Source: an uncultured Pseudomonadales bacterium (GTDB taxonomy: Bacteria > Patescibacteriota > Microgenomatia > UBA1400 > PJMF01). Taken from it: DNA of 64,000 nt. The notes below the pieces were generated by a model. The model had not been told where the DNA came from. It was given only the letters and a program-made list of their open reading frames with translations, and made no database searches. The DNA is taken from assembly GCA_964583625.1 (NCBI GenBank), contig CAZOVA010000001.1, forward strand, positions 480 to 64,479. Direction: 5' to 3'. Both the position numbers and the translations under genes were made by a program. Below, piece after piece: positions 1 through 64,000 of the stretch; the first letter of the stretch is position 1; every line of letters begins with the position of its first letter.

Positions 1-3000
1 GCAATCTCTTCAAAGACATCCGTTAGTGTTGTTTCTGGAGCAGTGACTAGTAGCAATGCTACCTGTGGTGGCACAGAAACAAGTTGTAATGCTGGTTGTT
101 TTAAATACAAAATTTCTTGGATTGGCAATGATAATACTAGTGGAGTCATTAGTAAAAGTGGCAGTTGCTACTTTGGTTCTAAAGCTTTCTCTTGTAATGC
201 TTCTGATCCTGTAACTCCACCCATTAATGCCGCTTGTGGCACCGCTGCTAAAACATATACTACTGGAGCTACCAGCTATGGTAGTGATACCTTTTGTGCT
301 CCTGGCACCTATAGTAGCACTCCTTCTTTCCCCACTTTGGGTAATTCTATCAGCTGGACTTGTAATGGTGTGGGTGGCGGTAGTAATGCCACTTGTACCG
401 CTAGAAGAGCCAGAAATGGTATTTGTGGCAGCGCTAATGGTCAAACTTTTATCCCCAGTGCCACCTCCTTTAGTGGTTACTCTCTCTGTGATGTTGGTAG
501 TGTCTCCCCTGCCACTCCTGCCTTCCCCAGTGCCGGTGGCAGTAGTAGTTGGAGTTGTCTAGGCATTTATGGAGGAGCAGCGGCTAATTGCTCCGCTGTG
601 CGTCAAGCGGTAGGGAGTTGTGGTGGTAATGCCACTACCTTTGTCCATACCGCTGGTGGCTATAGTAGTACCAACAATAGTGCCTTCTGCAGCGTTGGTA
701 GCGCTTCCCCTGTCGCTCCCACCTTCCCCAGCGCCGGTAACAGTAGTAGTTGGAGTTGTCTAGGCATTTATGGAGGAGCGGCGGCTTCTTGTAGCTCTTG
801 TCGCAATCTTTATCCTTTGCAAAATCAGACTGCCTGTCCTGCCAGCTATAGCACAACTGCTTGCGCTAATATGGGCGCTTGTTATCAAACAACTGTCAAT
901 TATTCTTTAAGTTGTAGTAATAGAACCTATGGCTGTTACAAAGCTAAAACTTGTGTAGAAGTTAATGGTAGCGGCTGGACTACCAGTAATCCCTCTCCCA
1001 GACCAGCTATTACTGGTAGTCGTGATGGCAATAATGCTGTTTGTTATCACGCCTGTGCTTACAATAGCCAACCCACTTGTGCCAATTTAGCTTTACAAAA
1101 TGGTAAATTAGGTAGCTACACCACTACTGCCTGTTCTGGCACTAATGTTGTCCAACTTGACCGACTCACTACCTATTATTCCACCGTCTCCAACAATACT
1201 TGTCAAAATCAAACACTCACTTGTTACAAGTGTGCCACTAATGCTCAGTGTGGAAGTGCTGCCAAAATCTATGAAGAAACAGCTACTGCTTACACCGGGG
1301 CTTTGTGTGCCACTGGAACCGCTCCCGTTGCTACTCCTGCCTTCCCCAGTGTGGGGGGCACTGTCACTTGGACTTGCCGAGGGATTAATGATGGAACCGA
1401 TAGTAACTGCACTGCTACTCGCAAACTCAATGGCGTCTGCGGTAGTGCTCACAATTATTACTTTGCCAATACTGCCGCTGGCTATTCCCCTCTTGTTCAA
1501 TGTAGTAAAGGAGCCTCCAGCAATACTGCTTTCCCTGCTTTAGGTCAAACTATCAACTATACTTGTCAAGGGCTTAACACTGGCGCTAGTCCTTCCTGTA
1601 CTACTTGTCGCAATCGCTATCCTATTCGATCATTAACTGCCTGTCCCGCCGGCTATATTACCACCGCTTGTGCCAATCTTAATCCAGCTGCTTGCTTAAC
1701 CCGAAGCGTTAACTATTCACTTGCCTGTAAGGATTATCAATATCCTTGTTATCAGGCGCAAAATTGTAACCAAACCAATCCTCTCACCTCTTCCCCGGCT
1801 TACAATGCTGCTGGTTATTGGGTAGAGGACGGAGTGGTTAATGCTACCAATTTGGCCGTTTATGGACCAGGAAAAATTTTCACTTATGCGGGTAATAATT
1901 ATCATCTAGTTAATGGTTTGGCCAATGGTAATAATCAGATTTGTTATGCTCGTTGTACTTATCCGATTAAAAGAAGTTGTGGTTTGTTTATTGATAAAAA
2001 AGGTAATGAACCAGGTAGTAGTGCTGATCTACCTTACTCAACCAGCGCTTGTGCCAATCCTGCCTCTTGTTGGACTCAGGGAGTTACTTATTCAGCTGTT
2101 GCTAGCAATAGCTGCAGCAATCATATTGTCAACAATGACTTGGGCTTTATCAACAACCCAACTCATTATTGTTACAAACCACAAACTTGTAATGAAGCTA
2201 ATGCAAAGCCCAATGAACGCTATAGTCATGACACTAGTGATCCCAAATATGTTTATCAAAGAGAAGCTAAAGATGATGGTCGAGCAAGAGCTTGTTACCG
2301 TAAAAAAAGATGTAGTGAAATTCCCTCCTCTATTGCCGCTGCTTCATCACCCAACTATACTATTGCTGGTAGCTGTTTGGCTAATCAGTTAATGCTTTCT
2401 TCTCCAGAGGGATATCTCGATGGCTTAACCAATGCCGCTTGTGTCTCTTGTGTTGAAGCCACCGCTCCTTGGTTGCAAATAGTTGATGGTAACTTGTATG
2501 TCCAACAAGAAATTAATGTTTCCTTCCCCAAAGATGTCGATTACCGCTATTTAATTCGCGCCAAAGGGGCCTGTAGCGGTGGGGCCAGTAGTAAAAAATC
2601 TGGTATTCCCGCAACTAGTGGCAATGTCATTATCACCAAAGATGGATTCTGGACCTTCCGTGATCAGACTCAAACAGGAGCCACTGGCACCTTGGGAGCT
2701 CCAGTGAGTGTCAAGACTAATTTTGCCTACTTTAGAGACCGAGTGCAATATGATAAATTGCCAGAATGTGATTTGACCAAATTGCAAAATACTCAAACTA
2801 CTGGTTTAGATTTGGTTGATGGCAGCACCGCTTGTCGGCTCCTAGCAAGCAAAGCCAATCTTAACAATCCTATCTTCAATCTAGCCAGTGGTCAAAAACA
2901 AGTGATTTTTGTTGAAGGGAACTTAACCATTGATGGGGCAACCACTAAATTTACTATTCCTAATCCAACTCCCACCGCTCAAGGAGCCTATTTAGCCTTC

Positions 3001-3378
3001 TTAGTCAATGGGGACATCACCTTTGGCTCTAATTTAGGTCAGGATATGAGTGCCACCTTGGCTTCCACCTGTGATCAAACGCCCACCATTACTGGCGTCT
3101 TTTTGGCAGATGGGAAAATTAGACTCCCCAATACTAGTGTCAAAAACCCCTATACCAATACCTCTTGCGATAAAAGAATTACCCTTGAAGGTAGCTATAT
3201 TGCTTTGGGAGGAGTAGAACTGCAAAGAAGTTTTATTGGCTGTATGCATAATGCCTCAGTCTATCCTGATTACAATGCTCAAACCCCAGCCATTACCTTC
3301 CTTTACCGTCCAGACCTTTTGATTAAAACTCCCAGCTGGATGGATAGAGATATTAAAGTGAGGCTGGAAGTGCCTTAA
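1..3378 (+). CDS. Large Cys/Thr/Ser/Gly-rich modular secreted or surface protein, 5'-truncated by the window edge (the reading frame is open from nt 1; ORF track starts at GTG 43)
   Basis: 1111-aa ORF with no stop upstream in frame. Repeated ~60-70 aa Cys modules of the form CG...C..G..SP..P.FP..G....W.C.G..GG....C. A second repeated module (RN.YP...TACPA.Y.TTACAN...C......NYSL.C......C) occurs twice, near nt 800-960 and again near nt 1600-1780. A Cys-poor C-terminal ~300 aa follows. Confidence 0.55.
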   Translation, partial: AISSKTSVSVVSGAVTSSNATCGGTETSCNAGCFKYKISWIGNDNTSGVISKSGSCYFGSKAFSCNASDPVTPPINAACGTAAKTYTTGATSYGSDTFCAPGTYSSTPSFPTLGNSISWTCNGVGGGSNATCTARRARNGICGSANGQTFIPSATSFSGYSLCDVGSVSPATPAFPSAGGSSSWSCLGIYGGAAANCSAVRQAVGSCGGNATTFVHTAGGYSSTNNSAFCSVGSASPVAPTFPSAGNSSSWSCLGIYGGAAASCSSCRNLYPLQNQTACPASYSTTACANMGACYQTTVNYSLSCSNRTYGCYKAKTCVEVNGSGWTTSNPSPRPAITGSRDGNNAVCYHACAYNSQPTCANLALQNGKLGSYTTTACSGTNVVQLDRLTTYYSTVSNNTCQNQTLTCYKCATNAQCGSAAKIYEETATAYTGALCATGTAPVATPAFPSVGGTVTWTCRGINDGTDSNCTATRKLNGVCGSAHNYYFANTAAGYSPLVQCSKGASSNTAFPALGQTINYTCQGLNTGASPSCTTCRNRYPIRSLTACPAGYITTACANLNPAACLTRSVNYSLACKDYQYPCYQAQNCNQTNPLTSSPAYNAAGYWVEDGVVNATNLAVYGPGKIFTYAGNNYHLVNGLANGNNQICYARCTYPIKRSCGLFIDKKGNEPGSSADLPYSTSACANPASCWTQGVTYSAVASNSCSNHIVNNDLGFINNPTHYCYKPQTCNEANAKPNERYSHDTSDPKYVYQREAKDDGRARACYRKKRCSEIPSSIAAASSPNYTIAGSCLANQLMLSSPEGYLDGLTNAACVSCVEATAPWLQIVDGNLYVQQEINVSFPKDVDYRYLIRAKGACSGGASSKKSGIPATSGNVIITKDGFWTFRDQTQTGATGTLGAPVSVKTNFAYFRDRVQYDKLPECDLTKLQNTQTTGLDLVDGSTACRLLASKANLNNPIFNLASGQKQVIFVEGNLTIDGATTKFTIPNPTPTAQGAYLAFLVNGDITFGSNLGQDMSATLASTCDQTPTITGVFLADGKIRLPNTSVKNPYTNTSCDKRITLEGSYIALGGVELQRSFIGCMHNASVYPDYNAQTPAITFLYRPDLLIKTPSWMDRDIKVRLEVP
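521..786 (+). repeat. Near-identical ~66-nt segments at 521-586 and 721-786, a ~201-bp-period tandem duplication inside the Cys-rich repeat gene
   Basis: ccttccccagtgccggtggcagtagtagttggagttgtctaggcatttatggaggagcagcggct versus accttccccagcgccggtaacagtagtagttggagttgtctaggcatttatggaggagcggcggct. Confidence 0.6.
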
Positions 3379-3404
3379 ATTTTAAGAGTTTAAAATTAAC
3401 AAAA

Positions 3405-3427
3405 AAGCCCTTGTTTTTACAAGGGCT
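3405..3427 (-). terminator. Rho-independent terminator hairpin (agcccttg / caagggct) between the convergent Cys-rich gene and plsC. The T-run lies on the minus strand and the A-run on the plus strand.
   Basis: aagcccttgtttttacaagggct; poly-A on the plus side reads as a poly-T tail for the minus-strand transcript. Confidence 0.6.
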
Positions 3428-3449
3428 ATGATGTAAGTGAGATCTTTTT

Positions 3450-4037
3450 TCAAATCAAAGATTTTAGCTTAGCAATTTTTTCCATTAGTTCATGGGTTGC
3501 TCGCTCATAATCTTCAGCTGTGGGCTTATCTATTTCCGTCAGAGGTGAATAGGCCTGACCGATAACTACTGGTAAAGAATGAAACCAACGCTTTTGTTTG
3601 GGCAGATAGATTGGCACAATGACGGCTTGAGACATTTTGGCCAAAATTACTGCTCCATTTTTTGCTTGACTCGGATCAGCTTTTCGCGTTCCTTCAGGAA
3701 AAATGATCATCTTCTCCCCATTAAGCAAAGCTTTTCGACTTTGTTTTAAAGCTGATAGGTCGTTTTCTCCTCTCTTCACCCAAATCAACCCTAAACGATC
3801 TAAAACAAAACCGATTAGCGGCCAAGACTTTATTTCTTTTTTGGCTAAAACACGCAGAGGAAATTTGAGTTTGAAGGCAAGAATAATATAAAGAGGATCA
3901 GACGCAAAAGTGTGGTTGGAGCAGAGAATTGCTCCTCCCTCAATAGGAATATTTTCTTGAGTAATTATCCTGTAAGGATGGGTCAGCTGAAAAAAAAGCC
4001 AGACTAAACCGTAAAGTATTGAGTAGAAAAATTTCAT
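3450..4037 (-). CDS. plsC: 1-acyl-sn-glycerol-3-phosphate acyltransferase (lysophospholipid acyltransferase)
   Basis: HX4D motif (NHTFASD) and FPEGTR motif; N-terminal TM segment. Confidence 0.8.
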   Translation of the reverse strand: MKFFYSILYGLVWLFFQLTHPYRIITQENIPIEGGAILCSNHTFASDPLYIILAFKLKFPLRVLAKKEIKSWPLIGFVLDRLGLIWVKRGENDLSALKQSRKALLNGEKMIIFPEGTRKADPSQAKNGAVILAKMSQAVIVPIYLPKQKRWFHSLPVVIGQAYSPLTEIDKPTAEDYERATHELMEKIAKLKSLI

Positions 4038-4054
4038 CGCTTCACACCTGCCTT

Positions 4055-5029
4055 TTAATTGTAGTCAGCCAGCAGATCAGAAAGCCCGCCATTAGTTTCA
4101 ATCCTTTCAATTGCTTGAGCAAAAAGAGGCGCAATCGAAAGCTCTTTATAAGGGCAAACCGAATCTAAGAGGTGAGCTCTGGCTGTGCTATTGGTAGTAA
4201 CAAGTAGATCGGGAGGGGTTTTTTTTAGATTTTCCAAAGCAGGGCCAGTCAATTGACAGTGACTAATCAAAACAATAATTTTCCGTGCTCCCTGTTGTCT
4301 GAGATACTGCATGGCAGAGACCAAAGTCCCACCAGTTGATAAAATATCGTCAGGAATGATAACCGTTTTACCCAAAACATTAAGATCATTGGCTACCAAG
4401 CGACTGAGTTGGTCTGATTTGTCAGAAAGTCGCGATTTGGGAAGATAATACAAGGTTTTTTTCAAATTCTCGGCAAAAATTTTACAATTTTTTGCCGCCC
4501 CTTCGTCTGGAGCTACAATTACCGTTTCTTCGTCAACTAGATCTTGTGCTAAAAGATACTCCTGAAAAATCTTCCTTGCAGAAAAGTCTTCAAACTTGAT
4601 TTCCGTCATTGAACGAATTTGCTTGGAGTGTAGGTCTAGAGACATCAGTCTTTCCGCCTTACACAGGGCAAAAATCGCCAAGACTTTGGCTACAAAGCCC
4701 ATTTCTCTACCTGTCGGCTTATCCTGACGACTATAAGGTAAATAAGGAATAATTAGTGTCGGACTGATGGCATCGCATTTGTAGGCCGTTTCTAATAACT
4801 GACTGGCTTGGACCAGCATTTCCGCGCTGGCTGCGTAATCCTGGAAAATATAAGTTTTCCAGCCGCGAATAGTCTCTGGTAGTCGAGCAGCTGTTTCTCC
4901 GTCAGCAAAACGGACTGTAGCATTGGGGATAAACCTTACCAAAAGAGTTGGGTTAATCTTGACCAATTCTGTGGCAATTTCCTTTGCCAGAGGGCTATTC
5001 CCTCCACTAAGAATCACAATTTTCTCCAT
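4055..5029 (-). CDS. prs: Ribose-phosphate pyrophosphokinase (PRPP synthetase), divergent paralog
   Basis: PRPP-binding loop DDILSTGGTL; IPYLPYSRQDKP divalent-cation site; 324 aa. Confidence 0.7.
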   Translation of the reverse strand: MEKIVILSGGNSPLAKEIATELVKINPTLLVRFIPNATVRFADGETAARLPETIRGWKTYIFQDYAASAEMLVQASQLLETAYKCDAISPTLIIPYLPYSRQDKPTGREMGFVAKVLAIFALCKAERLMSLDLHSKQIRSMTEIKFEDFSARKIFQEYLLAQDLVDEETVIVAPDEGAAKNCKIFAENLKKTLYYLPKSRLSDKSDQLSRLVANDLNVLGKTVIIPDDILSTGGTLVSAMQYLRQQGARKIIVLISHCQLTGPALENLKKTPPDLLVTTNSTARAHLLDSVCPYKELSIAPLFAQAIERIETNGGLSDLLADYN

Positions 5030-5183
5030 TTTTCTCCTCCATTCTCTTCACTTGTCAAAGATCTTCACTTCACCTCAAATATTATATCATCGAATGGGGA
5101 AAATTATTATTTTCTCTATCCAAAGACCTATAATATATAAATAGAAAGCCGATAATTTATGATAAGGGGACGTGAAAAAACGG

Positions 5184-5216
5184 TTGACAAAATTCGCTTG
5201 ATTTATATGGTATAAT
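5184..5216 (+). promoter_or_regulatory. Candidate promoter for dut: TTGACA at 5184-5189, extended -10 TGgTATAAT at 5208-5216 (the -35 spacing is long at 21 nt, so it relies on the extended -10)
   Basis: ttgacaaaattcgcttgatttatatggtataat, 9 nt upstream of ATG 5225. Confidence 0.35.
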
Positions 5217-5224
5217 TTGCCACT

Positions 5225-5662
5225 ATGATAAAGGTTCCAGTAAAAATTAAATTATTCGATAAGGACCTGCCTGTTCCCCAGTATCAAAGTAAACTAGCGG
5301 CTGGTTTTGATTTTCATAGTCGTTTTGATGTTTTATTACCAGCCCAAGCAGTTACAATCGTCAAAACTGGGATTGCTGTCTCTTATCCTCAGGAGTATTG
5401 GCTAATGGTGGCAGCCCGTTCTAGTTTACATAAAATAAATTTACAATTGGTGAATGGTGTGGGAGTGGTAGACCCTGATTATCGTGGCGATAATGACGAG
5501 ATTGGCTTACTAATTTATAATTTTGGTGACAAAGAGGTAATGATTAAAAAAGGTTATCGTTTAGCCCAAGGCATTCTCATTCCTAGAATTCTAGCTGATT
5601 TCACTATCGTTGATGAGTTAGGACATCCCGATCGTGGAGGTTTAGGGAGTACTGGGCAGTAA
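5225..5662 (+). CDS. dut: dUTP diphosphatase (dUTPase)
   Basis: 145 aa; conserved dUTPase motifs including the C-terminal GGLGSTG (motif V) and VVDPDYRG. Confidence 0.85.
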   Translation: MIKVPVKIKLFDKDLPVPQYQSKLAAGFDFHSRFDVLLPAQAVTIVKTGIAVSYPQEYWLMVAARSSLHKINLQLVNGVGVVDPDYRGDNDEIGLLIYNFGDKEVMIKKGYRLAQGILIPRILADFTIVDELGHPDRGGLGSTGQ

Positions 5663-6196
5663 GTGCCAAACTTGAGTTTGGGCGGATAAAGTCAATCTTT
5701 CTTTCACTTGAAAGTAATAAGGTTTTATCAGTTGTTTTTCAGCAAAAAGTTTAACCCCTCCTCCAAACATCACTGGTTCTAAAGTTAGATAAATTTCATC
5801 GACCAAATTTTCTTGCAATGCTTGTTGATAAACTCTCGCTCCCCCGCAAATCGCTATTTCTTTTAGCCCTTTTTCCGCCAAAAAAGTCATTAGGGTTGGC
5901 AAAGACATTTCTCCACTAGTGAAAAGAGACCCTTCGCTGTTTTTAGTAAACTGACTTAGTTCCTCCGCTTGCCTAACGGCAGTATGGTCTCTGGTATAAA
6001 CAATGATTTTTCTATCTGGCAAAGGTCGGCCAATGGTGGCAAAAGTTTCTCTTCCCATAATTAAAAAACCAATTTTTTTAGAAATTTTAGCAAACCACTG
6101 CTTGTCTTCCTGACTGGTCCAAATTGTAGAATTTTGATTTTTTTCCTGAGCAATATAGCCGTCTAAAGTGCTAGCGACAATCATTATTTTTTTCAT
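5642..6196 (-). CDS. Dihydrofolate reductase family protein
   Basis: IMGRETFATIGRPLPDRKIIVYTRD and ICGGARVYQQAL closely match DHFR motifs ([23 protein letters not shown] / IGGGRVYEQFL). Its 3' end overlaps dut by 21 nt (convergent). Confidence 0.65.
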   Translation of the reverse strand: MKKIMIVASTLDGYIAQEKNQNSTIWTSQEDKQWFAKISKKIGFLIMGRETFATIGRPLPDRKIIVYTRDHTAVRQAEELSQFTKNSEGSLFTSGEMSLPTLMTFLAEKGLKEIAICGGARVYQQALQENLVDEIYLTLEPVMFGGGVKLFAEKQLIKPYYFQVKERLTLSAQTQVWHLLPSTP

Positions 6197-6198
6197 TT

Positions 6199-6846
6199 TT
6201 ATTTTTTATCTTCTTTCTGATCAAATAAGTCCACTACTGGATAAAAATAGCCTGACTCATCGTCACCAATTTTTTCTTTGCCAGCTCCCCAAAAAGTTTG
6301 AGGGTATTCATCAGTCTCTTGGCTTACAGTCTCTGGTTTTATCTCTTCTTTTAGTTCTCCTCCAATTTGTGAGTTTTCAGCAGAAAAAAGTAATATTTCT
6401 CCACTTTTTCGTTGCCAATCTGGATGACGTTTAACTTGTTTGATAAAATTTTCAATTAACTGTAAATCCTCAGCTAGTTTTTGGTCTTGATGGGTCTGCA
6501 AATATAGAGCAGTCGCTTCCAAAATATAATCGGTCTTCCAATCTTCAAGTAATTGATAGAGAACTGTTTCTAGTTCAGCAATTAGTTTATCACTCGGTTT
6601 TTCTTCGCTCCGACTTAATTCGGACATTTTTAAAATTGCTCTCCTCCATTTAGGAATCTCTCGTCGAACATAAACCATATATTTAGTGTTCTCATGAGTA
6701 AGTTTCTCTTCTCCTTGAGCTCTCAACTTTTCTAAATAATTAGAAAAGTCTTGACCACTAAAAATGAAAGTTAACTGTTGACGCAAATTGGAGTCTCTTT
6801 TTTGTTTGGCTTTTTCAAAATCAATGATATTTGTTTCTTTATTCAT
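6199..6846 (-). CDS. Hypothetical protein (acidic, no recognisable motif)
   Basis: 215-aa ORF, 4-nt gap to the downstream gene, consistent coding composition. Confidence 0.4.
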   Translation of the reverse strand: MNKETNIIDFEKAKQKRDSNLRQQLTFIFSGQDFSNYLEKLRAQGEEKLTHENTKYMVYVRREIPKWRRAILKMSELSRSEEKPSDKLIAELETVLYQLLEDWKTDYILEATALYLQTHQDQKLAEDLQLIENFIKQVKRHPDWQRKSGEILLFSAENSQIGGELKEEIKPETVSQETDEYPQTFWGAGKEKIGDDESGYFYPVVDLFDQKEDKK

Positions 6847-6988
6847 TTTTTAAATGATAACATACCAGACTAAAAAAAGCAAAGCTTTGTAAAATCGAAG
6901 AGAGACTCTTTTAGAGAGTAAAATAAAATGCTATAATCATCTAAGCTTTCTAATTGAGAGCGCTTTAGTGAGTTATTAAAAGAAAGGT

Positions 6989-7783
6989 TTGATGAAAAAA
7001 TTAAGTTTGTCAATAATTGGGCTTTACTCCCTTGGTGCCTTAGGAGCTGGCTTTTTGATTATTTTAGGTATGGGACTAGCTACAAAAATTGTAGGCTTAC
7101 CTGCTTGGCGCCAAGATATTAATATGAATTCTCGTAGCGATCAAAATTTTTTCTCAGCTGAGGGAGATGCTTTAATTGAAGCAGTCCCAGATCAAGCAAT
7201 GATTAATTTAGGAGTAGAGGTCACCGCTCCTACAGTTGCTCAAGCACAAGAGCAAGTTAATCAAATTATTACTAATTTACAAGAAGAATTAGCTACTCTA
7301 AAAATAGAGAAAAAAGACATCAAAACAGAAAATTATTCTGTAAGTCCAGACTATGATTGGGAAAATGACCGAAAAATTCGGGGCTATATCGTCACCAGTA
7401 ATCTCAAGGTAACTTGTAAAGACTTTAATGTTCTCAATCAAGTTATTGATTCGGCAACTAAGATCGGAGCTAATCAAGTTTACGGGGTTAATTTCAGCCT
7501 TAGCGAAGATAAAAAAGCTCAAGTAAAAAAAGAGGCTAGACAAATTGCCATCGAAAAAGCTAAGAAAAATGCTCAAGAATTGAGTGATTTAGCTGGTGTA
7601 AAACTAGGCGATGTCATAAATGTCTATGAATATGAAGTAACTGATGAAATGATGGGCGAAGGCATGGGCTCAGCTTATAATAAACAAGCTTTTGACAGTG
7701 AAGCGGCTACTACTCCCACAGCTATCGAACCAGGATCAACTTCTCTTAACTATCGAGTTTCTCTCACTTATCTCACCAGATAA
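6989..7783 (+). CDS. SIMPL-domain (DUF541 / YggE-like) secreted protein
   Basis: N-terminal TM/signal segment; overall similarity to the 26-kDa periplasmic immunogenic protein family (recalled from memory). Confidence 0.6.
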   Translation: MMKKLSLSIIGLYSLGALGAGFLIILGMGLATKIVGLPAWRQDINMNSRSDQNFFSAEGDALIEAVPDQAMINLGVEVTAPTVAQAQEQVNQIITNLQEELATLKIEKKDIKTENYSVSPDYDWENDRKIRGYIVTSNLKVTCKDFNVLNQVIDSATKIGANQVYGVNFSLSEDKKAQVKKEARQIAIEKAKKNAQELSDLAGVKLGDVINVYEYEVTDEMMGEGMGSAYNKQAFDSEAATTPTAIEPGSTSLNYRVSLTYLTR

Positions 7784-7800
7784 ATTAAAAGATAAAACTT

Positions 7801-7832
7801 AAAAACCCCCACTCATTGAGCGGGGGTTTTTG
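7801..7832. terminator. Bidirectional rho-independent terminator between the convergent SIMPL gene and rubrerythrin
   Basis: aaaaacccccactcattgagcgggggttttt: GC stem flanked by an A-run and a T-run. Confidence 0.8.
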
Positions 7833-7857
7833 ATTCTAATTTCTTTTCCTGCCAAAT

Positions 7858-8439
7858 TTAATACATTGTCCGATCTACTTCATAAAAGGCTTGAGCGTGA
7901 AGACAAGAAGGACATTCTTCTGGCGCTTTTTTACCTATATGAATATAACCGCATTCACGACAAATCCAAATCTGTTCTTCTTCTCTTTCAAAAAAGCCAG
8001 ACTTTACTAGTTTGAGTAAGTGGGCATAGCGCTTGGCGTGACCACCTTCAGCTTTGGCAATAGCCAACATTCTGGCTGCATATTCTTCATAACCTTCAGC
8101 CTTAGCTACAGCTGCGAAATCTGGATACATTGTTTTTTCCTCGTGTAGCTCTCCCTCAATAGCGGCTGCTAAATTTTGGGCGGTTGTTCCTCGAATATTT
8201 GGAACTGAGACCTCATTGAGCATTAAGTTTTGAGAGTTTTCTTCTTTATGGCTTAACTCAACCAGCCACTTAAAAAGGTTGCTCGCATGCTCTCTTTCTT
8301 GATCGGCAGTTTCAGTAAAAATAGCGGCAATTTGTTCATAACCTTCTTTACGAGCCACGCTCGCATAAAAAGTATAGCGATTCCGAGCTTGAGATTCTCC
8401 TAAATACGCTTGAGCAATATTTAAATAAGTTTTTTCCAT
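7858..8439 (-). CDS. rbr: Rubrerythrin
   Basis: Ferritin-like diiron motifs (E..EH repeats) plus a C-terminal rubredoxin-like CRECGY...CPSC. Confidence 0.85.
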   Translation of the reverse strand: MEKTYLNIAQAYLGESQARNRYTFYASVARKEGYEQIAAIFTETADQEREHASNLFKWLVELSHKEENSQNLMLNEVSVPNIRGTTAQNLAAAIEGELHEEKTMYPDFAAVAKAEGYEEYAARMLAIAKAEGGHAKRYAHLLKLVKSGFFEREEEQIWICRECGYIHIGKKAPEECPSCLHAQAFYEVDRTMY

Positions 8440-8527
8440 AATCTATTCCTTTCATCTCCAATTCTACCACGATTTTATTAAATATAATTTAAATTCATTA
8501 TTCTTATCTCAAACAAACAGAGTTTGC

Positions 8528-8550
8528 CTTTATTATTAATAATAATAAAG
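8528..8550. promoter_or_regulatory. 23-bp near-perfect AT palindrome about 90 bp upstream of rbr; candidate Fur/PerR-type operator
   Basis: ctttattattaataataataaag. Its reverse complement differs only around the centre. Confidence 0.3.
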
Positions 8551-8553
8551 TTC

Positions 8554-9075
8554 TTATTGGCCTAAAATTTTTTTCTTTTCCAATTTAAACTCATCCAAAG
8601 TTAAAGCCCCTTTTTCTTTTAGTTGCCACAATTTTTTAATTTCTTCCGCTGGACTAGCCAATTTTTCATTTGCCTCAACTGATTTTTCCCGATATTCACT
8701 GATTTTGTCACCAAGCATATTGGCAAAACGAAGTAAATCCTTTTTGTATATCCAACTAAAATGATGGTCTTCACCCTGGTCGTCAATAATCAAATCACCA
8801 AAAAATAAATTGGTAAAGTATCGAACATTGGCGATTTGCAAATAGGAAATTTCTCTATTAGCTCGACCATAAAAAGTTCGACGGTCGACAAAAAACAAAC
8901 GCTTATTAGTCGCAGCTAAAAGAACAATTGTGGCCCCATTAAAACCTCTCAACAGACCGATCAGCTCCTCATCGTCATCAACTAAATGAGCCAATTCTCC
9001 CAATTCCTTTCTTACTCCCCACAAACTCACTTTGCCTAAATTTTTTATTTGTTTTCTAATCTCTTCTTGTGTCAT
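8554..9075 (-). CDS. Bacterial PH-like domain protein with a C-terminal SHOCT domain
   Basis: C-terminal KKLWQLKEKGALTLDEFKLEKKKIL matches the SHOCT short C-terminal domain; 4-nt overlap with the upstream FemAB gene. Confidence 0.5.
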   Translation of the reverse strand: MTQEEIRKQIKNLGKVSLWGVRKELGELAHLVDDDEELIGLLRGFNGATIVLLAATNKRLFFVDRRTFYGRANREISYLQIANVRYFTNLFFGDLIIDDQGEDHHFSWIYKKDLLRFANMLGDKISEYREKSVEANEKLASPAEEIKKLWQLKEKGALTLDEFKLEKKKILGQ

Positions 9076-10133
9076 ACTTTCCTTATTTTTTTTCTTATTC
9101 TTTCTATTAATAAATTAATATTATAAAAAAAGGGTCGCATTACTAAGTCCTGAGCATGTAAATAAGCAAAGTCGGTACCCCCAAAACCACGTTTAAAAAC
9201 TGATAGTTTGGCGAAACGATGTTCTGATTCGTTTTCTGGAGCGACTCCCCAAAAATTATAGCGTTTTATACCTCTGCCCTTTGCTTGTTTAATGGCTTCC
9301 CATTGCAAAGCTGCGGCTGCTGGATATTTTCTCGCTAAAGCGGTTGAGGCGCCGTAATGATAAACTGCCTCTTGACCATAAAAAATAATCATCGCTTGAG
9401 CCAAAAGTTCCTCTTGAAAATACGCGCTATAGAGCACAACTTCATGGTCTGGTAAAAAAGCAGCAAACTGTTTCTGCCAATAATTTTCACTAAAAGGAAC
9501 AAAGTTTTGCCGTTTGGCCGTATCTAGTTGCAACTGATAAAATTTGCCGATTTCTTCTTTGACAAGTGAGGGTTGAATTTCAGCCGAACTTTTTACTAGC
9601 ACTCCATCTTTAGCCGCTTTGCGGATTTCATAACGAGTACTTTTACGCATTCCTGCCAAAAGCTCCTCCTCAGTTAGACTCAAATCCAAGCGATGAGTTA
9701 GCTCAGCGTGTAAATGCATTGGTGCATCGACAAAACCCAAGTCTCTAAATAGCTTCCGATTTTGTTGATTATCTGCCAATTGCGGTCGGCAACGCACAAA
9801 AACTATTTTTTCTTTTTTTCCTAAGTCTTTCAAATCTTTTACAAAAGCAATGATTAAATTCTGATCATACCATTCAAAAATAGGACCACCTGGAACCAAA
9901 AAATGATGACCTCTTTTAGCTTCTTCTTTGATAATTAGCATTACGCCTAATAACTCATTTTCATTATAGAATCCACGATAAAAAACTTTTTGTCCCAAAT
10001 TTTTATAAAATTGACCCCAATTCCAAGAGTGTAAAAAGTTGACTTCAGGGTGCTGAACTAAAAAATCTTCCCAGACTTTTTTTTCACTAATTTCTTTAAC
10101 TTTTATATTTGACATAAGTTGATAATCCTGCAA
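9072..10133 (-). CDS. FemAB-family aminoacyl-tRNA-dependent peptidoglycan interpeptide-bridge transferase
   Basis: 353 aa; overall FemX/MurM-like sequence pattern (HSWNWGQF, paired acyltransferase halves). Confidence 0.7.
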   Translation of the reverse strand: MQDYQLMSNIKVKEISEKKVWEDFLVQHPEVNFLHSWNWGQFYKNLGQKVFYRGFYNENELLGVMLIIKEEAKRGHHFLVPGGPIFEWYDQNLIIAFVKDLKDLGKKEKIVFVRCRPQLADNQQNRKLFRDLGFVDAPMHLHAELTHRLDLSLTEEELLAGMRKSTRYEIRKAAKDGVLVKSSAEIQPSLVKEEIGKFYQLQLDTAKRQNFVPFSENYWQKQFAAFLPDHEVVLYSAYFQEELLAQAMIIFYGQEAVYHYGASTALARKYPAAAALQWEAIKQAKGRGIKRYNFWGVAPENESEHRFAKLSVFKRGFGGTDFAYLHAQDLVMRPFFYNINLLIERIRKKIRKV

Positions 10134-11287
10134 ATATTTTTAATATCGGTTGTGGTAATTTCCTGATGTGTGGGCAAGTTAATAATTTCCTCAGTCACCA
10201 AGAATCCACGAGGGAGAGAAGCAAAATTTTCTTGATAGGATCCCTCTTCCCACTGTTTTTTGGGTCCAACTGGACTATCATACCAAAAATCTTGTAGGTG
10301 GTAGCCTTGTTGGCAGAGTTTGTTTAAAATTTCCTCTCTTTTTTCTGCTTTGACTTTAATGGGTAAACGTAAAGCGCTACTACGAACAATTTCCGCCTCT
10401 GTGAGTGACCAAAACAAAAAATCTGATCGTAAATTTTTAAGATAAAGACGAACCTTCTTTTGTCGCTCTTTTTGTTGCTCTTGCGCAACCACTATTCTTT
10501 CTTGTAAAAGTTCTTTTTGCCAAGCCGGTAGCCGATGATAATTCCCTTCGTTTTGGTAATGCATCGGCTGAGATAAAAGACCTAAATAGCGACAGAGAAA
10601 ATGCATCAATTTACCTAAACCAAAAGAATAAGTATGGCGAATCAGCCAGGTTAATAGAGGATAAATACGATCTTTTCTTTGTTGTTGTTTCGGTATTTCT
10701 TTCCAAGATATTTCTCTAAAATTTTTTAGTAAAGCTTGTTCATTAATTCTCAAAATACCACCAGAAACTGAGTCCAAAACCTTATCTTGACTAGCAGAAA
10801 AAATTGCTACAGAACCCAGCTCTCCCGCTTTCGCTCCAGTTTCATAAATCGCTCCCCAAGCGTGAGCATTGTCCTCCACAATCCTAATATTATTCTTTTT
10901 CGCCCAAACGAGAATTGAGGCAATTTTTGGTTGAGAAAAACCAAAAGTATTTTGGATAATTATTGCTTTGAGGTTCTTAGTTTGTTTTTTCAAAGACTCA
11001 AAACTAAAATTAAGTGTTTTGTCAATATCAATCAAAATCGGTTTAAGACCGGCCCAGATAATTGCTTCATAAACAGTCAAACAGGTAAAACCAACTACAG
11101 CTACCCCAGAACCAGGAGGTAAATTTAGAACCTTTAAAGCCGCCAGCAAAGCCTCTCTTCCTTTATAAAAATAGATTGGAGCGGACTTTTCCCTTGAGAC
11201 AACTTTTTGAGTTGTTGCTCTAATGGTTAAAACTCGCCACGCCGCTCGCCAGTCATAATTGGAGCCTAAAGAGTTAAATTTGGCCAT
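10103..11287 (-). CDS. DegT/DnrJ/EryC1/StrS-family PLP-dependent (sugar) aminotransferase
   Basis: 394 aa; fold-type I pattern with a candidate PLP-lysine in FSASQDKVLDSVSGGIL; overlaps both neighbouring genes. Confidence 0.6.
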   Translation of the reverse strand: MAKFNSLGSNYDWRAAWRVLTIRATTQKVVSREKSAPIYFYKGREALLAALKVLNLPPGSGVAVVGFTCLTVYEAIIWAGLKPILIDIDKTLNFSFESLKKQTKNLKAIIIQNTFGFSQPKIASILVWAKKNNIRIVEDNAHAWGAIYETGAKAGELGSVAIFSASQDKVLDSVSGGILRINEQALLKNFREISWKEIPKQQQRKDRIYPLLTWLIRHTYSFGLGKLMHFLCRYLGLLSQPMHYQNEGNYHRLPAWQKELLQERIVVAQEQQKERQKKVRLYLKNLRSDFLFWSLTEAEIVRSSALRLPIKVKAEKREEILNKLCQQGYHLQDFWYDSPVGPKKQWEEGSYQENFASLPRGFLVTEEIINLPTHQEITTTDIKNICRIINLCQI

Positions 11288-11999
11288 TCATTCCTTCCAA
11301 AGAAGCTTTAATAAAAGATAAAGTCTCTGACAAATGGCTAAATTGTGGTGCATGACGCGCATTTTTTATAATTTCTAGTTTTGCTTGAGGTAAAAGTTGG
11401 ACCATTTCTCGAGCTAAATAAGGTGGTGTTATCTTGTCTTCACTTCCCCAAAGCAAGCTAATAGGAATGTCAATCGTGGATAAAAGAGGACGCAAATCAG
11501 TATTGACTAGATTGGTCATTGTTTGTTTCATCACTGGGGAAGCTTGATAATAATCCTTTTCCCTCAAAATTTTATAAAAAATTTTTCTTATTTTCTCATT
11601 CTTTGCCCAGTTTTTACCAATTTTTGCTAGCCAAAGACCAATTTTTTTCTTAATAACTTTTTGCCAGTTTTTATCAATAAGACCAGCACTACCAATCAGT
11701 ATGGCCCGATCAACTTTTTTTTGTCTTTTCTTGTCAACTAAATAGGCTAAAATAATTCTTCCCCCATTAGAGTGACCAATCAAAGTGACCTTTTTTTGTT
11801 TCGGCTCCAATCGGGCAATCTCTTTATCTAGCCAGTCAGTATAATCGGCCAAAGTCCAAGCTTGATCAAGTTTCTTGCCTGTCAACCCAGGAATTGATAA
11901 AAGATTAACAGCCAAGCCTTCTTTTTGCAAAGCAGCAATTAAAGGAAGCATTTTTTCTTCGCTATAAGTCCAACCAGGTAAAACAAGAATTTTAGACAT
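11274..11999 (-). CDS. Alpha/beta-fold hydrolase
   Basis: Nucleophile elbow GHSNGG and a C-terminal His (NARHAPQ); 241 aa. Confidence 0.7.
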   Translation of the reverse strand: MSKILVLPGWTYSEEKMLPLIAALQKEGLAVNLLSIPGLTGKKLDQAWTLADYTDWLDKEIARLEPKQKKVTLIGHSNGGRIILAYLVDKKRQKKVDRAILIGSAGLIDKNWQKVIKKKIGLWLAKIGKNWAKNEKIRKIFYKILREKDYYQASPVMKQTMTNLVNTDLRPLLSTIDIPISLLWGSEDKITPPYLAREMVQLLPQAKLEIIKNARHAPQFSHLSETLSFIKASLEGMNGQI

Positions 12000-13281
12000 A
12001 AAATCTATTTCTTCTTTTCTGCCAAATTTCTTCCTGTCTGACCAACTTTTTAATGTCTGCTTTATCTGCTAATAAACGCTCCACCATTCCCTCCAAAAAA
12101 GGCGCTCCTTTAAAGAGAATCGTTTCGCCTCCTTTTAGATCTTGCCATAATTTTTCCAAAGCTAGTTTTGGTGATTCAAAAAAATCTACTCTCCCCTCGC
12201 CCCAATATTGTTGTAAAAGAGGTAAGACTGCGGCGCGATTTTCTCTACCTAAAAGGTAAACTCTATCAATCGTCTGTAATTTTAATAGTAACCAAGCCAA
12301 AGATTCGTGTTGAGTTTTGCTGTCTTCTCCCTCTTCTAACATATGACCTAAAACTAAAAACTTAGAACCAGTCGCTGGGTAAGCCTCAAATAATTTCAGC
12401 ATCGCTTCCATTGAACCATAGTTGGCATTATAAGTAGAGTCAATCAGTAAAGTATTTTTAAGACCGTGAAGTAAACTGCTTCTGCCTGGAGGTAAAGTCA
12501 AATTTTTATAACTAGTGTCAATCCTCAAGCCTAAAAATTGAATTGTTTTTTCTACCATCGCCAAACTAGTCCACATTTCTTCTGGAAGAAGTTGGTTGAA
12601 AGAGTATTGATGCTGATCAATGGCAAACTCAGTCCCCTGAGTTTGTAACTGATAACCCACCAAATAATCTTGCTCTTGTAAAAACTCCAATTTCTTTGGT
12701 GATAAGTTGAGTTCTTCCATCGCTTTGACCAAAGGTAGGCTTTCACCATTAACAATGACTTTTTCTTTGGCTTTGCTGGCAAAATAGGCAAATTCTTGGG
12801 CAATGGCGTCCAAAATAGGAATTTCCTTTTTAGCCGCGATTTCGTCAAAGTTCATAGCGTGGGTCCGATAAATATTGGTAATTAAAACTATATTTGGCTC
12901 CAACAAATCTGTTGTAAATTTAGCCTCACCAGGTCGATCCGAATCAGCTTCTACTACATAAATTTTCTTTCTCTCAGTTGCTACCATTTTTTTTACTTGA
13001 AAAGGAGCAGAAAAAAATAGACCAAACCATTCATTAAAGGAAAAAGTTTCTCTTTGCAAACCTAAAATATGAAAAGGAATCCCAAAAGCGGAGTTAGCGT
13101 CTTTGGCAAATTCAGCCACTTGTCCCAATTGAGCATGTAGTAAAGTAAAAAGAGTCGTTTTACCGGTGGAACCAGTTACCACAATAATTCTTGGTTGCCA
13201 CTTTTTTAACACTTTTTTCGCCCAAAAAGCGAAATAAGCAGCAACAAAAAAATAGAAAATTTTCTTAAATTTTTTTACCAT
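11992..13281 (-). CDS. murF: Mur ligase, MurF-like (UDP-MurNAc-tripeptide--D-Ala-D-Ala ligase)
   Basis: P-loop VVTGSTGKTT; C-terminal ILFKGAPFLEGMVERL resembles the MurF VLLKGSRGMKLE motif. Confidence 0.65.
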   Translation of the reverse strand: MVKKFKKIFYFFVAAYFAFWAKKVLKKWQPRIIVVTGSTGKTTLFTLLHAQLGQVAEFAKDANSAFGIPFHILGLQRETFSFNEWFGLFFSAPFQVKKMVATERKKIYVVEADSDRPGEAKFTTDLLEPNIVLITNIYRTHAMNFDEIAAKKEIPILDAIAQEFAYFASKAKEKVIVNGESLPLVKAMEELNLSPKKLEFLQEQDYLVGYQLQTQGTEFAIDQHQYSFNQLLPEEMWTSLAMVEKTIQFLGLRIDTSYKNLTLPPGRSSLLHGLKNTLLIDSTYNANYGSMEAMLKLFEAYPATGSKFLVLGHMLEEGEDSKTQHESLAWLLLKLQTIDRVYLLGRENRAAVLPLLQQYWGEGRVDFFESPKLALEKLWQDLKGGETILFKGAPFLEGMVERLLADKADIKKLVRQEEIWQKRRNRFYV

Positions 13282-13334
13282 TAACGAGCATTATTATAAC
13301 AAGAAAAAGACTCAAAGGGCCAAGCTATATTTTC

Positions 13335-14294
13335 TTAGTAAATTTTAATTGAATTCAAAACCTGAAAAACAATTTTTTCAAAGCTATCATAGCTAGTTTG
13401 ATCTGGAGCTTTAATTTCATAAACAATCTTGAGATAATTGTCGCTTTGAGCATTTTTTTGCAGGAAATAGATCAGTTTTTGCACCCCATTCTCGACACTC
13501 AAGAAGGAATAGCCCAAGGTGTCGCCCAAAAGTTCACTCCTAAAATCAAAGTTTTGAGTATTATTTTCTTTACTATCAAAAATATCTTTAGCAATTTTAG
13601 CCAGAGAGAGGCCCTCTACGGACTTATTTTCAATCGTCATCACCAATCCATTAACTGGAGAAGTTTCATTTACCTCACCATAGGTGATCAGTACTGCTTC
13701 AGTAGTTTTGCTGGTCTTTAATCCAGGAATTTCTTGCAAGAAAGAGAACTTGCCCTGATCGTCGACATAAACTGGAAGTTCTTGTCGCATCAACATCATG
13801 TCTTGAGCTTGAACAAGTTCATTTTTCAAAGCAGTGATTTGCCCCTCTTTTTCTTGATTTTGATTAAATAATTTAGCTATTTCTTGATTTTGTTTTTGCC
13901 AAAAAATAAAGCTACCAACACCAATAGCTAATAGAATCACAAAGAAAATGACCAAAATCAAAGGCAAAGAAGTTTTTTGATTATCTTTTTTGTCTTTATT
14001 AACAGTTGTTTTTTGTGACGAGGAGGCAGAGGGATTTTCCTCAGCTGTCATTAAGACGCCATTTTGAAAAACTGGTGGTAAAGACTCACTCTGTGTCTGA
14101 CTATCTGCTTGTACATTATTGTCTATCGGTGGTGTTTCAACCGCAGTTTCCACCTCTGCTATAGGTGAAGGAGAAAAGTTTCCTGTTGGCGTAGGTACAG
14201 GAGAAAACTCCACCGCTGGTGTTGGCTCCGACTGTTTAATTCCTGGTTGTTCAGGGTTAGATGACGGAATAATGGGTGGTACTGGTTCTTGCAT
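13335..14294 (-). CDS. Membrane-anchored hypothetical protein (Pro-rich N-terminus, single TM)
   Basis: 319-aa ORF; TM segment LPLILVIFFVILLAIGVGSFIFW. Confidence 0.45.
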   Translation of the reverse strand: MQEPVPPIIPSSNPEQPGIKQSEPTPAVEFSPVPTPTGNFSPSPIAEVETAVETPPIDNNVQADSQTQSESLPPVFQNGVLMTAEENPSASSSQKTTVNKDKKDNQKTSLPLILVIFFVILLAIGVGSFIFWQKQNQEIAKLFNQNQEKEGQITALKNELVQAQDMMLMRQELPVYVDDQGKFSFLQEIPGLKTSKTTEAVLITYGEVNETSPVNGLVMTIENKSVEGLSLAKIAKDIFDSKENNTQNFDFRSELLGDTLGYSFLSVENGVQKLIYFLQKNAQSDNYLKIVYEIKAPDQTSYDSFEKIVFQVLNSIKIY

Positions 14295-14318
14295 AAATTT
14301 TTCCTCTAGTAAAATTCA

Positions 14319-14516
14319 TTATAACAAATCGGCCATACGCTGTAAAGTAGTTTTTTGTTTCTTGGGTGACTTCACTTTAACTCCAATTTTGAGCTGTTTT
14401 TGATAGATAATTTGTCTTAAATGGGCTGCTAAAGACAGGCCATTGTTTCTTGCCTCTTGGTTTAGTTTTTTCCAAACCTCCTCATCTAGGGTCAGTTTTA
14501 CCTGCTTTTTCATCAA
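14319..14516 (-). CDS. Small ribbon-helix-helix (CopG/Arc-like) DNA-binding protein
   Basis: 65 aa; N-terminal KLTLDEEVWKKLNQEARNNGLSLAAHLRQII is an RHH-like beta-strand/helix pattern. Confidence 0.45.
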   Translation of the reverse strand: MMKKQVKLTLDEEVWKKLNQEARNNGLSLAAHLRQIIYQKQLKIGVKVKSPKKQKTTLQRMADLL

Positions 14517-14565
14517 TTAAATTATAGAAAAATTTTCTCAACTTGTCAAAAGAATTAATCAAAAT

Positions 14566-14841
14566 TTAATCTAAATCAGAGTTTGGCACTGTCCTTCTTC
14601 CACTTTCAAACTCCTTTAAATGAGCTTGAAAGCTGATAGCGGAACCAGCGAATAAAAAACTACCATCTTGTCCAACAAGAAGTGCTCTCCCTCCTCTGAT
14701 AGGCTTGCCTTCCTCATTACTAGTTTCGGCAAAATATAAGGCTCCAACTTTCTCAAGTAAGACACAACTCTTTTCAATTTTTTCTGCTGGTAGTTTTAAA
14801 AGCTTAGCAGCTAAAGCTATTTGTTCACTGATTGATAACAT
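14566..14841 (-). CDS. Hypothetical small protein
   Basis: 91-aa ORF in an operon-like position between the HExxH gene and the RHH gene. Confidence 0.3.
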   Translation of the reverse strand: MLSISEQIALAAKLLKLPAEKIEKSCVLLEKVGALYFAETSNEEGKPIRGGRALLVGQDGSFLFAGSAISFQAHLKEFESGRRTVPNSDLD

Positions 14842-14980
14842 TGACCCTCCTAAAAAACTAATTTCTATCTTTTAAAAAAACTATGCAAGCCTTAGTAAAC
14901 TAACTTCGAACCATCTGGCACAAAATCAGTTCTGTTGATCTGAACAAGTGGTCGGATTTCACAAAACCAAACACAGCTGC

Positions 14981-16009
14981 TTACTCCAATACTCTTTTTT
15001 CAGGTTCCTCAATATAAAAGAGAATTGTTTCTTCTTTAACTTCTGGAAGTTTTATTTCTTCTTTTGGAACTCTTCTTGATTCAACCTTTGAAATGCCTTT
15101 TTTAGCATCATGTTTCCAGAAAATACCATACTTTTTAGGGGCTATCTTTTTAAGCAATTCAGGGTCATAGATGTAAGCGACAATGCTGTCGCAGATATCT
15201 TCTTCCATGTTTATCTGTGCATAATAAGTTATGCACTGGTCTGGCTGTAGTGGGAACTGTCCTTTTGGTGACATTTCGCCAGTTTTTTTGTTATACCAGC
15301 GTTTTGCTGAACCGTCGGGAGCTGGTCTTATTTCCCACTCATCTTCATGATCCCAGCAGTACTCCCATTGATATTCTTCACTCCATTCAGGTTTAAACTG
15401 TTGTTGAATTAGGTGGGTTGATTCGTGAACAAAAGTGCCTTCAAAGTTAGAGGCTTTTTCAACTCTGTGAGGTATAAGCTCCATTCCTCTTGGCAGTAAG
15501 CGAAATGCCCTCCAACTCCTCAGAGCATAACCATTCAAAGGATACTTCTCTGGATCTCCGAAAGCACTAGCCTCTTCTTTGTCATCTATCAATATCCATC
15601 TAATTTGGTCTGTAATCTGAGGAAATCTAGAAGATAGCTGTCCTAAGACTCTTTGGGCACGTTGGATATGCTCGTCGTTGAAAGCTTTGTCCTTATTCCA
15701 GTTGTAGACAGTGATAGATTGACCTTCAACCTGAAATTCAATCTGTTCTTGTGGAATGCCTTTACTTCTCCAGTATTCAGAAGTGAACCAATCCCGACCC
15801 TCCCTCTCTTGCCTTATCATTTCAATAATTTTAGCGTCAGTACGTGGTTCATTATCCTTACCAGGAAAAGAAATGGGCGAAATACGCCATTCTCTATACT
15901 CGGCTTGACCGGCATCCATTGTTCGTTCATATCTGAAAGGCAAATCAGGAATTTGTTCTTGTGGTGATGATTTTTCTGGATTGAATCCTGTGGCTGTTTC
16001 TATAGTCAT
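14981..16009 (-). CDS. HExxH zinc-metallopeptidase-like protein with a DUF4157-like signature
   Basis: FVHESTHLIQQQF contains HExxH followed by QQ, as I recall for the DUF4157 family. Trp/Glu-rich; composition differs from its neighbours. Confidence 0.45.
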   Translation of the reverse strand: MTIETATGFNPEKSSPQEQIPDLPFRYERTMDAGQAEYREWRISPISFPGKDNEPRTDAKIIEMIRQEREGRDWFTSEYWRSKGIPQEQIEFQVEGQSITVYNWNKDKAFNDEHIQRAQRVLGQLSSRFPQITDQIRWILIDDKEEASAFGDPEKYPLNGYALRSWRAFRLLPRGMELIPHRVEKASNFEGTFVHESTHLIQQQFKPEWSEEYQWEYCWDHEDEWEIRPAPDGSAKRWYNKKTGEMSPKGQFPLQPDQCITYYAQINMEEDICDSIVAYIYDPELLKKIAPKKYGIFWKHDAKKGISKVESRRVPKEEIKLPEVKEETILFYIEEPEKRVLE

Positions 16010-16296
16010 CTAATTGATTATAACAGCTTAGTGCTTATTAATTTTTACTATTTTTAATAGTTTTCTCAAAAAAAGATCTTCCTTCTATTACTGATAAAGC
16101 TTAATTCAAGGGATTGAAGGCTTTCTCACTTTTTACAACTACGCTACCCAACTATTTAAAGAATTGAAACTAGACAGAGTGAAAACGGGAGCTTTTGAAG
16201 TTCGCAGTTTAGAACCTTATTTTATAAGGATAAAAACTTTGCCCTATGCTGAAAATAACATTCAACATAATAACCAAGTATACCGAATTTAAAAAC

Positions 16297-16370
16297 TGGC
16301 AGGCTCAGAAGGATTCGAACCCTCACTAAAGGTTTTGGAGACCTCTGTACTACCCTTATACTATGAGCCT
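16297..16370 (-). tRNA. tRNA-Trp (anticodon CCA), 3' CCA encoded
   Basis: Reverse complement AGGCTCATAGTATAAGGGTAGTACAGAGGTCTCCAAAACCTTTAGTGAGGGTTCGAATCCTTCTGAGCCTGCCA. The 7-bp acceptor stem, D-arm, anticodon loop CTCCAAA and T-loop GTTCGAATC all fold correctly. Confidence 0.85.
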
Positions 16371-16402
16371 TTCATGGCTTATTATACCAATAATTTTACT
16401 AT

Positions 16403-16431
16403 TTGACATTAGCGACAAAAGCTTATATAAA
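16403..16431 (+). promoter_or_regulatory. Candidate promoter for upp: TTGACA, 17-nt spacer, TATAAA
   Basis: ttgacattagcgacaaaagcttatataaa ends about 5 nt before the TTG start at 16437, so the transcript may be leaderless. Confidence 0.3.
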
Positions 16432-16436
16432 ATGGT

Positions 16437-17084
16437 TTGCAGTTAAAACAGAAAGGCTTTTTGTCAAAAACTCATGTTGTCGCCCATCCGTTAATCGCTG
16501 ATTGTCTCAAACATCTGCGAGATAAAGAAATTAAAATTGACGAATTTCGCCACTACAGTGATCAGGTTTGTCAGTTACTTTTTCTCAATGCCATTGATGA
16601 TGTTGAGCTAAAAACGGTCACTATTCAAACACCGATTCAAAAAACTAAAGCGCAAAAATTAGCTTGTCGTATCATTGTGGTGCCCGTTTTACGCTCTGGA
16701 ATTGCTATGTTATTTGGCGCTTTACAACTCTTACCAAAAGCTCAAGTGGGTTTTGTTGGGATGCAAAGAGATGAGCAAACCGCTCAAGCAAAAGAATATT
16801 ATTGGAAGTTTCCAGAAATAAGATCTGAACATACAGTTATTGTCACCGATCCCATGTTGGCAACTGGTGGCTCCTTGCTTCATCTTTTGCGAGCTGTCAA
16901 TCCTTACAGACCTAAAAAAATTAAAATTGTTTGTGTTTTGGCTGCCCCAGAGGGAATTGAAGCGATACACCGAGAATTTCCCAAAGTGGAGATCTATACC
17001 GCCGCTATTGATAAAAAACTTAATACAAAAAAATATATTGTCCCAGGGTTGGGTGATTATGGCGATCGTTATTTTGGTACTTAA
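16437..17084 (+). CDS. upp: Uracil phosphoribosyltransferase
   Basis: C-terminal VPGLGDYGDRYFGT and the PRPP-binding TDPMLATGGS motif. Confidence 0.85.
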   Translation: MQLKQKGFLSKTHVVAHPLIADCLKHLRDKEIKIDEFRHYSDQVCQLLFLNAIDDVELKTVTIQTPIQKTKAQKLACRIIVVPVLRSGIAMLFGALQLLPKAQVGFVGMQRDEQTAQAKEYYWKFPEIRSEHTVIVTDPMLATGGSLLHLLRAVNPYRPKKIKIVCVLAAPEGIEAIHREFPKVEIYTAAIDKKLNTKKYIVPGLGDYGDRYFGT

Positions 17085-17133
17085 GAAAAAATTTCACTCC
17101 ACTGTTTGCTTATTAAGTTTAGATCTTAGATAG

Positions 17134-18033
17134 CTATAAACTATTAGCAAACTCTTGACTAACATCTAAAACTTTGATTTTTTTGCTCTTAACAAAGAGC
17201 GGATTGTCAATGGTATTGGTAGTGACTAAAAACTCTATTTCCGAACTTTCTAGTCTTTTTAGCGCCTGTTCACTTATAGGGGCATGAGAGACAGCCGCCA
17301 TGATTCTTTTTGCTCCTCTTTCTTTAAGAGCTCGAGCAATGTCCACCAAAGTGCCAGCGCTAGTAGTGAAGTCATCCACAATCAAGCAATCTTTACCATT
17401 GGCGTCACCCATAATTTCCAAAATTTCTGCTTCCTGTTTGAGTAATTCTGGCCGAGATTTATCTCCTACTACACAAGGCAAACCAAAGGCAAGAGCATAT
17501 TTTCGAGCATTTTTGGCGAAACCAGCGTCTGGAGAAACCACCACCGCATTACTTAAATCTTCCTTCTGAAAATATTTCACAAAAGAATCCAAGGCCTTAA
17601 TATTTTCTACTGGGATGCGAAAGAATCCTGGAATAGAGGGACTATGTAAGTCCATGGTAATTATTTTGTCTGCCCCCGCTACCTGCAGGCAATCGGCAAC
17701 CACTCTAGCTCTAATTGAAGTTCCATCGCCATCCTGTTTATCAGCTTTGGCATAAGAAAAAAATGGCATAACCACTGTAATTTTGGCTGCGTCATAACGC
17801 TTGAGCGCATCAATCCAGAAAAGCAATTCTAATAAATCATTGTTGACATTTTCTCCAGCCAAAGTTTGAATAATCACTGTCTCTTGATGATGAACGTCCT
17901 CTTTTACTTGAACAAAAGTATTACCTTCACTAAATCTCAAACTTTCTCCTGGACTGACTTCAAGACCTAAAGCTTGCGCAAATTTATAAGAAAAATCTCT
18001 GCTTGCACTCCCAGAAAAAATTTTTAACTGCAT
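17134..18033 (-). CDS. prs: Ribose-phosphate pyrophosphokinase (canonical paralog)
   Basis: VVMPFFSYAKADKQ and VDDFTTSAGTL motifs; 299 aa. Confidence 0.85.
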   Translation of the reverse strand: MQLKIFSGSASRDFSYKFAQALGLEVSPGESLRFSEGNTFVQVKEDVHHQETVIIQTLAGENVNNDLLELLFWIDALKRYDAAKITVVMPFFSYAKADKQDGDGTSIRARVVADCLQVAGADKIITMDLHSPSIPGFFRIPVENIKALDSFVKYFQKEDLSNAVVVSPDAGFAKNARKYALAFGLPCVVGDKSRPELLKQEAEILEIMGDANGKDCLIVDDFTTSAGTLVDIARALKERGAKRIMAAVSHAPISEQALKRLESSEIEFLVTTNTIDNPLFVKSKKIKVLDVSQEFANSL

Positions 18034-18052
18034 GATTTTTTATTTCTATTTA

Positions 18053-18496
18053 TTAATTTGTTGTTTCTAAGTCAACTGTTCTCTCCAACAAATCTGTCAC
18101 TTTTTTTAAAATTTCATTTTCAAAAATTAAATTACCATCAGCTTGACGAGTGAAAATTCTTTCTTCACCAGAGTTAAAAGTTAATTTAATTTCATTGTTC
18201 GTCTCTTCCCATGTGCCAGTGATAATTTCCCCTTCTGTTGTCTCATCAACACTTTGTAAGTTTTCATTAAAATAAAATTCTTGTTGAGCGTTTAGAATCA
18301 AGACCTTATTTTCATTTTCAAAAACCTCCAAACCCGCTAAAGCTTCAGTCATATTTGTCGGCTCAGCATCTACAGTAGGAATTGGAGTGGGTTGATTTTC
18401 AGTTAATTTTGGCTTTTTCAACCACCAGCTAAAAATCAAGCCAAGTGCTAAGAGAATTACTCCGAAAATAATAATTTTCTTTTCTTTTCTTTTCAT
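18053..18496 (-). CDS. Membrane-anchored hypothetical protein
   Basis: 147 aa; N-terminal TM segment; 4-nt overlap with thrS. Confidence 0.4.
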   Translation of the reverse strand: MKRKEKKIIIFGVILLALGLIFSWWLKKPKLTENQPTPIPTVDAEPTNMTEALAGLEVFENENKVLILNAQQEFYFNENLQSVDETTEGEIITGTWEETNNEIKLTFNSGEERIFTRQADGNLIFENEILKKVTDLLERTVDLETTN

Positions 18497-20289
18497 CTTA
18501 ACTCCTCACTTTTGATCATGGTTATTAATTCTTCAAGTTTCAAAGATTCTTGTTCTGTTTGGTGGTCTCTCTTTCTCAAAGTCACCACCTCTTTTTCTAC
18601 CTCTTGATCACCAATGACCAACATTAAGGGAATTTGCTGAGTTTGCGCCTCACGAACCTTGGCATTCAATCTTTCGCTCCGACTATCTACTTCCGTCCTC
18701 ACTTGCGAAGCAGATAAAAGGTTTTGGACCTTTTTTGCATAATCAAGATGGCGGTCAGCAATGGGTAAAATTTTTACCTGAATAGGAGCTAACCAAAGCG
18801 GAAGTTTGCCAGCATAGTGTTCCAATAAAATACCAATCATTCTTTCAAAAGAACCAAAAACAGCCGAATGAATCATTACTGGAGTTTTTTTCTCTCCTTG
18901 ATCATTAATATATTCGCAATTAAAGCGTCCTGGTAATTGAAAATCCAACTGAATGGTCGCTACCTGCCAAGAACGTCCCAAGCTATCAGCAATATTAACA
19001 TCAATTTTGGGACCATAAAAAGCTCCGTCTTTTTCTTTAACTTGATAAACAATTTTTTTCTTCTCCAAAGCAGAGATTAAATTGGCTTCTGCTCTATTCC
19101 AAACAGCAATTTCTCCCACAAAGTCTTCTGGTCTAGTGGAAAGAAAATATTCTGGTTGCAAACCAAGTTTGGCATAATATTCTTGTACCATATTGAGTAA
19201 ACTATTAACCTCTTCCCCAATTTGGTCTTCAGTTACAAAAAGGTGAGAGTCATCTTGAGTAATTTCTCTGACTCTAAATAGGCCATTTAATTCTCCTGAT
19301 TGTTCATTACGAAAAACATGACCAATTTCCGTATAACGGATTGGTAATTCACGATAAGACCTTTGTTGAGTTTGATAAATTTTAATATTAAAAGGGCAAT
19401 CCATTGGTTTGAGACAATAATCTTCTTCATCTACTTGAAAAACAAACATATCCTCGCGATAATGATCCCAGTGTCCAGAAGTTTTCCATAGCCCCGACTT
19501 AGCTAATTCTGGAGTTTTAATTTTCTGATAACCATATTTTTGCCTCAGATTCTGACCAAAATCTTCCAGAATATCCCAAACCACCATACCTTTGGCATGC
19601 CAAAATACAGCTCCAGGACTTTCGGGGTGAAAAGAGAATAAGTCTTGTTCTCTGCCCAATCTTTTATGATCTCTTTTTTTTACTTCTTCCAACCAAGATA
19701 AATGCTCATCTAATTCTTTTTGAGTAGCAAAGGCTGTCCCATAAATTCTAGTCAATTGACGATTATTTTCATCTCCCCGCCAATAGGCAGCAGCGATTTT
19801 TAGCAACTTAAAAGCTCCAATTTCGCCAGTTTTCTCTACATGCGGGCCCTTACATAAATCAAGAAAGTAACCAGCCTCAAAGGCGCTTTGAAAATCCAAA
19901 GCCGCCAGTTTTTCTTTATTTAATAAATCATTTTTTTCTTTTGGAGCCAAAGAGAAAAGAGTGATTACTTCATCATTAGCTAATTCAGCAATAATTTCTT
20001 TTTTATAATGATTATGAGCAAAAAAACGACTCGCTTCCGGCGCATCAACTTGAATTTCTTTCAATGTCCAATTAGCTTTAATAATTTTTTGCATTTGTTT
20101 TTCCCATTTGGGAAAATTTGCTGGAGAGATTTCGACATCAGCCGTTTTATCAAAGTCAAAATAAAAACCTTCCTCTATTGCTGGTCCCATGACCATAGTA
20201 ATTTTATCTAAACCTAGATCCTGCAATATGACATAAGTTAAAACATGCTCACAACTGTGGCGAATTTTTTCTAAATTTTGTTCCATCAT
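18493..20289 (-). CDS. thrS: Threonine--tRNA ligase
   Basis: Strong match to the ThrRS catalytic core (KPMDCPFNIKIY, FRNEQSGELNGLFRVREITQDDSHLF) and the N-terminal H.C.H editing-domain motif. Confidence 0.9.
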   Translation of the reverse strand: MMEQNLEKIRHSCEHVLTYVILQDLGLDKITMVMGPAIEEGFYFDFDKTADVEISPANFPKWEKQMQKIIKANWTLKEIQVDAPEASRFFAHNHYKKEIIAELANDEVITLFSLAPKEKNDLLNKEKLAALDFQSAFEAGYFLDLCKGPHVEKTGEIGAFKLLKIAAAYWRGDENNRQLTRIYGTAFATQKELDEHLSWLEEVKKRDHKRLGREQDLFSFHPESPGAVFWHAKGMVVWDILEDFGQNLRQKYGYQKIKTPELAKSGLWKTSGHWDHYREDMFVFQVDEEDYCLKPMDCPFNIKIYQTQQRSYRELPIRYTEIGHVFRNEQSGELNGLFRVREITQDDSHLFVTEDQIGEEVNSLLNMVQEYYAKLGLQPEYFLSTRPEDFVGEIAVWNRAEANLISALEKKKIVYQVKEKDGAFYGPKIDVNIADSLGRSWQVATIQLDFQLPGRFNCEYINDQGEKKTPVMIHSAVFGSFERMIGILLEHYAGKLPLWLAPIQVKILPIADRHLDYAKKVQNLLSASQVRTEVDSRSERLNAKVREAQTQQIPLMLVIGDQEVEKEVVTLRKRDHQTEQESLKLEELITMIKSEELR

Positions 20290-20295
20290 AAACTT

Positions 20296-20318
20296 TATTA
20301 TACCGCATTATACCGCAA
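20296..20318 (-). repeat. Tandem direct repeat GCGGTATAAT x2, immediately upstream of the thrS start on the minus strand, containing two -10-like hexamers
   Basis: Minus strand reads TTTTGCGGTATAATGCGGTATAATAAAGTTT-ATG. Confidence 0.4.
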
Positions 20319-20350
20319 AAACCCACTTGTATATTTACACAATAAAGAAT

Positions 20351-22489
20351 TTATTTAATCAAAAAAATAAGACCGGCTTCATTCTTCCAAATCGCTTGCT
20401 CATTTATTTCTTGAATTAAGTTGCTGTTAATTTCTTCATATTCGTTTTTTTCATCTTGTTTCCACAAAATAATTGTTTCCACTCCCAAATCTTGCCAGGC
20501 TGTTTTAAAATCATCAATACTGGATAGGGAGAAAATGTCTTTCACTTTATTTTCCTTTTTTTGAAAATCATAATCATGAGTTTTCAAAATATTCTGATTA
20601 CTTAGATAAGTGTGTCGTGCACCCAACCCTGGAACAATACTTGCTTCCTTAAAACGGTCATCGTAATAAACTCCAATTAAATCTTCTTTTTTAGTTGAAG
20701 CTCTCAATTGCGCAAGTAAATCTAGTTGCGCCACACTAAAATGACCAGGCTCGTTAACGCTCGTCTCCACTGCCTTATTAAAATAATAACTAAAATTTCT
20801 TACTGTTCGCGGGCTAAGCAGAACTAAAATGATAATCACTAAAGCTTTTCTCAAAGCTAAAAATAATTTTGTGACGCTAAACTCTTTGTCTGTCAATTTT
20901 TCTCCCCACCAAATACTTAGATTCACACCCAAAGGAATCAAAAGCGCCGTCGCTGCCAAAATAAAAAAGTTAAAAGTATTAAAACCGCCGTGAATTTGCA
21001 TATAATTGCTACCGAAAAAAAACCAAACAAAAAAGCTAGTTAAGAAAAACCAACAGTTTTTTACTCCTAAAGCTTTAATAGTTTTTTTGCCAATCAAAAG
21101 TCCTAATAAACGTGCCCCAAAAATAAAAATCAAAGTCATACCGACCAGTCTTAAATTTAAACGTAATAATTGCAAACTAGTTTTGAAAGAATGTACTGAC
21201 AGTAAATTTTGCTCCTCCAAAAACCATTGATACCAGTTCAAATGATTAGCAGATATAATTTCCCTAGGCCAGACCATCGGTATATAAACTAAACCGTTAA
21301 CCTTTTCTGAACCAATACTCCACAATAAAACTATTGCTCCCAAAGCCGTAAAAAACAAACCCCCTACTTGCCACCAATCAATAATGAAAAACCTAATTAA
21401 ATTAAATTTGAAATTTGATGCTTCTTTTTTTCTTTTCTTATAAACTTGAAAACTTTTTATTATTGTTTCTATTAAAAATGCTATCCCCCAACCGCCTAAA
21501 AAAAAGAACAACCAGTAAACCTTGAATAAAGTGAGAGCTATAAGTAAAGGAATTAATAAAAAAATAATTTTACGCTTTTTTGTTTGCCAATAATAATTTA
21601 AGTATAACCAGCTAGCAAAGAAAATAGTTTTAGCAAAAACCTGAGGCATATTTAAAAACTGATCCGCACCATTATCAAAAGTCGCCATCTCCCAACCTTT
21701 AGTCTCTGACAAAAAGAAAGTTATCAAATAACCGCCGTCACCAGCTAATAAAAAAACTAAAGTGGTAAAAAAAGCTATCTTTTTATTTTTAGTAATGAAA
21801 ATCAGAGATTGATAAATGAGACCAGTAGTGATTAGGGAAAGAAAAATTGGTCCAAATTGAAAAAAGAGATTGGTCGTCGGCAAACCTAAACGCACCAATT
21901 GTGCCCAAAGCAAATCTGAAAAATAATGATAGTCTTTTAAAACATCATTTACTTCCGGACGCGCTGGTGGCCACGATTGAGCCATTGACTCAATAAAGCC
22001 CAAATGCATTAAGCCGTCTTGATAATTGGTGAAGTAAAAAGTAGCTCCTTGATCATTGCTCAGACCAGAACTAAAAATAGCTGGCATCTGCATAAGAAGA
22101 CCTAAAATTAATAGAAAAATTAAAGCAATATTACTTTTAATTTTCTCTTTTAAAAAAGAAACTTTTTTTTGCCAATTGTGACTTTTAGCAGAAAATTTTA
22201 AAAAAATAAATCTTAAACTAAAAATTATCAATCCTAAAGCATAAAGGTAAACTAAAAAATAAATTTTGAGCAAACCACTAAAAAAAGCCACAAAAGTCAG
22301 AGCGACCATGCCTAAAACTGGCGCTATAAATAATTTGCTCATCAAAGATAGTTTAGTTTGTCTGTAATTCTTAGATTGAAAAAACTCAATTATCTTCCAA
22401 CCAGGAATTAAAAATAAAACGAAAACAAGAAAACAAAAATAAAACCCATAAAAATAAAATTGCCAGTTACTAAGACCAAATATGGGCAT
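20351..22489 (-). CDS. Large polytopic membrane protein (candidate GT-C-type glycosyltransferase or YfhO-like)
   Basis: 712 aa; more than 12 predicted TM segments with an extracytoplasmic loop and a C-terminal domain. Confidence 0.4.
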   Translation of the reverse strand: MPIFGLSNWQFYFYGFYFCFLVFVLFLIPGWKIIEFFQSKNYRQTKLSLMSKLFIAPVLGMVALTFVAFFSGLLKIYFLVYLYALGLIIFSLRFIFLKFSAKSHNWQKKVSFLKEKIKSNIALIFLLILGLLMQMPAIFSSGLSNDQGATFYFTNYQDGLMHLGFIESMAQSWPPARPEVNDVLKDYHYFSDLLWAQLVRLGLPTTNLFFQFGPIFLSLITTGLIYQSLIFITKNKKIAFFTTLVFLLAGDGGYLITFFLSETKGWEMATFDNGADQFLNMPQVFAKTIFFASWLYLNYYWQTKKRKIIFLLIPLLIALTLFKVYWLFFFLGGWGIAFLIETIIKSFQVYKKRKKEASNFKFNLIRFFIIDWWQVGGLFFTALGAIVLLWSIGSEKVNGLVYIPMVWPREIISANHLNWYQWFLEEQNLLSVHSFKTSLQLLRLNLRLVGMTLIFIFGARLLGLLIGKKTIKALGVKNCWFFLTSFFVWFFFGSNYMQIHGGFNTFNFFILAATALLIPLGVNLSIWWGEKLTDKEFSVTKLFLALRKALVIIILVLLSPRTVRNFSYYFNKAVETSVNEPGHFSVAQLDLLAQLRASTKKEDLIGVYYDDRFKEASIVPGLGARHTYLSNQNILKTHDYDFQKKENKVKDIFSLSSIDDFKTAWQDLGVETIILWKQDEKNEYEEINSNLIQEINEQAIWKNEAGLIFLIK

Positions 22490-22559
22490 AATAGATTATT
22501 ATAATATAACTAAGGTTTTTCTTCTAGTAAAGAAAATTGTTTTTTTATCCCCATGGTCA

Positions 22560-22727
22560 TGTAATTCCATTACTGATTGACAGTTCATTCCTTTTCTGCT
22601 ATAATCGGCAAAATCAAACCAAAGACAGCGCGCTATCATAAGTCACGCCGAGGTAAGGATTAAAGATTCTTATTGATTGTTGAACTTTGGCTTGACCAAA
22701 GTTTTTTTATTTTATTGAAGGAAATCT
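22560..22727 (+). promoter_or_regulatory. Candidate rplJ leader with a hairpin plus T-run (attenuator-like)
   Basis: actttggcttgaccaaagttttttt: the ctttgg/ccaaag stem followed by T7 lies about 40 nt upstream of the rplJ ATG. Confidence 0.3.
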
Positions 22728-23234
22728 ATGCCAAACTTGAAAAATCAAAAAAATCTAGCCGTCATTAAAGACAAAATCGCTCAAGCAAAATCGATTTTAG
22801 TAGTTGATTACTCTGGGACAAGTGTTAATGAACAAAATGAATTTCGCAGAAAATTAAAAGAGGCTGGTGGGGAATTTTTTGTTACTAAAAATACTCTCAT
22901 TGGTTTGGGTTTTAATAGTCAGCCAGAAGTTAAAGAAGTTTTGAGTGGGATGAATGCCTTAATTCTTTCCTATGACGACGAAGTGGGAGCGGTCAAGGTA
23001 ACCTATGACTTTATTAAAGAAAAAGAAAAGTTGGCTGTCAAAGTGGGTTACTTAGATGGTAAATTCTTGGATGAAAAAGCAACTAAAAACCTCAGTCAAA
23101 TCCCAGGGAAAAATGAATTAATTGCCTTATTGATTCGTTCTCTCAATAGTCCCGCCGTCAACTTGGTTAATGTTTTACAAGCTAATATTCGTGATCTTAC
23201 TTATGTTTTAAAAGCAATTGCCGATAAAAAATAA
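22728..23234 (+). CDS. rplJ: 50S ribosomal protein L10
   Basis: 168 aa; conserved L10 N-terminal pattern; followed by rplL. Confidence 0.9.
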   Translation: MPNLKNQKNLAVIKDKIAQAKSILVVDYSGTSVNEQNEFRRKLKEAGGEFFVTKNTLIGLGFNSQPEVKEVLSGMNALILSYDDEVGAVKVTYDFIKEKEKLAVKVGYLDGKFLDEKATKNLSQIPGKNELIALLIRSLNSPAVNLVNVLQANIRDLTYVLKAIADKK

Positions 23235-23276
23235 GTCGTTATTAAAAAGTATAAATAAAAAGTAGAAAGAAAAATT

Positions 23277-23660
23277 ATGTCAGAAAAAGTCGAAAAAATT
23301 GTCGCTGACGTCAAAGCTTTATCTTTAATGGAAGTTTCCGAGCTAGTCAAAGCTTTGGAAGAAGAATTTGGCGTCACCGCCGCTGCCCCCGTAATGATGG
23401 GAGGAGCTGCTCCTGGTGCTGCCGCTACTGCGCCAGCTGAAGAGAAAACAGAATTTACTGTTGTTCTCAAAGACGCTGGAAGCAATAAAATCGCCGCTAT
23501 TAAAGCCGTGAGAACTCTTAAACCAGAATTGGGTTTGGGTGAAGCAAAAGCCTTTGTAGAAAGCACTCCTAAAAATGTTTTAGAAGATGCTAAAAAAGAA
23601 GATGCTGAAGCCGCTAAAAAAGCTTTGGAAGAAGCCGGTTGCGTCGTAGAGCTAAAATAA
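23277..23660 (+). CDS. rplL: 50S ribosomal protein L7/L12
   Basis: 127 aa; Ala-rich hinge; C-terminal KVAVIKAVR-like domain ending GCVVELK. Confidence 0.9.
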
Positions 23661-23683
23661 AAATATTTAAAATAAAAAATATT

Positions 23684-23712
23684 AAGCCCTCCCTTTGTTG
23701 GAGGGCTTTTTG
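23684..23712 (+). terminator. Rho-independent terminator after rplL
   Basis: aagccctccctttgttggagggctttttg. Confidence 0.8.
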
Positions 23713-25161
23713 TTGTTCTCCATTCACTCTTTCTGTTATAATGTTGAAGTGCGAAAAAAAATTATTTTAATAATTTTTAGTTTTTTGGTTTTTCTAACAG
23801 GGGAAACTCAAGCTAAAACCTATATCAGCAGCCCTCTAAGTGGAGAAAAAATTAAAAAGCTTCAGTGGAGAGTGGAAGAATTACCCTCTTTAGCTAGTTT
23901 TCAGTTGTGGCAAAAACAATCAAATTCCCAAGATTGGCAAGAACTAAAAAGTTTTTCTTGCCAAGATGAAAACTCTGTTTATCAGTGTCAGTTGGAATTA
24001 GACAAAATTTCTAGTCCTGAAGTTAGACTTAAATTTATTTACCCAGAGGAAAGTAAATTCTACTTACAAATTGATCGTCTTATAAAAGAGGAAAGCTTAG
24101 AATTAGAACCGAATTTCGAGAAAGAGGTTCTTTTTTATGGTCCTTTAAAAAAGATTGAACAAAGCTTGTTGCCGACCTCTCTTTCTTGGCAAGAAACCAA
24201 TTATCAAAATTTAAACCAACCAGAGAAAGAAATGCCGTCAAAATTATTGGTTCAATCTCGACCAATGACAGAAACTGAACAAATTTCTCCTTGGAGTGGT
24301 AATTTCAAGATTATAAAAAATTTTTCTGATCAACAAGTTAGTAACGGGAACTCTCTTGCTTTAATAGAGAATATTGAGAAAAAAGTTGATCAGTTTGTGC
24401 ACTTCTCATATTATAATTTTGACCAACAAAACCTCAAGCTTGTTTGCCAACAAGAAACTAAAAACGAGAATTTTGATTTACCACCAACATCTCAGCTAGT
24501 TTTAACCGGCGCAGTTGCTAGTGGCCAAAGCGAAGAAGAGGCTTTTTCCAATCTGAGTGTGACAGTTAATGACTTGAGTTCTTTAAAGATCGGAGAAACT
24601 ATTCTTATTCAAGAGATAGTCAACCAGCAATCCTATCAAATAGAAGGAGATATCATTGACTTACAACCAAGTGAGAAGAGAATTATTATTAATGCTTGGC
24701 GTGGAGCAATCCCTAAAAACCAAGCTTCCTCCTGCTTAGGACAAAGTTTTTGTTTTTCTACTCAGGCGCGTATTTCCAAACAACAAGAGCTATTTTTACC
24801 TTTAGAAAAAAATTGTGACCAGCTAAAACTTGTAAGTGAAAAGCCTTTGAATTTGAAAGTTACTAACTTATATCTTGGAGAAATAAGCCAGCCAGACTGT
24901 TTGAAAAATGATGGCGATTGGTGTTTTCTTTATGTCTTAGATTTGCAATTACCAAAAGATTTAAGCTTTTTGCAATATCGATTGATCAATTTTTATCCAG
25001 AGCAAATTAAAGTTGATAATGTTTTTTTACACCAAAAAGACTTAGCTTTAAGTTCTGGGGAGAGAAAAGAATCTTCTAGTGCCGGTCAAACAAATTTCAG
25101 TCGATTACGCCACGGTAAGAAACTCGATTCCTCTGGTATTACTCGAGCTTATTATTGGTAA
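23695..25161 (+). CDS. Secreted hypothetical protein (signal peptide); the true start is probably GTG 23749 rather than the ATG that lies inside the terminator hairpin
   Basis: From GTG 23749 the N-terminus reads VRKKIILIIFSFLVFLTGETQA-KTY, a typical signal peptide. No recognised catalytic motif. Confidence 0.45.
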   Translation: MLEGFLLFSIHSFCYNVEVRKKIILIIFSFLVFLTGETQAKTYISSPLSGEKIKKLQWRVEELPSLASFQLWQKQSNSQDWQELKSFSCQDENSVYQCQLELDKISSPEVRLKFIYPEESKFYLQIDRLIKEESLELEPNFEKEVLFYGPLKKIEQSLLPTSLSWQETNYQNLNQPEKEMPSKLLVQSRPMTETEQISPWSGNFKIIKNFSDQQVSNGNSLALIENIEKKVDQFVHFSYYNFDQQNLKLVCQQETKNENFDLPPTSQLVLTGAVASGQSEEEAFSNLSVTVNDLSSLKIGETILIQEIVNQQSYQIEGDIIDLQPSEKRIIINAWRGAIPKNQASSCLGQSFCFSTQARISKQQELFLPLEKNCDQLKLVSEKPLNLKVTNLYLGEISQPDCLKNDGDWCFLYVLDLQLPKDLSFLQYRLINFYPEQIKVDNVFLHQKDLALSSGERKESSSAGQTNFSRLRHGKKLDSSGITRAYYW

Positions 25162-25202
25162 TTCTTTTCGCTTTTTATTCGCTTTTAGCTTGTTTTTAGT
25201 CC

Positions 25203-25231
25203 TTGACATTCTTTCATTTACTTGCTATTTT
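25203..25231 (+). promoter_or_regulatory. Promoter: TTGACA, 17-nt spacer, extended -10 TGcTATTTT
   Basis: ttgacattctttcatttacttgctatttt lies upstream of the HTH gene. Confidence 0.4.
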
Positions 25232-25257
25232 GAATCAAACAAACCATAACAAAGCTA

Positions 25258-25560
25258 GTGTTTTTATTAAAAAGAAAGGCTAAAATGGACAAAACGATAA
25301 AAATTGAAGAGGAGGTAAAAGTGAAAAAATCTGGCACGGTTCAAGAAGCAATTAAACTTGATATTAATAATTTACCAGATTTGCTGACAGTAAAAGAGGT
25401 CGCTAGTTTATTAAGAGTTTCTCCTTTGACAGTCAAGCGCTGGGGAGCTAGAGGTAAATTGCCAGCTATTCGCATCAATTCTCGTGGTGATCGTCGTTAT
25501 AAGAAAGAAGCAGTTATGTGGCTTCTAGGTATGGATCTTAAAGAAGAAGACGAAGAGTAA
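25258..25560 (+). CDS. Helix-turn-helix DNA-binding protein (excisionase/MerR-like HTH)
   Basis: LLTVKEVASLLRVSPLTVKRWGARGKLPAIRINSRGDRRYKKEAV fits the excisionase-family HTH pattern. An alternative start at ATG 25285 is possible. Confidence 0.5.
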   Translation: MFLLKRKAKMDKTIKIEEEVKVKKSGTVQEAIKLDINNLPDLLTVKEVASLLRVSPLTVKRWGARGKLPAIRINSRGDRRYKKEAVMWLLGMDLKEEDEE

Positions 25561-25561
25561 A

Positions 25562-26308
25562 TTAATTCAATTTTTTAGTTAAAACTAGAAAAACAAAATA
25601 CGGCAGCACTAGCTGCCGTTTTATTCTTTGTGGTTCTTGAATAAGGCGCCAAAGCCACTCTAAGCCTAAGGCTTGCCAATATTTTGGAGCTCTCTTGATT
25701 TTTCCCACTAGGAAATCAAAACTACCCCCAACGCTCATAGCTATTTTGACTTGGCTCGCGCGCAGTAAGTCTCTATTCTCTACCAGCCACCTTTCTTGCG
25801 CGCTCGCCCCAAAAGCGACCAAAACTATGTCTGGTTTTATATCAGAAATAAACCTTTGTAATAGTTTTGTTTCATTATGATTAATTTTATTTATATTTTT
25901 ATATCCCTGTGTATAGTAAATATTAGTTTGATTATTATTAACAGAAATTTTTAATCGATTATTATTAGCTAAGTGTTGATAGTAGCCTCCGATCAATAAA
26001 GTTTTTAGATTTTTTTCCTTTGCTAGAGATAAAAGATAGTTTACTGTATCTGATCCAGTTAGTCTTTCTTTGACTCCAGCAGCCCAAACTAATCCCTGTC
26101 CGTCTGGTAAAAGGATATCCGCTGCTTGTAAATCTTGATAGAAAAGTTTTTCTTTTTTAGCTAAAACAATTTGCTCTGGATTGGGTGTCATAATTAGCGT
26201 CGCAGACGAAGGCTTTTTGACCGATAAGATTTGATCAAGCCAAAAAAACCAGACCTTTTGGTTTTCGTTCACAATTTGTAAACCATAAAATTCTTTAGTT
26301 TTTAGCAT
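25562..26308 (-). CDS. WecB/TagA/CpsF-family glycosyltransferase (N-acetylmannosaminyltransferase-like)
   Basis: C-terminal GLEWLWRLIQEPQRIKRQ signature of the family; 248 aa. Confidence 0.75.
   Translation of the reverse strand: MLKTKEFYGLQIVNENQKVWFFWLDQILSVKKPSSATLIMTPNPEQIVLAKKEKLFYQDLQAADILLPDGQGLVWAAGVKERLTGSDTVNYLLSLAKEKNLKTLLIGGYYQHLANNNRLKISVNNNQTNIYYTQGYKNINKINHNETKLLQRFISDIKPDIVLVAFGASAQERWLVENRDLLRASQVKIAMSVGGSFDFLVGKIKRAPKYWQALGLEWLWRLIQEPQRIKRQLVLPYFVFLVLTKKLN
25590..25628. terminator. Bidirectional rho-independent terminator
   Basis: aaaacaaaatacggcagcactagctgccgttttatt. Confidence 0.75.
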
Positions 26309-26309
26309 G

Positions 26310-27617
26310 TTATGATCTTTTTTTAAAGAAACCTCTTAGTTTTTCAATAATCAATCTTTTATTATTTTTTTCTCCAGTTTCCACCTCTTGAAATAGCTCT
26401 TTGTCTTCAAGATTGTCCGTAGCTAAAGTCTCTTCTCTATTAGCTCTATCTGAATCAGTTGGCACCTTTTTAACAAAAGCAATTATTTCCTCTCCAAGAT
26501 TGTTTGCCTCTACTTTCCACTGACCTCGGGCATAGTTGTCACGAATCTCACTAATTCCAGGCAGGTTTTTTATCATCTCAAGGTTGATTATTTTTGGCAA
26601 GCTATATTTTACCAAAATTTTTCCTTCTTGATCAACTCGCAAATCATCAATTATTAAGTTTAAGGCATGGCCTCGATCACGAACAACAATTTGTAATAGG
26701 TTCTCCAAAGAGACAATGTCAACAATATATGGAGGTTTCTTTTCCCAACCAGCCTCTCGAAAAGAATCTCCCAGATTCCAGGCCTGCAAAAATTGCTGAT
26801 AAATTTCTTTAGCCATTGATGTCTCTAGACCATAAGCTTTAATACTATGTTTTTCCTCATCACCGTTCTGGTCTGGGCCTTCTTTCCAGGACTCTAATTC
26901 TTCCCTCAAATTCTCATTGTTTAAAACATAGGTGTGAAGCAAATGTAAAAACTCGTTAAAGGTTTTAACTTGAGGTAATAGCTCTAATAAATTAGCTGAA
27001 ATTCGAGAAAATCCATGTATTTTGGTAGCCATCTCTCTAACTAAATCAATGTCCATTCTCGCCATTTGCTGCTCATAAACTTGATATAAATCTTTCCAGT
27101 CCTTAGCTTGCTCAACAGCATTGAGTGTTTCTTTTTTCAAAAAATCTAAATGTTCTTTCAGTGCTTCCTCAGTTTTAGGCGGAACATAACCTGGACCAAA
27201 GGCATTTGACTCAAGATTAAACTTTTTATTAAAAGCTAGTGCTTTTTCTCTCGGTTTTTCTTCCAAAAAAGAAATTTTCTCAATCAAATACGCAAAGTTG
27301 ATAGACAAAGTCTCTAACCCATAAGAGAGACGTTTGGCGTAAAGCTCCTCTCCTCTGTCCAGAAAAGGCATGATCTCTGAAACAGATAATCTGGCTAATA
27401 AAGCCTTAATCTTTTCATCAAGTTTAAAAATTCCTGTAAAAGCCTCATCTGGCGAGATCTTTTTAGTTTCTGCTACTGCTGGGTTCTCCTCATGAGAGCT
27501 AGGGTTATCTGGCCCTTTTTCACCGAAAGAATTTTTTGCTAGAACTATGTTTTCGTTCTGAGGGAAGTAGGCGGATCGTTCTGACATCTTTGCTCTAATC
27601 ATAACAGATTTTTTCAA
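26310..27617 (-). CDS. Hypothetical protein, 435 aa, no recognisable motif
   Basis: Long ORF adjacent to (1-nt gap) and co-oriented with the TagA-like gene. Confidence 0.4.
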   Translation of the reverse strand: MKKSVMIRAKMSERSAYFPQNENIVLAKNSFGEKGPDNPSSHEENPAVAETKKISPDEAFTGIFKLDEKIKALLARLSVSEIMPFLDRGEELYAKRLSYGLETLSINFAYLIEKISFLEEKPREKALAFNKKFNLESNAFGPGYVPPKTEEALKEHLDFLKKETLNAVEQAKDWKDLYQVYEQQMARMDIDLVREMATKIHGFSRISANLLELLPQVKTFNEFLHLLHTYVLNNENLREELESWKEGPDQNGDEEKHSIKAYGLETSMAKEIYQQFLQAWNLGDSFREAGWEKKPPYIVDIVSLENLLQIVVRDRGHALNLIIDDLRVDQEGKILVKYSLPKIINLEMIKNLPGISEIRDNYARGQWKVEANNLGEEIIAFVKKVPTDSDRANREETLATDNLEDKELFQEVETGEKNNKRLIIEKLRGFFKKRS

Positions 27618-27634
27618 TTATAATAAGCCATAGT

Positions 27635-28984
27635 ATGGCTTATCAGGAAATACAAAAAAAACACCCTCGTTTTTTTTACCACCACTACCAACAAAGTTTC
27701 ATTAAAAGAGATTTAGTTCTTTCCTTTTTTTATCAACTAGAAAATGGGCCAGAATTTACTCATCAAGTAATTTTTAGAAAAATTGATCTAGATCTCTGGA
27801 AAAAACAAGACTCTCTCCTAATTAATAATTTAATTTTTAATCTTGGTTTGATCGAGATGCTCTCCTATTGGAAATTGGCTGCCTGCCCGGAGATCGTCAT
27901 TAATTGTGGACAATTAGGAAAAAAACAGGTTTTTTTTTGGCAAGACTTAATTTCCAGGGGAATGAGCGAATATTTTTTCATTAATCAAATAAAAGAATTC
28001 TTTCTAAAGCCTCCTAAACTTACCATTGGACATTTGTCTCCTACAAAAGCCTTAGTTGCTAAAAAAAACTCTCCCGAAATCACCTATGCTGCTAATTTGG
28101 GAGGAGGAAAAGATTCTGTCGTCTTGCTCGCTAGTTTAAAGCAGGCAGGTTGTCAATTCATAAACCTAGTCATTCAGCCAGCTTCACCAGCCGCTGTCAA
28201 AATGGGTACTTTAAGTGGCCAGCCTCTTTATTCAATTGAGCGGATTTTTGACAAAAAATTAACTCTCCTCAATCAAAAAAATTATTTGAATGGACATGTT
28301 CCTTTTAGTGCTTCTGTGGCTTTTATCAATCTCCTTGCTGCTCTTACTTATGGGTTTGATTGTGCTTTGGTTGGAAATGAAAAAAGCGCCGATCAAATTA
28401 GTTTTAAATGGGAGAAAAATGAGATCAATCATCAATATTCAAAGAGCACAAAATTTGAACAGGACTTTGAAAAATATAGATCACAATTTTTAGTCAAAAA
28501 TATAAAATATTATTCTTTGATAAGGAAATTAAATGAGATAGAAATTGCTCACATTTTTTCATCAATACCAAATTTTTTTTCAATATTTAGATCTTGTAAT
28601 CGTGGACAGAGAAATGGGCTTTGGTGTCATCGTTGTGCGAAATGTCTTTTTGTTTTTCTAATTCTCTCACCATTTATTGAAGAAAAAGTTTTAGCTAAAC
28701 AAATCTTCAATCACAATTTGTTTGAAGACTTGTTTTTGTTAAAAGAGTTTAAAAAAATTTTAGGTTTAGCTCCAAATAAACCTTTGGAGTGTGTGGGCAC
28801 AATTGAAGAATCACGGCTAGCTCTCTATTTAACTATTAAAAAATATCAGCAAGAAAAGCGGTCTTTGCCAGTTTTGGTACAAAAAGTAAAAAATCAATTT
28901 GAAAAACTTAATATCAACTGGCAAGAAGAAGAAAGTCGACTACTGAGGTATAATATAGACGATCTAGATTGGCCAAAATGCTGA
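27635..28984 (+). CDS. PP-loop (adenine-nucleotide alpha-hydrolase-type) ATPase with a CX9CX2CX2C cluster; candidate MurL-like epimerase (hypothesis)
   Basis: PP-loop variant ANLGGGKDS; Cys cluster SCNRGQRNGLWCHRCAKC; 16-nt overlap with, and translational coupling to, the downstream murD. Confidence 0.5.
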   Translation: MAYQEIQKKHPRFFYHHYQQSFIKRDLVLSFFYQLENGPEFTHQVIFRKIDLDLWKKQDSLLINNLIFNLGLIEMLSYWKLAACPEIVINCGQLGKKQVFFWQDLISRGMSEYFFINQIKEFFLKPPKLTIGHLSPTKALVAKKNSPEITYAANLGGGKDSVVLLASLKQAGCQFINLVIQPASPAAVKMGTLSGQPLYSIERIFDKKLTLLNQKNYLNGHVPFSASVAFINLLAALTYGFDCALVGNEKSADQISFKWEKNEINHQYSKSTKFEQDFEKYRSQFLVKNIKYYSLIRKLNEIEIAHIFSSIPNFFSIFRSCNRGQRNGLWCHRCAKCLFVFLILSPFIEEKVLAKQIFNHNLFEDLFLLKEFKKILGLAPNKPLECVGTIEESRLALYLTIKKYQQEKRSLPVLVQKVKNQFEKLNINWQEEESRLLRYNIDDLDWPKC

Positions 28985-30414
28985 AATTAAGTAAAACTCA
29001 ACAGAGAAAGCTTCTTTCTCTAGAGGATAAGAGAATTCTGATTCTGGGAGCGGGAAGAGAGGGTCTTTCAAACTACCTTTTTTTAAGAAAAGTTTTTCCT
29101 CAAAAAGAACTGACTTTAGCTGATAGGATTCCTCAAAAAAACCTTAATGCTCAGTGGAAAAAGATTTTTGCTCAAGACTTTAGACTAAAAAAGCAACTAG
29201 GAGCAGAAAATTATCTGGAAAACTTATCAGCTTTCGATCTTATTTTTCTCACACCAGGCATTCCTCCAGCCCTTGATCAATTAGTCAAGGCTAAAAATCT
29301 TGGAGTTAAATTTTCCTCTAACACTGAACTTTTTCTAAAATTAGTAAAAGGTAAGACTATTGGCGTAACTGGAACCAAAGGGAAAAGCACCACTAGCAGT
29401 TTAATTGCTCACGTTTTACGTCAGGGAGGCAAAAAAACTCAGTTAGTGGGGAATATCGGGGCTCCTGCTTTGGACTTTCTCTCTCAAGTTGACAGTAAAA
29501 CCTATATTGTTTTAGAAATGTCCGCTCAACAATTACAAGCTCTTAAACAGAGCCCAAATTATGCGGTAGTACAAAATATTACTTCAGAGCATCTTGATTA
29601 TTTCAATGATAATCAAGCCTATATTGAAGCCAAAACTCCAATTTGTCGTTTTCAAAAACCAAAAGACTTCTTTATTTATAGCGATGAATTCAAAACCTCG
29701 AACTATTTTTCTACCCTCACTAAGGCAAAAAAACTTTGTTTTGGCCTTAAGAATGAGCCTGGACATCTGGCTTTTACTGAGGGAAAGGCAGTTTTTTATC
29801 GCGGCAAAGATGAGTCTCTTCCTGTTTCCCTTGCTGCTATTAAAAAAATTAAACTAATGGGTAAACACAATCTCTACAATATTTTTCCTGCAATTCTAAT
29901 TGCTAAAAGTTTGAAGATTACAAACGAACAAATAGAGTCTGCTTTATATAGTTTTACTCCTTTAAGACACCGTTTAGAGTATGCTTGTACAGTAAATGAT
30001 GTTTCATATTATAATGATAGTCTTTCAACCAATCCACAAGCCGCCATTGCTGCTTTAAAGGTTTTTGCTAAAAAAGACATCATCTTAATGGCGGGAGGTT
30101 ATGAAAGACATCAAGATTTTACCAAGTTTGCTCAGGCAATTCTAAAATATAAGGTTCATGTCGTTATCTTGTTCCCCACCACTGGAAAAAGAATTAAAAA
30201 AAATATTATTGATTTAGCGATTAAAAAAAAGCTTCTCGTTCCTAAGTTTTTTTCTGTTAATAGTATGCAAGAAGCAGTTTCCTTAGCTCATCGGGAAGCC
30301 AAACCTAAAGATATAGTCCTATTAAGCCCTGGGGCAGCTAGTTTTGACATCTTCAAAGACTATGCTGACAGAGGAGACCAATTTTGCCAATTGGCAAAAA
30401 GTTTGTTAAAATAA
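28969..30414 (+). CDS. murD: UDP-N-acetylmuramoylalanine--glutamate ligase (MurD family)
   Basis: N-terminal Rossmann ILILGAGREG; P-loop GVTGTKGKSTT; C-terminal LSPGAASFDIFKDYADRGDQF matches the MurD end motif. Confidence 0.85.
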   Translation: MAKMLKLSKTQQRKLLSLEDKRILILGAGREGLSNYLFLRKVFPQKELTLADRIPQKNLNAQWKKIFAQDFRLKKQLGAENYLENLSAFDLIFLTPGIPPALDQLVKAKNLGVKFSSNTELFLKLVKGKTIGVTGTKGKSTTSSLIAHVLRQGGKKTQLVGNIGAPALDFLSQVDSKTYIVLEMSAQQLQALKQSPNYAVVQNITSEHLDYFNDNQAYIEAKTPICRFQKPKDFFIYSDEFKTSNYFSTLTKAKKLCFGLKNEPGHLAFTEGKAVFYRGKDESLPVSLAAIKKIKLMGKHNLYNIFPAILIAKSLKITNEQIESALYSFTPLRHRLEYACTVNDVSYYNDSLSTNPQAAIAALKVFAKKDIILMAGGYERHQDFTKFAQAILKYKVHVVILFPTTGKRIKKNIIDLAIKKKLLVPKFFSVNSMQEAVSLAHREAKPKDIVLLSPGAASFDIFKDYADRGDQFCQLAKSLLK

Positions 30415-31784
30415 TCCTCATGACCAAAGTTCCAAAAGAGATAGAAAAATCCAAAGAGAAAAAAGTCCATAATTGGGCTGGAATTATTTACACTTTGCTT
30501 TCAGCAATTATTATCATTCTCGGAACTTTTATTGCCATTCGCTGGGCCAAAGGAGACTTTCGTCTTGATGAAAGCAGCCAGGTTTTATCAAGAGAAACAG
30601 GCCTTTTGCATGCTACTTCTACTCCGCAAGGCGCCCAAGTTTATATCAATGATATCCTCACCTCTGCCACTGACAACATCATTTATCTAGCTCCTGGAGA
30701 GTATAATATTAGAATTCAAAAGGATGGCTACAGTCCCTGGGTTAAAAAAATAAAAATAGAAAAATCTCTAGTTTCTGCAGCTAATGCTATTCTTTTTCCT
30801 TACTCCCCTAGCTTGACTAGCCTTACTTTTACTGGGGTAAAAAACATTTCCGTCTCTCCTAATAAACAAAAGTTAATTTTTTATACTGACAATATTAGCG
30901 CCAAAAACAAAAACGGTCTTTATTTACTTGACTTGAGTAATAGTTCTAAAAGTCCGACCCAAATTACCGACAATGATCAAGAGTTCTCTCTAGAAGAGGC
31001 TAAATTTATTTGGTCTCCAGACAGTAATCAGGTTTTAGTTTTTTCTCCAGAAAGAACTTTTTTATTAAATGTTCATAGCTATACAGCTCTCCAAAGTTCT
31101 CCGAGTGTCGCTTTTCAACTTTCGAATATTCTCTTTGGCTGGGAAGAAGAAATTTTAGCAAAAGAGAAACAATACCTAGAAAAAATCCCCAAGATTGCTC
31201 TCCAAACTATTCTCAATCAAGGAGTGGACTTTTATCTTTCCAATGATAATCAAAAATTACTTTATACTGCCACTGGTTCTGCTGTTTTAGCGGAAAATTT
31301 GATAGCCCCTCTCCCCGCTTCCAATAATTATCCAGAAAAAAGAATCTTTTCTCCTGGAGAAGTATATGTCTATGATAGTTATGAAGATAAAAACTTCCTT
31401 CTTGATCAAGAATCTAGTCAATCAGGGAAGCATTTATTAACTGCTGTCCAAAACTTGACGCCAATGATTACTAAACCAGTTTTAGGTAAATCTTTACAAG
31501 TAAAAAATAATCAAAATCAGACTATTGAGAATTTCAACCATTATTATGGAGACTATCGGACCAAGGGTTGGCAGTGGTTGCCAAATTCTACTCATTTAGT
31601 AAAAATAAAAGAGGATAAAGTGGTGATTACCAGTTACGATAGTACTAATCCTACCGTCATTTATTCTGGAGACTTAAAAGACAACTTTGTTTTACCCTAT
31701 CCAGATGGAAATAAAGTTTTGATTTTAACTTCCTTTACCCCAGACTCGCCTGCTAATATTTATGCTATTGAATTAAAAAAATAA
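30384..31784 (+). CDS. Membrane-anchored PEGA-domain protein with a C-terminal beta-propeller-like region
   Basis: PEGA-like segment PQGAQVYINDILTSATDNIIYLAPGEYNIRIQKDGYSPW; N-terminal TM. An alternative start at ATG 30419 is possible. Confidence 0.5.
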   Translation: MPIGKKFVKIILMTKVPKEIEKSKEKKVHNWAGIIYTLLSAIIIILGTFIAIRWAKGDFRLDESSQVLSRETGLLHATSTPQGAQVYINDILTSATDNIIYLAPGEYNIRIQKDGYSPWVKKIKIEKSLVSAANAILFPYSPSLTSLTFTGVKNISVSPNKQKLIFYTDNISAKNKNGLYLLDLSNSSKSPTQITDNDQEFSLEEAKFIWSPDSNQVLVFSPERTFLLNVHSYTALQSSPSVAFQLSNILFGWEEEILAKEKQYLEKIPKIALQTILNQGVDFYLSNDNQKLLYTATGSAVLAENLIAPLPASNNYPEKRIFSPGEVYVYDSYEDKNFLLDQESSQSGKHLLTAVQNLTPMITKPVLGKSLQVKNNQNQTIENFNHYYGDYRTKGWQWLPNSTHLVKIKEDKVVITSYDSTNPTVIYSGDLKDNFVLPYPDGNKVLILTSFTPDSPANIYAIELKK

Positions 31785-32029
31785 TTTGTCGAGATGTTCG
31801 GACTGATATTAAACTTCCTGAGTGTCTAGACACTATCACAGCCAACCAAGAAATGGGCAAAAACTAGAAGCAATTAGAGATCAGAGACTCTTAATGAGAA
31901 TGAAGGACTTGGTTTTAAAATTTAATAGATTGCTAATAATCTGCGGTTTAGAAGAAATCTGATCTTTCTTTTACCGGAGGCTTTTGATAGTCTATAATAG
32001 ACATTATTAACACATAAGAGGGGTTAAAA

Positions 32030-32212
32030 ATGAAAGAAGTAATGACAACTCAGCCAATAACAATTGAACAATTTTCTACTCAATTTGAAGAGATTGAGGG
32101 ACAAGCGGAGCAACTTAAAGCGGTTGTTTCTAGAATTAAGGAAATCCCTTGGGGTAAAGGTAGAACTTGTGAAGAGGTTTTGACAAAAAAATGTTGGAAC
32201 TTGTACAGGTAA
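32030..32212 (+). CDS. Hypothetical 60-aa ORF, probably the N-terminal part of a frameshifted gene continuing in 32220..32639
   Basis: Good RBS (agagggg) 8 nt upstream; ends just after an A7 run at 32185-32191. Confidence 0.3.
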   Translation: MKEVMTTQPITIEQFSTQFEEIEGQAEQLKAVVSRIKEIPWGKGRTCEEVLTKKCWNLYR

Positions 32213-32219
32213 GCATAAG

Positions 32220-32639
32220 TTGTTGGAAGCGGTGCTTGATCGCTTGAATATTCCCCACGAAAGTGTGGTCAGTACTTTTCGTTGGGAAAAACAAGGATTG
32301 GTATTACCTGACAATCTCCAGTCAATATTGGGTGAGGGTGGCTGGGAACATGGTCATAATTGGGTAAAAATTACTGACCCAGAAAATCAATTTGATATAG
32401 ACTTAACTTGGGATAGTCCAATGGCACCTTATGGCTTTCTGGTTTTACCAGATGAATGGGACGGAAAATCATCATTTATTGGTTTGAAAAGTTATGAACA
32501 GAGGTGGAATGGTGTTAGTATTGATCAAATGAAGGAGCAGTTGATTGGTAATTTAACAACAGAACAAAGAGAGAGAAGAGAAAGATTTGTAGAGAATTTA
32601 ATTGAATGGTCTAATGAACTGCATCGGGGCAAAAAATAA
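32220..32639 (+). CDS. Hypothetical protein (TTG start in the ORF track); its reading frame is open back to 32184, consistent with fusion to the upstream ORF by a +1 shift at the A7 run
   Basis: 139 aa; no recognised motif. Confidence 0.4.
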   Translation: MLEAVLDRLNIPHESVVSTFRWEKQGLVLPDNLQSILGEGGWEHGHNWVKITDPENQFDIDLTWDSPMAPYGFLVLPDEWDGKSSFIGLKSYEQRWNGVSIDQMKEQLIGNLTTEQRERRERFVENLIEWSNELHRGKK

Positions 32640-32762
32640 TTTTTGTAGTGTTGGACTTCAATCTGGTAACCGGACCCTGACCATAAAGGACGAGAAGGTG
32701 GTTTAATGTCAACTAAATCCGATGATGGAGAAAGGGCTAAAACCTACCTCTGTCCTATTAAG

Positions 32763-32835
32763 TCGGAGTGACAGGACTCGAACCTGCGGCCTCTGCGTTC
32801 CGAACACAGCGCGCTACCATCTGCGCTACACTCCG
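32763..32835 (-). tRNA. tRNA-Pro (anticodon CGG), CCA not encoded
   Basis: Reverse complement CGGAGTGTAGCGCAGATGGTAGCGCGCTGTGTTCGGAACGCAGAGGCCGCAGGTTCGAGTCCTGTCACTCCGA folds with a 7-bp acceptor stem, D-arm GCGC/GCGC and anticodon loop TTCGGAA. Confidence 0.85.
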
Positions 32836-32885
32836 ATTTTATTGAATTATAACACTTGGATTTTATAAATTAAGAAAATTATCGG

Positions 32886-32957
32886 TACTCCTACCAGGAA
32901 TCGAACCTGGATTTGCCGCTTAGGAGGCAGCCGTTCTGTCCGTTGAACTATAGGAGT
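32886..32957 (-). tRNA. tRNA-Arg (anticodon CCT); followed by CCG rather than CCA
   Basis: Reverse complement ACTCCTATAGTTCAACGGACAGAACGGCTGCCTCCTAAGCGGCAAATCCAGGTTCGATTCCTGGTAGGAGTA; anticodon loop CTCCTAA. Confidence 0.8.
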
Positions 32958-33399
32958 AATATTCTTCCCACAAATCTTTAATCGTAGCAAAATCGCGATC
33001 AAAATAAGAGTGTCTGTTTTTCGGCAGATGACCTAAGTCAAACCATCCAGAATCAATCATCTTCTCTGGCTCACAAATTTTAACTGTTTTTGGATCGACC
33101 TTGACTAAATAGGTGAAAATCAGCCAGTGAGTTTTCCGCTCGCCTATTTCTCTAATAGCATTTACTAAGCCGCCGGCGCGATACTCTAGGGGCTCACAGC
33201 CATATTCTTCTTTTAGCTCTCGTAATAAACACTGTTCTGGAGATTCGCCAAACCTCAAAGCTCCTCCACAGTTATCCCATTTATTCCACTCATCACGACA
33301 CTTAGGTCCCCTTTTGTTAAGAAAAAGCTTGCCTTCTCCATCATGGCAGACAGCACAAGTCCCCACACCAATATAGTCTAAACCAGGCTCAAACATCAA
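32920..33399 (-). CDS. NUDIX hydrolase
   Basis: Nudix box GGALRFGESPEQCLLRELKEEYG; the last ~12 codons overlap the 5' half of tRNA-Arg(CCT). Confidence 0.75.
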   Translation of the reverse strand: MMFEPGLDYIGVGTCAVCHDGEGKLFLNKRGPKCRDEWNKWDNCGGALRFGESPEQCLLRELKEEYGCEPLEYRAGGLVNAIREIGERKTHWLIFTYLVKVDPKTVKICEPEKMIDSGWFDLGHLPKNRHSYFDRDFATIKDLWEEYYSYSSTDRTAAS

Positions 33400-33557
33400 C
33401 TAAATTATATCACGCTATGAACAGAATTCTAAACCTATAAGATAAGTTCCTTTAAATTTAACATTTAATATCAGTTATAATGGCGGTATTGTTCTCTGGC
33501 ACATTTGCTCGAGACGATCTTTGAAAACGGTTTTGCACAAGCAGAAAGGAGGAGAAA

Positions 33558-33938
33558 ATGAAAGCAGTTCCTAGATTGGTTATCTCTCGTCTTCAAACTC
33601 ACATCTTGACTAACAAATATCTCTCGCCTATCAGACTCCCTGAAAACACCCTCGTGGAAAGCATGCCCGACCTGGCTCCGTCAGGATCTATTTGGTGCCC
33701 ATTTAAGAATTTCGTCCTCGAGTCTAGAGATTACGACGCGATTGTCGAATTCATGCATCTGGGCATTAAAAAAGGTTTGGTTTTTTTCAACGAAGAAAAC
33801 ACCCATCAGTCTTCAGCCAAGAACTTAGTCCTTGAGTCTAGAGACTACAATGAAATTGTGGAGTTGATTCGATCAGATATCAGGAAAGGTTTGATTAATT
33901 TTAACAAAGAAAGTGCTGAAGACATTTGTGTTGGCTAG
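33558..33938 (+). CDS. Hypothetical protein with an internal tandem ~37-aa repeat
   Basis: KNFVLESRDYDAIVEFMHLGIKKGLVFFNEE versus KNLVLESRDYNEIVELIRSDIRKGLINFNKE; RBS aggagg upstream. Confidence 0.45.
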   Translation: MKAVPRLVISRLQTHILTNKYLSPIRLPENTLVESMPDLAPSGSIWCPFKNFVLESRDYDAIVEFMHLGIKKGLVFFNEENTHQSSAKNLVLESRDYNEIVELIRSDIRKGLINFNKESAEDICVG

Positions 33939-33945
33939 TACAAAA

Positions 33946-33984
33946 CCGCTTCCCTCCCCCGCCTGAAAGGCGGGGGCTTTTTTG
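33946..33984 (+). terminator. Rho-independent terminator
   Basis: cccccgcctgaaaggcgggggcttttttg. Confidence 0.75.
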
Positions 33985-34056
33985 TGCTTCTGGCGGGAAT
34001 CGAACCCACATCAAAGGTTCCGGAAACCTTCGTGCTATCCTTTGCACCACAGAAGC
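33985..34056 (-). tRNA. tRNA-Arg (anticodon CCG), CCA not encoded
   Basis: Reverse complement GCTTCTGTGGTGCAAAGGATAGCACGAAGGTTTCCGGAACCTTTGATGTGGGTTCGATTCCCGCCAGAAGCA; anticodon loop TTCCGGA. Confidence 0.8.
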
Positions 34057-34082
34057 GACTCAAGATAAACTTGAGTTAGTTT

Positions 34083-34553
34083 TTAAGCAATCTCGTAGTC
34101 GGCGTAGATAACACTATCAATGACGCTTTTGTAAGAAAAAAGTTCGTTTTCATCAAAAACAATGTCAATTTCTCTTTGGGCGTCTTCAATCTTAGCAGAG
34201 GCGTGAATAAGGTTGTACTGCTGGCTCATACCAAAGTCCCCTCTGATAGAACCGCCTTCAGCCTCTCGGCCAGAAGTGGTACCAATTAGCTTCCTCACGA
34301 CTATAACGGCATCAACTCCCTCCCAGACCATGGCTACAATCGGCATAGTTTCCATAAAAGCTTTCAAGTCATTAAAAAAACTTTTTTCTTTATGTTCTAT
34401 GTACCAATCCGAAAGCATTTCATCGCTCATATTGAGCATCTTCATGCCAACCAGCTTCAAACCTTTCCGCTCAAAACGAGAAATAATCTCGCCAATCAAT
34501 CCTCTTTGTAAACCATCTGGCTTCACTAAAACCGCTGTTCTTTGTGGTTTCAT
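34083..34553 (-). CDS. ndk: Nucleoside diphosphate kinase
   Basis: NLIHAS active-site His motif; RGDFG; 156 aa. Confidence 0.9.
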   Translation of the reverse strand: MKPQRTAVLVKPDGLQRGLIGEIISRFERKGLKLVGMKMLNMSDEMLSDWYIEHKEKSFFNDLKAFMETMPIVAMVWEGVDAVIVVRKLIGTTSGREAEGGSIRGDFGMSQQYNLIHASAKIEDAQREIDIVFDENELFSYKSVIDSVIYADYEIA

Positions 34554-34572
34554 TTTTTCCTTTCTATAAAAA

Positions 34573-35871
34573 TTAAACTTTAATTAAACTCCTTATTTCT
34601 TTCTCAGTTTGCTGATCAATTTGACCAATAACCGATAAGCGTAGCTCCTTGCTTTTCACTAACTCTTTGGCTAAATCCTTCACCTGTGTTAAGTTAACTT
34701 TTTTCAGAGACTTAAGTTTGTCCTGGACTGTCTGCACTCTGCCTGTCAGTATCTGTCTTAAACCATAGCTTATCGCCAAACTATGAGTGCTCTCCTGGGC
34801 TAAAACTAAATTCCCAGCTAAATAGTTTTTTGCTTTGTCTAGTTCTTCCTCAGTCACCGCTAGCCGCCCTTCACTTAAGGCCTCAAACTGGTCAATCGTA
34901 ACCCGCAAAGCTTCACTCACTTTACTAGGATTTACCCCGGCTACTGCGCCAAAAAATCCAGCATCAGCAAAGGCCTCTACTTGACTATTAATATAGTAAC
35001 ACAGGCCCCTTTGCTCTCTGACTTGGAGAAATAAGCGAGAGCTCATATTCCCTCCCACAATCGTCGAGAGTAATGATAGCACGTCTTCTCTAGGATCAAA
35101 GATGTTAAGTCCGGGCCAGCCAAGAATAAAATGAATTTGCTCAGTTTTTTTACGGTATAAATTTATCTTTTCCCCATAAATAAAGTTTTTTTGCCAAGTC
35201 TCCTGGTGTTGAGGGATCTTTATTTTAGGCTCTGTTTTAAAAGGAAAATTTTCTAAGATTTTTTCTCCTAAATCTGGACTTTCAACTATTGCTTTTTTAC
35301 CAGCTACGACTATCAATATGTTGCCAGCCTGGTACCAAGAATCCATAAAATTGAAAAAGTCTTTTTGTTTAAAGCTGGCGACTGTCTCTTTTTTTCCCAA
35401 AATATTATGAGCTAAACCACTGCCCTGATAAAACATTTCGTTAAAAAGAATCGTATTGTAGCTGGCAGGCTGATCTTCATACATATGCATTTCCTCTAAA
35501 ATAACTCCTTTTTCTTTCTCGATCTCTTGAGGAAGAATTAAAGGTTGAGTGATCAATTGACCAAGCACTTTAAGATTCAAATCTAAATGGGTGGCCGCAC
35601 TCCGAATATAAAAGGCGGTCGCTTCCTCTGAGGTAAAAGCATTAAACTGAGCTCCAATGCTGTCTACTGTTTCCGACAATATTTTGGTGTTGGGGTAAAT
35701 TTTTGTTCCCTTAAAAACCATATGCTCTAAAAAGTGGGCTAGGCCATACTGGTTAAATTTCTCATATCGAGAGCCCGTTTTAACCAAAACAACAGTTGAA
35801 ACTGATTCAATACCCGATACCGCGATACGAAGTAGTTTTACTCCATTCTTTAGCTCTTCTATTTGATACAT
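34573..35871 (-). CDS. M16-family (pitrilysin/insulinase-like) zinc peptidase
   Basis: Inverted zinc motif HFLEH plus a downstream E; 432 aa. Confidence 0.8.
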   Translation of the reverse strand: MYQIEELKNGVKLLRIAVSGIESVSTVVLVKTGSRYEKFNQYGLAHFLEHMVFKGTKIYPNTKILSETVDSIGAQFNAFTSEEATAFYIRSAATHLDLNLKVLGQLITQPLILPQEIEKEKGVILEEMHMYEDQPASYNTILFNEMFYQGSGLAHNILGKKETVASFKQKDFFNFMDSWYQAGNILIVVAGKKAIVESPDLGEKILENFPFKTEPKIKIPQHQETWQKNFIYGEKINLYRKKTEQIHFILGWPGLNIFDPREDVLSLLSTIVGGNMSSRLFLQVREQRGLCYYINSQVEAFADAGFFGAVAGVNPSKVSEALRVTIDQFEALSEGRLAVTEEELDKAKNYLAGNLVLAQESTHSLAISYGLRQILTGRVQTVQDKLKSLKKVNLTQVKDLAKELVKSKELRLSVIGQIDQQTEKEIRSLIKV

Positions 35872-35895
35872 TAAAATATCTTTCTTTATAACAAT

Positions 35896-37680
35896 CTACA
35901 TTTTAGTTGGTATTTGTATACCAAGAATATATAAACCTCTAGTTAAGATAATTTCTACTACTTTTGTTAGGCCTAAGCGTAAGTCGTTTTCACTGATTTT
36001 TTCTTGATTATAGAAATTATTAAAAATCTGTGCCAATTCATAAAGATAGCTTGCTAGCCAATGAAGTGATAAACTTTTTGTCGACTGACAAATAACCTCT
36101 TCATAACTTAAAATTTTATTTAATAGAGCCATTTCAGTTGACGACCATTGATTTTGAAACAAAGAGGTTTTTATCTCCAATAAATTAGACTCCTTATTAT
36201 CCTCTTTCCAGGCAAAAAGCTTAACAAAGGGCTTATTTTCGTCTTTTTTAAGAATACTGCGAGCTCTCACCACTGTATATTGTAAATAAGGACCAGAATT
36301 CCCCCGCAAATTAAGCATCTCTTCCAAATTAAATTCGATATCATTAAGCGCTTCTCTAGAAAGATCTTGCCATTTCAAAGCTCCCATAGCAATGGTGTTA
36401 TTATCTTCTAAAGAAAGTTCTGGATTTAAGTTTTTGACTTTCTGTTCAACCAAACCAATGATTTCTTCCAACCAAACCACCTCCCCCTTACGGGTAGACA
36501 TTTTTTTGTCTTTGAAACGATATAATCCATGGGCTAAATGAATCCTTTGACCTGGCTTAAACCAGCCAAGCATTTCTTCTGTTTGATAAAGTTGTCTAAA
36601 ATATAGTTGCTGCTCTTTTCCTACTTCATTAATGATAATCAGATCAGGACCATACTTTTCCAGACGAAATTTATCAATTGCCAAATCCCTAGTGGCATAA
36701 ATACTCGCTCCATCTTTTTTGACAATTATTAATGGGGGCAACTTCTTCTCTGGAGGGAATTCAATTATTTTTGCTCCCTGGCTTTCCGTCAGAAGGTTTT
36801 TATTTACCAGTTCTTCGATTATTTGGTCGCTTAATCTAGCAGCAAAACTTTCGCCAAAGCCCTTACCCTCATTTTCACTAAATTGAACAAATAATTTGCT
36901 ATAAATTTTGTTAAATTCTTTTAATGATACATCAACAATATCTTTCCACATTGATAAATAATGATGATCATTTTTTTCTAATTTAGCAAAAATTCCTCTA
37001 GCTTCTTCTTCTAAATTGGGTTCCTTTTCTACCTCTCGATGAAATTTTATATATAATTCCACAAGCTTTTTTATCGGCTCTTCATTACTAATAATTTCCT
37101 CGAGGTTGCTCCATTTCTCGATAGCTAAAAGCTGTTTACCAAACTGCGTTCCCCAGTCACCTAAATGATTGTCTCTTTCTACTTTATAACCGCTTTCCTC
37201 AAGTAAATTAGCAATTCCGGCCCCAATTATTGTTGAGCGTAAGTGCCCGATAGTAAAGGGTTTAGCAATATTTGGAGAAGAAAATTCTACTATCACTCTC
37301 CTTTCTTGACCTAAATCAACTTTGGAGGCCTGATTAGAGGTCAAGATCTGCCAAAATCGTTCGATTTTAGGTGCAAGCTTAAGATGAAAATTAATAAATC
37401 CAGATCCGGCAACCTCAATTTTTTCAACTAAGTCCTTCAGTTCTCCATCTTTTTGTAGTTGAAAAACTATTTTCTCTGCTAAATCATGACTGTTGTCTGC
37501 CAAATTCAGAGTTTTTGCCTGCAAATACAGCTCTAAAGCAAGATTGGTAGCTAAATCACCAAATTCTGGCTTTGGAGGCTTTTCCAGGCTAAAGGCAAAG
37601 TCACTCTCTAGCTTTTGCCCAAGAAGTAAACTTGCTGTATCAAGTAAAGAACTCCTAATCTTTTCTTTTATAAACTTCAT
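35896..37680 (-). CDS. argS: Arginine--tRNA ligase
   Basis: HIGH-type motif SSPNIAKPFTIGHLRST; typical ArgRS length (594 aa) and C-terminal M. Confidence 0.9.
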   Translation of the reverse strand: MKFIKEKIRSSLLDTASLLLGQKLESDFAFSLEKPPKPEFGDLATNLALELYLQAKTLNLADNSHDLAEKIVFQLQKDGELKDLVEKIEVAGSGFINFHLKLAPKIERFWQILTSNQASKVDLGQERRVIVEFSSPNIAKPFTIGHLRSTIIGAGIANLLEESGYKVERDNHLGDWGTQFGKQLLAIEKWSNLEEIISNEEPIKKLVELYIKFHREVEKEPNLEEEARGIFAKLEKNDHHYLSMWKDIVDVSLKEFNKIYSKLFVQFSENEGKGFGESFAARLSDQIIEELVNKNLLTESQGAKIIEFPPEKKLPPLIIVKKDGASIYATRDLAIDKFRLEKYGPDLIIINEVGKEQQLYFRQLYQTEEMLGWFKPGQRIHLAHGLYRFKDKKMSTRKGEVVWLEEIIGLVEQKVKNLNPELSLEDNNTIAMGALKWQDLSREALNDIEFNLEEMLNLRGNSGPYLQYTVVRARSILKKDENKPFVKLFAWKEDNKESNLLEIKTSLFQNQWSSTEMALLNKILSYEEVICQSTKSLSLHWLASYLYELAQIFNNFYNQEKISENDLRLGLTKVVEIILTRGLYILGIQIPTKM

Positions 37681-37746
37681 CTTAAAACCTTCTTTTATCA
37701 GTATTATATCAGTTTTTGGGTCTTGAAAAGAAGAGCTTTTTATGTT

Positions 37747-38715
37747 TTAATGGTCAGCAAGGTTGTTCTTTTTAGTCTCTATCAGGAACTGGTTATCTTC
37801 AAGAACTAGAGTTATTTGCCCGTCTTGGTCAGTCCTTAAAATTTGACTATTAATCTCCTTTAATCTTTCTAATACTTCTATGCTTGGATGTCCAAATCGG
37901 TTTTTTTCACCAACACTAATCAAAGAAATTTCGGGTCTAACAATGGATAAAAAATGAGCTGAAGTTGATGTTTTTGACCCATGATGGGCTATTTTTAGCC
38001 AATTACTTTTCTTTAGCAATCCAGAGTTTATAATTGCTAATTCTACATCTTGGTTTATATCCCCAGTTAATATAATATTTTTGTGAACAATATTCATATT
38101 TATAACTATAGATCCATTATTATTTTCACTATCTATATGATCACTTTTTTTTAAAATATCCCATAATATGGATAATTCATACTTATAGGAGAAAATTTCT
38201 CCAGGCTTATTTTTTTGATCATGCCACAAAATTTCTAAGCAAATCGTTTCCGCTTCACACCATTTTTGCGCCAAAACAGGGTAAACAACTTCCAGTCCTT
38301 CTGTCTCTATTTTTTTCCAGACTAGCTCATAAAAGTCTAAAAATAAATTTGTCTTCTTAAAAACATCGTTTATTAATAGTTTTTTAACTCGGTAATTCTT
38401 AAAAACATCTATTAATCCAGACAGATGATCAGAGTCAGCATGAGTTAAGACCACTAGTTCTATTTCTTTGTCACTCTTTGGGATCATTTTACTCAAGCAG
38501 TGGACAATTGATGCGTCTGGACCTCCATCAATTAGAATTTGTGTCCTCTCTTGGGTAATTAAAATAGCATCTCCTTGACCAACATTGCATAAAGTAACTC
38601 TGGGGGAGTCATCTAATAAAAGCCTTTTTTTATCTGAAAGTGTGACGCAAAAAGCATAAAGCCAGAACAAGATTAATATCCAGACAAGAACTTTAGACTG
38701 AGAAAGTTTCCACAT
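37747..38715 (-). CDS. comEC: ComEC/Rec2 C-terminal metallo-beta-lactamase domain protein
   Basis: MBL motif VLTHADSDH and downstream HHGS; overlaps the upstream ComEC membrane ORF by 23 nt. Confidence 0.7.
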   Translation of the reverse strand: MWKLSQSKVLVWILILFWLYAFCVTLSDKKRLLLDDSPRVTLCNVGQGDAILITQERTQILIDGGPDASIVHCLSKMIPKSDKEIELVVLTHADSDHLSGLIDVFKNYRVKKLLINDVFKKTNLFLDFYELVWKKIETEGLEVVYPVLAQKWCEAETICLEILWHDQKNKPGEIFSYKYELSILWDILKKSDHIDSENNNGSIVINMNIVHKNIILTGDINQDVELAIINSGLLKKSNWLKIAHHGSKTSTSAHFLSIVRPEISLISVGEKNRFGHPSIEVLERLKEINSQILRTDQDGQITLVLEDNQFLIETKKNNLADH

Positions 38716-40078
38716 AAGTAAAACGATTAATAGTCCTTTTCCTATATAAATAAAGCCCTAAGAACAAGAAAAAATAATAAAAGAAGATTATATTTTTCGG
38801 TATTTCCCAATCAAAAGGCAAAAGTCCTCCAAAAAAACCAGAATAAAAATAGAATATTTTATAAAATAAAGACGAAAGTTTCTCAAGATAAAAGGCTAAA
38901 GGGAAAATAATAAGTTTGTCAACAATTTCTTCTAAAAAATTAGGAGTAAAAAGAAAAACAACTAAAAAATTCGTGCTTAAGACAACAATTAGCGTAATTA
39001 AAAAGGAAAATACTAGATTAGAAATTATGCCAGACCAAGCAATTTCATGAAAAAAGGCTATTACAATCGGTAAAGTAAATAATTGCGCGGCTGAAGAAAC
39101 CAGAATGGCCTCTTTAAGACCTTTAATCATTAATTTAAACCAAGACCTTCTCCTATTATATAAATCTAAGCTAATAATTTCATTTTTTATTTCTTCAATT
39201 TTATGAAAATTATTGCTAACAAGAATGACTCCAAGAGTAGCAAAAAAACTTAAAAGAAAGCCCACATTTGTTATATTTAAGATCATTTTATTAAACATTA
39301 TTACAAAAGCTAAAAATAAACCCAAAAAACTATTTGTCTGTTTATAAAAAAAATACCTACCAATAAAGGAAAAAGTCCACATTATCCCAGCTCTCAAAAC
39401 AGATAATGGACTGCCAACCAATAAAATATAAAATATTAAACCAGACAGAGAAAGACAAAGAAACACTTTTCTATTATTAATAGGCTTGCAAATCGCTCCC
39501 CAAACTGACATAATTAAACTCAAATGGAATCCAGATACAGCAACCATATGAGATAGCCCTATTTCAGATATTTGTTGCTTAAGCTCTTGATCAAAGTCAA
39601 AAGCCCTATTTCCTAGAGTAAGAGAAGTAATGAGTTGAAAACTGTCATTTTGAAAGTGACTTCTAAGAAAAAAAAGGAGTTTTTGTTGAATGTCATCAAC
39701 TCTTTTTTGCAAAATAATAAATTTTTTGTTCATTAAATCAAAAAACGAAAGTTTATTTTTATCTTTTATAAAAAATTCTTCTACATCAATATTATTTTGA
39801 TAATTAATTTTATTATCAATCAAACTATTTACAGTGCCAATTATCGTATAATGTTCTCCAATTTTCATGTTTTTACAATCCTCTATTTTGAAACTAAAGC
39901 CTGGTTTGATCTGAAAATAACAATTTTGAGGAAGAGAAAGCAAAAAAAATTCGAGCTCAATTTTTTGTCGATGATGATAAATTAATTTTCGTCTTATTAT
40001 TATATAGTTACTTAAAGATAAGGTAATTAAAATAAAAATAAATATCAAACTATATTTTTTAGTTCTATTTTTTTTCAT
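38693..40078 (-). CDS. comEC: ComEC/Rec2 N-terminal polytopic membrane (competence channel) domain protein
   Basis: Competence-domain signature GLSHMVAVSGFHLSL; many TM segments. Confidence 0.7.
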   Translation of the reverse strand: MKKNRTKKYSLIFIFILITLSLSNYIIIRRKLIYHHRQKIELEFFLLSLPQNCYFQIKPGFSFKIEDCKNMKIGEHYTIIGTVNSLIDNKINYQNNIDVEEFFIKDKNKLSFFDLMNKKFIILQKRVDDIQQKLLFFLRSHFQNDSFQLITSLTLGNRAFDFDQELKQQISEIGLSHMVAVSGFHLSLIMSVWGAICKPINNRKVFLCLSLSGLIFYILLVGSPLSVLRAGIMWTFSFIGRYFFYKQTNSFLGLFLAFVIMFNKMILNITNVGFLLSFFATLGVILVSNNFHKIEEIKNEIISLDLYNRRRSWFKLMIKGLKEAILVSSAAQLFTLPIVIAFFHEIAWSGIISNLVFSFLITLIVVLSTNFLVVFLFTPNFLEEIVDKLIIFPLAFYLEKLSSLFYKIFYFYSGFFGGLLPFDWEIPKNIIFFYYFFLFLGLYLYRKRTINRFTYVETFSV

Positions 40079-40116
40079 AATATTTTTTATTTTTATAAAA
40101 CGAAACTTTCTCTAAT

Positions 40117-40758
40117 CTATAGAGAGAGCACTCCCTTATTATCAATAAAAATGCTTTCAGTAATAATTTTTTTACTGATTAGCTCTTCTACCTCATGATA
40201 GGGTCTACCATCAATTATTTTCTGGGCTCTTACTTCTCCTATTCCTGTAAGTGTCATCAATTCACTTAGTGGGGCGTTATTAATCGACACTAAATCATCT
40301 ATTTCAGCCTTTTTATTCTCAACTCCAATTACTTCATCTTTAAAAGATAAAACTTCGTTTTTATAGGGAATATAGTATTTTTTGCCATCACTAAGCTTTT
40401 CAGCTAAATTTAAATTCTTTTGCAGCCACCAATTATCAACTTCCGAAGTTTTAAATCCTCCTGCGAGAACAATTAAATCTGCTAGTCTGGAGGTGCTCTC
40501 CAATTGATAGGCTCCTGGATAATTAATCCCTCCGCCTATATCGACTACGATCAAGGAACTTAAAAAATTTGATTTTATAGTCTTGATGTTGTCTTTTGGT
40601 TCTTTTTCTAAAGTAAAAATTTCTTGAGAAAAGATGGGTGTCTGATTAATGAAAAAGGTAAGGCTAAACATAACTAATCCTAAGAGGATAAGGGTTGTGG
40701 CTGCGCTAATTAGAATTTTTTTTCTATTTTCCTTGTATTTATTTAGAAAATTTCGCAT
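40117..40758 (-). CDS. comEA: ComEA-like DNA receptor (SLBB plus helix-hairpin-helix)
   Basis: C-terminal HhH INNAPLSELMTLTGIGEVRAQKIIDGRP; N-terminal TM anchor. Confidence 0.8.
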   Translation of the reverse strand: MRNFLNKYKENRKKILISAATTLILLGLVMFSLTFFINQTPIFSQEIFTLEKEPKDNIKTIKSNFLSSLIVVDIGGGINYPGAYQLESTSRLADLIVLAGGFKTSEVDNWWLQKNLNLAEKLSDGKKYYIPYKNEVLSFKDEVIGVENKKAEIDDLVSINNAPLSELMTLTGIGEVRAQKIIDGRPYHEVEELISKKIITESIFIDNKGVLSL

Positions 40759-40877
40759 ATCTTTTGCCTTTCTTAAGATAAGATAGAGTAAAAAAATAAC
40801 AAAAATGTGATAATTCTTTTAAAAGCTAAGTTTTCACCTTTTTTTGGGTATAAATATTTGTCATTATCTTTTTATTT

Positions 40878-40935
40878 TTATTAACGCATAATTAATGCAA
40901 TATTAACGCATAATCTAGAAAGATTATTAATGCAA
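40878..40935. repeat. Short direct repeats TTAACGCATAAT (x2) and ATTAATGCAA (x2) inside a 1.2-kb AT-rich non-coding region; a related aacgcattaaatgcat lies at about 41722
   Basis: tttattaacgcataattaatgcaatattaacgcataatctagaaagattattaatgcaaa. Confidence 0.5.
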
Positions 40936-41942
40936 AAATACAAATTTTATTATTAATAGATCAAAATTAACTTAATTGGTTGATTAGAAAAAGTAAAAAA
41001 AATAAACCAAATAAAAGCCTGAATGAGGGTTTTATTTATTTAAAAAATGTAAAAAGCATAAATACCAGACGAAAACAAGGTTGGACGGACGTTCTGATCG
41101 CTAAACTACGATTTTTTACCTTAAAGAAAAAAGCGAATAGAATATTAATAAAATACGAAAATAAATTAAGGTTTCTAACAAAAATTTTTATAATAAAAAA
41201 AGATATTTTTTCATTGATTTTTAGCACTAATTATCAAAAATTTTTATATAGCACAGATGTTATTTGTTTGCTAATAAGGGAGGAAGAAAAAATAATAGAA
41301 AAACATTTTATTTTAAACAATTTTCGCTTTTAATAAAAATAAGCTCAGTTATTCTAAGGGAGAACCTTAAAGGATTTTAGCATAAAAAGTTTTTGTTCTA
41401 TTGCTTTCTTCCCTTTACTCAGGTTAAGCCTAAGATTTTGACCTTTTTTATTAAAAGAACTGCTTATTTAGACTTAAAGACCTGCTTTCACCTCTCATAG
41501 ATCCTATTTAGAGAGTTCTTATTAATCTGTATTTAGACAAAATTTTAATTTAACCGTATATTTGTTTTTGATTAAAAAAATAATTTTTTATTGGAAGTCA
41601 TTGTTCATTATCAATTTTTTTAATTAATAATTTAAATTTTCAATTAAATTATTAAATTATTTTTTGCGATAATATTTTAAAACTAGGCTATAAATAATCT
41701 CAAAAATTGCTTTAATAAAATTAACGCATTAAATGCATGTAAAAACTTATTAAATAAAATTAATAAATAAGCTAAATTAATAAAATTTTGTGACGAAAAT
41801 ATTTTAAGCGGTAAAAAATAGTACGACTTGTAATAAAAAGATTAATTTGCTAGAATGAATTGTTTGAAAATTTAATAGGGTTTTACTAAACTTTATGAAT
41901 AATTGATTATTAAAGATTATTAAATAACAATTTTTTATCAAA

Positions 41943-43826
41943 ATGAAACAAAAAACACTAATTAATTCTTTCCTCTCCTTATCTAGTTTGGCCGCTTTTC
42001 TATTGATAGTGGCGACCTTAATTATTACTTTTTTCTCTCCTCCCTTTTTTACTCAAGAACCGGCGAACTTAGCTTTTTTATTCTCATTTCTTGGTGGCGC
42101 TTTAATGGCAATTTTATTGTTTGTCACCACTATAAGAAGAAAAAAAATCTTGCTTAATATCACCCCGCTCTCTCCTACCCTAATTTACCTCACTTTGACC
42201 GTTTTATTGGCTGTTTTTATCAAACATTCTCACTCTCCCACTCTCTCCTTTCTTGGTTTGGCTGGTCTATTGATTAATTTTTCCCTACTTAGTCTTTTGT
42301 CTAGCGCTCTAATTAAAAAAAATAATGCCTTAATCGTAGTAAAAATAATTTTAGCTTTTGCTCTTCTTTCTACTTTAATACTACTGGCACAAAGCTTAGG
42401 TATTACATCTAATTTGAAGATAGGACAATTCTTCAATCAAGACCCATTAATGTTAATTGGGGTTATAGTTTTAGGCTTAGCAACAGTTTTTTTCCGTTAT
42501 TTTAAAAAAAATAGACTCTCTTCTAGAGCCCTGATTCTAGTTCCCATTTTCATTTTAGGTTTGGCTGCTGGCATCTTCAATTTTTATCAACAAAAAAACT
42601 TCCAGAGTTTAGATTTGTCAACTAGCATAGAGGTTTTAAACAAAAGTCTTACTTTCTCAGACAGTTCAACCTTGCCCTTTTCTCAGATACTTTTTGGCCA
42701 AAAACATCGAACTTACACTGATTTGTTCTTCAATCTTTCTCCAAAAAGCTTTAGTTCCAACTTTTCAGGAGCAATCCAGTCTTTTAACCTAGCTCTTACT
42801 GTTCTACCTCTTTTAGGCTTGGTAGTTTTTGTTTCTTGGCTAGCTTTAGTTTTAAAGACTGTATTTTTAGCTCTCGACAAAAAAAATAAAGAGAGAAACT
42901 ATTTGTTTTTTATTTTATTGGCTAGTTTTGCTATCCAACTTTTTACTCCTATCTATCCTTTCTTCTTAATTTTGCAGGCCTTTATTATTGCTTTCACTAC
43001 GGACAAGAATAAAGAAACAGTCATAAACCTTAATGTTGCTACCACTTTTACCAAAAAAGACGGGCAAAAAGAAATCTCTAAAAAGGAAAAAGGCTCTTTT
43101 GTTTTAGCTCTGTTTTTTTTAATTATTCTTTTACCTTTTGGCTTTTCTCTCGTCAGGATAGGAAAAAGTTACTTAGGTTATTTTTACGCTCAAAAAGCTC
43201 TCACCTATGATTATGATTTGCAGAGCTTTGATCGATATGCCCAAAAGGCACAAAGGATGGCTCCCTTTATCGATTATTTCAATCGATTGATGGCAATCTC
43301 TAGTTTGGAAAAACTGGTAACAACTATTCAACAAGACCCTCAAAAAACAAATTTGGAAGTAGAACGAGATCTGGCACAACAGGCAATTGAGTTTAGTCAA
43401 AAAGCAGCTGACATTTCTCCTCTTCATGCTCCCAATCTGATTACCAAAGGGGCTATTTACCAGGAAATTAGTCAATATAACTCCAATAAAGAACAGACTA
43501 ATAACCAGGCGGTGAGTTCTTATGCCTCTGCTATTCTCACGCAACCATATAATCCAAATCTCTATTTACAACTAGCCTCTCTTTATCAACTTAATGAGGA
43601 GTTAGATTTGGCTCTCAGTTTATGTCAAGAAGCTTTGAAAGTGCAAAATGACTATCTGCCAGCTGTTTACCAACTAGCCCAGCTTTATCAACTAAAAGGT
43701 GAAAAGCTGCTAGCCGAAAAAACTTATATTCAAGTTCAGCAGTTGTTAGATCAAAAAAGTCCAGATTATCAAACAAATTTTCAACTAATTCAATATCACC
43801 TTGATCAATTGAGGGCTGATGACTAA
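41943..43826 (+). CDS. Polytopic membrane protein with C-terminal TPR repeats (O-antigen-ligase-like / Wzy_C-type arrangement, low confidence)
   Basis: About 10 TM segments in the first 400 aa; C-terminal repeats such as AVYQLAQLYQLKGEKLLAEKTYIQ. Confidence 0.45.
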   Translation: MKQKTLINSFLSLSSLAAFLLIVATLIITFFSPPFFTQEPANLAFLFSFLGGALMAILLFVTTIRRKKILLNITPLSPTLIYLTLTVLLAVFIKHSHSPTLSFLGLAGLLINFSLLSLLSSALIKKNNALIVVKIILAFALLSTLILLAQSLGITSNLKIGQFFNQDPLMLIGVIVLGLATVFFRYFKKNRLSSRALILVPIFILGLAAGIFNFYQQKNFQSLDLSTSIEVLNKSLTFSDSSTLPFSQILFGQKHRTYTDLFFNLSPKSFSSNFSGAIQSFNLALTVLPLLGLVVFVSWLALVLKTVFLALDKKNKERNYLFFILLASFAIQLFTPIYPFFLILQAFIIAFTTDKNKETVINLNVATTFTKKDGQKEISKKEKGSFVLALFFLIILLPFGFSLVRIGKSYLGYFYAQKALTYDYDLQSFDRYAQKAQRMAPFIDYFNRLMAISSLEKLVTTIQQDPQKTNLEVERDLAQQAIEFSQKAADISPLHAPNLITKGAIYQEISQYNSNKEQTNNQAVSSYASAILTQPYNPNLYLQLASLYQLNEELDLALSLCQEALKVQNDYLPAVYQLAQLYQLKGEKLLAEKTYIQVQQLLDQKSPDYQTNFQLIQYHLDQLRADD

Positions 43827-45082
43827 TTTAGGTGTGATTGTTTACTGTTTTGAGCAAGAACTTTTTTAAGTTCCTCTAGTCCTTCTCCAGTTATTGCACT
43901 GACTAAAAGGACTTCTTCTTTTTTTTCTAAAAAACTGCTTTTAATTTCTTCTTTTAATTCTTGACTATAAAGATCTGACTTGTTGATAATAATTAGACTT
44001 TTTTTATCTAATAAAGATTTTTTATAAGAACTTAGCTCTTTTTTTATTTCCTCAAGTTGTTTGTACAAATCTTTGGCTTTTATTTGGTTATTTTTACTAT
44101 AATCAAAAATCTCCGATTCATTTAAACTCAAAACAAAAACTAAAAACTGAGTGTTTTGGATATGACGCAAAAAACTAAATCCCAGCCCTTTTCCTTGGTG
44201 AGCTCCATCAATTAATCCTGGAATGTCTGCCAAGACCAAATTTAGGCCTTTTTTCAAAGGTAAAACCCCCAAATTCGGCTCCAAGGTTGTAAAAGGATAA
44301 TTAGCTACTCTTGGTTCAGCTCTGGTCAATTTTTTCAATAAGGAGCTTTTCCCTACATTAGGAAAACCAACCAAACCAATATCAGCTAGCAGCCGTGATT
44401 CTAAAAAAACCAACTTTTGCTCACCAAAACTGCCATACTCAGCCTCTAGAGGGGTTGTGTTGATAGAGCTTTTGAAGGAGGTGTTTCCTCGACCTCCAAA
44501 ACCTCCCTGAACTAGAATCAGTTTATCTGTTTTTTTATTAAGATTTGCTATTTTTACTATCTTACCTTTGCTCGCTGGGAAAAACTCACTCTCCTTGTCC
44601 TCAATCTCTTGATGTAAATAAGAAAGGAAGTCTGCCGAAGTGTCACCGCCGATCAAATTGTCCTGCTCTCTTGGTGGAGCTGAGCCTTGTTCTTTTTCTA
44701 AAAAATATTTTTTCCAGACCAACTCATCTCTTTTAAGTTTTTTTTGCAAACCATATTTTTCTCTTCTAAACCAAGAAGCACCGTTTTCTTCGATCAGCCA
44801 AATAAGGGTTCCTCTGGGAACTTTTAAGTTTATATCAGCACCATTAGTACCAGTTTTATCAAACTTTCCCCCAAAACCACCATCTTGAGCTAAAAAAATT
44901 TTTTTTCCAGAAAAATGTTGTAGGGTGTTTAAGTTTTCATCAACTTCAATAGTGATATTCCCTCCATCTCCGCCTCTTCCTCCATTTGGCCCCCCTTTTA
45001 AAATTTTTCCGCTTCGAAAAAAAGAAACTCTTCCGTCCCCGCCGTCACCAGCTTTTAAAAAAAGCTTTACTAGATCTATCAT
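43823..45082 (-). CDS. obg: GTPase Obg, with a ~70-aa insertion in the N-terminal Obg-fold domain
   Basis: Gly-rich Obg fold (GGDGG repeats); G1 motif GFPNVGKSSLL; DIPGLIDGA. Confidence 0.9.
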   Translation of the reverse strand: MIDLVKLFLKAGDGGDGRVSFFRSGKILKGGPNGGRGGDGGNITIEVDENLNTLQHFSGKKIFLAQDGGFGGKFDKTGTNGADINLKVPRGTLIWLIEENGASWFRREKYGLQKKLKRDELVWKKYFLEKEQGSAPPREQDNLIGGDTSADFLSYLHQEIEDKESEFFPASKGKIVKIANLNKKTDKLILVQGGFGGRGNTSFKSSINTTPLEAEYGSFGEQKLVFLESRLLADIGLVGFPNVGKSSLLKKLTRAEPRVANYPFTTLEPNLGVLPLKKGLNLVLADIPGLIDGAHQGKGLGFSFLRHIQNTQFLVFVLSLNESEIFDYSKNNQIKAKDLYKQLEEIKKELSSYKKSLLDKKSLIIINKSDLYSQELKEEIKSSFLEKKEEVLLVSAITGEGLEELKKVLAQNSKQSHLN

Positions 45083-45086
45083 ATTT

Positions 45087-46208
45087 TTATTTTAAATTAT
45101 CTAAAGGATTTAATAAAACATTGTCCTGACGAATCTCAAAGTGTAAATGACGACCAGTGGAGCGACCGGTGCTTCCCATTTGACCAATAACATCCCCTTT
45201 ATTCACTGTTTGACCCTCAACTACCTGTAAAACGCTCATGTGAGCGTAAAGAGTTTTAGCTCCATTACCATGATCGACAATAATACGATTACCGTAACCA
45301 TGGGTGTCCCAACCAGAGTTGGTGACAGTGCCGCTTTCGGCAGCTAAAATAGCCCCGCTTCCGGCGATATCAATAGCTTTATGATAAAAGCTATAACCTT
45401 GAGAAATAACACCAGCTGCTGGCCAAACAAAACTGCCAGTAGCGCTCACCGCGCCAGCACTTGGTGTCAAACGACCCGCAAAAGTAGCTGTTGGCGTGGT
45501 AGCTTTTAGCTTTACCCCTCCTGGCACCATTAAATACTGCCCTGTAGCTAATTCAAAAGTTTCATTATTAACAAAATCATTAAAAGGAAAATCGACGATT
45601 GCCTGAACGGCTGCATCCTTGATGCCGTATTTTTTACCAATACTGACAACTGTTTCTCCTTTGGCCACCTTGTGACGGATGCCGTCAATAGGAAGAATTC
45701 TTAATTCTTGGTCAACTTTTAGTTTGGAGTTCTCGGTTAAATTGTTTTCCCAAAGGATGGTCTCCTTTTTCAGACCATAGCGGTCAGCAATACTAGACAA
45801 AGTTTCACCTTCGGTCACCTTGTGAATTGTGACTTCTCCCCCTCTTAATTGGCGAACCTCTTCGGCCTGCATGGTATAAAAGCTGACTTCTTCGGCACTA
45901 GCCACTCCTAATACATTTTTATTTACTCCCCCATCATTACTGACACTGGGGTTGAAAATTAAAGGAGCTACAAAAAAGACAGCAAAAATCGTAGCAATAG
46001 CCCCAAGATGAAGAATCGGACGAGAATATTTTCCTCTCTGACGATAAAGACTGTTAACCATTACGTCTTTGGCTGATTCAAAATAAGAAAAGGGCAAATA
46101 AATTCGACTCTTGAGGTAACGATAAAGAAAATTTATATAGGAATTAAAGTCCGACAATAAAGCGGGTCTTTTAAATAGTTGATTTTTCTTTTTTATCTGC
46201 AACTTCAT
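45087..46208 (-). CDS. LysM-domain M23-family peptidoglycan endopeptidase
   Basis: Two LysM-like segments (HKVTEGETLSSIADRYG; HKVAKGETVVSIGKKYG) and M23 motifs HGYGNRIIVDH / HLHFEI. Confidence 0.8.
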   Translation of the reverse strand: MKLQIKKKNQLFKRPALLSDFNSYINFLYRYLKSRIYLPFSYFESAKDVMVNSLYRQRGKYSRPILHLGAIATIFAVFFVAPLIFNPSVSNDGGVNKNVLGVASAEEVSFYTMQAEEVRQLRGGEVTIHKVTEGETLSSIADRYGLKKETILWENNLTENSKLKVDQELRILPIDGIRHKVAKGETVVSIGKKYGIKDAAVQAIVDFPFNDFVNNETFELATGQYLMVPGGVKLKATTPTATFAGRLTPSAGAVSATGSFVWPAAGVISQGYSFYHKAIDIAGSGAILAAESGTVTNSGWDTHGYGNRIIVDHGNGAKTLYAHMSVLQVVEGQTVNKGDVIGQMGSTGRSTGRHLHFEIRQDNVLLNPLDNLK

Positions 46209-46231
46209 TACTCTTCATTATAACTTATAAA

Positions 46232-47521
46232 TTATTTACGTAAGCTTTGCAAAAATTCTTTATTATTCTTTGTTCTCTTCATCTGTGATAACAAAGTCAT
46301 AGTTCTTTCATCTTTGTCTAGAGTATCTAACATTCTTTGAAGAGTAAGAACTGCTTGATAGGTCACAGGGTCAATCAGTAGATCGTCTCGACGAGTTCCA
46401 GACTTTTGCACCTCAATAGCGGGGTAAATTCTCCTCTCAGCTAGTCGACGATCCAAATGAATCTCTTGATTTCCTGTGCCTTTAAATTCTTCATAAACTA
46501 AATCATCCATTCTAGAACCAGTATCAACCAAAGCTGTGCCGACAATCGTAAGCGAGCCGGCAGTTTCAAAATTACGAGCTGCTCCAAAAAATCTCTTTGG
46601 GGGGAAAAGAGCTGCTGGATCAAAACCGCCAGAGAGAGTTCTGCCGGAAGTAGGAATTGAAAGATTATAAGCTCTAGCAAGTCTAGTAATTGAATCTAAG
46701 AGAATAACCACATCTTTGCCTCTTTCTACCAAGCGCTTGGCTCTTTCCAAAGCCAGCTCTGCTACCCGACATTGGACATCTGCCGCTTCATCAAAATTGC
46801 TAGCCGCAACCTCTCCTTTGCCCTGAGTAATTTTCTCAATATGACGTCTCATGTCTGTCACTTCCTCTGGTCTCTCACCAATTAGAACGGCCATCAAGTG
46901 TATTTCTGGATAGTTACTAGCCACTCCAGTACTAATTTCCTTTAAAAAAGTGGTTTTACCAGCTTTGGGGGGAGAAACAATCAAACTTCTCTGTCCTTTA
47001 CCGATAGGAGCAACTAAGTCAACAATTCTAGTTGAAAGAGGTTCAGTTTCAGTTTCCAGCTTAATCTGTTCATCTGGATAAACAGGGGTTAGAGTCTGAA
47101 ATTTCACTGATTCCTGTTTTAAAAAATCTGCTAAAGGAGAATCATTAACTTTGTCAATAGAGATTAAACCCCAGTAACGATCATTCTCTTTTGGTTCTCT
47201 AGCTATCCCTTCAATAATATCTCCACTTCTTAATTTATATTTCCTAATTAAACTCGCAGGAATATAAACGTCATTTTCATTTTCTCCATAATTCACCCTA
47301 GCAATCCCTAAATTTTCTCTTAAAATTTCTAACACTCCTCTCATTGGACGAGTTTTTTTGTCAAAATCAGCTTTTACTTCTATAGGAACCTTGGCGGGGT
47401 TGTAGTTTTTATTAATTACTACTCCCTTGGTAATTTTAGTTATTACTGGCTGAGAATTTGCTGAGGGAACAATCAATTTTTTAGCTAAATTAGAGCTAAT
47501 TTTTGTCTCTGTTATATCCAT
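46232..47521 (-). CDS. rho: Transcription termination factor Rho
   Basis: Walker [12 protein letters not shown]; Q/R loops; overall Rho similarity; 429 aa. Confidence 0.9.
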
Positions 47522-47688
47522 TTTTTCCTTTTCTAGAAAACTATCATAATTATCTTGAGCTAAACAAAGGGCTCAATCAACATATACTTTTTGGAAAATT
47601 CTTCGGCTGTCGATTAAACAGCGAAATATTAACCATATATTATAACAAATTTTAATAAAATGTCAAGTAAAAAGACATTGTTTTTATT

Positions 47689-48507
47689 TTATTCTTCATT
47701 AATCAGGTTGGCGTAAACGAAAAGTCTTAGGTCATTGTCCCACCAAAAAATACAGGTATACATTACCAGATCTGCTTCATTCTCGGTAATACTAGTGGCT
47801 TTCTCTATTTTGTAAATTTGATAAAACCACTGTTTCTGATTGTCCGTGATAATTACTTGGTCTCCAATATTTACCTTGTCTAAATTTTGAAAAGTTTGAC
47901 TATTCTGTTTTTTTGAGGTCAACATATTGTAGTGATGTCCAGCTAAAATAACGGGTTCTTCCCAATGGCCATATTTATTAAATTCAGGGTAAGCATAAAT
48001 TCCCTGATCAAGAATCTTTTTTACTTCTTTATCATCCTCAATGTTTTGATTGGTGAGAATTTCTGCATCAATTCCTGCCGAATCAATTTTTAACCATTGC
48101 CCTGCAGGAGCATTAAGGTCATATTTTGGTTTAATTTTTCTAGCCGCTACCGCCGTCGCTTCCATCTCAGGCACAACTGACAAAATTATTTGCTCCGAAC
48201 CGTGAGAATTTTCGTTTTGATATAATTCTCCAGCTTTAATCAAACTATTATTAAGATTGGGGAAAAGTTTAAATGTTAGCTGGGGTAAAAAATAGACAGC
48301 AAAAGACAAAATTCCTAAAAATAAAAATATATTCAAAGAGGCTTTGATGACCGTTCTTTTCCAACTACTTTTTTTCTCGATATTTTGCGCTGGAATTGTA
48401 GTAAAAAATTGCTCATTAAAAAATAACTGACGCATTGTCGGGAAGCGCTGGTGAAGAAAGTTTTGATTAGGTTCTAGTCTGGAACTGATCGCAAGCATAT
48501 CGATCAC
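47689..48507 (-). CDS. Sortase-family transpeptidase
   Basis: Catalytic triad context: ILAGHH (His), LVMYTC (Cys), downstream LRLFV (Arg); N-terminal TM. Confidence 0.65.
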   Translation of the reverse strand: MIDMLAISSRLEPNQNFLHQRFPTMRQLFFNEQFFTTIPAQNIEKKSSWKRTVIKASLNIFLFLGILSFAVYFLPQLTFKLFPNLNNSLIKAGELYQNENSHGSEQIILSVVPEMEATAVAARKIKPKYDLNAPAGQWLKIDSAGIDAEILTNQNIEDDKEVKKILDQGIYAYPEFNKYGHWEEPVILAGHHYNMLTSKKQNSQTFQNLDKVNIGDQVIITDNQKQWFYQIYKIEKATSITENEADLVMYTCIFWWDNDLRLFVYANLINEE

Positions 48508-49145
48508 AAATCATAGCATCTTTCCCTAAAAAAGTCAATAATTATAGGCCAGTGAAAAAAATTATTTGTAGCTTAAATTTGTACAAAACTCTAAATTTTT
48601 CCCTGATTAAACTAAAATTGCACTATTTTTAACTAAAAAGTTATATAAAGTGAGAGTTTACAAAATAAAAAAATCGTTTATCATAGGGGTTATCGTTGAG
48701 TGTAGTTCTAATATCTTTTGGTTGAACTCACTCTCGAACAGGGAAAAGCATTGTTATTCGTGGTCTGTCCAGCGATAATAATGCTTTTTCGTTTTTAGTT
48801 AGTCTTTAAAACAATTTTCAAAATAATCTCCTTAAATAAACCAACAAACTTGCATATTAGTTTTCCACAATTTTCTATTAATCTTTTTTAGAATAATTTT
48901 TTATCCCCCTTTCTATATTTCTAGCCAGCTATTGTGTGCAAATAAATATTATAAGATAATATATTTAAACACTATTTATTAATATAGGTCTAAATATAAA
49001 TTTTTGTTTATTATATGCTTATCAATCAACTAAAAAAATTAAAGGCTTTTATAAAAACTTCTTTATAAATTATGTGCTAAAAAAACAAAACTGGAGCTAG
49101 AACTTGACAAGGATAGCCTTTTTATAGTAAACTGACTTACATATT

Positions 49146-52100
49146 ATGAGTTCTAAATCGCTCAAAAAGAACAAGCGAAGTGTTTCTGTGGTGGAGCAAA
49201 AGAAAGGCTCTGCTTCTGTTGGAAAAAATAGGTCGCACCGCTTATTAAATCAGTTCATTGACTCGACTAAGCCAGCGACAAAAAAACCTAATCTCCAGAA
49301 AGAAATTGAGCAAGAAAAACTCGGCCTTGACCAACTATTAGCCCAACTCGAAAAAGAACAAGCTGCAGCCGCTCCTCGCCTTCTGGGAGATTTGGGGAAA
49401 ATTTTGGGAAGAAATAAAGCTGGAAAAAACTCAAGTTTAGATCAAGAAATTAAAAAGAAATCTTATCAAGAAGAGTTTTTCAACCAAAAAAATAAGAGCT
49501 TAAAGCAAGAAATAGATTTTCCCACCAAGCAAGCGGCGGACGACACAAATCCCAATCCTCTCAAAAACTTAAGCTTTATTGTTTTCGCCCTTTTTGGACT
49601 AGGATTAGCTGTTTTTGGTCTTAATCAATTAATCAAAAACGCCAGTCTTAATTTTGCCGCCCCAGAACAATCAAGTTTGGCCCAAACTCCTAAAAGCATT
49701 TTGACTTTTCAAGGGAGATTGAGTCATAAAACAAACGGTGTCTTTAACCAACCGGTCAAAATGCTTTTTGAGCTCTACAATACTAGTGGAGGTAATACCC
49801 CTCCTCCTATCGGAGGAGATCTACTTTGGAGTAGTAATTTTTGCTCTATTTCACCCAATCAACAAGGAGTTTTTGCTGTTAACCTAGGATCTGGTAACGG
49901 CGATGGCAATGACGGAGAGAATTGCGGGCTTGATTTAGGAAGCGTTTTTGCTCAAAACAGTAGTGTTTGGTTACAGATCACTGTTGATAAAGAGGTTTTA
50001 TTTCCTCGCCAATTGGTTAAAAGTGTTCCCTACGCTCTTAATAGTGCTTCCTTGCAAGGGTTCTCCGCCAGTAAAGCTATTACCGCCAATACTATCCCTG
50101 TCGTTGATGAGAGTGGTAATTTAAATTTTGTTACTCAGGAAACCGCCATCACTAACTTAGGAAACCTTGGATTGATTTCAAAAACTGGAGATTTATTTCT
50201 CTTACCAGGATCAGGAAAAGTCTATATTGGCAATCAAGATTATAAGGCAGACTTAAAAGTTAGTGGCGATTTGGAAATAAACAATAGTTTAATTTTTTCG
50301 GCGACTAATGAGGCAAAAATTCAAGCAACTAATGCTGGTTTAAGCTTTTACACCAAAGCTGGTCAAGATTTTTGGGAGAATCAATTAACCTTAACTAAAA
50401 ATGGCTTTTTAGGTTTGGGAACTGATCAACCAAAACAAAAGCTAACGATTAATCAAGGAAGCTTGAACTTTGATTTTAGTGTCGGGCCTGATTCCAGTCA
50501 GTTGAGATTGCAAGAGCAGGGCTATCATCCTCAAGGCTTGACTCGCCTGCCCTCTCCTCCGACATTAAAAGTCTCTCTCATTGATAGTCCAGGAAATTTA
50601 AGTAATGCTCGTTATAAATATCGCTATAGCTATATTACGGCTGACGGTAAAGAGGGAGGATTAAGTCCCATCTTTGTTTTTGACAGTAACCTTGATCAAA
50701 AACAATTTTCAATAGAAAATATTTCTACTTATCAATTGCCAAATGTTACAGGCAGAAAAATCTACCGCACAAAAGCTAATGGTGAAGACTTTTATTTCTT
50801 GGCCACCATCAACGATAACCATACCACTAGCTGGACAGACAATACTGCTGACGAGGCTCTTATTTCTCTTCTTGTTGATCACGGCAATCAAACAGGAACT
50901 TATAAATATAAATTAACTTTTATTACGGATAAGGGAGAAGAAACAAATTCTTCAATCAATCATGCAGCTATTACTCTTACCGGAGACCAAAGAGCAATTA
51001 AAATTGACAATCTACCAATTGCTACTGTTCCCATTCGAGCCAGAAGGCTCTACCGCTCACTCGCCAATAGTGACTTTTATTTCCTAGTGGCCAACATTCC
51101 TGACAATAACACCACTAGTTGGCTGGACACTTTGGCTGATAAAGATTTAGTGGCTTTGCCAACTATGCCTAGCGGCGGTGGCATTTATGCTAATAATAGG
51201 CTTTCTTTACAGCTTGACAATGACGGGTCTATTATTACTCAAACCAAATTAACTGCTCAAAATAGACTGGAAACTTCTCATGGGAATAATCAGGGTTTAC
51301 AAATTCCTACATCTAGTGGCAAACCAAGCATTAAGGTGGGACAAAAAGTTGGCGATATAGTTTATGACTCTCTTAATCAATTAATTTATATCTACAATGG
51401 AGTTGACTTTGTCTCTACTGGCGGAGGGACTCCCTCCTTTGCTAGCAATAGTCACTGTGCCGGCAATACTTGTCGTCTAGTTCTTGATCCAGAATACCCA
51501 GGAGTGGTCATAACTGGATCAGCAGATCTTTCCCAAAGTGATCTTTCTAGTGGACACGATGTGGTTGACAATCAATACCGCTTCAATTATTATCGCTGGG
51601 TTTCAGCTAATAGCCAAACTCCAAGCTCTCTTACTTTCTCTATCAATCTAACAATTCCTCAAGACTTTTCTTCTTGGCAAGAAAAAGCTATCACTCTAGA
51701 CTTTTTGACCCATAGCTCAAACTTAGAACAGAATTCCCTTAGTTTAGAAGTCTTCCGTCAAGGTAGTAGTTTGAGCGTAACAAAGACTAAACAAACTAGC
51801 CCCTCAGAATCTTGGGCCAGCACGGCTCTTAACACTCAGCCTCTAACTCTCAGTCGTGATGAACTTGAAGTTTTAGGAGTTAAGGGTGGTGAAACTCTGA
51901 CCTTAAAAATTATTGGAGAAAGTCAGAATAATCATTATATAAAAATTGGTCAGCTAAATCTCAACTATTATAGTTCTGGGGAAGATCAAAAGGTTCAAAG
52001 TCAAAGTCTTTGGCGACAGTTATCTGGAGTAATTTTCCCCGCCAATCAAGGTCAAGACGTGGTTCTGGGGGGAGATTCAACAGCAAGCGCAAAAATAGCT

Positions 52101-52499
52101 TTCCTTAATTTGGGGGATGTCGGTGTCCCAACCCTCTACCTCCAAGGAAATATCTTTCTTGATAATCAAAGTAAGAAAAACTATCTTGATTTAGCTCAAG
52201 ATAGTAGTTTTAGAATTAGAACCCTTGACCAGGATAAGGCTTTGGAGCGTTTCACTATTCTACCCAATGGTAATGTTGGTATTGGAGTAAGTGACCCTCA
52301 GGCAACCTTGGATGTTGGTGGTGACACCAGGATTAAGGGTAGTCTACATTTACAGCCAGTGACCGAAGTTCAGGCTGGCCCTTGCAACTTAGAAAATCAA
52401 GGAAAGATCTATTATAATAGTTTAGATCTTAAGTTTTATGCTTGTCAAGCGGTCACAACAGACGGCACCGGTTCAGCTTGGGTTAAGCTTGGTCAATAA
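49146..52499 (+). CDS. Giant (1117-aa) N-in single-pass surface protein with a coiled-coil cytoplasmic N-terminus, internal tandem ~85-aa repeats and thrice-repeated tail-fibre-like G.VGIG...P...L.V.G motifs
   Basis: TM LSFIVFALFGLGLAVFGL at about aa 145. Tandem repeats YKYRYSYITADGKEGG...FYFLATINDNHTTSWTDNTADEAL and YKYKLTFITDKGEE...FYFLVANIPDNNTTSWLDTLADKDL. The stop TAA lies 1 nt before the next ATG. Confidence 0.5.
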   Translation: MSSKSLKKNKRSVSVVEQKKGSASVGKNRSHRLLNQFIDSTKPATKKPNLQKEIEQEKLGLDQLLAQLEKEQAAAAPRLLGDLGKILGRNKAGKNSSLDQEIKKKSYQEEFFNQKNKSLKQEIDFPTKQAADDTNPNPLKNLSFIVFALFGLGLAVFGLNQLIKNASLNFAAPEQSSLAQTPKSILTFQGRLSHKTNGVFNQPVKMLFELYNTSGGNTPPPIGGDLLWSSNFCSISPNQQGVFAVNLGSGNGDGNDGENCGLDLGSVFAQNSSVWLQITVDKEVLFPRQLVKSVPYALNSASLQGFSASKAITANTIPVVDESGNLNFVTQETAITNLGNLGLISKTGDLFLLPGSGKVYIGNQDYKADLKVSGDLEINNSLIFSATNEAKIQATNAGLSFYTKAGQDFWENQLTLTKNGFLGLGTDQPKQKLTINQGSLNFDFSVGPDSSQLRLQEQGYHPQGLTRLPSPPTLKVSLIDSPGNLSNARYKYRYSYITADGKEGGLSPIFVFDSNLDQKQFSIENISTYQLPNVTGRKIYRTKANGEDFYFLATINDNHTTSWTDNTADEALISLLVDHGNQTGTYKYKLTFITDKGEETNSSINHAAITLTGDQRAIKIDNLPIATVPIRARRLYRSLANSDFYFLVANIPDNNTTSWLDTLADKDLVALPTMPSGGGIYANNRLSLQLDNDGSIITQTKLTAQNRLETSHGNNQGLQIPTSSGKPSIKVGQKVGDIVYDSLNQLIYIYNGVDFVSTGGGTPSFASNSHCAGNTCRLVLDPEYPGVVITGSADLSQSDLSSGHDVVDNQYRFNYYRWVSANSQTPSSLTFSINLTIPQDFSSWQEKAITLDFLTHSSNLEQNSLSLEVFRQGSSLSVTKTKQTSPSESWASTALNTQPLTLSRDELEVLGVKGGETLTLKIIGESQNNHYIKIGQLNLNYYSSGEDQKVQSQSLWRQLSGVIFPANQGQDVVLGGDSTASAKIAFLNLGDVGVPTLYLQGNIFLDNQSKKNYLDLAQDSSFRIRTLDQDKALERFTILPNGNVGIGVSDPQATLDVGGDTRIKGSLHLQPVTEVQAGPCNLENQGKIYYNSLDLKFYACQAVTTDGTGSAWVKLGQ

Positions 52500-52500
52500 G

Positions 52501-54666
52501 ATGCCACAAAAATTATTTGAAATTCGCACTGGTCGAGACAGTAAAAAAGACGCTCTAGCAATGACAGAGTTTTTTCTTACTATGCCTTCTTTTAGAGAAA
52601 ATGTCTGGTGGCAAATTCTTGGCCAAAAAGAAGCGGCTAGCTTTGAAATCGTTTTAGAGAATCAAACTGTTTCCTTTTTTGTTTCTTTTCCAGAAAGGTT
52701 GAGTTTATACTTAAAAGGCTTAATTGGAGCTCACTACCCACAAGCAACAATTTCTCCAGCTGATACTGTCAACTATTTTGATTTTTATAAAGAAAAATTA
52801 AATACCAATCATAGTCAAGAGGTTTTAATTACTAGAGTTAAACTCTTGAATAATCAGTGCCTACCTTTAAAAGACTTTCGCCAGTTTGAAACAGGAGATT
52901 CTTTAGCCTCACTTCTTTCCCGTTTGTCAAAAGCCTCCATTCAAGATCGGGCCGTGATTCAATTGATTGTCACTAATGGTGATGATTGGTGGAAAAATGA
53001 TTGCCAAAAAATAATAGACCAAGATGCTGACTCAAACTCTAGCGCCTCACAGCAAAAAGATTTTATAAAAGAGAAAATTCGAGAAAAAGGTTTACTGGTT
53101 AATTTTAATATTCTTGTTGCTAGTGGTGATAAAACTCAGGCTCAACTTTTTCTTGATAGTTTGATTGACACTGTTAATACGGTGAAAAAGGAAGGAGGGA
53201 ATCAGTTTAAAAAGAGACTTCCTCCTTTGCTTCCCCAGTTATTACTGAAGCAAATGATAGCTAGGAAACAGCATAAACAAACGGCTTTTCATCTCACAGC
53301 TTATGAGCTGGCAACCATTTATCATTTTCCCAATGAAGTTTTGTCGACTATTCCTAATTTAGCTTGGGGAAAAAACCTCTTGGGAGAGCCACCAGAAAAC
53401 CTTCCAATCGTCAGAAGAGATTCTCCTCCAGACTTAAAACAAAGTATTAATGTTTTTGCTCAAACAAATTTTAAAAATGAAATGCAAAAATATGGCATTA
53501 ATAAGATTGACCGCCGTCGCCACATGTATGTAATTGGAAAAACAGGGACTGGTAAGTCTACTCTCTTAGCGAATATGGCTATTAATGATTTACGCAATAA
53601 TGAGGGGGTTTGTTTTATTGACCCTCATGGAGACGCCATTGATATTTTACTTAATTATATTCCTGCTAGTCGGATCAATGATGTGGTTTTCTTCAATCCT
53701 GCCGACGGGGAAAGAACAGTTAAAATTAATTTATTTGAAGGTAGAAATATTGAACACCGAGAATTAATCGCCTCAGGTATTGTTTCGATTTTTCAAAAAC
53801 TTTATTCTTATTCTTGGGGTCCAAGATTGGAGCATTTCTTACGTAATGCTCTTCTAACTTTATTGCAAATGGAAAATGCTCGTTTATCAGATATTGTTCA
53901 ACTCTTCACTGATAAACAATTCCGTAAAAAAGTCCTTGAGCAATTACAAGATCCAGTTTTGAGAAGTTTTTGGGAAGGAGAGTTTGAGCCCTTACAAGAT
54001 CGACTTAAAAATGAAGCCGTCGCTCCAATTCTTAATAAAGTGGGACAGTTTGTCTCTTCACCTTTGGTCCGAAATGTGGTGAACGCTTCCCAAAGCTCCT
54101 TTTCTATTGAACAAATCATGGATGAAGGTAAAATTCTCTTAGTCAATCTTTCACAAGGGATGCTTGGAGAAGACAATGCCACTCTTTTAGGAGCCATGTT
54201 GATCACAAAAATTCAATTAGCAGCTATGGGTCGCGTTCATATCCCTGAAGAACAAAGGCGGGACTTCTATCTTTATGTTGATGAATTTCAAAACTTCGCT
54301 ACCAGCTCATTTAACAAAATTCTATCAGAGGCCCGTAAATACAGACTTAATTTGGTTTTAGCCAATCAGTATATTGCTCAAATTCCTGAAGATGTACAAA
54401 AGGCCATTTTTGGTAATTGTGGTAGTATGGTCAGCTTTGTAATGGGGAGCGAAGACGCGCAAGTTTTCTCTAGAGAATATGGAGAGAAATATAGCTTTGA
54501 TGATCTGGTTTCTTTGAACCGACATCAAATTATCAATCGTTTGTCAATTGATAATGTCATTTCCCAACCTTTCCCCGCTTATACTTTACCTTTGGCAAAA
54601 AGCAGCAATCAAAATAAGGAAAAAGTTATTCGTGTGAGTCGTGAGCGTTACGCCACTAAAAAATAA
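52501..54666 (+). CDS. Soluble P-loop NTPase of the FtsK/HerA/TraG-VirD4 (type IV secretion coupling-protein-like, DUF87-like) superfamily
   Basis: Walker A YVIGKTGTGKST followed by FIDPHGDAI (HerA/DUF87-like h-D-x-HGE/D). Walker B LYVDEFQNF. Downstream LANQ. No TM segments. The ORF track starts at 52438, but ATG 52501 directly follows the upstream stop. Confidence 0.55.
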   Translation: MPQKLFEIRTGRDSKKDALAMTEFFLTMPSFRENVWWQILGQKEAASFEIVLENQTVSFFVSFPERLSLYLKGLIGAHYPQATISPADTVNYFDFYKEKLNTNHSQEVLITRVKLLNNQCLPLKDFRQFETGDSLASLLSRLSKASIQDRAVIQLIVTNGDDWWKNDCQKIIDQDADSNSSASQQKDFIKEKIREKGLLVNFNILVASGDKTQAQLFLDSLIDTVNTVKKEGGNQFKKRLPPLLPQLLLKQMIARKQHKQTAFHLTAYELATIYHFPNEVLSTIPNLAWGKNLLGEPPENLPIVRRDSPPDLKQSINVFAQTNFKNEMQKYGINKIDRRRHMYVIGKTGTGKSTLLANMAINDLRNNEGVCFIDPHGDAIDILLNYIPASRINDVVFFNPADGERTVKINLFEGRNIEHRELIASGIVSIFQKLYSYSWGPRLEHFLRNALLTLLQMENARLSDIVQLFTDKQFRKKVLEQLQDPVLRSFWEGEFEPLQDRLKNEAVAPILNKVGQFVSSPLVRNVVNASQSSFSIEQIMDEGKILLVNLSQGMLGEDNATLLGAMLITKIQLAAMGRVHIPEEQRRDFYLYVDEFQNFATSSFNKILSEARKYRLNLVLANQYIAQIPEDVQKAIFGNCGSMVSFVMGSEDAQVFSREYGEKYSFDDLVSLNRHQIINRLSIDNVISQPFPAYTLPLAKSSNQNKEKVIRVSRERYATKK

Positions 54667-54667
54667 C

Positions 54668-56146
54668 TTAAATTTTTAAATCACTAAGAAGAGCTTTTAA
54701 GTTTTTATGGCTCTTATAAGAATAAATTTCTTGATAGCCTAGTCTTTTAGCCTCTTTAACTCTTCGATCAAAAGAACTCACTGGACGAATTTCTCCCATT
54801 AAACCAATTTCCCCAATAAAAATTGCTTTTGCTGGTAAAGTTTTTTCTGCTAAAGAAGAAGCAATCGCTGTTGCTAGACCCAAATCTATGGCTGTGTCAG
54901 TTATTTTCATCCCGCCAACAATACTTAAAAAGATGTCGCTCGTTCCTAATGGCAGACCGCAGTGTTTTTGTAAAACCGCAGCTAAAATCTGAACTCTAGA
55001 GAGATCGACACCCCTTCCTACTCTCCGGGGCATTACTAGCTGTGAAGGTAAAACTAAAGCCTGGACTTCTGTTAGAAGAGGTCTTGTCCCCTCCATAACA
55101 CAAACAACTCCACTTCCAGGAATTTGACTTTGTGCACTTTGTAAAAAATAAGCACTTGGATTATCAATTTCCTCCATTCCTTGGTTAGTAAGCCTGAAAA
55201 CGCCCACTTCATCGCTAGCTCCAAAACGATTCTTAAGAGTCCGCAAAAATCTAATTTCGTCACCTCTTTCTCCCGTCAGCTCAAAAATAACATCAACTAG
55301 GTGTTCTAAAACCTTTGGCCCAGCCAAGCTACCGTCTTTAGTAACATGTCCAATTAAAAAAGTCGGAATGTTTAGTTCTTTGGCAGTTTGGGTAATGCGG
55401 TCACTACTTTCTTTCACTTGACCTAAACTGCCAGCCGGCCCCAACAAATCTTTAGTTTTTAGTGTTTGGATAGAGTCTACTACTAAAAGTTCTGGTTTTG
55501 ATTCACGCATCAACTGCGTGATTGCATCAACATCGGTTGTGGTGACATAAGTTAAGGGCAAATCTTCCTTTTGTTCACTTTTTGACAACAACCTTTGCAA
55601 ACGTAAGTTAATTTGTTGAGGACTTTCTTCTCCACAGACATACATTACTTGAGGTAAATCTAAGGTTTTAGACATTTTTTCAACAGCGTGTGAATAAGTT
55701 TTAACTGGTCTTTCCGGTTTATTTAATTTATTTGTATCAAAATCTTTTTTAACGCTTGTTTTGCGGTAATTACGAGCTAGAATTTCTTTACACCAATTTA
55801 CAATTACTTGTGTTAGTAAAGTTGATTTGCCAATTCCTGGTTGTCCTCCTAATAAAACAACGCTCCCCTGGACCAAACCCATTTTCCCGTCTCTATCAAT
55901 ACCTAAACAACGGTCGAGTTCTTCAATTTTAGTAGAAAAACGCTTAAATGAGGTATTTAAAGTGTTTGCCTGACTAAAAGAAACGGTTATTTGCTCCAAA
56001 TGGAGACTTTCCTTGGTTGCCTTCTTTTCTTCTTTCCTCGTTTCTTCTGCTAAAGAATTCCAGTTGTTACAATTATCACAACGCCCCTGCCACTTACTGT
56101 ATTCTTGTCCACAAATTTGACAAACAAAAATATTTTTAGCTTTCAT
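54668..56146 (-). CDS. radA: DNA repair protein RadA (Sms), with a ~45-aa insertion in the RecA-like domain
   Basis: N-terminal zinc finger CQICG...CDNC; Walker A GGQPGIGKSTLL; KNRFG motif; Lon-like C-terminus. Confidence 0.9.
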   Translation of the reverse strand: MKAKNIFVCQICGQEYSKWQGRCDNCNNWNSLAEETRKEEKKATKESLHLEQITVSFSQANTLNTSFKRFSTKIEELDRCLGIDRDGKMGLVQGSVVLLGGQPGIGKSTLLTQVIVNWCKEILARNYRKTSVKKDFDTNKLNKPERPVKTYSHAVEKMSKTLDLPQVMYVCGEESPQQINLRLQRLLSKSEQKEDLPLTYVTTTDVDAITQLMRESKPELLVVDSIQTLKTKDLLGPAGSLGQVKESSDRITQTAKELNIPTFLIGHVTKDGSLAGPKVLEHLVDVIFELTGERGDEIRFLRTLKNRFGASDEVGVFRLTNQGMEEIDNPSAYFLQSAQSQIPGSGVVCVMEGTRPLLTEVQALVLPSQLVMPRRVGRGVDLSRVQILAAVLQKHCGLPLGTSDIFLSIVGGMKITDTAIDLGLATAIASSLAEKTLPAKAIFIGEIGLMGEIRPVSSFDRRVKEAKRLGYQEIYSYKSHKNLKALLSDLKI

Positions 56147-57548
56147 GATTTTCTTTCCAGACTTTTCTTTTTAAAGCTTGGCGATCATAGGCAAAAATTA
56201 GCTTTTCAGTCAATTTGGTGTGAGACAAAATTTTAGTCATAGAAATATTCTTATCCTCTGGCAAAAAAATCAGTTTTTGACCGATTTTCTTCAAGAGGGC
56301 CTGTTTATCTTGCTTTCTTGGGTCATTTTCACCAATGCAAAGAAAGTTAATTTTTAAGTTTTTTAAAACTTTTTCCCTGATTAAACTTGTTTTGAAGCTA
56401 TCGGGTAAAATAATCACTTTTGCTTGATCTTTAAGCAAATTTTGCAAACGCAAGCGCCTCTGCCACTGATTGTAAAAGGGGCGGTTTTTGCCTTTGTGTT
56501 CTTTCACTCTTTGATCGCTTTCAAGACCGATGATTAGCAGATCTGTTTTTTTGCTTGCCTGTTTAATAAAGGAGAGGTGTCCTTGATGCAATAAGTCAAA
56601 AACTCCAGTAATCAGGCCTATTTTATTTTTTTTATTATTGATCTCTTCTTTTAGCCACTGGGGGATTTCCCCATTTTTTCCTATTTGCCATGAAGACAAC
56701 TCTTTTAACCAATCTTGTTTAAGCACCGCTAAAGCAGTAGTTTTTCTTTTAAGAGGGTGGAAAAAGATCTGTTTATCCGTTATTATTTCTCTAGTAACTT
56801 TAGCACGCATATAATTCCATTGTATTTGACGCATTATTGCTTCTAGAAGATCTAAAAGATAATTTTTTGAGTCTTTTTTTTCAATTATTGTTAAATTATT
56901 TTTTCCTGCATAATTCAAATATTTTTCCAACCAATATTGATTTTTCTGTTGTAAAACGTCTAGACAGTGATTTTTCTGCCAAAGATTTCTTAATAGTTTG
57001 AGTTGCCAAGCGGCATAGAGAGATCTTTTAGTTTCAGGAATCAATAAAGCCTCTTCACTTAAAAAAATATTGAAGCACCAAGAGTTTTCCTCTTTACCTG
57101 TTTGATGTTTTTTATGTTTTTTCCAAGCTAAAAAATAACACAAAAAACGAGTCAGATAAACTCTGTTTTTTTCGGTAATGATTAAGAAGTCTAAATCGTC
57201 TTTTTCATTGGGAAAACCAGTTGCTACTGAGCCAGTGAGGCCAATTCCCTTGATAAAAGGAATTCTTTTTAAATAATTGGCCGCCTCTCTGGCTAGAGAC
57301 TGCTTTCTGTGTCCAAATCTCTGTCTCTGCTGATAGTCGCTTAATGGCCACCAAAAGACTCTTCCTTCTTTTTCAAGCAGTACTCCTTGATCAATTGAAG
57401 TTTTTAATTTTTCTATTAACTCTCGTTTTTTTATTCTTGGAGAGGAAAAAACCAACCTCTCCCATAATTCTTCTGGAGTTAAGGTTTGTCCAGTCTGGCG
57501 AGCATAAAACAAGGTTTGCCATAAACCGTCACTAACTATATTCCACAT
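56136..57548 (-). CDS. Two-domain nucleotidyltransferase: N-terminal Pol-beta-superfamily minimal nucleotidyltransferase plus C-terminal cytidylyltransferase-like (HxGH) domain
   Basis: GLTGSVATGFPNEKDDLDFLII (GS...D.D NTase motif). C-terminal GVFDLLHQGHLSFI matches the (T/H)xGH cytidylyltransferase motif. Confidence 0.5.
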   Translation of the reverse strand: MWNIVSDGLWQTLFYARQTGQTLTPEELWERLVFSSPRIKKRELIEKLKTSIDQGVLLEKEGRVFWWPLSDYQQRQRFGHRKQSLAREAANYLKRIPFIKGIGLTGSVATGFPNEKDDLDFLIITEKNRVYLTRFLCYFLAWKKHKKHQTGKEENSWCFNIFLSEEALLIPETKRSLYAAWQLKLLRNLWQKNHCLDVLQQKNQYWLEKYLNYAGKNNLTIIEKKDSKNYLLDLLEAIMRQIQWNYMRAKVTREIITDKQIFFHPLKRKTTALAVLKQDWLKELSSWQIGKNGEIPQWLKEEINNKKNKIGLITGVFDLLHQGHLSFIKQASKKTDLLIIGLESDQRVKEHKGKNRPFYNQWQRRLRLQNLLKDQAKVIILPDSFKTSLIREKVLKNLKINFLCIGENDPRKQDKQALLKKIGQKLIFLPEDKNISMTKILSHTKLTEKLIFAYDRQALKRKVWKENHES

Positions 57549-57598
57549 AACTACTTATGTATTGTAAACGAAATAAACTAAAATGTTTTCTGAGAAAA

Positions 57599-59293
57599 CT
57601 ATCTTTGTTCCATCTCCTCCTCTGGAGTGGCGACTGTTAAAGCCTTAGCTAAAGTAGCAGCCACTTCAAGTGGATTACTTGAATAACTAGTCTTTTTGGT
57701 CAAAACATTAATGGCATTAAGAATTGCTTCTTTCTTCTCTCGATTTTGTCCCTCATCGAAAGTTTTGTCATTGGCAGGATAGCCAATGGCTTGGCCAGCC
57801 CTAAATAAATATGGCTGAATATATTGATTGGTAGCTAATAAATCAGCCATACTAGAACGAGGATAAATTTCACCAAAGAGTCTGGCTGAAGCCTGTTGTT
57901 CATATAAAGCTTGTAGCACTTCTTCCGAACTTAAATAGCTCAACAGTTGCCAAGCGGCCTCTTGTCTCGGGCTAGCGGCACTGACTCCCTCTACCCAGTA
58001 ACTGGCCAACTCTTTGGGTCGATCAATGTCTAACTGAGGAATACTAGCTACTCCTATTTCTAAGTTTGGATTTATCCCTAAAACATCATGAATAATCCAT
58101 GAAGGAGCAATAATCATTGCTACTTCTCCTCTGGAAAAAGCCAAGGTAGAGTTGTCAGCAAATGTTTCATCCCAAGTCCTTTGCGCGCTAGAGTTATAAA
58201 AATTGGTGTAAAAAGTTAAAACGTCTTCAATAATTTTTACATCTGGATTTTTGAAATCAATCCCGCTTTGAATGGCTAAAAGAGTGATAATGTCAGAAGC
58301 AAAATCAACATTATCAGCCAAACCCATAGCAGCACCGGCAATCTCGATATATCCCTCCTGATTTTTTCTTGTTAGAGTGGCAGCATTAGCTCTAAATTGA
58401 GCCCAAGTGCTTGGCAATTCTAAGTTTGCTTGCCGATAAAGTTCTTTATTATAAAGCAGAGAAAGACTGTCATACATAAGAGGAACTCCTTGAATTTCCC
58501 CTTGTTGATTTCTTAATTGTTGAGACATAACTGGATAAAAAGTTTGACCATACTGAGCTGGAGTCATAATCTTTTCTGGCATGGGGGCTAACTTGTCCTG
58601 AAGATCTTCTCTCCAAGAGGCATGATAACGAAAAACATCTGGACCACTAGCCGTGCCAATTGCTTGATTCAAGCTTTGCCAATAATCGGTAATGTCTTTC
58701 TTCATATAATTAACACTGATTCCTGGATGAGACAGTTCAAAATCTTTCAAAACCTGGGTTAAGAAATGTGAGGGTTCCCATAATCCCCAATATTCCAGAG
58801 TAGTAATAACTGTTTCTTTTGGTGGTTCAACTTTGGCCTGTTGTATTTTTAAGTTACGATTGTAAAAATACCAAATAATTGACCCTATAATAAAAATAGA
58901 AAATAAACCGAAAATTACTGGAAAAAACCATTTGTTTTTTTTCTTTTTTTCTAAATCATTGCCGATTTTATAGTTTAAAACAGTCGCTGGAGCTTGGACT
59001 TTCTCTTCTGTCGTCTGGGCTTCAGTAGAAACTACTGCTGATCCCTCCATCTCGGGAATTTTTATTCCTGGTTGAGAATTGTCAATAAAATCTGGAGCAG
59101 AGCTTTGATAAACAAAATTATCCTTTCTTTCGCTTTCAGTGCGGATTTTATCTTCAAAGCTTTGTTCTCCTGGTTGTAAAGTGGCAACTACTCCACCTGA
59201 AGGAGAAGCTTGCAAAACAGGGCTTGCTTGAGGACGAGGCTCATTGGAGGGAGGATTAATTTTTTGATTTGTTTTCTGGTTATTGTCTATCAT
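57599..59293 (-). CDS. Membrane-anchored extracellular solute-binding protein (ABC-type, family 1-like), orphan
   Basis: N-terminal disordered Pro/Ser-rich region, TM WFFPVIFGLFSIFIIGSIIWYF, then an SBP-like domain. No permease or ATPase nearby. Confidence 0.55.
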   Translation of the reverse strand: MIDNNQKTNQKINPPSNEPRPQASPVLQASPSGGVVATLQPGEQSFEDKIRTESERKDNFVYQSSAPDFIDNSQPGIKIPEMEGSAVVSTEAQTTEEKVQAPATVLNYKIGNDLEKKKKNKWFFPVIFGLFSIFIIGSIIWYFYNRNLKIQQAKVEPPKETVITTLEYWGLWEPSHFLTQVLKDFELSHPGISVNYMKKDITDYWQSLNQAIGTASGPDVFRYHASWREDLQDKLAPMPEKIMTPAQYGQTFYPVMSQQLRNQQGEIQGVPLMYDSLSLLYNKELYRQANLELPSTWAQFRANAATLTRKNQEGYIEIAGAAMGLADNVDFASDIITLLAIQSGIDFKNPDVKIIEDVLTFYTNFYNSSAQRTWDETFADNSTLAFSRGEVAMIIAPSWIIHDVLGINPNLEIGVASIPQLDIDRPKELASYWVEGVSAASPRQEAAWQLLSYLSSEEVLQALYEQQASARLFGEIYPRSSMADLLATNQYIQPYLFRAGQAIGYPANDKTFDEGQNREKKEAILNAINVLTKKTSYSSNPLEVAATLAKALTVATPEEEMEQR

Positions 59294-59335
59294 AAAGTTT
59301 TATTTTATAATACAGCAATCTGTTTGTCAAAAATC

Positions 59336-61111
59336 ATGTTAAAAAAAACAAAAAAAAACTCTCTTCCCTCAGCCTTAACATATTTTTTAGGTTTAGGAAT
59401 TTTACTTCTGTCTTTCTATTTTTATTGGCAACTAGTTCAGTTTTACCAAACTCATTTTTTTCCCAAAACAACGGTTAATGGCCTTTCCCTAGACAATCTT
59501 AATGTTTCTCAAGCTCAAAAAAAACTCAGCACTCTTCAAATTGATCCCAAACAACAAATTTCTCTTTTAGCTGGAGATAAAAAATTAGCCTCTCAAAGTG
59601 GCGAGTTAGACCTAGTTTACGATTTTGATGACGCTCTACACAAGATTTTAAGAAAACAACAGTCATCAAGTTTTATTCAAAGCTTTCCCCCTTTTTTATT
59701 TAAATTTCAATCACAAAATTACCAAGCTGAATTAGTTTTCAATCAAGAAGCTGTTTTAAAAATGATTGACGAATTGGCATCTTCGGCGGAGCAGGTAGGG
59801 CATCCCAGTTCCTTAGTTTTAAATAAAACCAATGATCCTAAATCATTGCGGCTTGATCCTGGAGAAGACGCTCTTTCTCTCGATCGGAAAAAAGCCTATC
59901 AACTTGTAGTTGAAGCGCTCAATGCTGGACATAAGGAAATTACTCTTCCTCTAGAAAGGAAAGAGCAAAGACTTTCTCTTAATCAACTAGCTCTTCTCCA
60001 AAAACAAGCACTTAATTTGGTGGGCAAAAAAATTGTTTTACAGACAGACCAAATTGATAATTTTCTTTTCACAATAAAGGATACCGTTTTGATCCCTTTA
60101 TTAAATAATCATTCGGCTTCTTCTTCGTCTGAGCTGGCTAATATTTTTACTCAATTGGAATCAATTATCGACCGAGAGCCTCAAGAACCTCATTTAGACT
60201 TTGATCAAGAATCTCTTAAGGTAAAATCTTTTTCTCCTCCCTTAAACGGTTTGGCTTTGGATAAACAAGCTCTTTTAAAAAAGATCGAAGAACAAATGTT
60301 GGTCTTAGAGCAGAGTCAAGAATTAAAAATGGCAGAGATTGATATTCCTCTGAACGTCATCTCTCCGAAAAAATCTTTATCTCAAACTAATAATTTAGGC
60401 ATTAATGATCTTTTAGGTTTTGGTGAAAGCTATTATGCTCATTCTATTCCTGGAAGAGTTCATAATGTTGCGCTTGCCAGTCAAAAACTAAATCTTCATT
60501 TAGTGCCTCCTGGAGGAAGTTTTTCCTTTAATCAAGCTATCGGCGATGTTAGTGCGGCCGCTGGCTATAAAGAAGGATATATTATTCAAGGGGGCAGGTC
60601 TGAACTCTCAGCTGGTGGCGGAGTTTGTCAGGTAAGCACCACTCTTTTTAGAGCTTTATTAAATGCTGGACTGAAAATTACTCTTAGACTGCCTCATAGT
60701 TATCGAGTGAGTTATTATGAATTAAATAATGATCCTGGTTTTGACGCTACTGTTTATGCTGGTAATATCGATTTACGTTTTATTAACGATACTCAGGGCT
60801 ATCTTTTGATAGTCGCTCAAGCAGACAGTAAAAACCTCTACATGAATGTTCGTCTTTATGGGACAAGTGATGGTCGAAAAACAACTGTCACCAATTATAG
60901 TAAATCAAATTTTATCAAAGCCCCTCCTCCAGTCTATATTCCCGATCCCTCACTTCCCCCTGGAAAAAGACAGCAAATAGATTGGGCGGTTGGCGGTTTA
61001 AGCACCAATTTTACTCATACCATTTATAATGCTGACGGCTCCATCAGAGAACAAAAGCAGTATCCTTCCAAATATCAAGCTTGGAGCTCCAAATTTCTGG
61101 TCGGCCCTTAA
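59336..61111 (+). CDS. VanW-domain protein
   Basis: VanW signature region GYKEGYIIQGGRSELSAGGGVCQVSTTLFRALLNAG; N-terminal TM. The ORF track starts at 59210, but ATG 59336 avoids the overlap with the upstream gene. Confidence 0.7.
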   Translation: MLKKTKKNSLPSALTYFLGLGILLLSFYFYWQLVQFYQTHFFPKTTVNGLSLDNLNVSQAQKKLSTLQIDPKQQISLLAGDKKLASQSGELDLVYDFDDALHKILRKQQSSSFIQSFPPFLFKFQSQNYQAELVFNQEAVLKMIDELASSAEQVGHPSSLVLNKTNDPKSLRLDPGEDALSLDRKKAYQLVVEALNAGHKEITLPLERKEQRLSLNQLALLQKQALNLVGKKIVLQTDQIDNFLFTIKDTVLIPLLNNHSASSSSELANIFTQLESIIDREPQEPHLDFDQESLKVKSFSPPLNGLALDKQALLKKIEEQMLVLEQSQELKMAEIDIPLNVISPKKSLSQTNNLGINDLLGFGESYYAHSIPGRVHNVALASQKLNLHLVPPGGSFSFNQAIGDVSAAAGYKEGYIIQGGRSELSAGGGVCQVSTTLFRALLNAGLKITLRLPHSYRVSYYELNNDPGFDATVYAGNIDLRFINDTQGYLLIVAQADSKNLYMNVRLYGTSDGRKTTVTNYSKSNFIKAPPPVYIPDPSLPPGKRQQIDWAVGGLSTNFTHTIYNADGSIREQKQYPSKYQAWSSKFLVGP

Positions 61112-61162
61112 AAGGCCCGCGGGATGTTTCTATCTTATTAGGTTTTGTATTATAATAACAAT

Positions 61163-64000
61163 ATGGCAGACCAAGAGCCCAAGGATTCTTTACGTTTAAG
61201 CTATACCACTTTAGTCGGTTTTCAAGTAGCTACTGCTTTGGGCTTGCAAAGACAAGACTTATTGGCGACGATTGAGTCCCCACTACAACAAAGTGATCGG
61301 GAGACTCTTTTTGCCATCTTTAATTTTCAGCCTTTTGATTTAAGTGGAAGAGAGGTTTTTACCAAAGCTTTTGCCGACGAGAATCAAAGCGCCGATTCTT
61401 TTGCCGACATTTATCAGCAGTCTGCCCAATATTATCGGCGTTTCGATCTTTTAGACCCCAAAGTTTTGAATAAGACCGCTAAGCCGCTCGACTCTGAGCA
61501 ATTAGAAAATTTAAAACAAGCTTATAGAAAAGTTTTAAGTGGAGATATTAAAGCAGAATTAGAAAAACTTTTTAATCCTGCTTTTGTTAAGGACAGAGAA
61601 AAGGGAGCTTCTACTATTACTACTGGGGCTGCTATTTCTCTCACTTCTACAAAAAAAGACACAGAGAAGGAAGGGGTTTCACAAAAGGATCAAGCTGAAA
61701 AGTCTAAAAAGGAAGAAAGTAGAAGCGGTTCGGGCTCCTCTTTCGCTGCCTCTCAAACAGAGGAAGCAACTGATAATGATTCTAGTTTTAATATTTCTCA
61801 GCCGGCTGATATTGAAAGAGCAATCCAAGAAATTTCTGAAGACTCATCCTTAGACTTAAAAACTAAAGCTGAAAAACAAACCCAATTTTTACTTAATCTA
61901 TTACAAGAGGATCAAAAAACAAATATTAAAATTGGCGCCAGTCTTTTCCTTTTAACAAATAAAAATTTACACGGTTTAATAAAAGGACAACTCCCCAACT
62001 TAAATGAACAGCTTTTCCAAGAAATCTCTAAGCTTGATCAGCTAGCAGAGAAATCCATTTATGATCTAAATTTATTTTTTAATCAACAAAAAGAACTTTT
62101 ACAAGAGCGGCCTGAATTGGCTTTTGGCACTAAAAGGCAGGAGTTTTTCCAGCAAATGCTGGCTAAATTAGAAGAAGAAACTTTAACCAAACTCGACTTA
62201 ACTCCCGAGCAAATGGCGAGCTTTGAAAAACTTTTTAAAGAAAAATACAACCAAACTATTATTGATAATCCTGGACAAGATCCTCAATCCAATCAACTCT
62301 ATCTTTTGGATGATGAGGAACCTTTAGTAGACAAAGAAAATTTACAGGAAACTAGTCAAGCGCCCTCCTCTGATCAAGCTTTACCTTCAGAACAAAAGCC
62401 AGCCTCTGATACCTCTAAAACGTCGGAAGATCAAGCTCAAATTACTCAAGAAGAAAAGACAAAGACTTTGGGCTCTAAAGCCGACAACACTTTTGTTCCA
62501 CCTCAAAAAAAGGAACCAGCTAAAGAAGAAAGTCGGCCCTCTTCTCCTAAAAGAGTTGTTGGACAGTCAGTTCCACAAAACGAAGATTCCTCTTCTGACG
62601 AGCAAGATTCTTCATCAGTTGAAGAAGAACCCTCGCCTCAAGCTTCTGATGAAGAACAAAGATTTTCACCCCCTCAAGAAGCAGAGGGTCTAAATCAAGA
62701 AAAAACAGAGCCGACCGCTCAGGTTGATAACTTTAATTCTCCTCAACAATCAACTCCAGAAGGATCCGCTCCGGCCTCCTCTCCTGCAGATATAATTGAA
62801 CAAAAACCAGAAGATCTCTCTCCTTCTCCTATTGGCGAACAAACTCTAGCTCCTGGAGCAATAGTTCCTCAGTCTTTACCAACAGCTGAGAAACAAACTG
62901 TTGGTCCTTCTTTGTCAGGAGGAGGAGTCCCCCCTTTTTATTCATCTGAAAATCTACCTCCTTCATCTTCACAAAATTTAGACTCAGAAAGTGAAGATAA
63001 AGACGACAAACAAAGTAGTAAAAAACAAGACACCCTAAAAAGACTAAGGGAACAAGCTAAGAAAAAAACCCCTCAAAGACTAAAAAAAATCACTCAAAAA
63101 ACAAAGAGTTTATTATCTAAAACAAGAAAAGTTCTAAACCAAACAGGCAAACTTGCCGTACGAGCAGGCAAAGCAACGGCCAAAGTCGCCAGCAAAGCAG
63201 CCAGAGCTACAGCTAGAGCCTTAACGAAGCTGATGAGCCTTTTGATTAAAGCGGCGGTTTCCCTATTTAATGCACTCGTTGCCCTAATCACTTTTCTTGT
63301 CAGCACTCCTATTGGTTGGGCTATTCTAGCAGTTGCTGCGGTGTCGGCTATTGTTGTTACTGTAGTTGTAGTTGTCCAAGAGGAGCAGAGACAAACTCAA
63401 GAAACAGCCAATATTACTAATCAGTCTCCAGTAGTTAATGCCGACTGTCTTCCCTGTCTTTCCTTAACCAAAAAAATCATTCCTAATAGTTTGCCAGGGC
63501 CAATCGCTCAATTAGGTAGTGAAAAAGCAAGTTTTACTTATACATTAACGCCCAATTTAAATCATTGTTCTGATATTGTGCTAGATGGAGAGTGTAGTGA
63601 TATTCTTAGTCTAGCTTGCAAACAAAGTTCCAACGATGATTCTCAAAATAATACTTGTCCAAATTTTGAAAATCCTCTCCCCTACACCCTGCCTCCTCCC
63701 ATAGCCGATCTTTCTTCTACTGGAAAAGGGGTGCCAGAAAATTATGCCCTACCAAGCATTCCAGAAAATGCTGTTTCTCAAGAGGGAGAGATGAGTGTTC
63801 CTGTTTGTAATGCCTTGATGAGAGCCTTAAAAACAGACTCTTTAACTGGCTTTAAAATAGACAAAGAGGTTTCTTTTGACTTAGAAGAGTTTTTTCCTGG
63901 AGGCTACCCTTTGCCCGCAGGAAATGATTATCGTTTGACAAACATTATCACTTTAGGATATGAATCAAAAAGAAAAGAAGACACTTGTCGAGCGATTCAG
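61163..64000 (+). CDS. Large N-in membrane protein, 3'-truncated by the window edge and not in the ORF track. It has a folded N-terminal domain, a ~500-aa acidic Ser/Pro/Glu/Gln-rich disordered region, a basic amphipathic segment, a TM, then a Cys-rich extracellular domain.
   Basis: Translated by eye from ATG 61163 in one frame, with no stop through 64000. TM LFNALVALITFLVSTPIGWAILAVAAVSAIVVTVVVVV. Ectodomain Cys pattern CLPC...C..C...C. Confidence 0.5.
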   Translation, partial: MADQEPKDSLRLSYTTLVGFQVATALGLQRQDLLATIESPLQQSDRETLFAIFNFQPFDLSGREVFTKAFADENQSADSFADIYQQSAQYYRRFDLLDPKVLNKTAKPLDSEQLENLKQAYRKVLSGDIKAELEKLFNPAFVKDREKGASTITTGAAISLTSTKKDTEKEGVSQKDQAEKSKKEESRSGSGSSFAASQTEEATDNDSSFNISQPADIERAIQEISEDSSLDLKTKAEKQTQFLLNLLQEDQKTNIKIGASLFLLTNKNLHGLIKGQLPNLNEQLFQEISKLDQLAEKSIYDLNLFFNQQKELLQERPELAFGTKRQEFFQQMLAKLEEETLTKLDLTPEQMASFEKLFKEKYNQTIIDNPGQDPQSNQLYLLDDEEPLVDKENLQETSQAPSSDQALPSEQKPASDTSKTSEDQAQITQEEKTKTLGSKADNTFVPPQKKEPAKEESRPSSPKRVVGQSVPQNEDSSSDEQDSSSVEEEPSPQASDEEQRFSPPQEAEGLNQEKTEPTAQVDNFNSPQQSTPEGSAPASSPADIIEQKPEDLSPSPIGEQTLAPGAIVPQSLPTAEKQTVGPSLSGGGVPPFYSSENLPPSSSQNLDSESEDKDDKQSSKKQDTLKRLREQAKKKTPQRLKKITQKTKSLLSKTRKVLNQTGKLAVRAGKATAKVASKAARATARALTKLMSLLIKAAVSLFNALVALITFLVSTPIGWAILAVAAVSAIVVTVVVVVQEEQRQTQETANITNQSPVVNADCLPCLSLTKKIIPNSLPGPIAQLGSEKASFTYTLTPNLNHCSDIVLDGECSDILSLACKQSSNDDSQNNTCPNFENPLPYTLPPPIADLSSTGKGVPENYALPSIPENAVSQEGEMSVPVCNALMRALKTDSLTGFKIDKEVSFDLEEFFPGGYPLPAGNDYRLTNIITLGYESKRKEDTCRAIQ

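Follow-up and report, generated by a model that had tools for sequence, protein, structure and literature searches.

Overlapping genes in a CPR-like bacterium very likely encode a MurD2/MurL route to the D-glutamate of peptidoglycan

MurI is a cofactor-independent enzyme that acts reversibly on free glutamate by means of two catalytic cysteines. MurL, whose fold is unrelated, is likewise a functional source of the D-configured glutamate of peptidoglycan, but in contrast to MurI it is described in reviews as acting on a nucleotide-linked dipeptide, consuming ATP and working in one direction. The characterised MurL requires ATP and Mg2+, yields AMP and converts the substrate in the L-to-D direction only (PMC5808125; PMC8788868), and its discoverers' reviews present it as a protein without any known domain. 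The MurD2/MurL route has been promoted as a target for narrow-spectrum antibiotics on the assumption that few genera besides Xanthomonas and Stenotrophomonas possess it. In the literature searched, which for MurL/MurD2 consisted of open reviews only, no report of the pair in CPR bacteria was found.

Two overlapping genes in a stretch of 64,000 nucleotides (the window) from a small-genome, CPR-like bacterium very likely encode such a route. Both open reading frames described in the original prediction are present (Table 1), and the downstream one is the sole Mur-ligase ORF in the 64-kb window. The pair had been described as overlapping by 16 nt; the overlap itself stands with either start codon, but its length does not, as 16 nt corresponds to an alternative TTG at 28969 and 7 nt to the ATG at 28978. 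The latter start is the better supported, being the one used in the gene calls behind the public records and fitting the N-termini of close MurD homologs (M-x-L-T-K-T-Q-x-R...). The PEGA-domain gene that follows is probably co-transcribed with murL and murD; it is syntenic in CPR relatives with murL and without murL alike, and is no conserved part of the pair. A divergent ORF of 435 amino acids upstream (26310-27617) was considered as a third component and rejected, because it has no homolog at any other locus and no match in Pfam or PADLOC. Scanning the interval 27000-32300 for promoters returned 17, no better than the 13.2 expected in shuffled sequence, and promoter and terminator scans of this interval gave no convincing operon boundary. 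FemAB-family and sortase genes are present in the window, indicating a peptidoglycan wall.

Table 1. Coordinates of the genes, motifs and stereospecificity positions at the murL/murD locus, numbered from the first letter of the window.
Feature	Position	Strand	Remarks
murL (MurL epimerase)	27635..28984	+	449 aa, ATG start; ORF, NF041275, Pfam, AF2 model
MurL_N domain, approximately residues 1-135	27635..28040	+	Pfam label and secondary structure of the model; boundary approximate
PP-loop ATP-pyrophosphatase motif ANLGGGKDS, residues 153-161	28091..28117	+	variant of SGGxDS
Near-invariant polar motifs NGHxP (219-223), N248/E249/S251, NHQYSK (265-270), E275	28289..28459	+	from 263 homologs
Cys cluster CNRGQRNGLWCHRCAKC, CX9CX2CX2C, residues 321-337	28595..28645	+	QueC-like putative zinc site
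KPLECVGT motif with C386	28778..28801	+	fifth invariant Cys
murL/murD overlap ATGCTGA	28978..28984	+	murD ATG 28978-28980, murL TGA 28982-28984
murD (MurD2-type ligase)	28978..30414	+	TIGR01087, Mur_ligase_M/C, MurD2 determinants
MurD Glu204	29587..29589	+	E. coli D182; X. oryzae MurD2 E197
MurD Leu349	30022..30024	+	E. coli K319
MurD Arg377	30106..30108	+	E. coli K348; X. oryzae MurD2 R358; tracks murL in syntenic CPR relatives
PEGA-domain protein gene	30420..31784	+	begins 5 nt past the murD stop

Judged from its sequence, the upstream protein is a new member of the known MurL family. It matches the NCBIfam model NF041275 over nearly its whole length (E=2.7e-61, 207 bits; residues 16-404 on model positions 11-397 of 447), and precomputed matches for the exact protein give the Pfam architecture MurL_N + MurL_epimerase_C (PF26299 + PF26298). 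These results bear out the earlier call of a candidate MurL-like epimerase, for which a MurL profile search had been proposed. The 207 bits fall short of the equivalog cutoff of 700 bits, and the assignment of orthology therefore rests on synteny and residues; since NF041275 was built on the characterised Xanthomonadales clade only, the shortfall reflects phylogenetic distance and not membership in another family. NF041275 is likewise matched by each of the 35 diverse family members that were aligned, and these match nothing else of substance. Comparison with Xanthomonas oryzae XOO_1319/XOO_1320 was made by way of the NCBIfam model and published residue numbers (PMC8788868). The window protein shares with the characterised Xanthomonadales MurL its two domains, its approximate length (449 aa as against a 447-position model) and its place directly upstream of a MurD-type ligase. 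It differs in being a distant member, in its PP-loop, where the first Ser is replaced by Gly, and in its host, a CPR-like small genome as opposed to the Xanthomonadales, Alphaproteobacteria and rare actinomycetes named in reviews.

The PP-loop motif, together with fold neighbours that include tRNA-modification enzymes, QueC and Cap9, could also suggest a tRNA- or nucleoside-modifying enzyme of the QueC, TilS, TtuA or MnmA type, or a Cap9-like defence protein, which neighbours murD by chance. This reading has next to no probability and is effectively refuted by the absence of any match between the ORF and the Pfam or NCBIfam models of those families, by the conservation across phyla of linkage or fusion to murD, and by the extra MurL_N domain and invariant motifs that are specific to the MurL family. 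The match to tRNA-modifying PP-loop enzymes that the original prediction had named as counter-evidence did not appear, the QueC, TilS, ThiI and MnmA models of Pfam and NCBIfam all being silent on the ORF; a weak match to the TtuA PP-loop, in three of the 35 aligned members, is the only one to families of the tRNA-modification or QueC type. A role for the ORF as Cap9 in CBASS defence was rejected, there being no PADLOC matches.

The two motifs on which the epimerase had originally been proposed, the PP-loop and the CX9CX2CX2C cluster, are indeed found in the 449-aa ORF. They are no chance matches, because across 263 homologs with 29-59% identity to the window MurL the residues G157-G158-K159-D160-S161 are 98-100% conserved, and C321, C331, C334 and C337 are 100% conserved. 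Position 156, preceding this core, is Gly in 223 of the 263 homologs, as in the GGGKDS of the window protein, and Ser in 34, which thus read SGGKDS. The AF2 model of MurL (pLDDT 95, pTM 0.93) has a Rossmann-like alpha/beta fold that can be superimposed on QueC, and in fold searches its closest structural relatives are QueC and the nitrile synthetase ArtA, with Cap9 among the fold neighbours. A single-sequence search of the PDB gave nothing meaningful; a search with the MurL profile returned PP-loop enzymes only, at the GGKDS motif, which aligns with the PP-loops of TtuA, NcsA, NAD synthetase (NadE), GMP synthase (GuaA) and MnmA.

QueC-family enzymes adenylate a substrate carboxylate, and the conversion of the acyl-adenylate to an amide is established QueC chemistry. 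MurL probably resembles QueC in the way it works, yet is no member of the QueC family. No significant sequence-family match links it to QueC, Cap9 or ArtA (no Pfam or NCBIfam QueC match), and it is larger by an N-terminal domain of roughly 135 amino acids and a helical extension at the C-terminus. In an hhalign comparison with E. coli QueC, which reaches a probability of 3%, the cysteine cluster is the one segment that aligns, with CX8CX2CX2C as its counterpart; the same segment has a weak match to DUF6395. By analogy with QueC, these cysteines would most probably bind a structural zinc, with an Fe-S cluster such as that of TtuA or NcsA as a possible alternative. MurL_N is a mixed beta/alpha domain, for which no solved relative was identified, and may bind the UDP-MurNAc-dipeptide substrate. 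The near-invariant polar motifs NGHxP, N248/E249/S251, NHQYSK and E275 are candidate substrate-binding or catalytic residues. Furthermore, none of the 263 homologs lacks C386, which lies in a motif where K382, E385 and G388 are nearly invariant; this conservation makes it a candidate general base/acid for exchange of the C-alpha proton, and it could act as a base in a manner comparable to the two catalytic cysteines of MurI.

Taken together, residues, homology and fold suggest how the pathway and its second enzyme may work. Residues of the ligase point to a first step in which the MurD2-type enzyme would add L-glutamate, and homology to the characterised MurL suggests a second step in which MurL would epimerise this L-Glu at the expense of ATP. 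The QueC-like PP-loop domain would bind ATP via the GGKDS loop, and MurL would adenylate the free alpha-carboxylate of the terminal Glu with release of PPi. Adenylation would acidify the C-alpha proton, an oxazolone formed with the preceding Ala carbonyl being a possible route, and an invariant base (candidates are C386, H221, H266 and K270) would take the proton and give it back on the opposite face. The resulting D-acyl-adenylate would be hydrolysed to product and AMP, and it is this hydrolysis that would make the reaction irreversible. The proposed fate of the adenylate in MurL, stereoinversion followed by hydrolysis, differs from that in enzymes of the QueC/Cap9/ArtA type, where it is attacked by ammonia.

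The same kinship can be read in another way, since QueC and ArtA, the closest structural relatives, turn an acyl-adenylate into amides and nitriles, and the MurL score lies under the NF041275 equivalog cutoff. The MurL homolog would then use the muropeptide precursor of the main reading, or a similar one, for some other adenylation-dependent chemistry, for example amidation of the Glu alpha-carboxylate to iso-glutamine after the manner of QueC, and MurD would be an ordinary D-Glu ligase fed by a racemase encoded elsewhere. This is improbable in our estimation. The catalytic-looking residues are invariant family-wide, down to members at E=1.7e-85 on the Xanthomonadales model, which argues for a single conserved reaction, nor does the locus have a conserved partner that could serve as glutaminase or ammonia donor. 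In addition, the partner MurD carries the Glu and Arg pair that specifies L-Glu, with the Arg tracking murL.

The evidence on stereospecificity, on which the epimerisation reading also draws, comes from the ligase. The window MurD scores 336 bits against the TIGR01087 murD model (cutoff 212), has Mur_ligase_M and Mur_ligase_C domains and a GTKGKS P-loop, and is 29% identical to E. coli MurD; it passes this generic equivalog model and is annotated as a D-glutamate ligase in public records. In X. oryzae, the double mutation E197D/R358K turns MurD2 into a D-Glu ligase, and in E. coli MurD the K319T substitution lets L-Glu in (PMC8788868). The substrate-pocket comparison that had been suggested along with the idea of an L-Glu-specific, MurD2-like MurD places Glu and Arg (E204 and R377) at both stereo-determining positions of X. 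oryzae MurD2, in favour of that idea. The window enzyme further shares with X. oryzae MurD2 the three-domain organisation of Mur ligases, Phe at the position of F435 and a gene immediately after murL; it differs in having Ala at P433, a residue without effect on stereospecificity in X. oryzae MurD2 (PMC8788868).

A similar pattern is found in other MurL-linked ligases, 74 in number, of which every one has Arg at E. coli position 348 and 70 have Glu at position 182. Solved D-Glu ligases have at positions 182/348 either D/K (E. coli, T. maritima and 7sir) or T/R (S. agalactiae). Position 319 is Lys in all solved D-Glu ligases compared and is non-Lys in 74 of 74 MurL-linked MurDs. However, it is also non-Lys in MurL-less CPR MurDs, which share Glu at 182 as well, so that both features may partly belong to the clade; for this reason, replacement of K319 by Ile or Leu, although universal in the MurL-linked MurDs, was downgraded as a MurD2 marker. 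Nor is Arg at 348 alone diagnostic of L-Glu use, since streptococcal D-Glu ligases carry it. Its distribution within CPR bacteria is informative in that the loci compared share one backbone, L10 - L7/L12 - HTH - WecG - murD. At the four such loci with a K348-type MurD, murL is absent in all four, and in both of two independently chosen cases with an R348-type MurD, murL lies directly upstream. Arg at 348 thus co-varies with murL across syntenic CPR loci, and the residues as a whole suggest that the window MurD is an L-Glu-specific enzyme of the MurD2 type.

The relatives that do without murL at the same locus fit, in turn, a lesser role for the epimerase, in which MurD is relaxed or prefers D-Glu and MurL serves to proofread or salvage precursors with misincorporated L-Glu instead of being the main source of D-Glu. 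Some D-Glu ligases do tolerate a little L-Glu, among them S. mutans MurD, which has Arg at 348 (PMC8788868). Against such a role, which we regard as quite unlikely, complementation of D-Glu auxotrophy in X. oryzae takes both genes, and X. oryzae MurD2 hardly uses D-Glu. Moreover, the tight overlap, the frequent fusion at a fixed ratio and the strict co-variation of R348 with murL are a better fit to an obligatory two-step pathway. Under the two-step pathway, the L-Glu intermediate would presumably not be extendable until epimerised, and overlapping frames here, like fusions in other lineages, would hold both activities at a fixed ratio and thereby prevent a build-up of this intermediate.

Searches for other sources of D-Glu near MurL loci were negative. 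At phmmer E<=10, neither the window nor about 1.3 Mb of sequence flanking MurL loci yielded a MurI-like ORF, and the ORFs of 215-394 aa that were screened showed neither an Asp_Glu_race nor an Aminotran_4 domain. Within the window and its 10-kb flanks, no murI, D-amino-acid aminotransferase or second murD was found.

The murL/murD pair is far more widespread than published reviews state. Of 80 loci in GTDB species genomes, all of other species, 74 have murL linked to murD, namely 71 in which a distinct murD follows in the same orientation, two fusions and one murD fragment cut by a contig end; at about two-thirds of the measurable murL/murD junctions the genes can overlap. Among the top 50%-identity representatives, 144 were checked and 31 of them (~22%) are fusions in either order, MurL-MurD or MurD-MurL; 26 of these 31 carry an E/[IL]/R signature. 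Clustered at 50% identity, the MurL family amounts to about 3,575 protein clusters, among them some from Lachnospiraceae and Bacteroidales that are labelled as gut metagenome-assembled genomes. "D-glutamate ligase" is the name given to the ligase and to every named relative of it, and the MurL relatives named by NCBI among the matches listed appear as "hypothetical protein".

These observations can be joined into a wider reading, which is tentative and, taken as a whole, somewhat less than evenly probable. MurL would be a PP-loop enzyme of QueC-like type that adenylates a carboxylate, with a Cys4 site for a structural metal and C386 as the likely residue for proton transfer. The MurD2/MurL route would be a major source of D-Glu for peptidoglycan in Patescibacteria, Lachnospiraceae and other Clostridia, Bacteroidales, Acidobacteria and others, often as a single fusion protein, and the name D-glutamate ligase would be wrong for thousands of its ligases. 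Within CPR bacteria, there would be an apparent gain or loss of murL at a fixed chromosomal site, accompanied by a Lys/Arg switch in MurD.

If the QueC-like reading is true, it gives MurL a structural basis that the reviews lack, and the PP-loop assignment together with the set of invariant residues narrows the mechanism to a few mutagenesis targets. CPR loci that share their synteny but differ in the presence of murL offer a natural experiment on the switching of MurD stereospecificity. The size of the family and its presence in gut Lachnospiraceae and Bacteroidales change the view of MurD2/MurL as a narrow-spectrum target. Additionally, as the ligases bear the label of D-glutamate ligases and MurL that of a hypothetical protein, metabolic reconstructions of CPR bacteria and gut anaerobes would show a false gap in genomes that have no murI, or give the ligase an incorrect substrate.

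The 449-aa protein encoded by murL matches the NCBIfam model NF041275 (UDP-N-acetyl-alpha-D-muramoyl-L-alanyl-L-glutamate epimerase MurL) over nearly its full length (E=2.7e-61; residues 16-404 of the protein aligned to positions 11-397 of the 447-position model), with a score of 207 bits that lies below the 700-bit equivalog cutoff, a value set for Xanthomonadales only. The same model is matched by all 35 diverse members of the family alignment (best E=1.7e-85), among which the only further match is a weak one to TtuA in three members. In a public index, the exact protein carries the Pfam domains MurL_N (PF26299) and MurL_epimerase_C (PF26298), and a Pfam search returns a weak match to DUF6395 over the Cys cluster. 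No QueC, TilS, ThiI or MnmA family model in Pfam or NCBIfam matches the protein, nor does any PADLOC model. The PP-loop and Cys4 motifs that the original prediction had described are present and are not chance matches, because they are conserved across 263 homologs with 29-59% identity to the window protein. Among these homologs, GGKDS is conserved at 98-100%, the four cluster cysteines and a fifth, C386, are invariant, and H221, N265-H266-Q267, K270 and E275 are essentially invariant. Together, the model match and the domains support the earlier reading of a MurL-type epimerase, with the window pair as a new and distantly related member of the established MurL/MurD2 system.

Features of the window discussed in the text
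Feature	Coordinates (nt)	Strand	Remarks
FemAB-family peptidyltransferase	9075-10133	-
DegT/DnrJ/EryC1 aminotransferase	10106-11287	-
tRNA genes (four)	16300-16370, 32763-32835, 32886-32957, 33985-34056	all -	only Rfam matches in the window
WecG/TagA glycosyltransferase	25562-26308	-
Apparent orphan 435-aa ORF	26310-27617	-	between WecG and murL
murL	27635-28984	+	449-aa ORF
PP-loop motif ANLGGGKDS	28091-28117	+	murL residues 153-161
Cys cluster CNRGQRNGLWCHRCAKC, CX9CX2CX2C	28595-28645	+	murL residues 321-337
murD-like ORF	end at 30414	+	directly after murL
ComEC-like region	37747-40758	-	apparently split ComEC and adjoining ComEA-like gene
Lactamase_B part of ComEC	37747-38715	-	separate ORF, overlaps Competence ORF
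Competence part of ComEC	38693-40078	-	separate ORF, overlaps Lactamase_B ORF
ComEA-like gene, SLBB+HHH	40117-40758	-	adjoins ComEC ORFs
Sortase	47692-48507	-

Both ORFs of the predicted pair are present, and their frames overlap whichever murD start is taken. The 16-nt overlap first proposed corresponds to TTG at 28969, the first possible start; however, the overlap is most likely 7 nt (ATGCTGA), since both the public records, through their gene callers, and the N-termini of close homologs (M-x-L-T-K-T-Q-x-R) favor ATG at 28978. As had been noted, this murD is the sole one visible: the 64-kb window contains no second Mur ligase ORF, and no MurI-like ORF. In the narrow spacer between murL and the divergent 435-aa ORF, a perfect TATAAT occupies 27618-27623, about 11 nt before the murL ATG, and may indicate a very short or absent murL 5' leader; the promoter scan of the region overall performed no better than on shuffled sequence. 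Rfam detects no rRNA or riboswitch near the pair within the window.

In Xanthomonas oryzae, which lacks murI and dat, the MurL enzyme XOO_1319 converts the ligation product to its D-Glu form in the L to D direction only, requiring Mg2+ and one ATP and yielding AMP, and its discoverers hypothesized an adenylation mechanism (PMC5808125, PMC8788868). The stereospecificity of the partner ligase MurD2 is set by E197 and R358, equivalent to D182 and K348 of Escherichia coli MurD; the E197D/R358K double mutant becomes a D-Glu ligase, and the K319T mutation gives E. coli MurD some activity with L-Glu (PMC8788868). Against the generic murD model, the window MurD scores 336 bits, above the cutoff of 212, and it shares 29% identity with the E. 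coli enzyme. In the literature numbering, which omits Met1, E. coli D182, K348, K319, A414 and L416 correspond to window E204, R377, L349, A454 and F456; therefore, both stereo-determining residues are of the MurD2 type, supporting the suggestion of a MurD2-like ligase with predicted specificity for L-Glu. At positions 182/348/319, the solved D-Glu ligases of E. coli and Thermotoga maritima and that of structure 7sir have D/K/K, and that of Streptococcus agalactiae has T/R/K. The 74 MurL-linked MurDs, the window's included, all have Arg at position 348 and Ile or Leu at position 319, and 70 of them have Glu at position 182.

Sequence and profile searches of the PDB return no solved MurL structure, and the profile search finds only PP-loop enzymes, matched at the GGKDS motif (TtuA, E=6e-5). 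An AlphaFold2 model built from a 35-sequence alignment (pLDDT 95, pTM 0.93) and Foldseek agree on a predicted QueC-like PP-loop fold, and in hhalign against E. coli QueC the Cys cluster is the only segment aligned, against TCYNGFKGDGCGHCAAC (CX8CX2CX2C). QueC-family enzymes begin by adenylating a substrate carboxylate, in keeping with the adenylation hypothesis and with the stoichiometry of MurL, which turns ATP into AMP. In the proposed mechanism, the PP-loop domain would adenylate the Glu alpha-carboxylate, and an invariant base, for which C386 (in KPxECVGT), H221, H266 and K270 are candidates, would exchange the activated C-alpha proton, possibly via an oxazolone, before hydrolysis frees AMP and the D-configured product. 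The Cys4 cluster probably binds a structural zinc, with an Fe-S cluster as a possible alternative.

The 2021 review confines the pathway to relatively few genera, drawn from certain Gamma- and Alphaproteobacteria and from rare actinomycetes; the 2018 review also names orthologs of low similarity in cyanobacteria, an amoeba and a fungus that infects plants (PMC5808125, PMC8788868). Scanning a single genome for each GTDB species yielded at least 600 MurL-encoding stretches, the best 80 of which carry Patescibacteria labels (Roizman-, Gottesman-, Pace-, Nealson-, Kerfeld- and Saccharibacteria, Microgenomates) as well as labels of Lachnospiraceae and other Clostridia, Bacteroidales, Acidobacteria, Rokubacteria and Actinomycetota. 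Searched against 1.84 billion representatives, the MurL profile matches 3,575 clusters at E<=1e-3, of which 1,666 remain at E<=1e-30. In these best 80 loci, a separate same-strand murD lies downstream of murL in 71, with an overlapping start possible at about two-thirds of measurable junctions; two encode a MurL/MurD fusion, one a murD fragment truncated by the contig end, three end just past murL, and three have no murD in the flank. Of 144 top representatives checked, 31 (22%) are fusions (29 MurL-MurD and two MurD-MurL), 26 of them with the E/[IL]/R signature, and these proteins of 620-1,070 aa (e.g., L051 6530-8851 and L077 9932-12688 among the loci, and P0244, P0245, P0251 and P0285 among the representatives) form a Rosetta-stone link between both activities that is not mentioned in the MurL/MurD2 reviews (PMC5808125, PMC8788868). 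At one locus on a 7.03-Mb contig (L088, 2515-7743), the genes downstream of murL and murD encode an MR_MLE protein of the enolase superfamily and an M20 peptidase. The MR_MLE family includes L-Ala-D/L-Glu epimerase, and this gene order could tie the pathway to muropeptide recycling. The window pair is already covered by Pfam and some JGI annotations; the NCBI-named MurL relatives listed are called "hypothetical protein," and every named MurD2-type partner in the records listed is annotated as a D-glutamate ligase.

Judged from its best-named relatives and shared synteny, the window organism probably belongs to the Patescibacteria (Microgenomates- or Pacebacteria-like), and the TPA MAG labels "uncultured Pseudomonadales," "Vitreimonas sp." and "Enterobacteriaceae" on contigs with CPR-like gene order look wrong; the first two of these suspect names also occur among the best 80 MurL loci. 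The FemAB, DegT, sortase and WecG/TagA genes, with a PEGA protein also encoded, are consistent with a peptidoglycan-containing, Gram-positive-like envelope, and the first four suggest a wall that has an interpeptide bridge, carries a secondary polymer and anchors surface proteins. The 435-aa ORF is oriented away from murL, with just 17-32 nt between them. Pfam and PADLOC return no match to it, none of about 90 related loci encodes a homolog, and it appears to be a lineage-specific orphan gene. ComEC appears split into Lactamase_B and Competence ORFs; GC is 0.25-0.29 across 38001-42000 versus about 0.35 elsewhere in the window (about 35% overall).

The 120 closest MurD homologs all carry Glu at 182 and a residue other than Lys at 319, and 10 of them retain Lys348. 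Four of these 10 (P0186, P0222, P0170 and P0213) share the window backbone (membrane protein or ThrRS, L10, L7/L12, HTH_17, WecG on the opposite strand, murD, MreB, PEGA), and in all four murL is absent and murD directly follows WecG. Both independently picked R348-type MurDs have murL immediately upstream, P0158 in a window-type backbone with a 4-nt overlap and P0219 in a 7-Mb genome. Therefore, Arg348 tracks murL, a pattern fully consistent throughout albeit in small numbers (four versus two independent picks, plus the 74 found via MurL), whereas within this clade Glu182 and the loss of Lys319 occur in both types and do not separate them. This co-variation in syntenic CPR loci, the breadth of MurL distribution, the frequency of fusions and the model-based assignment of a QueC-like PP-loop fold go beyond the open literature searched. 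The backbone L10 - L7/L12 - HTH_17 - WecG(-) - murD ... PEGA occurs without murL at loci L087, L089, L090 and L091, and with murL just upstream of murD in the window and at L092, L003, L004, L013 and L016, a pattern that looks as if the pathway had been gained or lost at one fixed position in the chromosome.

Follow-up and report, generated by a model that had tools for sequence, protein, structure and literature searches.

The question raised by this locus is whether a giant fibre-like surface protein and the ATPase encoded immediately behind it make up one dedicated apparatus, or whether they are two separable units whose adjacency was inherited. The initial annotation of the window (the whole 64,000-nucleotide stretch of DNA that was analysed) had described the former, as a surface module flanked by a sortase gene and radA. 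With modest confidence we favour the latter, in which a lineage-specific attachment fibre was inserted upstream of an independent, older motor ATPase. This reading starts from observed domain identities, distribution, synteny and promoters.

All of these genes were found in the ORF list at the coordinates, and with the flanks, given originally. The 1117-aa fibre gene (49146-52499, forward strand) lies between a divergent sortase gene (47689-48507, reverse strand) and the gene for a 721-aa ATPase (52501-54666, forward strand), which is followed by radA/sms (54668-56146, reverse strand; TIGR00416, 1e-132). The ATPase ORF extends over 52438-54666 and its start was reset to the ATG at 52501 by alignment with more than 100 homologues. 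Read from the sequence, the fibre/ATPase junction is CAA TAA G ATG, so that a single nucleotide separates stop codon from start as reported, and radA, on the opposite strand, ends 1 nt past the end of the ATPase gene. The comEA gene (40117-40758), a split comEC (38693-40078 and 37747-38715) and the AT-rich tract (40759-41942, 22-27% GC) were also recovered. Features within the fibre and ATPase genes are given below on the forward strand.

The ATPase had been placed in the HerA/FtsK/VirB4-VirD4 clade as a protein without TM segments, and Pfam, the sequence and fold matches to TrwB, and hydropathy bore this out. The motifs named at that time were all located: GKTGTGKST (the P-loop, residues 346-354), FIDPHGD (372-378), DEFQNF (594-599) and LANQ (620-623). 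The protein has a soluble alpha/beta N-terminal domain (residues 1-290, 52501-53370; pLDDT 75-93), which is DUF8128 (PF26449, precomputed for nearly all homologues), and a T4CP-type nucleotide-binding domain (53509-54489) with Walker A at 53536-53562 and Walker B, DEFQNF, at 54280-54297. Between Walker A and B there is an all-alpha insertion (residues ~417-540, with six modelled helices over 417-518); in characterised T4CPs the all-alpha domain binds DNA or substrate. The HMM comparison suggested for checking the clade gave matches to TrwB_AAD_bind (2e-10), DUF87 (1.9e-7) and TraG-D_C (2.1e-7), all above the curated cut-offs (PF10412 scored 40.6 bits, with a cut-off of 20.5, over positions 13-324 of the 387-position profile), and none at E <= 0.01 to FtsK_SpoIIIE (PF01580), AAA_10 or CagE_TrbE_VirB. 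The closest solved structure by sequence was TrwB (3.7e-7), and by fold the model resembled TrwB, DotL and HerA, with HerA ranking below TrwB. At full length the top Foldseek matches were to TrwK/VirB4 (E 2e-11, ~750 columns, TM-score 0.39, rmsd ~10 A). PADLOC returned partial similarity to HerA and mad8 only, and no NurA-like gene was found beside the ATPase gene. Identity to actinobacterial plasmid T4CPs was 31-32%; the Embleya plasmid T4CP (31%) adjoins PrgI, a second ATPase read as VirB4-like and a relaxase-like gene. No hydrophobic or TM segment was present in the window ATPase or in any Microgenomatia-type orthologue, with or without a fibre gene, and an N-terminal TM was present in Saccharimonadia- and Berkelbacteria-type paralogues. 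Within a family found across the Patescibacteria, which combines DUF8128 with a nucleotide-binding and all-alpha domain of TrwB/VirD4 type, the window protein is the soluble form seen in Microgenomatia. As for an ordinary chromosomal translocase of the FtsK/SpoIIIE type, it would belong to the same ASCE superfamily, and one plasmid homologue is annotated 'DNA translocase FtsK'. This identity was ruled out, and we give it practically no weight, given that the window protein lacks a PF01580 match at that threshold and an N-terminal TM, that no FtsK chain was among the solved-structure matches, and that no FtsK appeared in the 50 best fold matches listed.

The other member of the pair is a type-II-anchored fibre made of phage-virion-like modules. 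As claimed, it has a single hydrophobic segment by hydropathy (residues 139-165, 49560-49640), which coincides with a modelled helix; the basic N-terminal flank and the positive-inside rule point to an N-in/C-out signal anchor. The cytoplasmic head (residues 1-138, 49146-49559) had been described as a basic coiled coil. It is indeed Lys-rich, but the coiled coil was not supported, since the head is predicted to be mostly disordered with short helices only (pLDDT 24-41, mostly <40). Its column identity of 0.33 is the lowest in the protein. Nevertheless, a motif of the form [KR]xLG[DS][LI]xxxL, present once in the window fibre (RLLGDLGKIL), recurs in one to four copies in 19 of 21 homologues, which in an otherwise unconserved head implies a cytoplasmic partner.

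The first domain of the ectodomain is a membrane-proximal beta-sandwich (residues 186-291, 49701-50018; pLDDT ~75), which opens the best-conserved stretch of the fibre (residues 186-345, column identity 0.76). It is also the N-terminal module in many proteins of 2,000-7,000 aa. A fibre-like segment follows (50214-50462), recognised by motif scan and phrog_18345, with motif copies 1 (residues 357-375) and 2 (419-439). The three copies of a G-x-V-G-I-G-type motif reported earlier were all recovered, the core G-x-[VLIF]-[GY]-[IL]-G occurring exactly three times (residues 357, 420 and 1042); copies 2 and 3 are clearly alike and copy 1 is weaker. The two tandem beta-rich repeats of the initial annotation are real (local alignment score 144 versus 26.8 +/- 4.8, maximum 50, in 500 shuffles) and span ~97 aa each (residues 478-575 and 576-671, 50577-51158; pLDDT ~90). 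Further along are a probable jelly-roll CBM-like domain (residues 798-945, 51537-51980; pLDDT ~85) and, identified by motif scan and tblastn, motif copy 3 NGNVGIGVSDPQATLDVGGD (residues 1041-1060) with a terminal knob GKIYYNSLDLKFYACQA...W (together 52266-52496). The monomer model has low confidence at residues 288-445 and 946-1070, which would be consistent with an oligomeric fibre. The C-terminus (...SAWVKLGQ) carries no LPXTG-type sorting signal, and the sole LPx[TSA]x match in the protein is internal (LPGSG at residue 353).

The tail-fibre-like character ascribed to the ectodomain was supported by HMM, tblastn and fold. Both tandem repeats matched phrog_511 (1.1e-15), with further matches to phrog_8040 and phrog_752, and single-copy relatives of the repeat sit within phage structural modules. 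At the sequence level the matches to annotated tail fibres were weak: phrog_18345 ('tail fiber protein') matched residues 393-439 at 2.1e-5, and the C-terminus matched tail-fibre genes of the cyanophages P-TIM68 and S-TIM5 and a Roseobacter phage tail protein at E 1e-3 to 4e-3 (49-51% identity over 45 aa). By fold, similarity to tail fibres and minor tail proteins was found in BFVD (E 2.5e-14 to 1e-7). A Foldseek search of the PDB with the whole fibre model returned CBM61 (2xom), CBM11 (6r31) and CBM27 (1of4) at target TM-scores between 0.42 and 0.61, as well as receptor-binding domains of Cry toxins and tailspikes. Query ranges are not part of the output; these matches probably belong to residues 798-945. 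Proteins that share modules with the fibre are numerous (66,059 at E <= 1e-3 in a profile search). The copy-3 region occurs in other very large proteins with up to 61 repeats per protein, and profile positions ~160-377 match the N-termini of large proteins such as P0154 and P0159, the latter (5,631 aa) being encoded in a Patescibacteria MAG and not beside an ATPase gene.

A further possibility is that the pair is what an integrative conjugative element or a prophage has left behind, namely a phage tail-fibre gene and an ATPase for transfer or packaging. The phage-like modules of the fibre would fit this, as would the ATPase's match to phrog_5156 (1e-61) and its distant relatives on plasmids and in the Bacillus phages SPO1 (gp27.4) and G (gp156). 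We consider such a remnant very improbable. No integrase, terminase, capsid, relaxase or other mobile-element gene was found nearby, the region lies inside a housekeeping block that is conserved across many genomes, and the ATPase appears vertically inherited (about 60% identity class-wide). Furthermore, the GC content of the fibre gene equals that of the neighbouring genes in the 64-kb window and thus gives no sign of recent transfer.

The ATPase family gave 3,204 hits, with 57-60% identity outside the fibre-bearing lineages, and a relative was encoded in 572 of 600 pattern-matched stretches from species-representative genomes. In many related loci (L001-L004, L011-L035, L053 and L059) the order Obg-M23-Rho-(sortase)-ATPase-radA-CTP_transf-SBP-VanW is kept without any large gene before the ATPase, and the 0.3-1.9 kb preceding it contain only a small RNA gene or short unconserved ORFs. 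In lineages that retain the full block in this form, the ATPase is 54-60% identical to that of the window. Altogether, the ATPase and small RNA genes, mostly with sortase and radA too, occur without a fibre in at least 29 related genomes and in 29 of 30 metagenome contigs, which does not support the proposal of a conserved apparatus of reduced-genome episymbionts. Fibre homologues (22 protein clusters; L005-L010, L015, L087, L089, L109 and L122) were confined to lineages with an ATPase identity of 62% or more, a clade for which the source records that name a habitat give goat jejunum. Among the fibre-bearing lineages, fibre identity is 28-57% and sizes are 579, 804 and ~1,060-1,250 aa; the 579-aa variant (L109) keeps only the tandem-repeat modules in its ectodomain, and its head is rich in Pro and Ser and lacks the LGDL motif. 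The fibre gene lies directly upstream of the ATPase gene, on the same strand, in each of the 12 fibre-bearing lineages that were examined. The pairing is therefore conserved among close relatives, in the same slot, but not beyond one narrow clade, and it is much younger and much less widely distributed than the ATPase itself.

The flanking genes were examined in the same way. The divergent gene encodes a sortase as stated (PF04203, 3.6e-13), anchored in the membrane by a TM at about residues 52-75, with the catalytic residues His190, Cys252 and Arg261 present (GHH at 190, YTC at 250-252, LR at 260-261). It is in the same position at 28 of 84 related loci, with or without a fibre gene, and is part of a conserved syntenic block rather than fibre-specific. 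Similarly, radA adjoins the ATPase gene in 36 of the 84 loci, every one inside the same block, and is convergent with the ATPase gene and hence not co-transcribed with it. Given that both flanks belong to this ~17-kb housekeeping block and that the fibre has no sorting signal, a role for them as parts of a surface module was not supported.

Between the sortase and fibre genes a candidate small RNA of ~95-105 nt was found (48693-48797, forward strand; hairpins and covariance model), preceded by a promoter, TTTACA-16-TATCAT (48657-48684, forward strand; promoter scan). It has a variable 5' hairpin and a conserved 3' hairpin with a near-invariant apical CGUGGUCUGUCCAGCG, followed by a U-run (MFE -38.4 kcal/mol, z = -7.3). 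The covariance model gave 54 matches at E <= 1e-9 (45 distinct sequences); 98.1% of cells in the alignment are paired, with compensatory changes in 4 pairs, and in 20 aligned loci the hairpins are preceded, at constant spacing, by a -35 GTTTACA and a -10. Rfam 15 gave no hit at gathering score in the window and none at E <= 1 in 48400-49250.

The fibre gene has a promoter of its own (49104-49133, forward strand), read as TTGACA-18-TAAACT in the scan and TTGACA-17-TATAGT in the alignment. The orthologues in L005, L006, L007, L009 and L015 are preceded by a conserved TTGACA-N17-TATAGTAA, and the one in L010 by a close variant, TATTGTAG. The spacers between fibre and ATPase genes across lineages are 1, 5, 10, 15, 27, 29, 36, 47, 48, 51, 159 and 193 nt (the last, in L109, taken from the ORF list), and no terminator was found between the two genes. 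In 7 of 10 relatives with a full-length fibre the spacer contains a -10-like element, TGnTATAAT or TATACT (retained in L006-L010 and L015), and in fibre-less loci a like element lies 7-15 nt upstream of the ATPase ATG. From its sequence this element looks like the ATPase's own promoter, and most fibre-bearing relatives appear to keep separate promoters for the two genes, indicating that translational coupling is not ancestral. The 1-nt junction is a derived state. Spacers of at most 15 nt in four lineages nevertheless suggest selection for co-expression.

This last point is among those that could favour a dedicated adhesin-motor module, in which the fibre head would dock the TM-less ATPase at the membrane as a contact-dependent device, the fibre sensing or holding a partner cell and the ATPase hexamer powering the import or export of DNA or protein at the same site. 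The invariant adjacency and strand in 12 lineages, the junctions of 1-15 nt and the conserved short motif in the head all fit such a device, as does an ATPase family that has an N-terminal TM in other classes and none here. Indeed, a protein with head and TM encoded before a TM-less T4CP-like ATPase is what a membrane tether in trans would be expected to look like, and this counts against the two-unit reading. Moreover, Gram-positive conjugation needs surface adhesins such as PrgB, and none has been detected for Patescibacteria T4SSs (PMC12102498). On the other hand, the TM is missing from every Microgenomatia orthologue, with a fibre gene or without one, so that in most lineages the ATPase works without such a tether. 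The poor conservation of the head, the altered head of the 579-aa variant, the separate promoters of most relatives and the occurrence of the same N-terminal module at the head of giant proteins away from the ATPase also speak against docking. We therefore regard the module as doubtful; a putative physical link between fibre and motor is possible, and we infer that there is none.

According to the two-unit reading, the fibre protein would be inserted by the Sec pathway and expose its beta-sandwich, G-x-V-G-I-G segments, two Ig/FN3-like repeats, CBM-like jelly roll and C-terminal knob. It may oligomerise like a phage fibre and bind a glycan or surface receptor, its likely ligand, on a host or partner cell, thus acting as an attachment fibre. 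The ATPase, by homology, would form a ring-shaped NTP-driven translocase or substrate receptor; its substrate is most likely DNA, possibly protein, handled for a chromosomal T4SS-like or DNA-uptake/recombination machinery. In Saccharimonadia and related classes the family has a TM helix at its N-terminus, which the Microgenomatia form has lost. The fibre gene would have arrived between the small RNA gene and the ATPase gene, together with a consensus promoter of its own, in the ancestor of a narrow clade. In the window genome the spacer has shrunk to 1 nt, so that the fibre mRNA probably serves for translation of the ATPase as well.

A more specific role for the ATPase, which concerns its function only and is compatible with the two-unit reading, is that of a transformation or recombination motor exapted from a conjugative T4CP, pulling ssDNA through ComEC (ComFA-like) or passing DNA to RadA/DprA. 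Its T4CP ancestry with an all-alpha domain, radA immediately downstream in 36 loci, and comEA and comEC ~12 kb upstream agree with this role. Furthermore, ABY1 T4SS loci commonly include comF, recG and radA (PMC12102498), and S. epibionticum is reported to need neither comEC nor the T4CP homologue for growth as an epibiont (PMC10633639, PMC12102498). However, radA is convergent and lies in a long housekeeping block, so the adjacency may lack functional meaning, and four loci (L055, L057, L104 and L112) keep the small RNA, sortase and radA together without the ATPase. We consider this role rather unlikely.

Compared with known systems, the ATPase may share with VirB4 (TrwK of R388) the two-domain layout of an N-terminal domain followed by a C-terminal ATPase, but the TM-score is just 0.39 and there are no VirB3, B6 or B8 neighbours, in line with the earlier observation that VirB6/B8-like genes are absent nearby. 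With the T4CPs VirD4 and TrwB it shares a nucleotide-binding domain that has Walker A and B motifs and is interrupted by an all-alpha domain. Unlike them, it has no N-terminal TM domain, carries the extra ~290-aa DUF8128 N-domain, and is chromosomal, apparently single-copy and vertically conserved; no relaxase or mating-pair-formation (VirB) genes were found among the ORFs scanned in the 64-kb window or in syntenic relatives. Patescibacteria T4CP homologues encoded away from virB4 are already known: 5,713 VirD4-type homologues were counted in 2,918 of 3,035 genomes, just 148 of them near virB4, they are listed as being of unknown function, with exaptation raised by the authors, and the one in S. 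epibionticum is reported to be non-essential (PMC12102498). The window ATPase is probably counted among those away from virB4. Quinonero-Coronel et al. 2025 (PMC12102498) did not describe DUF8128, the existence of TM-anchored as well as soluble forms, the tandem paralogues, or a fibre gene upstream of the T4CP homologue in one clade.

For the fibre, the phage tail fibres of P-TIM68 and S-TIM5 share the G-x-V-G-I-G...L-x-V motif and the C-terminal region. The window fibre differs from these in lying in a cellular housekeeping block, in having an N-terminal cytoplasmic head and TM with no virion-attachment domain, and in having no chaperone or baseplate genes nearby; no virion gene module surrounds it, the flanks being sortase, Rho, ATPase and radA. 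Giant surface proteins of 2,000-7,900 aa have the membrane-proximal domain and the repeated fibre motif in common with it, whereas the window fibre has only 1,117 aa and a fixed slot upstream of the ATPase gene; P0159, the sole long relative checked, is located elsewhere in its genome. Finally, PrgB-type adhesins, with which no relationship in sequence or fold was detected, offer a functional analogy only: a surface adhesin encoded beside T4SS ATPase genes that mediates contact for transfer, LPXTG-anchored in PrgB and anchored at the N-terminus in the window fibre.

The map of open reading frames matched the layout proposed in the initial annotation, namely a sortase gene (47689-48507, minus strand), a gene for a 1117-aa membrane protein (49146-52499, plus strand; hereafter the fibre protein), an ATPase gene (ORF 52438-54666, plus strand) and radA (54668-56146, minus strand), and the identity of the two flanking genes was confirmed by Pfam (sortase, 3.6e-13) and NCBIfam (RadA, 1e-132). 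The ATPase starts at ATG 52438 in the gene calls, giving 742 aa (protein P0001). Given that the family alignment places the conserved N-terminus M-x-x-H-x-L-L-E-x-R-T-G-R-D at ATG 52501, its length was taken as 721 aa, and the stop codon of the fibre gene lies, as had been claimed, 1 nt from this ATG (CAA-TAA-G-ATG). The nearby competence genes were also found, with ComEA and a split ComEC encoded at 37.7-40.8 kb (Pfam/NCBIfam), as was the 1.2-kb AT-rich tract (40759-41942, 22-27% GC) between comEA and the gene of a TPR membrane protein; this tract has neither an Rfam match nor a convincing ORF.

The sortase is catalytically intact, and the fibre protein was ruled out as its substrate since a C-terminal sorting signal is absent from the fibre sequence. 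As the sortase gene moreover occupies the same position in loci with and without the fibre gene, no specific link between the two was seen. The radA gene is convergent with the ATPase gene and part of the same long housekeeping block, and sortase, radA and a candidate small-RNA (sRNA) gene remain together without the ATPase in four of the retrieved loci (L055, L057, L104 and L112), so that the ATPase-radA adjacency is weak evidence of a common function. In the class ABY1, comF, recG and radA have been noted near type IV secretion system (T4SS) genes (PMC12102498). Two further long ORFs were observed in the window. One, on the plus strand from about 61160 to 64000 and continuing past the window end, is laid out overall like the fibre protein: its long N-terminal region is disordered and acidic/Ser-rich, and after it come a hydrophobic segment (near residue 680) and an ectodomain. 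The other (43-3378, plus strand) encodes a protein of 1,111 aa that is rich in Cys, Ser and Thr, contains internal repeats (…FPSAGxSSSWSCLGIYGGAAAxCS…) and has no Pfam match; it may be truncated at the window start and is probably a further surface protein.

Hydropathy analysis found a single transmembrane (TM) segment in the fibre protein, at residues 139-165, in line with the initial annotation. The two tandem repeats described for the ectodomain were recovered at residues 478-575 and 576-671 (alignment score 144 versus 26.8 +/- 4.8 for shuffled sequences) and the three G-x-[VL]-[GY]-[IL]-G sites at residues 357, 420 and 1042. The cytoplasmic head preceding the TM segment had been described as a coiled coil, which is unconvincing: it is Lys-rich, predicted to be disordered and modelled with pLDDT <40 and short helices only. 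In the AlphaFold model of the whole protein (mean pLDDT 59) the confident parts are residues 186-290, a beta-sandwich, 450-670, the repeats (pLDDT about 90), and 800-945 (about 85). Residues 288-445 and 946-1070 are poorly modelled, which is consistent with segments that may fold only as oligomeric fibres. Column identity within the fibre family is highest at residues 186-345 (0.76), a region that begins with the membrane-proximal beta-sandwich, and lowest in the head (0.33); a short head motif, [KR]xLG[DS][LI]xxxL, is present in 1-4 copies in 19 of 21 fibre homologues.

The suggested likeness to phage tail fibres was supported by several kinds of comparison, while no Pfam or NCBIfam family was matched by the protein. 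Among the PHROGs families, phrog_511 matched both repeats (1.1e-15), the tail-fibre family phrog_18345 matched residues 393-439 (2.1e-5), and phrog_8040 and phrog_752 were also found. Foldseek against BFVD returned minor tail and tail-fibre proteins (E 2.5e-14 to 1e-7), and against the PDB it returned the carbohydrate-binding modules CBM61, CBM11 and CBM27 (target TM-scores 0.42-0.61), Cry-toxin receptor-binding domains and phage tailspike modules; given that the output lists no query ranges, the CBM-like matches are only putatively assigned to residues 798-945. The C-terminal 168 residues resemble annotated cyanophage tail-fibre genes (about 1e-3, 49-51% identity over 45 aa). The repeat also occurs in single copy in small proteins encoded in phage structural modules, in one case after Terminase_6N and a 682-aa ORF taken to be the portal (L120) and in another near Baseplate_J (L121). 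A tblastn search of phage genomes with the two-repeat module gave no matches. A prophage explanation of the locus was considered and rejected.

When the fibre modules were used in an exhaustive profile search, 66,059 proteins matched at E <= 1e-3, of which 1,209 reached E <= 1e-30. The module counts rest on this exhaustive HMM search, a word-indexed protein search with the repeat-module profile being insufficient, as it yielded no more than 8 small proteins and failed to recover the fibre family itself. The N-terminal domain of the fibre also stands at the start of proteins 2,000-7,900 aa long, and up to 61 copies of the motif found near the fibre C-terminus (the copy-3 motif) occur in one protein. 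Since the modules are so common and the proteins that share this N-terminal domain so long, the 1,117-aa fibre is a small, compact member of a very large modular class of surface proteins. One class member with the same N-terminal module, P0159 (5,631 aa; L123, 6001-22896), has no adjoining ATPase gene. P0159 was also seen to carry intein/Hint matches and to adjoin a 1,951-aa Laminin_G protein.

To survey the pairing of fibre and ATPase genes, the surroundings of ATPase homologues were compared in 84 loci. Seven of them (L005-L010 and L015) have a fibre homologue, in each case directly upstream of the ATPase gene and on the same strand, with ATPase identity >=67%. The most distant full-length fibre homologues, P0142 (40% identity) and P0141, occupy the same slot upstream of the ATPase, as do an 804-aa variant that has only the N-terminal half in common with the fibre (P0157, L122) and a 579-aa variant consisting of a Pro/Ser-rich head, a TM segment and two repeats only (L109; ATPase 62% identical, BLASTP of the variant against the fibre 1e-20). 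By contrast, in at least 29 loci with ATPases 54-60% identical the block Obg-LysM/M23-Rho-(sortase)-ATPase-radA-cytidylyltransferase-SBP-VanW is whole and fibre-less, with only a 0.3-1.9 kb spacer ahead of the ATPase, and the fibre was also absent from 29 of 30 metagenome contigs retrieved via the sRNA. The expected conservation of the pairing in related genomes thus held within one clade and failed beyond it: the pairing is real and stable yet limited to one clade, and the ATPase is older than the pairing. Where the source records of the fibre-bearing clade state a habitat, they are MAGs from goat jejunum. The proteins of about 1,100 aa upstream of the ATPase in three Woesebacteria-type loci (L028, L030 and L032, ~6650-9960) were examined as a second pairing and turned out to be unrelated polytopic membrane proteins, glycosyltransferase- or YfhO-like. 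There is no conservation of the small ORFs ahead of the ATPase in fibre-less loci (e.g. those of 96 aa in L001 and L016).

In the fibre-less loci an extended -10 element (TGCTATACT or TGTATATAAT) precedes the ATPase start by only 7-15 nt, suggesting that the ATPase mRNA is near-leaderless there. Extended -10 elements, ahead of each ATPase start across L001-L059 and ahead of the fibre gene in the window (49104-49145), were seen so close to the start codons that the ATPase mRNAs, and in L006 also the fibre mRNA, would be leaderless or nearly so. The fibre gene has a conserved promoter of its own, TTGACA-17-TATAGTAA (window 49104-49133, L005, L006, L007, L009 and L015; a close variant in L010). 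Spacers between fibre and ATPase genes measure 1, 5, 10, 15, 27, 29, 36, 47, 48, 51, 159 and 193 nt, and in L006-L010 and L015 (27-159 nt) a TGnTATAAT or TATACT element is retained within this spacer. In the window, the junction of 1 nt is a derived state, which is compatible with translational coupling in this genome and does not point to an ancestral operon.

These observations bear on whether the two proteins work together. If the fibre head tethered the TM-less ATPase, the pair would form an adhesin-motor device, a reading favoured by an adjacency that is invariant among fibre-bearing lineages, by the short junctions and by the short conserved motif in the head. The head is, however, poorly conserved, most relatives have separate promoters, and TM segments are absent from all of the ~715-740-aa Microgenomatia-type orthologues (record titles Pacebacteria, Woesebacteria and similar) whether the fibre gene is present or not, so that we regard such a device as unlikely. 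More improbable still is a minimal two-component device for contact-dependent translocation. In it the [KR]xLG[DS][LI]xxxL motifs of the head would bring a hexameric ATPase to the membrane at the base of the attachment fibre, and host-cell binding would be linked to the import or export of DNA or protein, powered by ATP and requiring no canonical T4SS channel. The best-supported reading, towards which we lean slightly, is that fibre and ATPase are two independent units. The first would be an attachment fibre anchored at its N-terminus, probably oligomeric and carrying modules of lectin-like and phage receptor-binding type, and the second a cytoplasmic ring ATPase descended from a type IV coupling protein (T4CP), which may handle DNA or another substrate for a T4SS-like or DNA-uptake/recombination machinery. 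A putative role of the ATPase in DNA uptake is compatible with independent units and with tethering alike. The dedicated surface apparatus of the initial annotation is thus supported in part: its genes, junction and tail-fibre likeness stand, while its conservation across reduced-genome episymbionts does not, as the fibre-ATPase pairing is a clade-specific arrangement.

Patescibacteria rely on attachment to other cells and on import of what they cannot make, and few of their surface or transport proteins have assigned roles. As a compact member of the superfamily of phage-fibre-like surface proteins, the 1,117-aa fibre is small enough for expression and ligand-binding tests. The joining of fibre and ATPase genes in one clade is a natural experiment that bears on whether attachment sites are where the ATPase acts; should the two be independent, as judged most likely, it is an ordinary insertion of an adhesin gene beside a conserved gene.

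Between the sortase and fibre genes lies a conserved unit with a promoter (TTTACA-16-TATCAT, 48657-48684, plus strand) and a candidate sRNA of ~95 nt (48693-48797, plus strand), composed of a variable 5' hairpin with covariation, a 3' hairpin whose apex, CGUGGUCUGUCCAGCG, is near-invariant, and a U-run (fold z = -7.3). A covariance model detected 54 loci with the element at E <= 1e-9, representing 45 distinct sequences, with 98.1% of cells paired and compensatory changes in four pairs. These loci are Microgenomatia-type genomes and metagenome contigs, and the element is nearly always located between Rho or sortase and the ATPase. Because it sits between divergent genes, an intrinsic terminator at this place is explicable only as the end of a small, separate unit. 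Readings of the hairpin as a DNA site of the dif or oriT kind, or as the leader of the ATPase mRNA, were set aside given its promoter at a fixed distance, the U-run, G-U pairs in its own orientation (38 of 45 sequences), its inversion together with the promoter in six loci (L008, L009, L015, L087, L089 and L109) and its existence without the ATPase in some lineages. As L055 (2222-2340), L104 and L112 keep it between sortase and radA with the ATPase missing, it is linked to the syntenic block and not to the ATPase. In L035 the gene is tandemly duplicated (3065-3153 and 3212-3305). The sRNA matches nothing in Rfam, and no conserved local antisense target of its loop was found. An 11-nt perfect complement of the loop in the fibre mRNA (50830-50840, plus strand) was rejected as a target, since about 0.4 such matches per window are expected by our own estimate under the criteria used and it was not seen in other loci.

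The ATPase itself is widespread. A word-indexed search gave 3,204 matches, the best 120 all >=56% identical, and a relative is encoded in 572 of 600 pattern-matched stretches of species-representative genomes. This agrees with a published survey in which 2,918 of 3,035 Patescibacteria genomes encode VirD4-type T4CP homologues, 5,713 in all and just 148 near virB4 (PMC12102498). The same authors reported the T4CP homologue of S. epibionticum to be non-essential and raised exaptation of such homologues as a possibility (PMC12102498), and a Tn-seq study described an essential T4SS cluster without a recognisable coupling protein (PMC10633639). Among the types compared, the soluble DUF8128-T4CP protein is the Microgenomatia-type form only. 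Saccharimonadia-, Berkelbacteria- and related-type loci (among L062-L084) have an N-terminal TM segment on this family and tandem paralogues of ~830 aa and ~900-1,070 aa, and in Moranbacteria-type loci the protein is split into two genes. A conserved protein of ~180 aa was seen between the tandem paralogues (e.g. L069, 6757-9252 and 9791-12658; L074, L076 and L080). The locus thereby sharpens the architecture and distribution of a phylum-wide T4CP-like ATPase, with regard to DUF8128, to soluble, TM-anchored and split forms, and to tandem paralogues.

The motifs described for the ATPase were confirmed in its sequence, and hydropathy found no TM segments, as claimed. The HMM search proposed in the initial annotation matched TrwB_AAD_bind (2e-10), DUF87 (1.9e-7) and TraG-D_C (2.1e-7), all above the curated cut-offs and within residues 337-663, and did not match FtsK_SpoIIIE; with neither Pfam nor PDB support and no TM segment, an FtsK/SpoIIIE identity was ruled out. 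An anti-phage defence system was ruled out as well, since the PADLOC result reflects generic HerA and mad8 P-loop similarity and the partner genes are absent. PF26449 (DUF8128) is precomputed on the first ~300 residues of ATPase homologues. The only relatives of solved structure found by sequence were TrwB (3.7e-7) and DotL. In an AlphaFold model built on 20 homologues (mean pLDDT 72.9) the N-domain is well defined, and Walker A is separated from Walker B by an insertion of six helices (residues 417-518). With the full-length model Foldseek ranked TrwK/VirB4 best (E 2e-11, TM-score only 0.39), followed by TrwB, DotL, HerA and Cag-beta. The nearest relatives outside Patescibacteria align to residues ~250-720 only; they include a 31% identical actinobacterial plasmid T4CP, which has as neighbours PrgI, an NlpC/P60 hydrolase, a replication-relaxation protein and another ATP-binding protein, interpreted as VirB4-like, and Bacillus phage proteins such as SPO1 gp27.4.

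Taken together, the Pfam and TrwB/DotL matches, the fold and the plasmid T4CP relatives identify the ATPase as a derivative of a T4CP, and in the model the inserted helices resemble the T4CP all-alpha domain. It differs from T4CPs in having no N-terminal TM domain and no linkage to relaxase or mating-pair genes, and given that these two defining features are missing we call it T4CP-like rather than a coupling protein: a new member of a family that had been noted before and the architecture of which is now better defined.
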